The notes below the pieces were generated by a model. That model was not told where the DNA came from, searched no databases, and was given only the letters and a program-made list of their open reading frames with translations. Positions 1 through 64,000 of a stretch of 64,000 nt of DNA are shown here, piece after piece (the first letter of the stretch is position 1; each line of letters starts with the position of its first letter). The stretch is from Psilocybe cubensis. Its lineage: Eukaryota. The stretch is taken from the NCBI GenBank assembly GCA_017499595.2, contig CM039002.1, positions 1,674,001 to 1,738,000 on the forward strand, read 5' to 3'. The position numbers and the translations under genes were made by a program.

Positions 1-12470: not shown

Positions 12471-12696
12471 TTGTGACATGAACAGCGCCTCCATCTGCTC
12501 TGGGGGCGGAGGTGACACAAAACAAGCAGCCTTTGCGCTGCTGGTTTTCAGAGGAGATGGTAGTGGGGACTTGGACCTCTCCATATTGCTGGTTTGTCGA
12601 GGGTTGAGGGAGGATTTGGGGTGACACGGACCAACAACGTGGGGAGCTGCTGGTCGCCAAGGGTCAAGACGGCTCCGGCGGCATAAGCATTCAGAA

Positions 12697-13100
12697 CTCG
12701 TAGCCAAGATCTACACCATCCTTGTAACCTCCATATCTAAATGATATGGCGCATCAGAAACCTTTTTCAAGCCTCTCGCAGAAGACATCAGCTTGAAATG
12801 ACTCATACAGTACAACAGAGCACGCTCCTGCAGCTTCGCGACCTTGAATTCCAGCTTGGAGTGTAACGTGAAAGCCTCAGTTGTACATCGCCTCACGATT
12901 TAGAAAACACATTCCGACGGGAAATTCAGGGATGTGCCGATATCTACCACTGCAAACTGGATCATCAGTATGCCATTACAGATCATTTGCGTCCTTCGCT
13001 AAATGATTAAAAAAGGACAGCGAGTGGAAGGCAACACACCCTTTTATTTTTTTCTTCCACTCTACCAGGTGTGGTACTTCTGGAACCGATGAAGTAATGA
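12697..13100 (-). pseudogene. Truncated 5' copy of the SRA/YDG gene
   Basis: Inverted copy of about 4460-4870 that ends after the GGYxDxVDLGYE exon. The start codon position reads ATT. Confidence 0.8.
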
Positions 13101-13454
13101 TGATGGATAGAGGCAAAGAATGGGCATGGCTTGTTTGGATCCCTCGCACGCTAATTGAACAATTGTGGTCAACAGCAACGGTCTGGCTTGCAACTTTTCT
13201 AAGTATTAACTTGAGCGATACATCTCTTTCAGAGTTGCGGACCGTTTGTTCAAACTATCGATTATGGTAATAAAAGTAGCAACTTTGGCAGTATATCTAA
13301 GATTGAGTATTTACCTAGTATATACAGAGGTGGCGGGTGGTAGGGTCAGTGTGAGCTATGATGCCGCAATTTGGGGAGAATTTAAACCATAGTTTATTGC
13401 CACTTACTTGCGTATTCACGCGCGACAAGTACCTCCCACCTCCGACAAGGCGGA

Positions 13455-15304
13455 TCATGTATAGTTGATTTGAAATTTTTCGCCGTGGCCTCTGATGCTT
13501 TCACCTTGACGAACCAGATCCAAAATGGTATCCGTAGCCCAAACAGGTTCTGCTGATGAATGCCTTGAGTGAAGTCGATTTCGTAAATTGTCGAACCAGG
13601 AATTCTGAAAACAAATTAATAATAATTTTTACAATAGATCTCGATTTGCACACCAAGAAAAAGTTGTTGCTTTGTTTAGGGTTAAGAGTCAAAATCCCTA
13701 AACCCTCATCAACATCGTTTCAAAGCAGAAAAATAAAAAGGAGATAGCAACACACCGTCAGTCTCGACAATGAGACAGGATTTAAACATGGCCTCCAGCA
13801 GAGTGCCCCAATCAGAAATAAAGCCACTCTGCATACACCTAGAAATTAACGGTGCCTTGGAGAGTTTACCATGTCCAACCTTCTCATCAGTCTTTGCAAA
13901 TCTGGACCATGTGTAATCATCAACAAAAGCCAGTTTAGCATCTGGTCGCTGTTGACTCAAAGGTTCAGTTGGGGTCCGTTCTGGAAAACCTATGAAAATG
14001 TACCCTGGAAAACATATATTGAAGAATAAGATCCGATGGATGAAATGGATACTAAAGGTGTTGTCAGAAAAAGGCTCGGAAAGGTGTTTCGTTGCCACTC
14101 ACATTACGGACTTCGACATTGTTGTTTTGAGTAATGTCGCTATTCACACTGTCACTGTCGATACCGTGGTTTATCTCCTTGTTATTGATCTCAGCCTCAA
14201 GTTGAAGAGGCTCTTCGTCATCTATCTTGGCGGGAAGCACCAGGTCTGAGATAGGGGGAGTTGAGGGCAACTGCGAAACGGGGGTATTGTCGGAATCTAT
14301 TTCGTCGATTTGCACGTTCCACTCAAGGTCGGAAAGTGCAATCCGTATCCCGCGAATAAATAAACAACGTTCTTGAAGATCAACCCCCCCGTAGCTTCTC
14401 CCCTCATAAGATACGATGCCAGACTTACTGGCACACTGCATGTAATCATTTGAGAATTCGAAAGATACATGCCTGCTTCCCAGAAAACGTTTGTGGGGGA
14501 ATAGAGCCGTTGAGTGCGATGGTGCTTTATCGTATCCTGTGACAACATAAAGGCCACCGTTGGGAACGGAATACGAATGTCTTCCGTTGTTCAAATATTG
14601 CATCCAACGTTCAGCGTGTGTATTTAGGTGTTCCTGTAAGCGAGACATTCCTTTGAAGTCTTCTCTGCTGGCACCATCAGGCAGGACAACGGCGACCGCT
14701 TCTGGCTCTGAAGACTTGAACTTGAGGTGACTGTCGCAATTATCAGCGTTGAGTAGAGATATACAATTCCAGACGTACAGGGGAGACTCGGAAACCCGAG
14801 TGACATCGACACCATTACTTGCAATAACAGATCCAGGCGCAAAATAATCAGGTATTTTCAGAATCTCGTTGTCGGTGGGAGGATCTAGTGGGAAATAGCC
14901 CTCTGGCAGCTTATTTGGAAACAACTGGTTCAATGGATCGTTGCGCGGGAGAAAAAGATTGAAGACAAATATGAAGGTGCCGCTATCATTTATAAATCCA
15001 ACGTCGCCGATCTCTACAATTCGCTTGGAATAGGGATGTGGTAATTGCATTCTTTGGGCAATCCACGGTGGAAATCCATTGCCTAACATCGAAAGTCCAC
15101 GGCAATATATGTTTGAAGCGGTATGTTCGCGAGGTTCGATCAAGTTCGGAAAGCCAGCCACATGTTGAATTTTACTGGAAGCCTGCGGCACGCCAATGTC
15201 TTCTGAGAAATAGTAAATTCAGTTTGTGCCTCTATACACTTTTGAAGAACTTCACTAGAGCGGTTTGCAGTATTCGCTGTAAGGTTGCGTATGCTGGTTC
15301 TCAT
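13455..15304 (-). CDS. Family A copy A3, apparently intact
   Basis: ATG at 15304. ORF 14064-15191 covers the core. Downstream exons match A1 and end at ...GEKFQINYT-TGA (13455). Confidence 0.8.
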
Positions 15305-15613
15305 TGTCGAGCACTTGTCAACCCAAAAGGTTTGACACGTATGGAAGGCAGGCTTAGAAATGAGACGAAAAGAAGTTTGCCAGACAGCAGTCACCGGGGA
15401 AAGTGTAAAATGTGAACCTGTGGGAGTGCCACGCCTGCATCAAATGGACATGAGGGTCGTGAGACCTTGGTGAGACCAGAATATCTCGTTTACGAGAATT
15501 AATTTCGCGGACTATCTGGCGGAAAGTCCAGGGAAAGTACGGCGAACAATGCAGGTTCTAATATGTGACCACAAGTAAGATCGTTCATTGCCTTTCATGC
15601 TCTTTCCCATATG

Positions 15614-17214
15614 ATTCCCACGAGTGGGTTTCGTGGTTTAATTTTTCAATCGCCAAATTTTTGGCGCATTCAAGTTGGGCCGTGTCTCTGCAACCGGGCC
15701 GATTTCAAATTACATAAGCTCAGACATTTCACGGTCAAATCACTGGCTTGGCCAGTGTCCTACACTGTTAGTCTCGGCCTCCCATCCTCTTTCGGATCGG
15801 TTACCCAATATGGGTAACCCATCGTAAGAGTCTGGGTCACAACCAACGGTCGCAACATACCATTGGGTTCGTGGTTTTCTCGCATTTCCTTGGCACTTTT
15901 TCAACAACTGTACTGTCAAATCAAAGGTGATCTTTGCCTTAGAAATTCAAGGAATGGTCAACCATGTAATGGCATTGCTATTGTTTCTCCTAATGGCCTA
16001 TATTATGCACACAGGCATTCTCATAAAAAATGCTTTCCGTCTCGAAAGTGAAAATGGTTGATCCAACATTGCTCACAATACTTACAGTTATATTTATTAT
16101 GATTCTAAGTAAAGAGTAAAGTAGTATGGATCCTGTACATGTGTATAAAATAGTGGTAGGGGCAATAATGTTTTTGGCCAGCAGATATGCCAAGGAAATG
16201 CGAGAAAACCACGAACCCAATGGTATGTTGCGACCGTTGGTTGTGACCCAGACTCTTACGATGGGTTACCCATATTGGGTAACCGATCCGAAAGAGGATG
16301 CGAGGCCGAGACTACTACACTGTCATAATTAAACGTGTAAAAAGTGTCTGAGTTAACATGGACAAATAATTATGTAAACACAGAACCCTAACCTAACAAT
16401 CATATGAATTGATTATTTGGAGAAAATTATAGGTAATTTCGGCCAAGCCGGGGTCATGCAGCCGAAGGCGCATCTTCCCGAGTTCGGACTGATCCTCTTT
16501 TTTCTGTAGGGTGTCGTTGCTTATGGCCTCCTTTTTACCTTGAGAAAACGTCTGATGCGCCCCGTATACCTGTTGTTTGCTGTTTTGCTTACCTTTCTAT
16601 ACTTGTTCTTTGTTGTATCGCTTCCTATTGCTCTTCTTCCTCGCCTCATGCCTTTGTCATATGTCAAAATTTCTGCAACGCCCGTCTCCGTCTCTTTTAA
16701 TCCGGTTGTTTCTTATCATTATCTGTCTCAACATTTTTGTGCTTTGCTTCCAGGTTTCCCTGATATTGACCGATATCAAACGGTGACTTTTTCCACTCCT
16801 AACCTATATCTTACATTTGCCATGCAATTTGTCGCCTTGTCGGAGGAATTGGATGTCGACGCAGTCTTTTGTGCTAGTTGGTTGACTGTTTGTGAAGCGT
16901 AAAAAGGTGCATGTCTGCATTTTTTGTTGTATTCATCCTTATAATTTCGCAGTACCTAATCCTCGACGATGTTTTTTTTTGTATACGGATTGCTTAATTA
17001 CATGCCTTAGAACAATATTCAATGACGTACCTACAAATTGCTCAATTACATGCACCATCATTGACATAGAATTGACCCATAAAGACGTTGATCTTATTTT
17101 TTTCTTCTTTCGCTAATCCTTCCCTTCAATAACATATACTTTACCTCTCTTAAAAGCTATACTCTGCCAAACAGTCGTGGGCATTGCCGGTTTCAACCGG
17201 CGTCACCGTGAATT
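15614..17214 (+). mobile_element. 1.6-kb insertion, Helentron/Helitron2-like non-autonomous element
   Basis: Absent from the paralogous site near 1995. The 5' end ATTCCCACGAGTG matches the sub-terminal CAGTCGTGGGCAT (17172-17184) as an imperfect inverted repeat (11/13). A hairpin GCCGG-TTTCAA-CCGGC (17186-17201) follows, about 13 bp before the end. No clear target duplication. Confidence 0.55.
15769..16314. mobile_element. MITE (about 546 bp) with roughly 127-bp TIRs and a 9-bp target duplication CTACACTGT; Mutator-like
   Basis: 15769-15895 is a near-perfect inverted repeat of 16188-16314. CTACACTGT lies at 15760-15768 and 16315-16323. The interior is AT-rich and non-coding. Confidence 0.92.
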
Positions 17215-17723
17215 ATAGATTGTCCTCGAAATTGAGTATCCACCAGATGCGGACGGCAGATACGGTGCCCTCACCTGACCTAGAGAGCGTGGGAGACGCG
17301 ACTTTAAAAAAAACGTTGACTCCCGCGTTGCTCCCGCGTGCTTGGAGACTCACTAATCGTTACATCCTAATCATCCCTAATCGATAATCTCCAATCCATA
17401 CCGAGTCTAGTATGCCATATAAAATATTGACAAGATATGCTGCTCCGAACATAGCTGTTGCACATATACATGGTCATACCCACCTTTTGGCAAAATACAT
17501 GCAAAATACCCACCCGGAAATTTGCCAAAGCCTACTTAGCGATGTTTTTCCCCACTTGCGGAGTCAGAAATTGAATGCATACATCTTGAAAAGTAAGATC
17601 ATGATAACGAAGATAACGCTGACTGATTAATCCTCGTGTTTTCCGCATTCTATAACACCTGCTGCTTCTCCCTTCATAAGTCTTCAGACCTGTGTAACTG
17701 AAACTCAACCTCAATTCCTTAAG

Positions 17724-19803
17724 ATGTCATCTCAGACAGAGCCCTCAGGACAGAGAGCATTTCGCCCCCTCCCTCGTGGTATGTGTAACATAACTAGCAT
17801 TTCTATGCTTTTTGGTGCTCTGATTGTAACTGATTATACCATGCTTTATCATCCCATCGCATCAGTGGATCGCACTGGAGAGCACACTGACTCGGAGGCA
17901 TCTCAAGTAACGGTTGAGGTAAGTACTCTTAAAACCTTGCTCGTCTAAATTCATTGATGGAGAATGTACTAGTCACTTGGGGATTCATTCGATACCCTCG
18001 GAGTTGATGATACCATATCTGAAACTATTTACTACTCGGAGAGGGAGCGTCCTCCTACGTACTATAGCACCAGGGTTACCGAGGTTGTACGGTCTTACTC
18101 TATCCCTGTATGTGCTTGGGTTCATTTGAGGAATGTGTTCTTATCTGACAGCATCGTTGACGTTCAGGAGGATAGTCAAATTTCAACAAACTGGAGACCT
18201 GGAGCAGGGTACCCACATCCTGACATTGGTCAGTCGTTAACCGTTTTAAGTCACGACTACGGAAACCAGGTAATTTGGCAATTATCACGATTATGCTTAA
18301 ACATAAATTGTTGTCATAGAGCGGTAACAATGTTGCTGGTAATGCAGATGCGACTGCAATTACCAACCTTGGATATCATGACGTACCAACCCCCAATTCC
18401 GAGCACAACAGTCCAGGGATTTATGACAGCTTTGTACATGTGCGTGATTAACATATTTGACTACATTTACTGGCTAAATTTACGGAATCTAATACACAGA
18501 CTCCGACGGGGGCAATAACAGGAGAACGTGAATCAAATACCATGATTCTCAGCCCTGTTCGGAGACAGAACTATGACACTGCTCCGATAAGTAAGTCTCC
18601 AACTTTTAGTACGGTGTAAACGTGATTATATTGAATAATTCTCTTCAACAAACCTTTTTTCAGACACGTCGTCGTCGTCTGGGAAGACGCCTTCGCGTTC
18701 AACGCTTTCGTTCTCTCTGACAGGCTCCAAATCTTGTTTGTGTTAAATTTTATGAAGTTTTTTCAAATATAATCATTAACTTACAGCACCCCACATTATA
18801 GATACCAAGTACATCAACAAAATGGAGAAAAAAGTATGCCCATTTAGTAGTCACACAATTTAATGTGAACATGCGCTAACACAAACCTCTATCTATCGCA
18901 GGATATACCATTAACCGGCAGGCCTTTGGCCTACATGCAATCCAATGTATTGGATACACAAGATTGTTTTCCCCTCTGGATGCATGTGCTAGCCACATCC
19001 TTGCAACCTGGAGACGTAGGAATCTTCGACGAATATGGAACTTTCTGCAGCCACTTTAACATCTCTCTCACATGGCAGCAGAATTGCGAGCGTTTTGGTC
19101 GAGATCCTCCGAATGGGTTTAAGCCATTTGGGAACATCAATGTGCTCCCCACATCATATATCCCTGATTTCATGAACCGCACTGAGGGATTTCAATCTTT
19201 TGACCGAACTTTTGATACGTATGGATCTCAATCCAGGTACGTTTTATTATTGGCAAAGTTTTTATGTTCTGATTATTGACAAAATGAAGGTCAAGATTCA
19301 AATTCAAGCTTATACCAGACCTGTGTGACGAAATTGAGGCAGCACTCATTTTTCCCGATAGGTTGCCTTGCTCGAAGAACTACGCCTCGGATTTGTTTAC
19401 TAACCTCAAAAAGGAAGAAGGGGTGGATTACCTTAAGGCCCAGGTCGACAATTGGTACCATCATATATCCTCCCAGATATCGCACGAAGTCAAGAATGCT
19501 CATCTTATTCTTATTGAGAGGACGTACACAACAGGGCAATGTGGCCAGGTGCTTTACCGAAGAGACCGGAATAAGAGAGTTGACAAGGGTTTTATTGAAG
19601 GGGTTTTTGAACCAAGGCCGACAGGTACTGATGCTCAAGGCCAACCATGGTACGAGTATGAGTGGACGGTGGTGGGGGATGGTTCTGGGAAAGTCTGGGT
19701 GAGGGATAACAAATCAGGAGGTCACGGTGTGGGTGGACCTGACAAAGAATATTGTATTGGGATCTCTGCGCTCACTCTGACGAAAAAGAAGAAATTATTC
19801 TGA
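17724..19803 (+). CDS. Family B copy B2, complete: Ser/Thr-rich disordered N-terminal arm plus C-terminal putative gasdermin-like domain
   Basis: ATG at 17724. Short exons splice in frame (...NYDTAPI/NTSSSSGKTPSRSTLSFSLTGSKS/SPHIIDTKYINKMEKK/DIPLTGRPLAYMQS) into ORF 18926 (FPLWM..LQPGDVGIF..G.F..HFNI). After an intron at about 19237-19289 it continues EAALIFPD...NWYHHI...HLILIERTY...YCIGISALTLTKKKKLF-stop. Confidence 0.75.
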
Positions 19804-20277
19804 AGAGAAAGACGGTATTATTATCTTTTGTGATTCGCTTCTAGAATAAAGTTATCATTTTGGCACATTACGCCTTACACCTTTTGATTCAAAAAACAGG
19901 TAGAAGCTTGAGATGAAGAAATTGATAGCTAGGAGCATGAACATGGGCAATGCGGGTGAACACAGCCTAGACCCCTTCAATATTCCTTACTGGCGCTCCA
20001 GCATGGGTGCGGCGGCAGACTCTTTCTGACATCGTCCGTTTGTTGAAGTTATTTATTAATGCAAATACTTTAAGGCTGTGGCATTCTGTGCCATACATTT
20101 ATGAAATGAATCAATGGTGTATGTAGTACAAGAGTTGCACGGTGGGAAGGGTCAGTAATGAGTTGCAATGCGGCCAATACTAGATGGAGAAGAAGTTGAG
20201 AATAGGTCATAATTTGCTGCAACATACTTGGGCATCCACGTACGATGAATAATTATAATGTGCTGAGGCATTCACAT

Positions 20278-22099
20278 CTAATTGATCACAAATTTCTGTC
20301 CCGGGCCTCTTATGCTTTCACCTTGGCGAACCAGGTCTACGACAAGGGCCGTAGCCCAAACCGGTTCTGGTGATGACTGACGTGACCGAAGTTGCTTTCG
20401 CAGACTGTCAAACCAGATTGTCTAAGGAATATTTTGGAGTCTGAATAGTTTACTTAAGAGATCTCAATGTGCATACCATGCTAAAGTTTTTGCTTTGCTT
20501 TGGGATAAGATTCAAAATCCCTAAACGCTTATCAACATCTTCGTAAAGCAGAAAAAAAAGAGATAGCAACACACCGTCAGTCTCGACAACGACATGCGAT
20601 TTAAATATGGCATCCAACAAGATGCCCCAATCAGAGATAAAGCTATTTTGCTTGCATCTAGAAACCAATGGAGCCCTGGCGGGTTCATGAAGTCCAACCT
20701 TCTGAGAAATCTTTGCAAACTGCGACCATGTGTAATCGTCAACGAGAGCTAGCTTGGTATCTGGATGCTGTTGACGCAAAAGGTCAGTTCAGGCCGGCTC
20801 TAGAAACACTCATGAAATGCACCGTGGAAAGCATAATCTGGAGAATAAGGTCTGATGGATGGAATGGATACTAAACATTGTCAGAAACAGTCCCAGAAGA
20901 TTGTTTGGTTACCTCTCACTTTACAGACTTGAACTTCATTTTCTTGAGAAATGTCGCTATCAATAGTGTCCGTGCTGCAGGTATTATTGATGCGGGTCTC
21001 AAGCTGGAGGGGCTCTTCGACATCTATTTTTGCGGGGAGTACCTGGTCTGAGATAGGGGGAGTCAATGGTAATGGCGAAATGGGGGTGTCCTCGGAGAGT
21101 CCTTCGTCAATTTGTATATTCCATTCGGGGTCAGAAAGTGCTATCCGTATCCCGCGAACGAATAAACAATGCTCTTGAACATCACGCCCGTGGTCTCTCC
21201 CTTCATAAGAGTCAATACCGAGCCTACTGGCAGGTTGCATATAACCTTTTGCGAATTCAAAAGACGTATGCCTGCTCCCCAAGAAGTGTTTGTAGGGGAA
21301 TACAGCCGTTGAGCAAGTTGGCGCCTTGTCACATCCTGTGATAACATAGAGACCACCATTGGGAACAGAATATAACGTTCCATTGCTCAAATATTGTATC
21401 CAACTTTCAGCGTGCGTCTTTAGGTATTCCTGTAAGCGAGATAGTCCTTTGAAGTCTTCTCTGCTGGCACCATCCGGCAGAACAAGAGCGACCGCTTCTG
21501 GCTCTGAAGACCTGAACTTGAGGTGACTGTAGCAAGTATCAGCGTTGGGTAGATATGTTTAACTCCAGACGTACAGGGGAGACTCAGAAACCCGAGTGAC
21601 ATCGACACCATTGCTTGCAATAACAGATCCAGGCGCAAAATAATCAGATATTTTCAGAATCTCGTTGTTGGTGGGAGGATCCAGTGGGATGTAGCCCTCA
21701 GGAAGCCCCTTTCGGAATAATTGGTTCAAGGGATCGTTACCCGGAAGAAAAAGATTAAATGAAAATACAAAGTTGCCGCTGTCGTTTAGATATCCAACAT
21801 CACCCACCTCAACAGTGCGTTTGGAATATGGCTGTGGCATAAGTATTCTAGAGCCAATCCACAATGGAAATCCGTTGCCTGACATCGAAAGTGTACGGCA
21901 GTATATGTCTGAAGCGGTATGTCTGCGAGGTTCAATTAAATTCGGAAAGCCAGCAACACGCTGTATTTTATTGAAAGTCAAAGGTGCGCCATTGTCCTCT
22001 GAAAAACAGTCAATTTCAATCCTGTACATTTTATTGGTAAAATTCACCATGTCGCTTTTCAGCATTGGCTCTAAGTTTCGGGACGCGGAGTTTTCTCAT
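20278..22099 (-). CDS. Family A copy A4
   Basis: ATG at 22099 (MRKLRVPKLRANAEKRH). ORFs 21559-22065, 20881-21390 and 20450-20779 match A1 exons. Ends EPVWATALVVDLVRQGESIRGPGQKFVIN-TAG. Confidence 0.8.
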
Positions 22100-22294
22100 A
22101 TTTGAGTGGCACTTGTCAACCAACAAGTTTTCACACGTATGGAATATAGGCTTAGAGCAGAGACGTCAGCGAGAGAGAAGTTACCAATTGGAAAAACTAA
22201 AAGTTGAACATGAACGGTTTAAGTGCCATACGGATTGGACGTGAGGGCCGTGAGACGATCATTACTTTGATGGCAATACTGCCTCGCTATTTGG

Positions 22295-22489
22295 CAAACA
22301 CATTCCGATGGGAAATTGAGGGATGTGCCCATATCTACCACTGCAAACTGGATTGTTTGTATACTATGACAGAACATTGGCACCGTTCGCTAAATAATTG
22401 AAGAAAGACAACGATGCGCAGGCAACACACCCTTTTACTGTTTTCTTCCTCTCTACCAGGTGTGGTAGTTCTGGGACCGATGAAGTCAT
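22295..22489 (-). pseudogene. Second truncated 5' fragment of the SRA/YDG gene
   Basis: Homologous to 4464-4660 (MTSSVPELPHLVERKKTVKG...GRYGHIPQFPIG), then breaks off into the A4 upstream region. Confidence 0.75.
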
Positions 22490-22856
22490 GATGATGGATA
22501 GAGGCAAAGGATGGACATGGCTTGTCTGGATCCCTCTCACGCTAATTGAACAATTGCGGTCAGTGACAACGGTCCGGCTTATAATGTGACTTTTCTAAAG
22601 TATTGACTTGAGCGATACATCTCTTTCAGAGTCGCAGTCCATCTGCTTAAAGCTATTTATTATGGTAGTAAGAGTGACCACCTTTACAGTATATCTATGA
22701 TAGAGGATTTACGTAGCATAGTGGTGGCGGGGTGGGTATCACTGTGAGCCATGGTGCCGCGATTTGGGGAGAACTTAAACCATAGTTTATTGCAACTTAC
22801 TTGTGTATTCACGCCGCACGACGAGTGTCTCCCACCTCCGAGTGTGCCGAGCCGGT

Positions 22857-24706
22857 TCACGAGTAGTTGATTTGAAATTTCTCGCCGGGGCCTCTGATGC
22901 TTTCACCTTGACGAACCAGATCCAAAATGATATCCGTATCCCAAACAGGTTCTGGTGGTGAACGTCTTGAGCGAAGTCGCTTTCGTAATTTGTCAAACCA
23001 GGAATTCTAGAGACAGAAACAAAATAAGTAAAAGCTTTGACAATAGATCTCAATTTGCACACCAAGAGGAGGTTGTTGCTTTGAAGATTCAAAATCCCTA
23101 AACCCTCATTAATATTGTTTCAAAGCAGAAAAACAAAATTAAGATAGCAACACACCGTCAGTCTCGACAATGAGACAGGATTTAAACATGGCCTCCAGCA
23201 GAGTGCCCCAATCAGAAATAAAGCCACTCTGCATACACCTAGAAATTAACGGTGCCTTGGAGAGTTTACCATGTCCAACCTTCTCATCAGTCTTTGCAAA
23301 TCTGGACCACGTGTAATCATCAACGAAAGCCAGTTTAGCATCTGGTCGCTGTTGACTCAAAAGGTTCAGTTGGGGTCCGTTCTGGAAAACCTATGAAAAT
23401 GTACCCTGAAAAACATATATTGAAGAATAAGATCCGATGGATGAAACGGATACTAAAGGTGTTGTCAGAAAAAGGCTCCGAACGGTGTTTCGTTGCCACT
23501 CACATTACGGACTTCGACATTGTTGTTTTGAGCAATGTCGCTATTCACACTGTCACTGTCGATACTGTGGTTCATTTCCTTGTTATTGATCCCAGCCTCA
23601 AGTTGAAGAGGCTCCTCGTCATCTATCTTGGCGGGAATCACCAGGTCTGATATAGGGGGAGTTGAGGGCAATTGCGAAACGGGGGTATCGTCGGAGTGTA
23701 TTTCGTCGATTTGCACATTCCATTCAAGGTCAGAAAGTGCAATCCGTATTCCGCGAATAAATAAACAATGTTCTTGAATATCTGCCCCGTAGCTACGCCC
23801 TTCATAAGAGACGATACCAAGCTTACTGGCAGGTTGCATGTAATTATCGGAGAATTCGAAAGATGTATGTCTACTCCCTAAGAAGTGCTTGTAGGGGAAA
23901 ATAGCCGTTGAGTAAGTTGGCGCTTTGTCGCATCCTGTGATAACATAAAGGCCACCGTTGGGAACGGAATACAATTGTCTTCCGTTGTTCAAATGTCGTA
24001 CCCAAGATTCAGCATGTGTCATTAAGTATCCTTGTAAGCGAGATATGTCTTTTAAATCTTCCCTGCTAGCACCATTCTGCAGAACAAGAACAACCGCCTC
24101 TTGCTCCGAAGACCTGAATTTGAGGTGACTGTTGCAAGTATCAGCATTGATTAAGATTTGTACAATTTCAGACATACAGAGGCGAGTCGGAAACCCGAGT
24201 GACATCCACACCATTAGTTGCAATAACAGATCCAGGGGGGAAATATTCAGGTATTCTCAGAATCTCGTTGTCTGTAGGAGGATCCAGTGGCACATATCCC
24301 TCTGGCAGCGCCATTTGAAACAGCTGGTTCAAGGGATCCTTGCTCGGGTGAAAAAGATTGAATACAAATATGAAGGTGCCGCTATCATTTATATATCCAA
24401 CGTCGCCGACCTCGACAGTTCTCTTGGAATAGGGCTGTGGTAATTCGATTCTGGTGGCAATCCACAATGGAAACCCGTTACCTGACATCAAAAGTGTACG
24501 GCAATATATGTTTGAAGCAGTATGCTGACGAGGTTCGATCAAGTTCGGAAAGCCAGCCACATGTTGAATTTTACTGGAAGTCGGCGGCACGCCAATGTCT
24601 TCTGAGAAATAGTAATTTCAGTTTGTGCCTCTATACACTTTCAGTGAAGAACTTCACTAGAGCCGTTTGCAGTATTCGCTGTAAGGTCGCGTATGCTGGT
24701 TCTCAT
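22857..24706 (-). CDS. Family A copy A5
   Basis: ATG at 24706. ORFs 24168-24590, 23465-24223 and 23139-23360 match the family exon structure. Ends GEKFQINYS-TGA. Confidence 0.8.
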
Positions 24707-24946
24707 TGTCGAGCACTTGTCAAACGAGCGTGCATACAGATATTGAATGGAAATTCAGACCTATGCCAAAGAAGCGTGCATCGAACTGAGAGTGGAAAGC
24801 GCAAAATGAACGTGTAGGTGCCGATGTAATGAACATTACGGGCGTGACGGCCGTGAGATTATTTCTGACTCCGTACTGTAACGCCGGTGGCATTTCCGCT
24901 ATTTCTCTTAGATGCAAAAGTAACTAAATAATTTGTGCTAGTCCAT

Positions 24947-26834
24947 TCACCAGTAATTAATAACAAATTTCTCGTCCCATCCTTTGATGTTTTCACCTTG
25001 GCGAATCAAGTCTTCAATCAGCTCCGTAGCCCAAATACTAGTATGTTCTACGGCTGAATGTCTCTTGCGTAAATTGCGAAACCATGGAACCTAGAGAAAA
25101 TATGAAGGAATATCCTGCGCACAGAATGTTATTGTACGCACCAAGGTCCGTTTTTTTTTTGTTTTTGGGATGAGATTCAAAATATCTAGTGAAGGTATCA
25201 TTAACTTTCAACCTCAACGCTGAAAAAAGAGGTAGCAACATACCGTCAGTCTCGACAATGATATGCGACTTGAAAATTGCTTCCATCAGAGAGCCCCAAT
25301 CAGAGATGAAGCTACTTTGCATACACCTGGAAATCAATGGTGCCCTGGAGAGCTCTCGAATTCCAGTATCCTGACCAATGTTTGCAAAACGCGACCATAT
25401 GTAATCATCAACCAGAGCTAGCCTAGCATCTGGATGCTGTAGGTGAAAAGTTTAGTTCAGGCCAACTGTATAAACGCCAATAAGATATACCTTTGAAAAC
25501 ATGACTTGCAGAATAAGATCTGATGGATGAAATGGATACTACACGTTGTCAGAAGCAGCCTCAGGAAGTTTGATTACAACTCACATTACGAACCCGAACC
25601 TGCCGTTCTTTATTGCTCTCATTATCATCGCTATCAGTGCTGCTGTCGTCAGGATCATTGTCAGTACTGTGGTTGCTGCCGTCCCTGTTGGTACTGCGGC
25701 TTAGTTCGTTGTTACTGACATCAGATCCCTGGTGAATAGATTCTTTTTTGTCTGTCTTTGGAGGGGTTATATTGTCTGAAGTTGGGGGTTTTGAGGGCAA
25801 TGAGGAAATGGGCGTATCCTCAGGGGGTATGTCGTTGACTTGCCAGTTCCATTCAGGGTCGGAAAGTGCTAGCTTTATTCCGCGGATAAACAAACAATAT
25901 TCTTGACCTTTAGGCCCGTCCCTCTGATAGACGTGGAGTCTCTCTTGAGGTCCGCAATGCATGTGATTATTCGAGAATTCAAAAGATGTGCACCTACTCC
26001 CTAGAAAGCCTTTGCGAGGAAAGATGGCTGCTGAGAACGATGGCGCTTTATCGCATCCTGTGATGATATAGATGCCACCGTTAGGAATCCGATACGGCAC
26101 TTTCCCGTTGTTGAAGTATTGTATCCAACGTTCAGCGTGTGTATTTATGTATTCCTGAAAGCGAGATATGCCTTTGAACTCTTCTCTGCTAGCACCACCC
26201 GGCAGAGAAAGAGCGACCGCTTCTGGCTCCGAAGACTTGAACTTGAGGTGACTGTCCGCAAATATCAGTCTGAGTGAGATATATACGATTCTAGACGTAC
26301 GGAGGAGATTCAGAAACCCGAGTGACATCGACACCATTACTTACAATAACAGATCCAGGCAAAAAATAATCAGGTATTCTCAAGATCTCGTTGTCGGTGG
26401 GAGGTTCCAATGGGAAGTATCCCTCTGGAAACCCCTCGGTAAACATCTGGTTCAAAGGATCGTTGCTTGGGAGAAAAAGATTGAATACAAATACGAAATT
26501 GCCCCACTCGTTTAAATATCCGACATCTCCCACCTCCACGGATCGCTTGGAATATGGCTCTGGTAGTTGTGGTGTGTAGCCAATCCACGTTGGAAATCCG
26601 TTGCCTAACATAGAAAGAGCACGGCAATATATGTCTGGTGGGTTATGTTCGCGAGGTTCGATCAAATTCGGAAAGCCAGCAACATGCTGTATTTTACTGA
26701 AAGCCGGTGACGCGGGGCCATTGTCCTCTGAAAAACAGTCAATTTCAACCCTGCCTTTGTACATTTTATTGGTAAAATTCACCATGTTGTTTTGCAGCAT
26801 TGGCTCTAAGTTCCGGGACGCTGAGCCTTCTCAT
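24947..26834 (-). CDS. Family A copy A6 (most divergent)
   Basis: ATG at 26834. ORFs 26291-26800, 25561-26337 and 25038-25337. Ends IWATELIEDLIRQGENIKGWDEKFVINYW-TGA. Confidence 0.8.
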
Positions 26835-27163
26835 GTTTGAGTGGCACTTGGCGACCGACAAGTTCTCGCACGTATGGAATACAAGCTTAGAACAGAGACG
26901 AAGGTCAGCGAGAGAGAAGTTATCAACTCGAATTAAAACTCAAGTTGAATGTGGAACGGTCTAAGTGCCATACGGATTGGACGTGAGGGCCGTGAGACGA
27001 TCATTATTGATGGCAAATACTTGATGACTGGACGCGCTTCGCTCAGGCTGGCGGCCCGCGGGGCTCGTTTGTCTTTGTACGGTGCAGAGAGGCTATGCTA
27101 GGCAACTGCGGATTGAATATTGATTTGTTACCCGTCGAGCACTAGCTCAAGCAGTCCCTCGAC

Positions 27164-27748
27164 ATGATTATCATCGCCCAGGATATCGATGGCACGACTA
27201 ATGTCGACACATCCGATGCAGCGTCGACCAACACGCTCGTCAGCAAGGAGCAAAGGATCCCTCCCCATCTCGTAAAGCTCATCTTTGCATCCCTCTTCAT
27301 GTCGACACTCGCGTTCAGTTTCTCGATTTTGAACAGCGTAGATGTAGTCAATATTGTATCTGACGGTGTCGTTGCACCTATTCTGGCGTATATCTTCACT
27401 CTCCCTCATCACGGCGCCGCCCTGTTGCTGAAATGGCTTCAGCACCACGATATGGCGTCCATTCTTTCCTTTTCCCCAACATCCACGCGTTCCCTGTGGT
27501 ATTCAGCCGGACTAGTTATCCTGTGGCTTACATCAGTCTCGATAAGCTGCAGGAACATCAACTACACCATTACCTTTGAACCAGCAGATCTTGAATGGTC
27601 GGCAGAGGCCACGGTAGTTACTTCGGTGTTGGAATTTACATTGATTCTGGCCATTGCTCTTGTTTGCTTCCTACATTATCGACGGCAACAAAATCCCGGG
27701 CAACAAGAGCCACCAACCGTTGCAGAGCATAAATCAGTTGAGGTGTAA
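27164..27748 (+). CDS. Hypothetical multi-pass (about 4 TM) membrane protein
   Basis: Intronless 194-aa ORF with about four hydrophobic segments; tandem paralogue at 28429. Confidence 0.75.
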   Translation: MIIIAQDIDGTTNVDTSDAASTNTLVSKEQRIPPHLVKLIFASLFMSTLAFSFSILNSVDVVNIVSDGVVAPILAYIFTLPHHGAALLLKWLQHHDMASILSFSPTSTRSLWYSAGLVILWLTSVSISCRNINYTITFEPADLEWSAEATVVTSVLEFTLILAIALVCFLHYRRQQNPGQQEPPTVAEHKSVEV

Positions 27749-28428
27749 TAAGCAAAGTTTTTGTTCTTTGTTACGTTGGCATTAAGGTGAGCACCTAACG
27801 CAGGCGTTTGCATATATCACATAGGTTGTTTGAATCTGATAGATCAATGTGAAAATAGGTGGCTATCTTCTTCAATATACATACTACCCCGTGGCAGGGC
27901 AGCATGAGCATGCGTCGCGGTTAGGCAATCCGAAGGGGTTGGGGCGTTGGCTGCAGTAGACAAGTGTGAACACGAGCAGAAGTAAATGTTTACATTACCA
28001 CTGGGACTCGTAGCGGACAACATATTCCCTGGACAAAAATAGCAGTCATTTCTATCAATGTACCCATAACATAGTCAAGGAAAGATCTTATAGTGTAGGT
28101 AAAGATAACCATTTAGGCAGAGGCGCTTAAGATTTTCTAATTTTAGATGACAATTCTTGTCTCAGAATATCTGTCGCGGCTGCAACAGAATCATGAACTT
28201 TGAAAATATCAAGAGCCGAACAAAAGAGATAAAATACATCCTGACGATTCCAAGGTACAATTCTAGACAGTCCGAGGAGAATGCAGGCCTTACCCTTGGC
28301 CGTGGATGTCGGTAACGGCTGAGGTTCCGACATTCGATGTCCTTTTTACGTAGTGAGTTGTACAGTAGGGGTCAGACGCAAGTCTGAGGGTGCTTTCGCC
28401 CTACTCGAAGTATCTCTCAGTATCTACC

Positions 28429-29017
28429 ATGATCATCAACGCCCTAGACACTCATGGGACAGCCGTCACAGATACGTCCGACGCAGTATCGACCAACACC
28501 CTGGTCAGCGATGAACAGAAAATTCCCAAATATTTCGCAAGACTTGTTGCCGCTTCACTCGTCATATCGACACTTGCTTTCTCATTTTCCGTCGTGAACA
28601 ACGTCAGGTCAAAAAATGTCATTTCAGGGCGTAGTCGCACCCATCCTGGCCTTTATATTCACCCTTCCCCACCACGGGGCGACGCTGTTATTGAAATGGC
28701 TCCAACACCACGACATGGCATCCATTCTGCCTTTCTCTCCGACATCAGTTCCTGCACTTGTATATTCTTCGACGCTTGTCGTATTCTGGATTACCTCACT
28801 CGGTATATGCGTCAGAAACATCGCGTACGTTCTCCGATTTGAGCCAAATCTTACGCCCAATTGGTCAGCGAAAGGGACGGTTGCAACTACAGTCCTGGAG
28901 TCAGCTCTGATAGTGGTTATCACCTTTATGTCCTTCTTACGCTATCGTCGGGAGCGTATCACAAGCCAGTCTGAGCCGACACCTGTGACACCTCAGTCCG
29001 AGCTGAAGGCTATTTGA
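28429..29017 (+). pseudogene. Frameshifted paralogue of the 27164 membrane protein
   Basis: MIINALD...NVIS and GVVAPILAFIFTLPHHG are in different frames. Two bases are missing near 28627 relative to the paralogue's SDGVV. This could be a sequencing error. Confidence 0.65.
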
Positions 29018-29256
29018 GTTTGAGGTGAGAGGAAACCAGAGAAATAGCTTGAAGGTGAGTCCTGAATTAAAGTTGATTTCTCAACCGGTTTTGATATGGA
29101 AGTGTAGAGTTTCGTGGAATGTGCGCATGCATTGGAAGTAGAGACAAGCTCAAGTGACATGCCGTTCAAGAGAGGACACGACTGAAAGCAATAGATAATT
29201 AAGTAAACAGCAGACAAAAAATGGTATATAATACTCCACGAAACACAGATCATTGT

Positions 29257-30084
29257 TCAATACCTTCGCCGGTCAGGAGAAATATCCCGGTCGATGGTCG
29301 AATCCCGTCTTCGATAGCCGTCCCTGTCTCTTGGTCTGTATATTGAATCGTGTTCTGGGCCCCTTTCTCTGGCTGCATGTCTACGACGTCGTTCCGATTG
29401 TGGAGTTGGGCTGCGACTACGACTACGAGGCCGCCGGTCTGAAGGACTCCGCCTTTCTGTAGAACGGTACCTGGGGGAACGGGAGCGAGAACGTCTGCGA
29501 GACGGACGGTCGGAAAGTTCGCGGACCTCGTGTGCTCCGCTTTTACTCATCTTCTTGAGTTCCTTCCTGGCACGCTTTTCAGCCTTGCGCTCTTCCTTTA
29601 ATCGGCGCCTTTCCTCCTTGTCCTTGTCCTTGTCTTTGGATTTTGAGTCGACCATTTTAGGTTCGCCAGAGGAAGATGATGCGACAGGGATTGAATTTGC
29701 GCCTGAGGTTTTCCCACCTGTTTTAGAAGCTGGCTCGAACCCTCTGCAAGACTGTAAGCACAAGCACAGTAGATATTAACGTGAAAACGTACAATGCGAC
29801 GGCCAGAGCATCTGCTTCCATTTCTTTTATCTTTCTAATTTCTTCTGCTCTTTCCTCTGCGGTCTTGTCGACGTCACGGTTGTACCAATGAACATCCTTG
29901 TTCTTTTGCCACCGGCCAGTTGGTGCGTTAATACTATGGCCCAGATAATTCTATGAATCAAGTGAGCAGTAGATCGTGACACAGTCAATGATAACTATAC
30001 CTCTCTGTCTTTATCCGCTGAGACGTCTGACCATTTGAACTCTGCTTGTCCTCCTCGAGTGCCGCCGCGAACGGGTTCGAACAT
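29257..30084 (-). CDS. MMTAG2-like (kinase phosphorylation domain) protein with RS-rich tail
   Basis: MFEPVRGGTRGGQAEFKWSDVSADKDRE/NYLGHSINAPTGRWQKNKDVHWY is the family's N-terminal signature; two introns. Confidence 0.88.
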
Positions 30085-30205
30085 GGTGATGGTATTAAGC
30101 AAGGGGTTCAAGTTGCTTTGTGCTTGTTGACGCCAAAAGGCACGCAGCAGCTGTGGGTCACGCATGGTTGTGACCTTTAGCACTTGGTCTTGTTCTTAAC
30201 TGGCC

Positions 30206-33200
30206 ATGCCCTCCAAACGGACTGTCCAGCCAGAAAAATCCGGCATCCTCTCTGGTGTATTCAGTCTTCTCAGCAGGGAGTTTGATTCTTTTGTGGCCAG
30301 TGCCACCGGCTCCTCATCATATGTGCGCCAAAGTTGGGTTTTTCTTGCTCCGGCGTTGTCTAATTAACGCGTTTTTTTTCGCGCAGGGTCCATCCAGCTC
30401 TCGACAGTTGTTGGAAGATGAAAGCGAAGAATTTGATGACGATTCGCAGGATGAGGGTGAGGATATTCTGCATGAAGGATGGGACGAGCCTTCGCCGCCT
30501 CGCAAACGCCCTCGGAACTCGCGACATGAACGCCGCGCATCGACTCCCCCCAAGGCTCGTCAACACGCGCCATCCCGTAAACGTCCTGCACAACCACCCC
30601 CAGAAGATGCAGTACAGTCGGACGAAGGTGCTTTCTTGACTTATCTGACGTGACTTTACGGATTTTAATTGTAGATATGCAGACGTTGACAATTCCGAGG
30701 AATCCCATCGCTCTCGGTCTCCTCCTCCCCCTCCCCCACGAACTCTCAAGCGTCGCCCTTCGATGACCATGCCAGGGTCTCTTTTCATTCGCTCGCCCTC
30801 TCTAGAACCACAAGCACAAACTCGCAAACGCGACCGACGCCAGCGCGTCCGGTTCTCTTCTAAGAATCCAGGATCACCATCCAACAGACAAACATCTCCC
30901 TCGCCCCAACGAGAAGACCCGCCCGTAGATAGCCCTCGCAGACGCAACCTGCTATCTCCCTCCGTCAGGTCTGCTGTGGATCGATTCCACGACGACGATG
31001 CCGATCCGTCGCTTCTCCTACCGAGCCCGACAAAATCACCACACGCGTCGGGGAAAATCCAGTACACCGACACCGCGCGCCCGCCTTCGAATTCTGAGGG
31101 CTCGCCTACGCTTAGCAGGAAGGATAAAGGTAAAGCGCGCGCCTTGGATCCAAGTTCCAACGAAGAGTCGGAGACATCCGGCTACCTGCGCATGGAAGGA
31201 AAGGAGAGGGAGCTTATTGCTGCCCGAGAGGAGTTGGATAGGAATCAGCGTCGTGAAGAAGCTAATAATGAAGGCGGTTCTGCTCGGGCGGAATCAGATC
31301 GTGATGCGGACAAGGCGAGAATAAGAGAGCTCGAGATGGAAATTGAGAGGCTGAAGGCAGAGGTATGCACTCCAGACGGTGTTCAGATACCTAACAACTA
31401 AGTGTATTACTCTAGCTAATGAGGAGACCGAGTTCAGGCTTAGGCGGGGTACCACCACCGCCACCGCCGCCGCCTCCTCCCCCTCTCAACTTTCCCAAGA
31501 AAAACCTTATTTCAATATCATCCGACGCAGACCCACATAACCTTTTCGCTTCAGCGCGCGCATCTCTCAAACACGCACCTACCCCAGTCGAAAACCCCAT
31601 CGTGCCCCTTCGCAAGGTAGGCGTATCGTCAATGGGCATTGCCCCGGAAAAGATGGCTGCGTTCCTCAACGAGATGAAGACGGTGCGTTTGAGAAAAACG
31701 TCGGAACGGGCGGCGTTGGCGGGCACGAGCGGTTCTGGGGCTAATGCGAGCTTTTCGGGTACCTCTTCGACGGCTGCGAATAGCAGCTTCGCTCTCCCGC
31801 CCAGAAGACAGTCGATGTCTTCGTTGCAACGGCCGCAACTTGATAATTCCATTTCAAGTAGTAGACCCCGCCCAGTAGCACCGTCGACATCAACGTCATC
31901 TAGTACTGTGATTGGCGAGAAACGCAAACGAGTTGACGATACTAGTACGTTTACACTTTACGCGCCCATGTATTTTTTTTTTGCTAATCTTTCTCTATGC
32001 TTAGGTGGTCCTTCGAAACGACACACTGGTGTTTCGTCAGCCGAGTCCAGCTTTGCATCAGCTTCGACGTCGTCTCGTTCTTTACCACCAGGCTCCTCGA
32101 TACCCACCACCTCCCTCTCCCGCCCCATCCATCCAGGAAAACAGGCCAATATACCCAACAGCAATACCACAACCTCCACATCTCGTACACTTCCCAACAA
32201 CAACAACAAATTCATGCAACCTAGAGGCGGCAACCCGACACCATCCATCACCTCCGCGCCGACACCGTCGCTCTGTTCGGACAACGAAGCCGAAAGGGAA
32301 GATACGAGCCCGTACGACCGGCCTCCGTCTACGCCGCCGATTGACGATGGAGTGTCGGTGGGAGGAGCTGGGGCTGGGGGGCCGTCGCGGGCGTTCTTTA
32401 GGTTCCGCGGGAATGGGATACCTGTTGATGCGGGTGAGGTTAGTAGATCGCGTGGTAGGATTAAGGACGCGCGTATGGATGTTTCGGTTTCGAATTTCCG
32501 GGGACATGAGGGCGACGATGAAGATGAGGAGGGTGGTGAAGAAGAGGATGAGGAAGTAGATGAGGAAGAGGAAGAGGATGTGGAGATGGGCGAGGATATT
32601 TTGCCTGCTTCTTTGCAACGCCCCACAGCACCGTCGCGGCCTCTGGCTTCAGCACCGATTCGAACGCCGACTCCGCAAGAATTGCGAGGTGAACCTGTAC
32701 AGCGAGGTGCTGGTGCACAAAAGCAGCAGCAGCAACAACAACAACAGCAGCAGCAGCAGCAAGCGAAACCGAAATCCAAGCCAAATGTATTTGCCAAACG
32801 TCCACCGTCAACGCCATTTCCAAATAAATCCCCTCGAAGACCACGTCCGCCCAACTCTAATTCATCTCGTCCGCAACGACATGTTGTGCCCATGGCTTCT
32901 ACGCGGAAGGATGATGAAGACAATAGGGAGATCTCTGGTGGGGGTAATCGGAATCAGAGGGGGAGAGAGGAGGCGGAGGAGGAGGACCCGCTTTCGTTGT
33001 TGTTCTCGTCGCCTGGGAGCATGCGCCCTCCTCCTGTGCCGCCGGCGCGCGGAGCTCAGGTGTCGTCGTCGGACCGTGAGTCTGTGGATGTGGCGAGGAA
33101 GGCTGCTGGAAAGGCTGCTGCTAAGGAGGCGAATGCGCGGACTGAATCACGTCAGCGCGCGAAGCCTCTTCAATCTAAACCTGAACCTGAAGCAGAGTAT

Positions 33201-34388
33201 GAGCACGGGTACGAAGAGGAACGACGGGAGAACATGTTCGAGCGCGAGTTTGGGCGCGAAAGCGAAAGTGACCGCGAGCGCGAAATGGAGGATGAACATG
33301 AACATGATTATGAGCCGCCGTCGTCGCCATCTGTGCGGCGAAAGCGCACGCGCTCGCAATCTCGTTCGTCGGTTAACACGTCTGCGTCGCTGTCTAGAAT
33401 GGCGCAGGCGCGGATGCAGCCGCCTACGCCGCCGCCTCAACCTCAACCACGCACCCAGCGTCACGAGCATGCGCAACAGCAATCGGAGCTCCAGCGCTCG
33501 ACGTCCCAATCCCAATCCCAATCCCAATCGCACTCGAGACGCCCGTCGTCCCGCACGAGCAGACGTCTAACGCTCGATGAAGAGCTGCGTAATGCCGTTT
33601 CTGCCTTTTCGCGCGATATGAACGAGGAAGCGATGGAGGTCGCTGCGGCTGCCGAGCGTGATCGTGTTGATGCAGATGCAGGCAGTAGTGGCGGTCATGG
33701 GCATGGGCATGACGAGCGGGATGAGGCGTTTGAGAGCGGGGCGTATACGGGAGTTGGTATGCGCAGCAAGAAGAGGGGGTTTTTGGCGCATGGAGGGGCG
33801 GGTGGGACGCCGGTGTTTATGGGTGTTGGGTATGTCGAGGGTGCTGAGGAGGATGAGGAGGATGAGGAGGAGAGGGAGAGAGAAAGAGAAGAACGAGAGA
33901 GGGAAAGGAAGGTACAGGAGAGGGAGAAGCGTGAACGGGAGAGGGAGAGGGAAAGAGAGAGAGAAAGGGAACGGCAAGAGAGGGAACGGCAAGAGCAGGA
34001 AAGAGCAAGGCAGGAGCAAGAGCAGCAAAGAGAACGAGAAAGACAAGAGAGGGAGAGACATGAACAGGAAAAGGCCAGGCGCGATGTTCGTCGCGAGTCC
34101 CATTCGCGTGCGCGCACCCGTCCTCAGGATCGCAAACGTGCATCGAGCCGCGCAGATCCATTTGACTTTGGAGGCGTCGAAGACGAGCCTGAACACGAAC
34201 CTCAACCTCAACCTGAGCATGTCTATGAACCTGAACCCGAACCTGAACCTGAAAATCCAGATGAAGATCCTGGTCCAGGGAACGGGGACGACGACGAGTA
34301 CATCCCCTCCCCCGTTCGCGCGCCAGCCAAGGTGAAGCCTAAAACGACAAAGGCTAATTTCAAGTCGAGAATCCCGCGAAGGCGGTAG
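30206..34388 (+). CDS. Large low-complexity protein (coiled coil, polyproline, WH2-like motif, polyQ, ER repeats)
   Basis: ATG at 30206 (MPSKRTVQPEKSGILSGVFSLLSREFDSFV). Short introns link ORFs 30255-30653, 30763-31401 and 31419-34388. Confidence 0.75.
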
Positions 34389-35782
34389 TGGTTCCCTTGC
34401 ATTGCATTACATTGCATGGCCCGCTGTCAGCTGTGGATGTGTGATATCTTTTGGTCTCTCTCTCTCTTTTTTGTATGTTCATTTTTTTGGATTTACTAGT
34501 ATAGTACTTTTGGGTATACTTTATTTTATCACGTATCTCCCGCTATTTCTCTGTGGATTGAAGGGACGTGAATTGTACGCGCCCCCGCCACGAGTCGTTG
34601 CCATTTATCCATTTCCATCTCTATTTTATTCTCAACCGTCGCTATTCTTCAGTGCTATCTTGTTATCCCAATCTCCTTTTCCTCCTTTTCAATTTGGTTT
34701 CTTCGTGTGTTGTTTTTTCTTTTCTTCATTTTTTTTTCATTTTCTTGGTTATGTATGTGTGTCGCATGTAACTGTCTGTTGATTTCTTAAATGTTGAATT
34801 TTGATCATTTGTCCTGTTCTCCTCTCCTGTAGCTCTTGCTCTTCGATCGGTTTCAAAGTTCTTCGATCGAAGGTTGATTCTTTATTTGTTTATGTGTGTC
34901 GGTGTGTCGCTTTGTTTTGTTAAGCGCCGAACACTCGCATGACCCTTTGCTAAGGTAAGTAAGATTGGGATTGGGAAGCATGCAGTAGTCCATGATTCAA
35001 AATTTCAGAGCACGTACGATACGTATCCTATTCCTAAGTATATAATAAATATCAGATCAGATCATGAAAGAAGAATGAATGAACAGGGGGTTGGATGCTA
35101 TACTACTATAAAGTAAATATATACGTGACGAAAAAAGAAATGAAAACAAATAGAGAGATAAACAAAAAAAATAAGCAAGGTGTGAAGTGCGAGGTGAAAG
35201 GTGTAAGGTGGGTAAATCGTATCCATGAAAAGGGGGGATTGGTGTGTGTGGGTGCGTGGGTGGGCAGGTGGGGAGGGAGGAAGGGGGGAGGGAGGAAGGG
35301 GTGAAGGGGGAAGCGAGAGGGGGGATATACAAAGGGAAATATAAACGTAGATACTTTGTACTAAACTATGTAGTAGTCGTCGTCGTGCATCGTGCATCGT
35401 GCATCGTCAAATCACAATCACAATCTCAATCAGTCCGTTCGTGTGCGGGTGCGGGTGCGGGTGCACAGCAACAAAAGAAAAAAAAAATTACAACGGCTCC
35501 TGCGCCTGCCTGCTTTTGCGTCGTGTGCTTCAGAGTCGGAGTCGGAGTCGGAGTCGTGGTCGTAGTGGTATCCGCCGTCCGCGTTCTCATCGTCAACAGT
35601 TGCATCAGTAATCGTCTCATCATCCTCGTCATCGTCCTCGTCCTCATCATCGTCCTCGTCCTCGTCTAAATGTCCGTGAAATCATGACCCCCCAATCCAA
35701 AAAATTCCATATCCAAATCCAAATATTCTCACACCCTCACACCCTCATCCTTCCTCCTTCCAACCACCACCAGTACCACCCA

Positions 35783-37481
35783 CTACCGATACCCAGAATA
35801 CCCCTCATACCCCGGTGGCCCCCCCGTCGGCGACCCCCCTCCCCCTCCTCCACCTCCTCCACCCTTCACAGACGCACGCACAGCCGCATACGGATCCGCA
35901 TACTGCATCGTCCTGCTCACCATCGGCCCGCCCATATCCGGATCGGGCAGTACGGGCGGTCCCGGTGCTGTGCTGCTGCGTATAGGCGACGAAGATGAGG
36001 TGGTGTATGAGGGTGTTGAGTATGGTTGTTGGGGGTGTGGGTGGGAGTGGGAGTGGGAATGGGGAGGGAGAGAGGCGGTGCCGAAGCCTGATGGTGCGGG
36101 ATCGGAGAATGCGCCGTATGCGTCCATGCTTGGCCGGCCTGCGAGCGGCTGGTGTAGGTGTGCGGGTGTATACGCACCACCTCCGTACCGCTGCTGCTGC
36201 TGCTGCTGTGACGGGTACGGATCCGCAAAAGGCGATTGCGCTTGCGATGCAGAAGGATCGTCGTACGCGGACTGCCGGCGGCCAGGTGCAGGCGCGGAGA
36301 CGTGCATGTACGACGCGTCGTCGTCGTCCGCGTCGCCTTCACCGTCGTCGTGTGCGCCTGGAGGCGGACGCTGGAATGGCGGGTCGCGGTGCGCGTGGGC
36401 GTGGAGTCGGCCGGCGCGCCAGTCTAGCACGAGCATCACGAGCGAGGCGGCCCAGAAGCCTGTGCCAGATGGTGAGGTGGTGAGGAAGAAATTAGAGAAG
36501 GGAGGGAGGGGAGGGAGGGAGACGCACCGAATGTGAACCAGAAAAAGATGGATCCTGCCTTTTTGGTGCTGCACCACCCTGGAAGACCATTTTTGAAGTC
36601 GTCGCCGAGCTCCTCCGAGTGCGGGTCGTTGTCTTTGTTCTTGCACCCAGGCTGCGTCCACGCTGAAATGGTCGTCACGAATCTGCGCGAAATGTGCATG
36701 TGTGTAAGCCTCGCGTCTCGCGTATCAAACAAGAGAGAGAGAGACGCACGCGATGAGGAGGCTGAATGTCACGCCTGTGCCTGTGAGAATGAAGCCTACG
36801 CGGACCTCTTTGAGCGCGCGCGCGAGGCGGACGAATTTATCGTATTTCTCGTAGGCGACGGGGACGCCGAGCATGAATGCGGAGAGGAACATGCCGGAGA
36901 TGGACACGAAGAGCGCGAATCCTGTCAGGCCGGCTTTGTGTGTGGGGATAGAGTTAGACGCGTTAAGGACAAGCAGGGAAAGAACGCACAAGGCCCGACA
37001 TGCCATTTTGCTTGAAAGCCCGCTACGCTCGCGAAACATGCCATAGCGAGAAAGTTGAAGAATATCTGCGAGGCGTGCAGAACGATAGTCGGCTTTGACA
37101 CGATCATCTGTATGTAAGGGAGAGGAGTTCAGGTCAGATTTCAGCGGTGGTGCACAAATACGTGAGAAAAGAGGGCGACGCGGCGGACCCAGATCCAGAC
37201 GAGCCATACGGGCGGAACGAGGAGGAGGAGCGCGTAGAGTGCTTCGCTGTGCGCCATTGCACTCCGTTCGTTGCTCAGAGTTTCATGCAAGTTGGAGGAG
37301 AAGGGGGATTTTACGTAAAGGAGAAGAGGTGGAGCTAGTCTGGTCTGGTTCGTATGAAAGCAATGCTACTCACGTCGTCGTCGACGGGGCCCATGCCGCT
37401 GCTGCCTATGCCTGCGGGCTTTGCATGTTTGGAAGGCGCAAACCTGCCAGCGAGGTCTGATATCTTGTCGAGGAGGGGCAT
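35783..37481 (-). CDS. MARVEL-domain membrane protein with Pro/Gly/Tyr-rich cytoplasmic tail
   Basis: Exons IVSKPTIVLHASQIFFNFLAMACFASVAGFQAKWHVGP, GLTGFALFVSISGMFLSAFML...RVGFILTG and CSTKKAGSIFFWFTF form a four-TM pattern with a Cys loop. Confidence 0.75.
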
Positions 37482-37704
37482 GGTGGTGGGTGAAGAGCAA
37501 GAGCAGCGTTCAAGCAAATGAGCAAAGCTGTGTTGATGTCAAGCAAGTGCAAGCACGTGGACTACTGCGCTACGCCTACGCCTATACTAATCCGATAAAA
37601 ATCAATCAAAAAAAAAGACAAACGACCGTCCGTTGTGATAATTAACTTGGAGCAAGCATGTAATACTATATTATTTCGACTGCTTTTTGCTATGTTTCTA
37701 ATGC

Positions 37705-38821
37705 TCAGCGCTGGTCGGGGTATGGTGCATACGCGGCATGAGGGCCGGGAGACGCGCGCCCACCTCCATAGGCCGCCTGCGGTCCTGGAGATGTCCTTCC
37801 TCCGCCGTATCCACCCATATTGTGCGGCCCTGGGCTCTGGCGGCCTTGCGGGACGCCCATGTCGTAGTGGTCGTACGCGGCGTGGGGGCCTGGACTCATT
37901 CTGCCCTGGTTCATCTGGGTCATGGGGATGGCTTCGCCGCCTTGCTCGATGGTTCCGGGGACAGGGCCGCGGTAGGGGTCGTAGTAGGCGCCTGTTGCTG
38001 CGGGGTCGTCGCGGTAGGGCTGGTTGGGGTTGAGATGGGGCAGAGGAGGGACGGCGTACGGGTCTGGGCCGGAAGATGCAAAGTCTGGGGTTGAGTAGTT
38101 GGTAGAAGGACGACGGGAGAGCGAGCCCTCTGAACCGGTATCGAAGCCAGAGCGGCCGGTGTTGTTGACAGGGAGCGGGTGAGAGTCGGAAGTGCCTGCG
38201 CCATGGGTATTTAGATCGGGCCACTTGATTGCTTCGTCTGCGGGGAAATGAGGGTGAATGTAAGAGAGAGAAAAAGAGAAGAAACTGACTGTCGTCAAAG
38301 TCGGAGAAGCGTTTCCTGGTAAACTTCCAGACGAAAAAGGCGATGATGCCAATGACGGCGATGCCACCTGCGACGGCGAGGCCGACGATGGAGCCAGTGC
38401 TCATGCCGGAAGACTTGTCGTCGTCGTCGCCGTTTGCAGAGGCATTGGTGGCAGTTGTTGAGGGAGTGGAGGAGGTGGCGGAGCCGATGACAGTGACGAT
38501 GACCTCTGTGCCGCCGACGGTGGTGAGTTGGAGAGACCTGGAGAGACTGGTGGGGGTGGTGGATATGGAGGTGGGGGTGGTAGACGAGGCCGAGGAGGAG
38601 CTAGAGGAGCTGGACGACGAGGAGGAGGAGCTGGACGAGCTGGAGGACGAGGAAGAGGACGACGACGACGAGGAGCTAACTGAAGTACTGGATGAACTGG
38701 ATGAGCTGGATGACTGGGAAGGATTTGTAGGATTGTCTGTTGGGTCTGGAGTCTGTCTGGGGAAGAGCTGAGCAGAGGCCTGGAGACAGAAACAGGCGAG
38801 GACGAGCCAGGGCAGACGCAT
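37705..38821 (-). CDS. Mid2/Wsc-like single-pass cell-surface protein
   Basis: Signal peptide MRLPWLVLACFCLQASA, Ser/Thr-rich ectodomain, TM segment IVGLAVAGGIAVIGIIAFFVW-KFTRKR, one intron and a Tyr/Pro-rich tail. Confidence 0.8.
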
Positions 38822-38885
38822 TAATACAGGTGAGGTGAAAGAAAGAAAGACACAGCCACCATCTTCCTCTTTATGTACTCTACTC

Positions 38886-39350
38886 ACACTATTGATCTAC
38901 TATGATCTAAAAGGCTGTGAATGCTCTGAACTGCACTTCGACCCTTTATTATAAAATGGGGTTTTTATCTTCTAGTCCCCTGCAACGAGTTTCCCTTTCC
39001 CAACGATCAAGACGCGCCCTCTATTGAAATAGAATGTGCGTCCATTGCTCCTCTCTGCGACATACACTGACCTCTTTGCAGATGTGCACACATCTGCATC
39101 GGTGGCACCCCAGGAATCTAATATTTTCCTAGACTCTCTCTATGCCCCCCGTCGCCAGTATGCGGCCTCGGATTCAGGCAGTGAATTCTCCCCCAGCTGC
39201 CCACCCTCGCCTACCAATGTCTGCTCCACCGCATACTCCTCCTCATCAGACAATTTGTTGCTCCACGACTCGTTCGACAACCTCCCGGCGTATACCAATT
39301 CACACTTTTATTTTAACCAGAGCCTAGCCTTGCCTTTGCTCAATTCATGA
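38886..39350 (+). pseudogene. Truncated duplicate of the promoter and 5' part of the 42119 zinc-finger gene
   Basis: 38886-39215 closely matches 42015-42355, but a short deletion removes the ATG (CCTGCAA-CGAGTT versus CCTGCAATGGCAGACGAATT). Confidence 0.75.
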
Positions 39351-39612
39351 CGCCCTTCCAACGTCTGATCTCCTCATCAGACAACTTGTTGCTCCATGAT
39401 TCGTTCGACAACCTCCCGACGTATAAATTTGCAGTTTATTTTACCAGAGCCTTGCCTTTACTCAATTCATGACGCCTTCCAAGGTCTGTTCAAAGTTGCA
39501 TTCCAGTCGAAATGCAACAACTTGCTACATCGTCCCCTATCATCTACATAGGCGGGTAGCCTGTCGCTTCAACAACAACTTGCTACACTCGTCCCTATCA
39601 TCTACTTATAGA
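39232..39612. repeat. Local tandem duplications (about 130-bp unit twice; about 37-bp unit twice)
   Basis: CTCCTCATCAGACAA...CTCAATTCATGACGCC occurs at about 39239-39358 and 39369-39480. CAACAACTTGCTACA..TCGTCCC.TATCATCTAC occurs at about 39515 and 39573. Confidence 0.8.
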
Positions 39613-40032
39613 TGATCTCAAGTACAGTGAGTTGAACTATTGTAATTGTTGCACTTTAGAACGCCAACACCTGACATCCTCTAGTACGCCCTCACAAACG
39701 TCGGCAGGTCTTGCTGATAAGTTCGCACGGATCATGAGCCTGAGCCCATACAAACCACAGACACAAAGCACTTGTGGATCACGTGTGCTTAAGCATTTTC
39801 GGTCGCTAGCAAACATCTCCGCAAACATAAAAGTAATGCACTCCTTAACGTCATTCTTCGCTGCCACTGTGCTGTGCATCCCACATAAATCTTTTGGTTC
39901 AACAAACTGTTCGACGAGCAGCACTTCTCCTTGAAGTGAGAGGCAGTGTTGCACTTCACTTGCGCTGCTACCATGTAGCATAAGTTGTTGTAAGGCAAAT
40001 TAAATTTCTGATAATCTATACCAAGCTTCCTA

Positions 40033-41136
40033 ATGTCTACAATCGCAGACCATCTTAGTTTTCCCTGCGATACAGAGCCACCCACTATCGAAATACAATC
40101 TCACAACTTCTTGCAAGATGTAGATACCTATCTGGAAAACTATTTGGGCCCCCACCCTGTTCCCGAATGGATCTACACACCCTTGGGTTTACCCAACGGA
40201 AACCAACCCAACTCTTTGCCGTTGTGTGCTGATTCTGCATACTCCAATGTCGACTCAGGCCACGCTCTTTTTCCTCCCCCAGCACAGTCATACTTAAATC
40301 AAAACCCGTCCATGCCATCCACTTACGATATTTGGGAGGACCACTACGGCGCCCCTTTTCCCACTTCTTTATCTCACACCCCCTTGTTGGAGCAAGGGCA
40401 GCTTGCCCCGTATCCCTCAGCTCGCCCTGTGCAGCACGCCAACACCGGCGAGCATTTCACTTTAGGGACCACCTTCTCCCCTGACCTTCCCGCCTTCCCG
40501 CCGTTGAACCACTGTATGACACCGCAGCAGGCGCAGGCGCCCAATTTGCAGCGTTCCGAACCGCCTTGCAAGGTGCCTACACCTCAGACGATTGATATGA
40601 ACTATATTCACCAGGTGATCAATGAGCACGCGGAGCCCTCTCTCCCCGTCGTGCCCCCGCCCCAAAGGAGCATCAGTATGGGATCTTTTTCCGTTTCCGC
40701 TGCAGCGAACGCCGACGCCACCACTTCTGGCGCCGCCAATGTAGAGGACACGCGACGCCACCTCGAAGCAAACTGCCCCTCGCATGTCCTCGCCTGCTTC
40801 AGAAGGGAGGCAAGACAGTCTGTCTTTTCCCCCGCAGGCTACGAGGCGATCATGAAAAGGCGCGAGAACTCGGCCAGATTTCTGTGTAAATTTTGCGAGC
40901 GCGATTTTACGCGCAAGTATGGATTGGATAGTAAGTGTTTTTTTTTCTTTTTTTTTTAATTTGGATGCTGATGTTGAAATAATCTCTTCCGTTCCGTTCT
41001 GTTATTTTTAGATCATATCAAAGCGCACCTAGGCATCGTCGATAAGTACTGCGAGTTCTGTGAGAAATCGTTTGCGTCGTCGCTTGCGAGACACAAAAAG
41101 CGCTGCAAGTTCATCCCGAACGCGGAGACTGTCTAG
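40033..41136 (+). CDS. C2H2 zinc-finger transcription factor
   Basis: FLCKFCERDFTRKYGLD/(intron)HIKAHLGIVDKYCEFCEKSFASSLARHKKRC; stop TAG at 41134-41136. Confidence 0.85.
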
Positions 41137-42118
41137 CACCGATTCGCTTCGTGCTTGCCGTACAAGGCCAATGCCAAAGGCAAGTTTTACAGACCTGAGG
41201 TAAAGGCGGAGAACGAGGTCGAGAGCGAGGCCCTTAACGGCAAGGCGCGTAAAAAAGAACGTTTTTTGCTGCATAAGCTCTTTATCTTTTGTGGGTGGGA
41301 TGGGTGGAGTAAAAATACTACCAACGTTGTGGTTTCTTTATCCAGCCTTCTCCTCCTCTTTGCTGTATATTTTTTCCCTAGAGATACGATTTTTGTTACT
41401 GAAGGTTAACAAGTTAATAAACAACACTAAACACAATGACGTAATATGGCATCCTATTGAAGATCATCGACGGGCGCTAATTTTACCTTGTCTACAAGCG
41501 TTGCAAACCTTCGGTCTGGAGCTTGATTGGTGGATTCAAAATTGTTTCCACTATCAGTGGTGAAAGACTGATCGAAAGAGGTATTCAGATTTTTCAACTA
41601 TCATGAAACTCGGATCCAATTATAGGTAGCCTCGAGGTAGCCTCGAGGTAAGCACTGTGTAAGGTCTCACGCCTGAAGTACAAGGTACTTGTGCCCTTTT
41701 ACTATGTTGAGAATGAAGCTGGTTCTAGAGTGCAAAAGATGTCGCTGAAATAGGGAGAACGTACATGTTTTTATTCCGTTAAACCACCCGTTTTCACGAA
41801 CTTTGGCCCATCTGGAGTGGAGTGTGGCGGGTTGATAACGTGACACTGACCGGAAGCGCGTCCGACGCGTCTTTGATCAGAAAACATGCAGAAAGCATTG
41901 ACGAGCAATGCCAGCTTGGGATTACATCACAGCCATCGGCCTTGGTAGCGGTCGTGAGTTCCATAAACGGGGGTAAAAGTTGTCACAAAGCAGACGTGAG
42001 TTGCTACTGACTGACACTATTGATCTACTATGATCCCAGAGGCTGTGGATGCTCGGAACTGGCACTGCACTTCGACCCTTTATTATAAAATGGAGTCTTT
42101 ATCTTCTTGCCCCCTGCA

Positions 42119-43712
42119 ATGGCAGACGAATTTACCTTTCCCAGCGATCCAGAGGCGCCCTCTATTGAAATAGAATGTGCGTCCATTGCTCCTCTCTGCG
42201 ACATACACTGACCTCTTTGCAGATGTGCACACATCCACATCGGTGGCACCCCAGGAATCTAATATTTTACTGGACTCTCTCTATCCCCCCCGTCGCCAGT
42301 ATGCGGCCTCGGATTCAGGCAGTGAATTCTCCCCCAGCTGCCCACCCTCGCCTGCCAGTGTCCACTCGTTCTTCTCAGACAACTTGCTCTCTGCCGACTT
42401 CTTTGACAACCCTAGTCGTTCTGCAGACAGCTTGGGTCTCATTGACTCGTTTGACAATCTCGATGTCCATCCAGAAAACTCTCCCGACATCCCATCTCTT
42501 ACTATAAATTCAGATTATACCTCGACCAACGCCCCTCCGTCCCCAATCTCTGACCAAAACCTTTCTCCGTCCTACATCCCTTCAGGGCAGCTCCTTCCAT
42601 TCTACCAAATTAACGCCTCTTCTTCCCTCTCCCTCCCCGAATACCTCTATTATGACCAATACGACCAAAGGAGGCCCCTTATCCGCGTTGCTTCTTCAAC
42701 ATCCCTAGCCTCTTCCTCCAATGATGGCCACCACACCCCGTACACCCCAGACATCCACGGGTACTTTGATTTCTCCCCCGCCCTGCCAGATGCTCCATGG
42801 CAGGACGACGCCCAGTCGTATGTCCAACCTTCCGAATCCCCTAATCCCTCGTCTCCGACCATTGATATGAATCAAATTCACGAGACGATCAAGGAGCACG
42901 CAGAGCAACCTACCCTTGTCGCTGTCCACCCGTCTGCCCCGGGAGTCACCACCGAGATCAACAACAGCAACGCCCCGACCATCGACGTCCAGCGCGTCCG
43001 TCAACTCGTCGAAGCCAGCAGTGCGCCTCACGTCCGCGCCTACTTCAAAAAGAATGCAAAGCAGGCCGTCTCTACTCACGCTGGCCTAATCGCGAGCAAT
43101 AATAGGCGCAAGTTCTCTGCCAAGTTTCCTTGTTCGATTTGTGGGCACAACTTTACGCGCAAGCTTGGCTTGAACAGTGAGTGGTGTTTTCTACTTATTA
43201 GCAATATTTGTTAATCCTATCTTCTAGATCACCTCAAAGCACACCTCGGCATCGTCGACCAGCACTGCAGGTTCTGCACTGGTATGTTCGCTACGTCCTT
43301 GAAGAGACACATGAAGCGCTGCAGATTCAACCCTGATCGCGAGACCGCCAACCGGGGCACTTCGTCTCTCCCCTCCTCCTCCTCCTCATCATCATCACTG
43401 GCCAAAGGTAAAGGCAAGGAGAAAGCTAGCGCGGGAGAGCTAGCGGGCGAAGATCGAGAGCAAATTGGGACGGCGACGGAGATGTCGCCGTTTGTGTTCA
43501 GAGGAGCCTCCGGTCCGACCCAGAGGCCGAGAGTGAGAGTGCCAAGGGTGAAGGTAAATAGTACCAGTGCGACTGAGAACGGCGGATGTGGGGTAGAGGG
43601 GGATGCGAACACTGCGGATGAGGGTGTCGAGCTTCCTTCTGCTTCTCGTGCAGCCCCGAGTTCGAGTTCGAGTTCAAAATTGTTGAAGAAGCACGGCAAA
43701 CGTGGTGTGTGA
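42119..43712 (+). CDS. C2H2 zinc-finger transcription factor, paralogue of 40033
   Basis: ATG at 42119 (MADEFTFPSDPEAPSIEIE, similar to the 40033 N-terminus), with TATAAAA at 42084. Encodes FPCSICGHNFTRKLGLN/HLKAHLGIVDQHCRFCTGMFATSLKRHMKRC. Confidence 0.85.
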
Positions 43713-44947
43713 GCTCTCTTTTCGTCGCTTCCTTCTTCCTGTTCGCACTTTGTCTTCAAACTTTGAAGCAGGTCTTTGAAGTGTTTAATCATATCATCCA
43801 ATCCCAACCCTTTTGTTCTTGTTTTTTGCTTACTTTCATGTCCTTTCATGATACTTTTACGGTCATATTTCTGTTATGTTTCGTTTTTCACTGGTCCTTC
43901 GGATATGTTTTCTCTCTCCCTCATTATCTCTCGTCTCATCGCATCACTCCATTGCATCGTACTCCAATACCCCTACACTTTCCCCCAATTATATCTATAC
44001 TATCTATTATCATTGCATCACTAAAATATTGCAGAGCGTCGTATATTTTTTTAAAAAAACCTTTGAGGGTGTGTTGGGTGGCGTGGGGTTGCCAATCCTG
44101 TGTTTCTCCACTCTAGCCGTCATCTCCTCTAATTTTTTGGCATTTCTCGAGGAACGCTTCTGGGCATTTTCGATTTTTTTTTCAAACATTTTCGTTCGTT
44201 AATGGATGTGTTGCGGTTTAATTTCATATTCAATACCTTTTTTTATCTTATTGATTGCATTTCCTTTTTCTTTGGTTGCTCTGTCGCTTCTCTTCGAATG
44301 TTCTCCTTCTACACTTTTTTCGTTTTGGTGTCCCGGAGGCGATGACTCTATCCTGACTCCGAATCCGAATCCGAATATCCTAATATTTTCCCTCAATAGA
44401 ATGGCGATGACATATTTGCCCTAGCCCTTGCCCTTGCCCTTCCCCATACATCCCCCATCATTTCATTTCCCATTCACAAGTTATCACGACACCATACGAT
44501 ACGACACGAAATATTCTTCCAGTTCACACTCTTGCATTGCAGTGCATCGATATTGATACCACTGCTCCTCCTCTTCCCTACCGTCCAATACCCATATATT
44601 ACTCGGACGCGGTCTCCGACCATTTTACACCTAGTATCTGGGTTCATTTTTCCTGGAGACTCTGACGTCGCTAACACTATGACCTTCCCTTTCCCCTTCC
44701 ATCTCCGCCTACATCTATATCTACATTGTCTCGATTCTTCGATAGGTCTGATGGAATTGGAATCGCCAGCCACAACCACAGCCTCCCCCTCAGCCTCAGC
44801 CTCACACTCAATCTTGCTCGTTCCCCGGGATTACCTTTCCGAATTTTTTTTCTTTTTGCATTGCGCTTTCTGATGTGACTCTTTGTGCGGCGCGGATTTG
44901 CCTCTCGACTTCGGAATTCTGGGTTTCTATTTTCAACTCCATCATGT

Positions 44948-45045
44948 CCCCATCCCCATCTCCAGCCTGATCTCCATCCCCAGCCTCATCCCCATCCCCA
45001 GCCTCATCCCCATCCCCAGTCTCATCCCCATCCACAGCCTCATCA
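44948..45045. repeat. 18-bp minisatellite (CCCCATCCCCAGCCTCAT-like), about 5 units
   Basis: Directly visible tandem units. Confidence 0.8.
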
Positions 45046-47372
45046 TAATCACCATTGTTTTCTCATGACTTCATGCTCTTTTTGACTTTCTCGCTCGGAT
45101 TTGGTTGTTCATCTACAAGCATTGTTTTATTTATGAGCATCACGCATCGGTACTCGCATCAATATATTAATGGCAATAGCAATAGCAATGGTAATGGTAA
45201 TGAACTTTGCAGAGCATGTAACTTTTATACTTGGATACCCTCGTACCATTCCCAGTTTTTTCCACCCCCCACCCTATCTTCCTCTTTCAGTTGATTTTGT
45301 TATTGGCTGTAATTGTAATTCTGCTTCCACCCACCACCACTCATGAATTGTAAATTGTGTATTTGTTGTACAATTAAAATGTATATTTAATTTGGTTTTA
45401 TTGTGCTTCAGGTCTTCTAATTATTTTAGGTGAGGTCTTAAGCTGACTACTTCCATCACTCATCAAATCATGGTGGAAAGAAAGTTGCGATCGGATTGTG
45501 TGGGTGAGATGGGGAGTAGGGGACGTCGGAGTCATCCATCGACTGCGCAGTGTGACTGTGAGTCAGTGAATAGTATGTACATGGGGAACGTTATCGGAGT
45601 GGCAGTGATACTTGTTAGTGTATGTAGTAAGTACTGCGTGAGTGCGTGAGCACTGTCGTTTCCGGCGTTTCCGAGGGCTGTCTAGCTACAAGTCTGAGGT
45701 GTGTGCTATATTTATTATGAATGTTACTGGTGGATATTTGGTTGACATCTTGTGATGCGATTTGAACTTGAAGTATTCGAGGCACGAGGCAAGGCTGTAC
45801 TGCTTTGCTACCTTGGGTAAAGCGGTCTACGTGGTTTTCTTACCGTGTTTGTGTGGCTTGGGTAGGATGATGGATAGGTAAGGCAGAAGAAAGTGTGATT
45901 TGTGATTCCGAATCGGGTGACAGGTGAGTCAGGACAGCTTGAAAGCCGCTGACGCCTACAGGTGTACAGCCATGGATTTGTGTCTTCCATTTTTCTTTGT
46001 TTCGATCGCTGTCTGGAGCTGTCACAGAGAATCACGGCGATAAATTGACTTGATCTTGAGGTTGAAGGAGACATATTATGGATAATTGGTTTTGAGTGAT
46101 TAAGCGGGTAGAGGGCGGATGAGTGAAAGGGTGTGTGTCAAAGATAGCTGCCTCGTGAGAATGGGAAAGTGAGTGGTTATAATTCGCGAAGAATGAAGAT
46201 TTCAAGCGGTTGACATAGGATAGTACAATTCGCCACCGTGATTGAGCCTCTCGGACAGGCATTTTCCATGTTTTGTGTTAGTTGTGTCGGGAGTGTCAGT
46301 GGACGCAGTTTCAGCTTTCGGCTTGTCTGGAAATTAATCGAACTTGTTGTTGTTAGTTTTCGTTGTAATTTTGAGCTTCCTGGGTTTCATAGGAAGGGGG
46401 AAAGTGTATTAACATCGAAACCAGATGCCTTGAAAGCGGGTGGATTGCCATGGATGTTTCTGATAGTAGAAGTCTATCGTTTGATAGAACGAGATCATGA
46501 ACAGCCCCAAGTCTGGAGCTGCAGCGATTTGTCTGCATTCCAAGAAGAGCCTGCTGCATACATGTCGTCGTTTTCTACCATACATTCTCCTCTGATTGGT
46601 TGTTCCAGTGTCGCAACCGTGTATAAACAAGGCTGAAAGAAGTCATTGTGAACTGCCTTTGCTGATAGGAGGGTTCGTTCATGTCAGGGTTTTCCAAAAG
46701 AATGAGCCTAATAATACATATGCGCACTGCAAGAATATATGACCTTCCCGATGCTCTACAATTTCTGATCTGTTTATTCTGTGAAAGAATGTTTTTGGCT
46801 TGAACACGAGGCTTGCGTGCGAGGAGACCATTGGGTTGTTCGCCGCTTAGGAAATGGCTATGCAGACTGACGAGACCCATTGTAGAGCGATTAGCGCAAA
46901 TGGCAAGTTCCGTGTATATTAAAAGAAAGAGAAAAGTAATGGTGTACTTGGTTTTTTGTTTCAAAGGCCAGGCGTTGCGCAATGTGGTGGAATTTCATGG
47001 ACGGAGACTCCACCGTTGAGGTGACAGTCACCGAACACGACGAACTCGAAGGTGAAAACAATAAGTTACTCGGATTATGACGTGAGATCCATTTAAAGGA
47101 TAGTCTCGAGGTACACAGCATGTGAAACTCCCCCCCGGATCAGCCGAAACTTTGAAATACGTGTTGTGGATGTAGACGCACAAATTGGCGCCCGTACGAT
47201 GATCTTATCAGGATTGGGCACGTGCATATTACGTCATGAAATCCACGTGCCGATGCAAGCTATTCTTGTTTCCCGCCAAGTCTTTTTTCTCTGTTTTGCT
47301 CAGCAATTACTTACTACGCAAAATTACATCTCTGGCTTCTGAATAAACTTGAACCTCAAGAAAATGTAAAAT

Positions 47373-50300
47373 ATGTCTTCTCCTAAACGCCGTAAACTCA
47401 ATGACGCAGGTATCGCTCATGATTTTCAAGGCGTGGAGATCCCGCAACGCTTTTTGTCAGATGTCAACGCAGAGGTTGAAACTGAGATTGCGCTCAAAGA
47501 GCAGCTTTCTGATACCCTGGAGGCTCGCATTGCGTGGGCGATGATGCTGCAGGATTCTCTCAAAAAAGGTGTGTACCACATGTACGGATTCATTCCGCGT
47601 TATCCAATACTTACATAGCGGCATCCAGGCACAGGAAACGCATCGCAGGGCACCTTTCGAAGCGTCGCGCTCGACGCCCTATCCGTAACCGAACAAACAG
47701 CCTCGCACATCCTCCAAAAGGACCCTGTTGCTCCACCGCTAGGCGACCCCACCCGCCTCCTCTCACCCACCGTACCCCGTCCTACACCCCGCAAACCGGT
47801 TTACACCCCATTCAAAAAGCCTGCCTTCCTGTACATCCGCTCCTCTACCCTGGGAGGCACGGACCCCAACGATCCGGACACGCATAACCACCTGTACCTC
47901 CTCAAATGCCCCGGCTGCGCGCGCACGGCGTTCACATCGCTCCAAGGCCTCCTCAACCATGCGCGGCTGACACACGCGTTGGAGTGGGGCACGCACGATG
48001 AGTGCATTAGAGCGTGTGCGGTTGTCGATAATGATTTGGACGTGGCAGCGGGGATTGAGGTGGGCATTGGCCCTGCGGGCATTCTCCCGGGCTTGCGTAC
48101 CATTTTTCAGAGGGCAGTTGGGGGAAATGTACAGCTGCCGCCTCCGCCCCCGACACCTTCAACACCAGGGCCGGAAACTGAGGTTGGTCCGGCCATCGAT
48201 GACTCCGTGGATGCGGGTGAAGGTACTAATGCTGCTGCGAGTGTTGAGGCCAACGTGAATGCTGCCAAGGAAGAGCAACAACCAACGTCTTCTGGTGTCG
48301 GTGGTGACCATTTAATTAAAACACTTGGTTTTCACAGCGAGTCGCCTGCTCTTGCGCCTTTCTTGGGTAAAGATACCATACGTCGCGAAATAAAAGTTTG
48401 GAATGAGGATGCAGACATTGACATTTTCGTAAACGACGGCTTGCAGACAACAAAAAAGTCCCAGTGGAAGATGCCGTTCACGCCGCGTAATTTCTTTGAA
48501 CAGGTCAACAAATCTCATTTACATGTCGACACTCTTGGACAACCTCACAACATCACGGATATGGAAATAGACACATCTTCGGGAGATAAGCAAGACCATG
48601 ATAGCAATGCAACTTTAGCCGCAGTGAGTTTGATCTAGATAAGCAATCCCTTGCAAATGGGATCTTTTCTCATCAGTTTTTCTAGCACCCAAAAATCGCC
48701 GAAAACGTAGTAACAAGCAATAGCAGGTTTCACTTCATGGCCCGGATTATCATCACAGACCGTAGTTTGTGGATTCCACCTGGTGCGCCTATCTGAGCCA
48801 TATCGTAAGTTAATTACATAGCATTGAACCTTTTTTTACTCATAGCTCAGAGACCTGTCGGTGAAAAATATACCCACAAATGGATGATGTCCGTCGACGC
48901 TCCTGCATATGTATGTGTCTCGCATCTCTCTTTAATCTGCAAATTTATTTTGGCACTGGGCGGCAGACACATCATATAACCAGCATCTTGAACAGTGTGC
49001 GCGTTGGGCCCTCTGAGCCTTCACTCCCTATTCCGACACCTCCACCTACAACATCCCCGCCGTTTGTCGTTGTAGGTTTCTGCGACCGACCCTTCCTTGC
49101 CAAAGTGGAACTCTCTTTTTCTGGAACGTCCTCTCAGCACAAAGAATCAGATCTGGCGGAGCAAAAGGTCTCATTTGAGCATTGGGTTGGTGTACGTTGA
49201 TGATTTACTTCTATTTCCTGACTTTCTGATCCTAATTCTGACTTTCTTAGCTAAACCCAATCGACAATCCTGAAGTACCCGTGTTCCAGGGTCAAGATCA
49301 AGTTCTAGACGTTGAATTGGATAAGAGCACAATTCTGAAGCCACCGCAGTTGGGGTATGTTCCACTGAGTTCAAGGTCGCTGTGGAATATGGCTGCCATT
49401 CCGTCTCCTTCTACTCTTATTACTTCTGAGAGTAGCGGGGTCGCGCAGAGTGAGGTGACAGAACAAGAAAAAGTCGAACGTTGTGAAGAAGATGCTTTTG
49501 AATTATCAAACGGTGATTAATTTTTTCCGTTATGGGTGTTAGCCATTTATTTGAAATCTCACCTTGACTTCTATATAGAAACTCGTGCTATTTTAACGCG
49601 TCTTGTGAAACAATTTCCTATCTCATTAGACAGTGAGGACTGAGTTGTTAATTTTATGATTTAGAGCACTTATCCACATAAATTCACAGACGCAAAACGA
49701 AACGGAATACAGCCGTCGTCTCTTCCATATAAATTACCAGCTTCAGTTGCGTACTTTCGTACACTAGTTATGGGCCGCAGGAAAGCCATTGAGGTTTGTA
49801 ACTCTGTATCCGTTATTCTTTCTAGACTAAAGGCATATCAGCGAGCTCGTGCCAGGGCCGTGCAGGAGGCGTATAATCAAGAGATACACAACCTTAACAA
49901 CCCACAACTAAGTCCTTTGTCAGTAGGCGATGTGTTCTGGTGGATGACCGAGACTGGTTGTTTCCTTCGCGAAAAAGAAAAGAAGCCCACAAAACAAAAT
50001 GCGAAGCAAAACGAACACGTTCAGCAGGAATTACAATCTGAACCTTTGGTAGAACAGAAAATTAAAGCAGAAGACGAGCAAAGGTCAGCCAGCACAAATC
50101 ATTCAGCGCCGTCCGTGCGCAAATGGTGTCGCGTATGTGGTTTGGAAGCCAGGAATCACGAAACAGCCAAATTTGTCGTCAAAGCGGAAGATGAAATGGA
50201 AAGTCTGGAAGACGGAAATGGGGGTGTGAAGGAGGGATTGGTCAAAGAATCCTATGCGGGTGTAGTAACCCTCGTATCCAACCAAGAAGAATGCCATATT

Positions 50301-50993
50301 GTGCCTCGAGTCCTTCAAATCGCCAAATTACCTAACATCGACATTCGGATGCTCCAAGAGGATTCACAACCGCCCACTTTGACTCGCAATGGCGTCAACA
50401 AAACGGGGACTGTGAAGAAAGTGACGTTAGACGCCAGGGAGATTGTCGCTGCAGCTGATCCAAAGTTGATGTTATCGATACAGAAGTCGGTATCGGACCT
50501 GTCACTTTCCACATTTCGTCATCTTCAAGAAAGCGAAAGCAGTGGAGAGCTGTTCCCAATCGATGCAATCGGCGCGCACCGTGCAGAGATCGAAAGCAGG
50601 CTTGCTCCAACTGCATTGTTGGCCCACTTGACGAAACAATTTATACGCGTACTGGTTCAGGATGGCTTGGAGGTTGCGAAAAGGGACAGAGTCATCGCGT
50701 CTGGAGTAGTACCTGCCTCTTCAGCACCATCGCAGAAAGGTAATAGAAGGAAAAAACCGAATGCACGGGTTACGGTTCTACTCACTCCGACACATATTCT
50801 TTCCGGAATTCTTACTCGCGGCCGAGGGAGAAGCAGCAGCAGCAGTGGCGTGCCTGTTAATAATGCGGTGGATGCCGTTATCTTATCGTCGCTCTCGAAG
50901 CTGGGGATCGGTGTCGAGGATGACTCCGCAACCCCTAGTTGTCAAGGCGAGGGAAAGGGCGAAAGCGAGGCGCGAGTCAAACTGGAAGAATGA
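47373..50993 (+). CDS. YEATS-domain chromatin protein with AHC1-like zinc finger
   Basis: NLS-like SPKRRKL. CPGCARTAFTSLQGLLNHARLTH..WGTHDECIRAC forms the finger. RFHFMARIIITDRSLWIP..YTHKWMMSV..PPFVVVGFCDRPFLAKVELSF is YEATS-like. Many short introns. Confidence 0.7.
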
Positions 50994-51497
50994 GTGGATT
51001 GAAATCTATCGTTTTTGTTGTCACTGGATCCGATGGGACTACCAAGGAGACTAAGGCAACCTTTTCAATGAAATTTTCCGAGGAGTGGTTAGAGACGATG
51101 TCGAAATCCGCGTATCACACGAGACCAGGTGCACACATACGATTCCATTCATGCATGGTCCGAGTCTACTCCAAATGCTAGAATACAGTATGATCAACTA
51201 CAATCTTCCCTCTACCCACTCTGGACAGCCCGGTGGCACATTTCTCGCAACGCTGGACTAGGGGATATCGAGGTTACTGGATTACCGGACGTCTATTAAA
51301 CTCGTCTATATTGATGCCTTCTCGAACCGCCTCTGATGGAGTGAGTCCAGTCTTCGTCATCTCCTGACTTCTCGATCCAACCTTGGTGCAACCCTTTATT
51401 ATGAGCCCCATGTCGAGTTCAAAGTCTCCAAACTCACTTTTTTGTTCTCCTTGGTCTCTCTTTTTCAGTTCTCTCAACTCTGCCTGTTCTCAACACA

Positions 51498-53047
51498 ATG
51501 GTTTGCCTCAAGATTTCTTCCATCGTATGTGCCGCCGCCGTCGTTCTTGCTGGTCAAGTCGGTGCAGGTCACATCAAGAGAAGCCGATTTCCAAGTCATC
51601 GCAGCCAATGCTTACCCCGCTTGCCTTCCTCGACAACGACAGCCGCTTACGCGCATTCTTCATCTCGCAGCGCTGCATCTTCCAGCGTTGTGTTGGCGAC
51701 ATCTAACGTTCAGTTGCACCGCAGTTCGTCTGCAGTCAAACCGATAACGACGCCTTCTTCATCTACTTCTGCCCATTCTTCAACACATAGCTTTCTTTCC
51801 AGTTCTGTCGATGTGTCCTCCGATATGCACCCAACCTCATCAACTGAATTAATCCCCAGCTCTGCCACCTACCCTACGCACTCCGACAGCTTGACTTCTG
51901 CTCATGCAACAACGCCTTCCACATCTACAGCTACATCCTCTTCTGAGGTCTCGGCTTCGACCAAAGTTCCTCTTGTTGTTGAGACAGCGACACCCCTTAG
52001 CAGTTCCCTTGTACCGAACAGCAACAAAGCCGGTATCGCTGGAGGCGATGCCTATCCTTTCATGAAAGATCACATTGGATGGTGGTATGACTGGTGAGTC
52101 CATCACTTCGCTATTTTCAAAAAAATCTCTATTCTGATTGACCATGCGGGGTTTTAGGTCTCCCAATCCATCCAAACCAGGCCCACCAATTGCTGTCCCC
52201 ATGCTTTGGGGAGATGGCAAGGTCGACCAGCAAGATGCTGATCGCCTCAAAGCGTTTAAGCAGCTCGCGACAGTTCCTCGTTATGTTCTTGGGTTTGAAG
52301 AGCCGGATTGTCCTAGCGGCTCTGGCTCATCTGGGATGTCGGTGCAGGATGGGGTAGCGGAGTGGGAAGCCTTGATGGCGCCGCTGAAAGCTCGCGGGGC
52401 GAAGCTTGGTAGTCCGTCAATGTGCAGTACGTCGTTTTATCTTTTCTCGGCTGACTTCTTATTCATTTTCTGGCTGCATATTTCAGAGCAAGCTGATGAA
52501 ACATGGCTCGCCGAATTCAGAAATCAGATTTCGACGATGTGGGATTTCACAGCTATACATATCAATAAAAACAGTCTGGCTGGTGTTCAGAAAGACATTG
52601 TAAGTCTCCTCTACCTATCATACATTGACTATATCCAACTCAATCTATGTTGTTCGTAGGCACACTACAAGACCTACGGCAAACCGATTTGGGTGACAGA
52701 ATTCGCTTGTGTTAATGGTGACTACCTTTAAACTTTTTTCTCACTTTTGGGACCGGCGTTGATTTATTATTGTTCTGAAGATGACAAGCAATTCACGCCT
52801 TGTACAGACCAAGAGGAGATTAACAATTTCATCAACACCGTCGTTCCTTTCTTTGAAGAAAGTAGTGACGTTTTTGCGTACGGATACAGCAATGGTCTTG
52901 GTCTAGGAGATGTCTGGCCATTGATGAAAGGGAATTCGCTGAGGTTAGCATCGTCCCCTCCTATTGTTGTTAGTCCGACAGCTGATCCACTGCGTTTACA
53001 GCGAATCCGGAAAGACATATTTGGCTGCTATCAGCCGTTATCATTGA
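51498..53047 (+). CDS. Secreted glycoside hydrolase family 128 (Asl1-like beta-1,3-glucanase)
   Basis: Signal peptide and Ser/Thr linker, then KAGIAG, WWYDWSP, VPMLWG, LGFEEPD, DFTAIH and GKPIWVTEFAC. Confidence 0.88.
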
Positions 53048-53232
53048 GCTGTTAGCAGGACGCCATAGACTGTACGCGCAGGCATGTCTGGCAATATGTC
53101 CTGGACAGAAAACTATATATTATCCCCGCACAATTACTAAATAGATTACAGCAGGGGAATCCTATACAGAATTAGATACAATTTTTGCGTGCAATGTGAA
53201 AGCAAAATGTTCGAGCCGTGTTTTACCAGGGA

Positions 53233-54883
53233 TCAATAGATGTAGGGTATAATTCGGTAAGGTACCAGTTTCTTGTAAGCAACCCAATCGTCGCCATATC
53301 TGGAGGACGCGTATTTTAGTAGGGTTTTATGAAGAATGGCGAAGAAGAACGTACTTAAGGTGGCAGGCTTCGTCATCGCGGATTTGCCTGTGGACGAGGA
53401 GGAATGTGAAGTAGGCAACGTAGAAATATGTGATGGGGGTTTCGAAGCCGGTCGGGAGTGACCAAGCCAAAGCCATGATCAAGTCGCCCCTTCAACAAAA
53501 GGTTTAGCTGGCGATTCACGAGCAAAGGGCGAATTACATGAAGCTTACATGTAGTTAGGGTGCCTGGAACGACCCCACCAGCCTGATGTGAGGAGTTTGG
53601 TACCCTTCTTAGTGGTCATGTACTTGAGATCTGTTACTGAATTAGAAAACGGCGTCGGATGACAAAAATCAAGTCGCGTACTTTTGGGGTTGGTGCCGTT
53701 GCGGAAGTCGTTCTTTTCGCCATTGGCTGTTCGGAAGATATAGTAGCCTACAAGATTGGTGAAAAGGACGCCGGCGGTGGCGAGAGGTCCGAGTTCGACA
53801 GGGTGGAATGCAAGGTAGCGCGCTTGGAGGGAGTATACGAAAGGTACCCAGACCAAGTCACCGACAGAGAGCATGAAGCCAAAGCCGTCGCTTGTGATAT
53901 CCATGGTGGTGAAGAGAGCAGGCTGGAGACAGAGCTTTAAACGTGAATACAGAGACAGACAAATGGACGCACCTCGTTGTACAAGCCATCGGCAACGTAC
54001 CAAGTCTGGAATGCAAGGACCAGCCACATCGAATCGGTAACCTTCGACAGCCCACCCCGGCGCGTTGCCTGCTCGCAGACCATGCTGATGTTGATGAGAA
54101 CCCAGAGGATCAGGCCGGGTCGAAGCTCATTGAAAGACTTGATATCGAAGGATCCGATTCTTGGGTTTAACTCGCGTCCAATGTACCACTGTACATGAAA
54201 AGAGTTGGTTGGAGTAAGTATATTTTTATAGGACCAGATGTTGTTGATGTGGTTACTCACGTCGTAGATCAGATTGCCCGAGTTGCCGCCCACCGCCAAC
54301 AGTTTACCCTGGTTGAAAGAAACCGCATAGCAATACACTGCCTGAACAAAGGCCATCAGGAGGGAAGCTGTGATCAACCCAACCCATTTGTTGTAGATGA
54401 AGGTGAAAGACTCTGGCCCGAAACGCAAGATGGTGCCCGACGTGATTCCCAGAGCGAGTAAAAAGGTGGAGAATGCTGTATGAGACAAAAATCAGAACAG
54501 GGGGATGCGGTAGGCGTATAGCTGAGGGACGCACCATTGATTTTGTAGGACAGCTTCTGTCCTGTTCGCAGAGTGGTGCCGCTTACCTGATCGCCTGGGA
54601 TGACGGCCCACGCGACGACACAGAATGTGTACCATGCGAGGTAGATGAGCGCCGCCTCCGTGTCCCACAGCGCTTTCCACCAATCCAAGCTTGTGACAGA
54701 GTGAATGACAACCTCAGAGACGGCAGACAAAGACGCGAATTTAGGCGGACACCCGCCAGCAGACTCTGAGCAGCCAAAGTAGAGCGCGTAGGTCATGATG
54801 GGGACGCCGACGGAGATTGCGAAGGCGCCTGGGGGGCCGAGAAACTCATACTTTGTTGTCCGTGGGTTGAGTTGGGAGGACAT
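53233..54883 (-). CDS. ERG24: C-14 sterol reductase
   Basis: [93 protein letters not shown]. Confidence 0.93.
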
Positions 54884-55177
54884 AGTGGTGGTGAAGAATG
54901 AAGGGAGTTGTTCGGTAATACTGCGCACCGGGGCAAAAAATAACATACGACTTTGTTGGACAACCAACACCAAGGTTACTCTGTATTCTTCTTTTCTTTT
55001 CTTTAAATAAGTAACAGTCTGAAATATATTCACAGGTCGCGACAAAAGAGACATATGCGGCACTGCAGATAAATAAAAGGTACGCCATCCATACATAATT
55101 TGACACTTCTTCCGCCCGGACCTGGACGTTGGTCGGACTATTCTCTTTTTCTTTCCTCCTTTCTTCATGCCCATCGT

Positions 55178-56678
55178 ATGGCCCTGGCTCAGCGTCTGAA
55201 CGAACTCGCAGTTGCCAACTCCCAAGGCTTGCTCAAGTGTGTCGCGTCGATCTTTCTCTTATCCCCGTATGCTGATCCTCCGGCACAGCGATGATGAATA
55301 TCGACTCTTGCGCCAAAGCGTCTTTGAGCAACATGCGAGCACTGTCGTCGTCCCCGTAGAGGCTCCAGTCGTCCCTATTGCGCGCGTGCATGTCCAAGTC
55401 CAAGGTACGCGTATTCCAATACACCTCTCCTCTGCTCTGGTCATCTAATGCTGCCTATTGCTTCCAGCTACTTCCCAAAGCCACCGCCGCCCATCCTCCA
55501 AGCCCACTAATGATCCACCAAAGCCATCGCCGCACGCTTTAGCGCGTCCCAAGTCGAGTGTCAACTTAGGGGTCGCCAACCTTATCCGTAGAGCGACGGG
55601 GCGCAAACCTAACCCCTCGCCCGCTGTTCACGATACACCCACGAACCGTAAAGACGCTAGGAAACCTAACGAACCAGTTGCCGTAACCCCTGTACCGAAG
55701 CGTAGCGTTGTGTTGCCGCGATTACATTCAAAGAAGCCTCCGGAGCTCCCACCGATATTCGTAGGCGGTTCCCAGCCGCTGTCAGGTTTACCCTCCAAGG
55801 GATCAACTTCACAACTCGACGTACACTACTCGCTCCAGTCGCCCCCGCTCAGTCCGAGCAGTTCATCAATGTACTATGCATCGCCGACTTCCCCTCGCCA
55901 TCCCGAGAATTCCTCCTCAATGAATGACGTCTTCGACGACGACAATCTAGAAACAGCCAAAGACTTTCGCGCAGCCATCGCCATAACGGAAGACGAGGCG
56001 CTCAGGTTGATCGATGCCTTCAATAATCTTGAATTGTCCACCCTCCGGCGTATACAGAAGCAAAATGCTCGGCGTCTACCGACTACGACCCCTACCCATA
56101 TCGGAGTTGTTATGGAAGGGCAGGAATGGCGAGAGCATCGTTTAGTACCTTCGCCGTCTTCTCCCTTGCTTAACCCCAGACAGCACCGGACAGCGCCTTC
56201 AGTTGAAATGAGCAACAGCGACGGAAAGTCGCTTCGTTCGGTCCGTTCAGGGTCCTCACATGCGACGAGCTTATCCCAATCGAGGTCAATTTCGTCATTA
56301 CCCAAGGCCGCCCCCGCCAGCCCGCTCTCCTCTCATTTTCGCGCACCTTCCTTCAGCTTAGCACGCAAAAGCTCCATCTCGTCAACGTCCTCTAGAAGCA
56401 CGTCGCTCTCGTCATCAGGGATGCTTAGCGTCTTAAAGCCTCTCACACACCATCGCAGTACCAGTCGCTTGGCCCTACACCGGGAAACCGATAGCCAGGC
56501 CATGGCGTCCACGGATACCATCGCCCGCACCGCGCTTGAAGATGCTGACGAAGATCCCGAGCTTTCAGATATCCGGAAACGTCGCGAAGATCTAATCAAC
56601 CGCTACACTGCGAGAATAGAATATCTTCGAGCCAAACTGAAAAGCGCAGAGCTGCATGAGAAACTTCTCAGGAAATAG
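55178..56678 (+). CDS. Hypothetical protein (Ser/Pro-rich with C-terminal coiled coil)
   Basis: MALAQRLNELAVANSQGLL/DDEYRLLRQSVFE exons plus the 406-aa ORF ending RIEYLRAKLKSAELHEKLLRK. Confidence 0.8.
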
Positions 56679-57675
56679 GTCCTATCTATTGTTTCTTGGC
56701 TTTCTTTGGTCCTCTCTCTCTCTACATCTATGGTATACTTATCCTTCACGTTCCCTCTTTCTCCGACCCGCACGACACACGACACACTGTCACGACCATG
56801 CATCTCCACCATGCTCGATATCTTACAACTATATATATAATCCACCATACTCATGGACCTATTTAATTAGCTGCATTCATCCATCAATATTGGTGGAACA
56901 AGAAATACATCATATATGTGCACACCATCATTGTTATCTAAATTTCCATCGTATTTGTATCTCTCCTGACTGTCTGATTTAAATTTTACCACATAGACCA
57001 CCTGAATTTAAGGTTAGCTGCAGCTCTATGGAACCAGTATATCGGAAGCCTCTCAGTTATAGTGAAAGCCCCCACTTGCGCTCTGGCAAGAGAGTTTGTT
57101 CAATTACGCTTCTTCCAAAAACGATGATCTAGAGTGGTGCATGATCACCTATGATCACTGAGTCCTTCTTCCTAGCCCCTAAATGCTATACTACATATTA
57201 TCAGAGTCTATCATACCTCTGTCAGGGAAATAAGACAGAGGATGGTCATGTTACCATGCATCATGACCGACGCACTGCCATCGGGTTCAGAGGGCTGCGC
57301 CGGTTGGCGATATCAACTCCTCGTTGCAAAGAGGAAATGCATGATTTTCACCGAGTGATTCTTCCATAGAGGTGATTAAAGTTGTTCAAAGATTGCTTAG
57401 ACAGTGACAGTCGAATAGGTTGCTGGTGTCGAAATGGTAGAACACAAAAAGTGCCTTCTGAACCTCCTGTGCTATACCCCAATCCACACGGGCAGAATCA
57501 ACCAAGAGTAACAGCCTCACCCCGAATGTGTTGCATGGCAGTGCAGTCCAGCACCAGCCAAGGCGGAAGGATATTTCGTCTTCATCCGCAACACCAAAAG
57601 GGCAAACTGAAGCCTTTTTCCATTTGGCTATAAATAGACCGCGGTTTGAGTATGGGTCAAGATAACTCATTAGCC

Positions 57676-58364
57676 ATGTCTAATCCTCTTGTCCTGATGC
57701 TAGAACGCGATAATCCGTGCAATACTACCATCGTCAACAATGAAACGGGAGAGTTGATGTACACTGTCACGACGGTCCACGAAAAAGACTCTTTCACCTA
57801 CCTCAAAGATGCTAAAGGTGGCCACATCGCCCATTGGAAATGGCGTGATATAAGGTCAGATGTATTGACCATGGGGGACGCAAAACCTATACCAGCAGGG
57901 GACTGGTTGCAGAAAAGTATGGTCCCTTTCAGCAGGTAACTTGTCATCTCGCGTTTGACGACTAGTGCTGATAAGATTAATAGTACCGTATCTTTCAAGG
58001 ACAACAAAAAGAGGACGTTCAAATGGAAGAATGTCGAAGGAGGCGGGCAGATGGAAGTAAGCGCCAATCCTGCTATGATTTGTTGTGTTTCGTAATAGAA
58101 TTCGGCCCACAGCTGTATTCCTCCGAAGATAAGAAGAATCCAGTCGCCGCATTTCTGAAATCCTTGGATTACAAGGATCGCACTGTCGATCCCCCTGTTC
58201 CTGTCCATCGCGATGCCACCTTGACTCTAGTTGGTCAAGCGCAGGAAATAATCAATTTGGTGGTTATATCATTCTTAATCCTGGAGAAGAAACGCAGAAG
58301 CAAAGAAGCAGGAGAGGGAACAACAGCTAGTGCTCTTGCCACCCCGTTGGCGAATTTACAGTAA
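57676..58364 (+). CDS. Small DUF6593-like hypothetical protein
   Basis: TATAAATA at 57628. Encodes DNPCNTTIVN..GELMYTVTT..IAHWKW..FKWK..LVVISFLILEKKRR; two introns. Confidence 0.7.
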
Positions 58365-58588
58365 ATAGCCCTACCACGAGGAAATGCAGGACAATCGTTG
58401 CCTTTTCTTCGTCCTTTGACTTCGACGACCTGGCTATTCGGTGCGAAATGCAACAAAGGTAACATTTCTCTGATCACTCACCAGAACTTTAAAGATCGAT
58501 CATTCCTTCAAGCTGGCTTGAATGCATGCACCAGGCAGTGAAATTGCTATACTTAAAGTACAGAGATCTAGAAAATGCGAGGAAGGCT

Positions 58589-59239
<651 letters not shown>

Positions 59240-59542
59240 ATTAAGAGAAAAGATACTTCAGCTGTCGGACAACCTTGAGAGATCGATGGTGATGGGTACA
59301 CCGAGCAGCTGCTGAGTGCCACCTTCATTGTGACTGACATAGGGGCAATGTTTGGTACAGGCATTAACAACAAACATGAACTTGCACGCAAAATGACTCG
59401 ACAACTTAACCGACTTCAGTGCTTTCACCGCCCCGCATCCGAACAAATCGACCCTCTTCCAACACCTCGAAAAACCATTGCTCAACCTTTTATTCAACTT
59501 CTAAAGATCTCTTTCATCGTATATATCGATTACCGTTAAATT

Positions 59543-60735
59543 ATGGAAGAAGCAAACTGGTCGTTTTCTCAGTCATTTACAACTCAATTTCAAGCCATGC
59601 GCTATGGTCTGCAGCCTTGAAATTGACTACAAGCCAGATGTCTTCTTAACGTTAACTAGACTTGGAATCGCAGATATCTGCTGCCAAAACTACGTCACCT
59701 TTACCACAGGAAACTTTACAGGATCTGGCAGTATCACTTGCGAAAGCAGCAAAAGCCCTGGCTGATGCTACTGGATCGTTACCTTCGTATGACCAAAAAC
59801 AGTATGAAACGGTATGTATCTGTTGATACGATTGATAAGGACATTATCTTGAATGGGACCCATTTTTCAGCAATTGAAAGCTTTAGAGAAATCTGTTGAA
59901 GAGTTACGTATATCAAATGCTCCCAAGTCAAAGTTTGCGTTCAAGCGAAAACCTAAGGCTGCTGATTCTGCTCCTGCTCCTCCACTCTCTCCCGCCCCCG
60001 TTACCACTCCAGTCGATCCCAAACAATCTGTGACCGTGCTACCAACTCCTACGCATCTTGTACTGTCCTCAAAATCTCATCAATATATCACAAGAGCAAG
60101 TCTTCCAGAGCATCCTCAACAAACTGATTTGGCCCTCTCAGACCTTGATAACTGTGTCGTTAATCTGCTTCCTCCTATCCCATCTATCAGCGACGGGCGA
60201 ACAGAAAGCCTCATTCTAACCGCCTTGCATGCAAGGAATCTCACGAACTGCATCATACTTCTGCCATCAATTGAAGGTAGCGCGTTACTTCATGACATGT
60301 CTAACTGTATTCTTGTCCTAGGATCTCATCAGGTTTGCTTAAATCATAAATAATCACGTACCAAATTTGACGATTTTCGACTAGTTCCGAATGCACTCTT
60401 CCAAGAAGATCGACATTTTTCTTGCCATTTCATCCAACCCAATTATTGAGCATTGTAATGCAATTCGATTTTCACGATATCCGAGCACCCTCATGCCTGC
60501 GCTCCTGGGGAAGAAGGCGAGCCTACTATCTGTTCTCTGTAACATTTTATAAATTTCTTTTATTTAGGAATCTCCTCCGTTTACTGTCCAAGACTTCTCC
60601 CATATAAGACCAACACCCTCTCCAAACTTTTCCACCATGGACGATAGCACTAAACAAGCTATAGAAGACGGCATTGCCTCTGCTCACAACGACACCACTT
60701 TTGTAGAGAAACTGAACACGGTTTTACCACAGTAA
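59543..60735 (+). CDS. Tubulin-binding cofactor C
   Basis: LADATGSLPSYDQKQYE, PKSKFAFKRK, GSALLHDMSNCILVLGSHQ/FRMHSS...SNPIIEHC, VQDFSHIRPTPSPNF. Confidence 0.88.
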
Positions 60736-60826
60736 ACGATTGAAATTTAAATACCACTATAACTATGGTATCGAACTATTGGTTCCTTCCTAGATGATTT
60801 CAGATACAAGAAATAATAGTCAAAAA

Positions 60827-62452
60827 TCAAGATTCGTCCCAGAAGCGTGGGTCGAGAGCACATTCCCTTGCCATTTCAAGCTAAAAGATTGTGAGCACGA
60901 AAGAAGATATGAATTTTTTAAAAGTTTCTAACCTGTTCATCCGTATGGCAAACCAAGATGTGTTTCTGTCGATTACTCGTTTGGCCTTTGTCGACAGAGA
61001 TTTCCACAACGACCTCATCCACTTTGCCCACGCTCTCGTTCCTCTCGGCGTCTATCTGGGGGTATCCCAAACATTGCAGTCTCTCTCCAACCATACTGCG
61101 CAACTGGACGCTTTTTTCCCCTATTCCTCCAGCAAAAACGATAGCGTCTACTTCTCCTCCCAACTTCAGGTGATAAGAACCTACAAAATGTAGAATTCGA
61201 TCAAGGAAAATATCATAAGCGAGTCGATAGGGATTGCGAAGGGAAACATCTGGGTCATGGTTTTCCAAGTCTGCCTTGGAGGTGATAACGCCAAAGTCTG
61301 TGGTTCCTGTTATAGCTTTCCATCCCGATTTTCGATTCAGGATATCCTCAGCCTAAAAAATAAATCTTCTTACTTCCCATAGTGAGTACAGCGAATAAAT
61401 GGCGTACCTTTGTGACTCCTATGTGTATAGCCATGTTCGGGTCATGCGTTATTCGTCCCGCCTTGTTGGTATAGTGGAATATCAGACTTGGGTCTATGGA
61501 CCCGGAACGTGTAGCACCTGGAAGGCCATTAAGTGGCGTTAGGCCCATAGATGTGTCCAGAGATTTGCCATTCTTGATAACACAGGCCGACGCTCCAGAA
61601 CCGAGGTGTAGAACTATGAGATTAAGTTCCTCAGTTGGCTGAAGAAAAGGCAGAGCAGGTCAAATGCTGTTTGAAATTCTATTCATGTCCATACCTTGGA
61701 AAGATATTTTGAGACGGTGCGTAGTATAAAAGCATCTAAATACAACTTTACTCAAACGATCATCGAAGATTGGAAACCGAAATAACTCACAGCTTAATCC
61801 GTGGAAGCCATATTTCTTTAGCCCACGTTTCTTGGCAAGTTCTGGATCGATAGCATAGCTGGATATATGTATGGGTATAGAGCGGTGGAATGCAGTGTCA
61901 AAGTATGCAATGGATTTTGCGTCCGGAAGAACATCAATGCAGGCCTTAATCACGGACAGTGCTGCGCCATTGTGTCTAGAATGTGGACGTAAATAGAATA
62001 CCAAGAATAACGTGGAGGGTTACTTACAGTGGGGCTAGATCTGAGAGTTTCTCTATATGGTGATAGGCCTCTTGCGTGATTTCTACAGGTTCAGTATAGT
62101 CGCCTCCATGGACTACACGGTGGCAGATGTACATGATTTGTTTTCCATGTATAGACGCTTTTGACCGAAGAACCTCCAGAAAATGCGAAAATGCAGAAGC
62201 ATGGTCAGTTATTGAGTTAACAATCTCATCCTTGCAGCGCTGATCATCAGAGGATTCAATGGGCTGGAAAGAGAACTTGGCTGGAGGTGCAGAAATCGAA
62301 GATATTGAAGAGGTCAGGATCAGAGTAACAGCCTCCGAGGAACTGTGGTCGGGATACTGGTTTTGACGAGATGATACAGCATAAAGAGATATCTTGAGAG
62401 AAGAAGAGCCAGAGTTGACAGAAAGCACAAGATTTTTGTCTGGAGGTGACAT
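60827..62452 (-). CDS. ACK: Acetate kinase
   Basis: [86 protein letters not shown]. Confidence 0.95.
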
Positions 62453-62817
62453 CGCGAATTGCAGTGGTACTGGCTCCTCGGACGCTGATAGATTATATAA
62501 CTGGTCGACAAGTCCACGCCAGGTGGGCAGTCCAGAGCAGTCTCCATGAGAGCATCATTTATTATCGCAAGAGACTTTTTTTGTATTCAATGACGAGTCT
62601 GGAATGATCTTGTTGTGTGATTCGTGGAATGCTGGGCCAATTGGGTTTGACATGGAGGTTGGATCCAGGTCCATTTGCTATTTACGGCAACCGTCTGGAG
62701 TCAGCTCAGAATCACGTCCAAAAATAACACTCTCTCCGTCAACCTTCATCGCGACTTTACTCCACTATATAAGGCCTCCATTGCAAGCCAATATGTCCTC
62801 AACAAACTCTCGAAAAC

Positions 62818-64000
62818 ATGCCTGCTCAGATCATTTCACAACCCAACCCTCCTGCTGATCCCTCTCTCCTGCCAGATTCTACCCTTGACTACGCAATCAA
62901 GCTCGATACTAAGGATTATCTATCGCCTGAAGAACTCGATGGCATTCGCAAGTTTCGTAGAGCCGCAGACTACATTGCTGCAGGTTAGCCATTTCGTACC
63001 GTGTCACAATGCCGTCTGTTTACGTCTTATTTCCAAAGCCATGATCTTCTTGAACAATACCAGCAACGTCCTTCTCGAGCGCGACCTTACACATGACAAT
63101 ATCAAACCTCGTCTCTTGGGTCATTGGGGCACTTGTCCCGGTCTAGTGATGGTGTATGCTCACCTCAACCGGATCGTTCGTAAGACTGGGCTTGATGCTC
63201 TTTATGTCGTTGGACCAGGTTAGTCCAAAATTTGCGGAACTGAGAGTTGGGACTTATCTCTTTTGTTTCTTATTAGGTCATGGTGCACCTGCTATTCTCT
63301 CTTGTCTTTGGCTGGAAGACTCACTCAGCACGTTTTTCCCTGAGTATACTCAGAACCTTGCTGGGCTGCAGAAATTGATCTCCAGCTTCAGCGTTCCTGG
63401 AGGGTTCCCCAGGTACGATTTTTAAACTATTCCAATTTGTTGCTCATCTGATTGGCATTGGCTTCAGTCATATAAATGCTCAAACTCCTGGAGCTATTCA
63501 CGAAGGCGGCGAACTTGGATACGCTCTTAGTGTTTCCTTCGGTGCTGTTATGGATAATCCCGACCTTGTTGTTGCATGCGTCGTTGGGGACGGCGAAGCA
63601 GAAACTGGTCCAACCGCAGCCGCCTGGCATGCATACAAATACATTGATCCTGCTGAATCTGGCGCCGTACTCCCCATTTTGCATGTAAATGGCTTCAAGA
63701 TTTCTGAAAGGACAATCTATGGTGTCATGGACGATAAAGAAATTACCGCGTTGTTCACGTAAGTATCCTGCATGATTCGACTGGGATCAAACCTTTTTAA
63801 TTCCTCTTCTTGATTTCAGAGGATATGGCTATCAAGTCCGCATCATTTCTGATCTCCCAAACTTGGACAACGATCTTGCTGCCTCGATGGAGTGGGCACT
63901 CGCTGAAATCAAGAAGATTCAAACTGCCGCTCGGACTGGAAAGCCTATTATAAAGCCCCGCTGGCCAATGCTCGTCCTTCGAACCCCCAAAGGTCTCTCT
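62818..64000 (+). CDS. XFP: Xylulose-5-phosphate/fructose-6-phosphate phosphoketolase (runs off the window)
   Basis: FRRAADYIAA, IKPRLLGHWGTCPGL, VVGPGHGAP, HINAQTPGAIHEGGELGY, VGDGEAETGP, VLPILHVNGFKISERT, LRTPKG. Confidence 0.95.

Follow-up and report, generated by a model that had tools for sequence, protein, structure and literature searches.

A 64,000-nucleotide stretch of the Psilocybe cubensis genome (hereafter the window; GenBank assembly GCA_017499595.2, contig CM039002.1, positions 1,674,001 to 1,738,000) holds genes of two families, A and B, which lie head to head at two places. The question raised by this locus is whether A and B act jointly, as a two-component pore or as an effector and its inhibitor, as proposed in an original prediction made from the sequence. 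Our preferred reading, to which we assign a probability of about 0.6, is a birth-and-death cluster of a gasdermin-fold family of Agaricomycetes, in which the C-terminal domain of A would be inhibitory, B would be an old sister lineage and the pair would have been doubled by one inverted duplication.

Layout of the locus and gene models

The start codons were found in the ORF list where the original prediction had placed them (minus strand, B1 at 1493 and A3 at 15304; plus strand, A1 at 2336 and B2 at 17724), and its estimate of about 840 bp for the spacer from which B1 and A1 diverge compares with a measured 842 bp. The start codons of A3 and B2 diverge across 2419 bp, and the region under study extends from the stop codon of A3 (13455) to that of B2 (19803). 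The features are as follows:

2..1493, minus: B1, 5' part only, starting at ATG 1493 and leaving the window at its left end (JR316_0006017, P0013; ORF list; tblastn with the spliced B2 protein)
1494..2335, no strand: spacer 1, 842 bp, between the B1 and A1 start codons (ORF list, self-BLASTN)
2336..4176, plus: A1 (P0002 model), predicted A-type gasdermin-fold gene, appears intact (tblastn)
8096..8578, minus: A2, 3' part (C-terminal domain exons), disrupted copy (self-BLASTN, tblastn)
10270..11665, minus: A2, 5' part (P0003 model), pseudogene (tblastn, ORF list, self-BLASTN)
13455..15304, minus: A3, 511 aa, 7 exons (JR316_0006020; transcript contigs)
15305..17723, no strand: spacer 2, 2419 bp, with spacer 1 homologues at 15305–15588 and 17212–17723 plus a 1623-bp insertion at 15589–17211
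15769..16314, no strand: foldback (MITE-like) element within the insertion (127-nt arms, word depth, loose ends)
17724..19803, plus: B2, 502 aa, 10 exons (JR316_0006021; X1 transcript contigs)
20281..22156, minus: A4 (P0004 model), tail to tail with B2 (self-BLASTN, tblastn)
22820..24723, minus: A5, A-type copy (self-BLASTN, tblastn)
24953..26902, minus: A6, most diverged A-type copy of the window (self-BLASTN, tblastn)

The window thus contains A as a tandem family of six loci, one of them disrupted, and B2 has an A gene at each flank, A3 head to head and A4 about 480 bp off. The exons of A3 were placed at 15304–15256, 15202–14779, 14730–14103, 14051–14004, 13948–13755, 13696–13654 and 13604–13455. 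All six introns are present as CT..AC joints in the X1 transcript contigs, two of them also in X2, and the joined coding sequence of 1536 nt has no internal stops. The public A3 model (P0001) lacks 67 N-terminal residues, retains a 48-nt intron and has a wrong tail. For B2, the exons lie at 17724–17778, 17866–17918, 17973–18107, 18168–18267, 18318–18439, 18500–18590, 18664–18735, 18802–18833, 18902–19234 and 19288–19803, supported in the X1 contigs by seven GT..AG joints plus a loose end; its coding sequence is free of internal stops and 5 aa shorter than P0012. Together, the X1 and X2 contigs carry 13 canonical intron joints over A3 and B2, and both genes are transcribed and spliced.

The remaining copies were compared with these two genes. 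No in-frame stop was found in B1 over 322 codons aligned with B2, nor in A1 and A5 over 509 and 508 codons aligned with A3; a stop at 2865 in A1 falls within the 48-nt intron that RNA contigs evidence in A3. The codon mapping of A4 from A3 contains one in-frame stop. The 5' part of A2 is 96% identical to A3 in nucleotides and carries a frameshift near residues 254–293 in A3 numbering (tblastn frame −2 to −1), with the 3' part about 1.7 kb away. The original prediction had also noted that no protease gene was seen in the window; in agreement, no peptidase domain was detected among 41 scanned ORF translations, a set confined to genes captured by ORF listing and, between 27 and 64 kb, to ORFs of at least 120 aa.

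One inverted duplication and a spacer insertion

The A/B pair had been described as present twice. Both pairs do exist, but they correspond to one inverted segmental duplication, a single event, in self-BLASTN (87–92% identity): 2–1999 matches 19240–17212 (87.5% over 2033), 2046–4172 matches 15588–13468 (92.0% over 2128) and 4347–4879 matches 13205–12683 (88.6% over 533). The two pairs therefore provide no replicate evidence of linkage.

The insertion at 15589–17211 stands in place of 46 bp of copy 1, and its junctions, ATCAT and ATAAT, look like a short target duplication. The arms of the foldback element within it (15769–15895 and 16188–16314) are 127 nt long and 99% complementary, and many loose ends occur at 15769 and 15809. 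In run X3, word depth reached 191.7 in the bin 15684–15927, which holds the left arm, compared with about 11.4 on the unique flank, so the element is repeated in the genome and the label of transposon given to it earlier is reasonable.

Between the duplicates, the alignable parts of the two spacers are 93–95% identical, and exons and introns differ little (92.3% versus 92.0% for A; 87.2% versus 88.8% for B). The dN/dS ratio was 0.40 for A3 against A1 and 0.46 for B2 against B1, with a range of 0.29–0.46 across four comparisons. These ratios point to moderate purifying selection on the duplicates, although selection looks weak in that exons are no better conserved than introns. In the history that we favour, a segment of at least 4.9 kb would have been duplicated in inverted orientation, leaving the head-to-head pair in two copies; thereafter A3 and A2 may have been duplicated or converted, the transposon would have entered one spacer and A2 would have decayed.

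The disruption of A2, the transposon in spacer 2 and the similar divergence of exons and introns are what one would expect if the genes were decaying relics or transposon cargo, functionless today. We consider this very improbable, given the canonical splicing of A3 and B2 in transcript contigs, their open frames of 511 and 502 codons, the dN/dS range above and the maintenance of the family across orders of Agaricomycetes.

Homology and architecture of A and B

That A and B are distantly related was borne out by profile comparison: BLASTP aligned only a GDVG..G.F..FN motif (E 0.001), and hhalign gave 98% with an E value of 2.6e-13 over 170 columns. Invariant positions are common to both families in the joint alignment, and the tree separates the B clade from every A-like sequence with 100/99. 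The opposite architectures claimed for them are likewise seen in the alignment and the models, A extending C-terminally of the core and B N-terminally.

In A3, the gasdermin-like core extends to approximately residue 300, followed by an acidic linker (about 311–385; net charge −8 over residues 311–385) and a C-terminal domain (about 386–511). The segment after the linker is conserved and has a motif common to Lactarius relatives, with low model confidence beyond residue 390. B2 opens with a disordered region rich in serine and threonine (residues 1 to about 230). Its gasdermin-like core occupies the rest of the protein from about residue 235, and the chain terminates in a KKKK motif, 7 residues past the last core strand.

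Predicted gasdermin fold

The A/B family comprised 95 proteins at E ≤ 0.001 among 8000 scored, the named ones all from Agaricomycetes and mostly from Russulales. In fused members, the partner lies C-terminal to the core and is a GTPase, ankyrin repeats, or MLKL_N plus a kinase; relatives are also fused to WD40 modules. None of 70 family members matched the gasdermin Pfam models (PF04598 Gasdermin, PF26164 Bact_GSDM) at E ≤ 1, and the family profile matched none of 177,635 PDB sequences at E ≤ 10; sequence similarity to RCD-1 or gasdermins was not detectable in either search. A Pfam scan of the A and B pieces of the window returned no family, aegerolysin and MACPF included.

The A family was modelled with AlphaFold on P0008, an A-type protein of P. 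cyanescens that shares about 46% identity with A3; 70 sequences went into the model. Its core (residues 41–290) has pLDDT values of 64–96 in blocks of ten, and its C-terminal domain mostly below 60 beyond residue 390. Foldseek against the PDB gave three matches at E ≤ 0.001, namely the RCD-1 pore (8jyz_A, 6.8e-5) and the bacterial gasdermins 8sl0 and 9a84, and all of the first eight rows were gasdermins. VIA comparison yielded Z scores of 9.4 (180 aligned, rmsd 4.0) and 9.3, with gasdermin entries in the first 19 rows. A Foldseek-independent search of 48,161 chains placed gasdermins in the top ten (Z 9.3 to 5.3), and Z had fallen to 2.6 at rank 50. For the AlphaFold model of B (core pLDDT 49–96), the top five Foldseek rows were gasdermins (E 7.3e-4), as were the first 17 rows in VIA (Z 7.6 to 4.2); the two models are not independent, since A-family rows were part of the alignment used for B.

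The Z scores of both models are moderate, the search tool cautioning that values of 7–8 may arise from a common arrangement, and TM values are low (0.17–0.41) because many of the matches are pore-state structures. The best gasdermin matches come from bacteria, fungi and animals, with 8–11% sequence identity in the structural alignments with bacterial gasdermins, and MACPF and CDC pore formers follow below at Z of about 5 or less. In the ESM Atlas, the nearest named clusters by features were PF26164 Bact_GSDM (0.82) and PJVK/gasdermin (0.79), and comparison by structure gave TM 0.45–0.47 to gasdermin clusters. In the 70-sequence profile, the strands at 158–164 and 244–251 (P0008 numbering) alternate hydrophobic and polar columns, the other strands not cleanly.

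Foldseek and VIA for both A and B, and the 48,161-chain search for A, agree in predicting the gasdermin N-terminal pore-forming-domain fold, so the original framing as pore proteins appears right. From these models, we regard A and B as members of a probable new gasdermin-fold family of Agaricomycetes without a Pfam match; in the literature searched, no paper describing such a family was found.

The fold could also be real in proteins that form no pores and have another role, for example as scaffolds or lipid- or glycan-binding proteins expanded in mushrooms, in which case the A/B neighbourhood would be meaningless. The lack of gasdermin similarity at the sequence level (Pfam, PDB profile search), the lack of a neighbouring protease among the 41 ORF translations, the clean alternation in two strands only and the fold-search tool's own remark that a shared fold shows no function all fit this view. 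We find it distinctly unlikely, however, as the top structural matches are all pore-forming gasdermins, followed by MACPF and CDC pore formers. Moreover, lineage-specific expansion, pseudogenes, fast evolution and fusions to ankyrin, WD40, GTPase and MLKL_N-kinase modules correspond to the pattern that one report gives for fungal cell-death and immune genes (PMC10197012).

Comparison with known systems

RCD-1 of Neurospora crassa (RCD-1-1/RCD-1-2; PDB 8jyz, 8jyx and 8jyy) is the best Foldseek match of the A model (VIA Z 5.6–6.6), also matches the B model and, like B, has no large C-terminal repressor. The RCD-1 partners belong to a single locus as alleles, and they encounter each other only once cells have fused. 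The A and B genes, unlike these, are separate paralogues co-resident in one haplotype and deeply split (100/99); A furthermore bears a linker and C-terminal domain, and B a 230-residue disordered N-terminus. In RCD-1, two diverged gasdermin-like proteins act together, according to two reports (PMC11760362, PMC10197012).

The HET-Q1/HET-Q2 pairs of Ascomycota resemble the present locus in having a gasdermin-fold gene in a small cluster, and the het-Q family is described as evolving by birth and death with many copies per genome, as in the A/B family (PMC8851545, PMC10197012). A protease neighbour accompanies 80% of ascomycete gasdermin genes according to PMC8851545, unlike here, where no S8 or CHAT protease was found within 10 kb among the 41 ORF translations. 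Instead, the neighbour is a second gasdermin-fold gene, and the family is basidiomycete and missed by the Pfam gasdermin models.

Bacterial gasdermins (PF26164; 8sl0, 9a84, 7n51) gave the highest structural scores (Z 9.3–9.4 for A and 7.6 for B) and the nearest named Atlas clusters. They differ from A and B in their short C-terminal inhibitory peptide and neighbouring protease. With animal GSDMD, GSDME and GSDMA3 (Z 5.3–6.7), in which the C-terminal domain holds the core inactive, A shares the order of parts: pore-forming-like core, flexible linker, C-terminal domain. Unlike theirs, the C-terminal domain of A has no Gasdermin_C match and is poorly modelled, and the linker of A is strongly acidic.

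Pleurotolysin A/B, a further precedent cited in the original prediction, consists of an aegerolysin and a MACPF protein. Such two-component pores share with the present locus a mushroom origin and two genes, but the analogy fails, as A and B are homologues with one common fold (hhalign, models). Neither of them is an aegerolysin, and MACPF entries rank below gasdermins in all the structural lists.

Under the preferred reading of a birth-and-death cluster, a core resembling the gasdermin pore-forming domain would be followed in A-type proteins by a disordered, acidic linker and then by a conserved C-terminal domain, which may keep the core inactive until cleavage of the linker or some other trigger releases it. 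Because this domain is poorly modelled, autoinhibition is something that we only infer, by analogy. B-type proteins would be an old sister lineage in which a long disordered N-terminus precedes the same core and no further segment follows the last strand. Both are putative executioners of regulated cell death, in allorecognition or defence.

Linkage of A and B

A true two-gene module might make a mixed pore like that of RCD-1-1/RCD-1-2, or the C-terminal domain of A might restrain or license B, with divergent transcription keeping the genes co-inherited and co-expressed. We hold this to be plausible but, on balance, doubtful. In its favour, the gene starts lie head to head 842 bp apart, the spacer parts (93–95%) are better kept between the duplicates than the B exons (87%), A genes lie on either side of B2, A has a segment after the core and B none, and run X1 holds transcripts of both A3 and B2. 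As a precedent, the RCD-1 pore has the RCD-1-1/RCD-1-2 heterodimer as its unit (PMC11760362). Moreover, every B-type gene detected in P. cubensis, three in all, adjoins A genes. The third of these, the ancient JR316_0004418 (P0100), is 33% identical to B2, much older and on another contig; it is sister to B1/B2 in the tree (98/95) and lies, by locus tag, between the A genes 4417 and 4419.

Against such a module, the pairs of the window reflect one duplication, and the 44xx cluster may have been inherited from the same ancestral neighbourhood, which leaves few independent events. At least 9 of the 12 A loci detected in P. cubensis have no visible B neighbour, and since the two families are paralogous, their lying side by side can simply reflect a tandem origin. 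In P. cyanescens, the sole detected A-like gene is on a contig of 15,212 bp and the sole detected B-like gene on another of 33,624 bp; Flammula has a B-like gene, with no A-like match listed among the 8000 candidates scored. Finally, a pair that kills on contact would, unlike RCD-1, need an extra brake within one haplotype. The proposed linkage is strengthened by the old A-B-A neighbourhood at JR316_0004418 and weakened by the single duplication, the many A loci without B and the separate P. cyanescens contigs. Functional coupling is suggested by the divergent promoter region and this second ancient neighbourhood, and by nothing further.

A bolder and fairly unlikely extension would be a cis-encoded two-gasdermin death switch, in which B, devoid of a C-terminal domain, would be the armed executioner, restrained or licensed by its neighbour A through the C-terminal domain or mixed assembly. 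The fused relatives (GTPase, ankyrin, WD40, MLKL_N-kinase) would in that case represent the pyroptosis-like arm so far missing from mushroom immunity or somatic incompatibility.

Implications

Fungal gasdermin work has so far centred on Ascomycota, in which het-Q1 homologues are ubiquitous and clustered with proteases, as stated in PMC8851545 and PMC10197012. If the present family is truly gasdermin-like, mushroom-forming fungi would hold a large, fast-evolving and unannotated set of candidate cell-death executioners. These would bring new architectures, namely a disordered arm at the N-terminus, a C-terminal domain of a different kind and fusions within one chain to modules of the sensor type, and would offer concrete candidate genes for the genetic basis of basidiomycete defence and somatic incompatibility. 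The A/B neighbourhood itself would provide a simple, testable case of mutual regulation between two gasdermin-fold proteins without a protease.

Gene pair layout and duplication

The window, from Psilocybe cubensis, contains six A-type loci, arrayed as a tandem family (A1, A2, A3, A4, A5 and A6), and two B-type genes, and its products match the annotated proteins JR316_0006017 (B1), JR316_0006020 (A3) and JR316_0006021 (B2). The four start codons proposed for the two divergent pairs were all correct, with spacings of 842 bp (B1–A1) and 2419 bp (A3–B2). B2 is flanked by A3, head-to-head, on one side and by A4, tail-to-tail, on the other. Self-comparison revealed three inverted duplicated blocks.

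Features of the two gene pairs
1493, minus strand, start codon of B1 (ORF list)
2336, plus strand, start codon of A1 (ORF list)
15304, minus strand, start codon of A3
17724, plus strand, start codon of B2
2–1999 versus 19240–17212, inverted, duplicated block 1 (87.5% identity)
2046–4172 versus 15588–13468, inverted, duplicated block 2 (92.0% identity)
4347–4879 versus 13205–12683, inverted, duplicated block 3 (88.6% identity)
15769–16314, no strand given, foldback element with 127-nt arms (99% complementary)

The original prediction had described a pair present twice. This arrangement was indeed found at both places, but the two occurrences do not represent separate pairings, as both belong to a single inverted segmental duplication. 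The second pair had also been credited with a transposon, and the excess length of its spacer does correspond to a 1623-bp insertion (15589–17211), with junctions resembling a short target duplication, which harbours the foldback element. In X3, a DNA-like sequencing run, the bin covering the left arm showed a word depth of ~17x the unique flank, so the element is repetitive, with a high copy number in the genome. It was likewise encountered in the contigs of X1 and X2, two transcript-like runs, with loose ends leading into other contexts.

A2 is frameshifted, with its halves ~1.7 kb apart; the intervening gap (8579–10269) contains a 159-aa ORF (8987–9466) without Pfam match. A3 and A2 share 96% identity. 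Divergence along the duplicated segment is uneven, with values of 8% for A introns, 11% for B introns and 5–7% for the spacer, which suggests gene conversion among the A copies.

Pairwise divergence of coding regions
A3 versus A1: dN/dS 0.40, dS 0.155
A3 versus A5: dN/dS 0.34, dS 0.251
A3 versus A4: dN/dS 0.29, dS 0.56
B2 versus B1, part in the window: dN/dS 0.46, dS 0.245
B2 versus B1, core part: dN/dS 0.64, dS 0.26

Gene models and transcripts

X1 and X2 were taken as transcript assemblies solely on the basis of intron joints not found in X3, no run being recorded as RNA. For A3, their contigs contained six canonical intron joints, read as CT..AC on the plus strand; B2 showed seven joints (GT..AG) and one loose end marking another of its introns. 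Joining of the exons yielded open frames of 511 codons for A3 and 502 codons for B2. Contigs of X2 were present on A3 and none on B2, and no X1 contig extended across 15928–17635, although gaps in contig data carry no weight. In P0001, the public model of A3, 67 N-terminal residues are missing, a 48-nt intron is left in and the tail is incorrect; P0004, that of A4, is devoid of ~67 N-terminal residues; the B2 model, P0012, differs from the transcript-supported protein in 5 residues. A1 was considered as a pseudogene and this was rejected, as its in-frame stop at 2865 sits within this 48-nt intron. N-myristoylation of A-type proteins, considered because P0006 and P0008 begin with "MG", which we take to be a myristoylation motif, was dropped because A3 begins with MR.

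Sequence relationships and predicted fold

Neither A nor B matched any Pfam family, and no PDB sequence matched the family profile at E ≤ 10; judged by sequence, the two families are not recognisable as gasdermins. They had been described as distantly related, and this is borne out: the sole stretch common to both in BLASTP was a GDVG..G.F..FN motif (E 0.001), and profile comparison gave a probability of 98% (E 2.6e-13) over 170 columns.

The A-type fold was assessed on an AlphaFold2 model of full-length P0008, a relative from P. cyanescens, computed with a 70-sequence alignment and with a confident core spanning residues 41–290. The Foldseek list was headed by the Neurospora RCD-1 pore (E 6.8e-5), with gasdermins of bacteria and animals next. 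With VIA-align, a bacterial gasdermin scored Z values of 9.4 and 9.3, and rows 1–19 were all gasdermin entries. Comparison with 48,161 representative chains, performed without Foldseek, likewise returned gasdermins as the top ten, with a Z of only 2.6 at rank 50. In the B2 model, residues 1–231 are disordered and the core spans ~235–505; gasdermins occupied rows 1–17 of the VIA search (Z 7.6 to 4.2). This model is not independent of A because A rows were part of its alignment. Gasdermin clusters are likewise indicated, at the level of leads, by the ESM Atlas, which uses models and features of its own. From these predicted structures, we conclude that both families carry the gasdermin pore-forming-domain fold. 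The proposed reading as pore proteins is backed at the level of the modelled fold.

Domain architecture

The two families show the opposite architectures originally suggested, with A extended C-terminally and B N-terminally to the core. In A, the core is followed by a linker that is disordered and acidic (net charge −8, residues 311–385) and then by a C-terminal domain, whose first helix-strand motif is conserved as far as Lactarius. This order of parts is the same as in animal gasdermins, and the C-terminal domain may be inhibitory. In B, a disordered S/T-rich N-terminus (26% S+T) precedes the core, and the chain ends 7 residues past the last strand in a run of four lysines. B thus resembles RCD-1, which is likewise repressor-less, and has the N-terminal arm in addition.

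Do A and B form a module?

A functional two-component module formed by A and B is a reasonable if tentative hypothesis, to which we assign a probability of about 0.3. The gene starts are divergent, transcripts were obtained from both A and B, and the spacer segments are 93–95% identical between the duplicates, versus 87% for B exons. However, both pairs in the window stem from one event, and paralogues born in tandem adjoin by origin. Beyond the window, a B-like protein, P0100 (JR316_0004418), 33% identical to B2, is encoded between A genes 4417 and 4419, as judged by locus tag, on a different contig of 4.15 Mb. In the phylogenetic tree, five B-type proteins lie on one side of a 100/99 branch, with 4418 as the sister of B1/B2 (98/95), and the 44xx and 60xx A genes form two separate clades. 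Artomyces was labelled by mistake as part of the Psilocybe A group in this tree, which leaves the B clade unaffected. The position of JR316_0004418 between A genes, together with these splits, fits an old A–B neighbourhood inherited at two places. Against a module, at least nine of the 12 A loci detected in P. cubensis are without a visible B neighbour, and the A-like and B-like genes detected in P. cyanescens lie on separate contigs of 15 and 34 kb.

Other genes in the window

In agreement with the original remark that no protease gene was seen in the window, no peptidase family was found among 41 ORF translations from it, whereas, as stated in the text of PMC8851545, a protease gene lies no more than 10 kb from 80% of the gasdermin genes of ascomycetes.

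Between A1 and A2 lies a SAD/SRA gene (4564–7003, plus strand; PF02182, E 2e-11 for frame 4590–4808), with a long acidic region after the domain (ORF 5834–7003). Its 5′ part (~0.3–0.5 kb) is repeated at 12683–13205, by A3, and at 22281–22598, by A4/A5, with 88–89% identity, which indicates that part of this gene travelled with the duplications. Directly beyond the last A copy, two adjacent paralogous ORFs (27146–27748 and 28369–29017, plus strand; ~70% nucleotide identity over 280 bp) have hydrophobic stretches and no Pfam family. GC content is high (up to 58%) across 31416–34388 (plus strand) and 35700–38900, where several frames contain very long ORFs of low complexity, one of them 990 aa, with poly-Q, poly-S and acidic/basic repeats. 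Two paralogous genes (40015–40959 and 42174–43712, plus strand) show similar C-terminal motifs that by eye are C2H2 zinc finger-like, and Pfam returned nothing for them at E ≤ 0.01; upstream of these genes, 38882–39221 is repeated at 42010–42362 (90% identity). The window further includes an ERG4/ERG24 sterol reductase gene (53545–55258, minus strand) and another divergent pair, consisting of genes for acetate kinase (PF00871; 60918–62554, minus strand) and, head-to-head, phosphoketolase (XFP_N, PF09364; 62651–63762, plus strand).

Family range and domain fusions

Of 8000 candidates scored in a profile search, 95 proteins reached E ≤ 0.001; every named one of these is from Agaricomycetes, and Russulales show a large expansion. 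B is far rarer than A: phmmer with B2 against 1.84 billion representatives yielded five proteins, B2 included. A 10.9-kb metagenome contig (31% GC), found with a single-exon B query, was discarded as a B-like locus, as tblastn gave no A/B match at E ≤ 1e-3. No description of the family turned up in the article text of the literature searched (including PMC9815663, PMC10197012, PMC8851545, PMC13439941, PMC12881547 and PMC11760362); Dataset S1 of PMC8851545 is a list of 1,884 homologues.

In some family members, the core is followed C-terminally by a GTPase, ankyrin repeats, MLKL_N plus a kinase, or zinc fingers, and the ESM Atlas contains a WD40-fused cluster. Some of these domain-fused members may be merged gene models. 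This may also apply to P0083 from Dentipellis fragilis (842 aa), in which a gasdermin-fold domain precedes MLKL_N (518–628) and a kinase (775–837). If true, this architecture would place two distinct cell-death executioner modules on one predicted protein.
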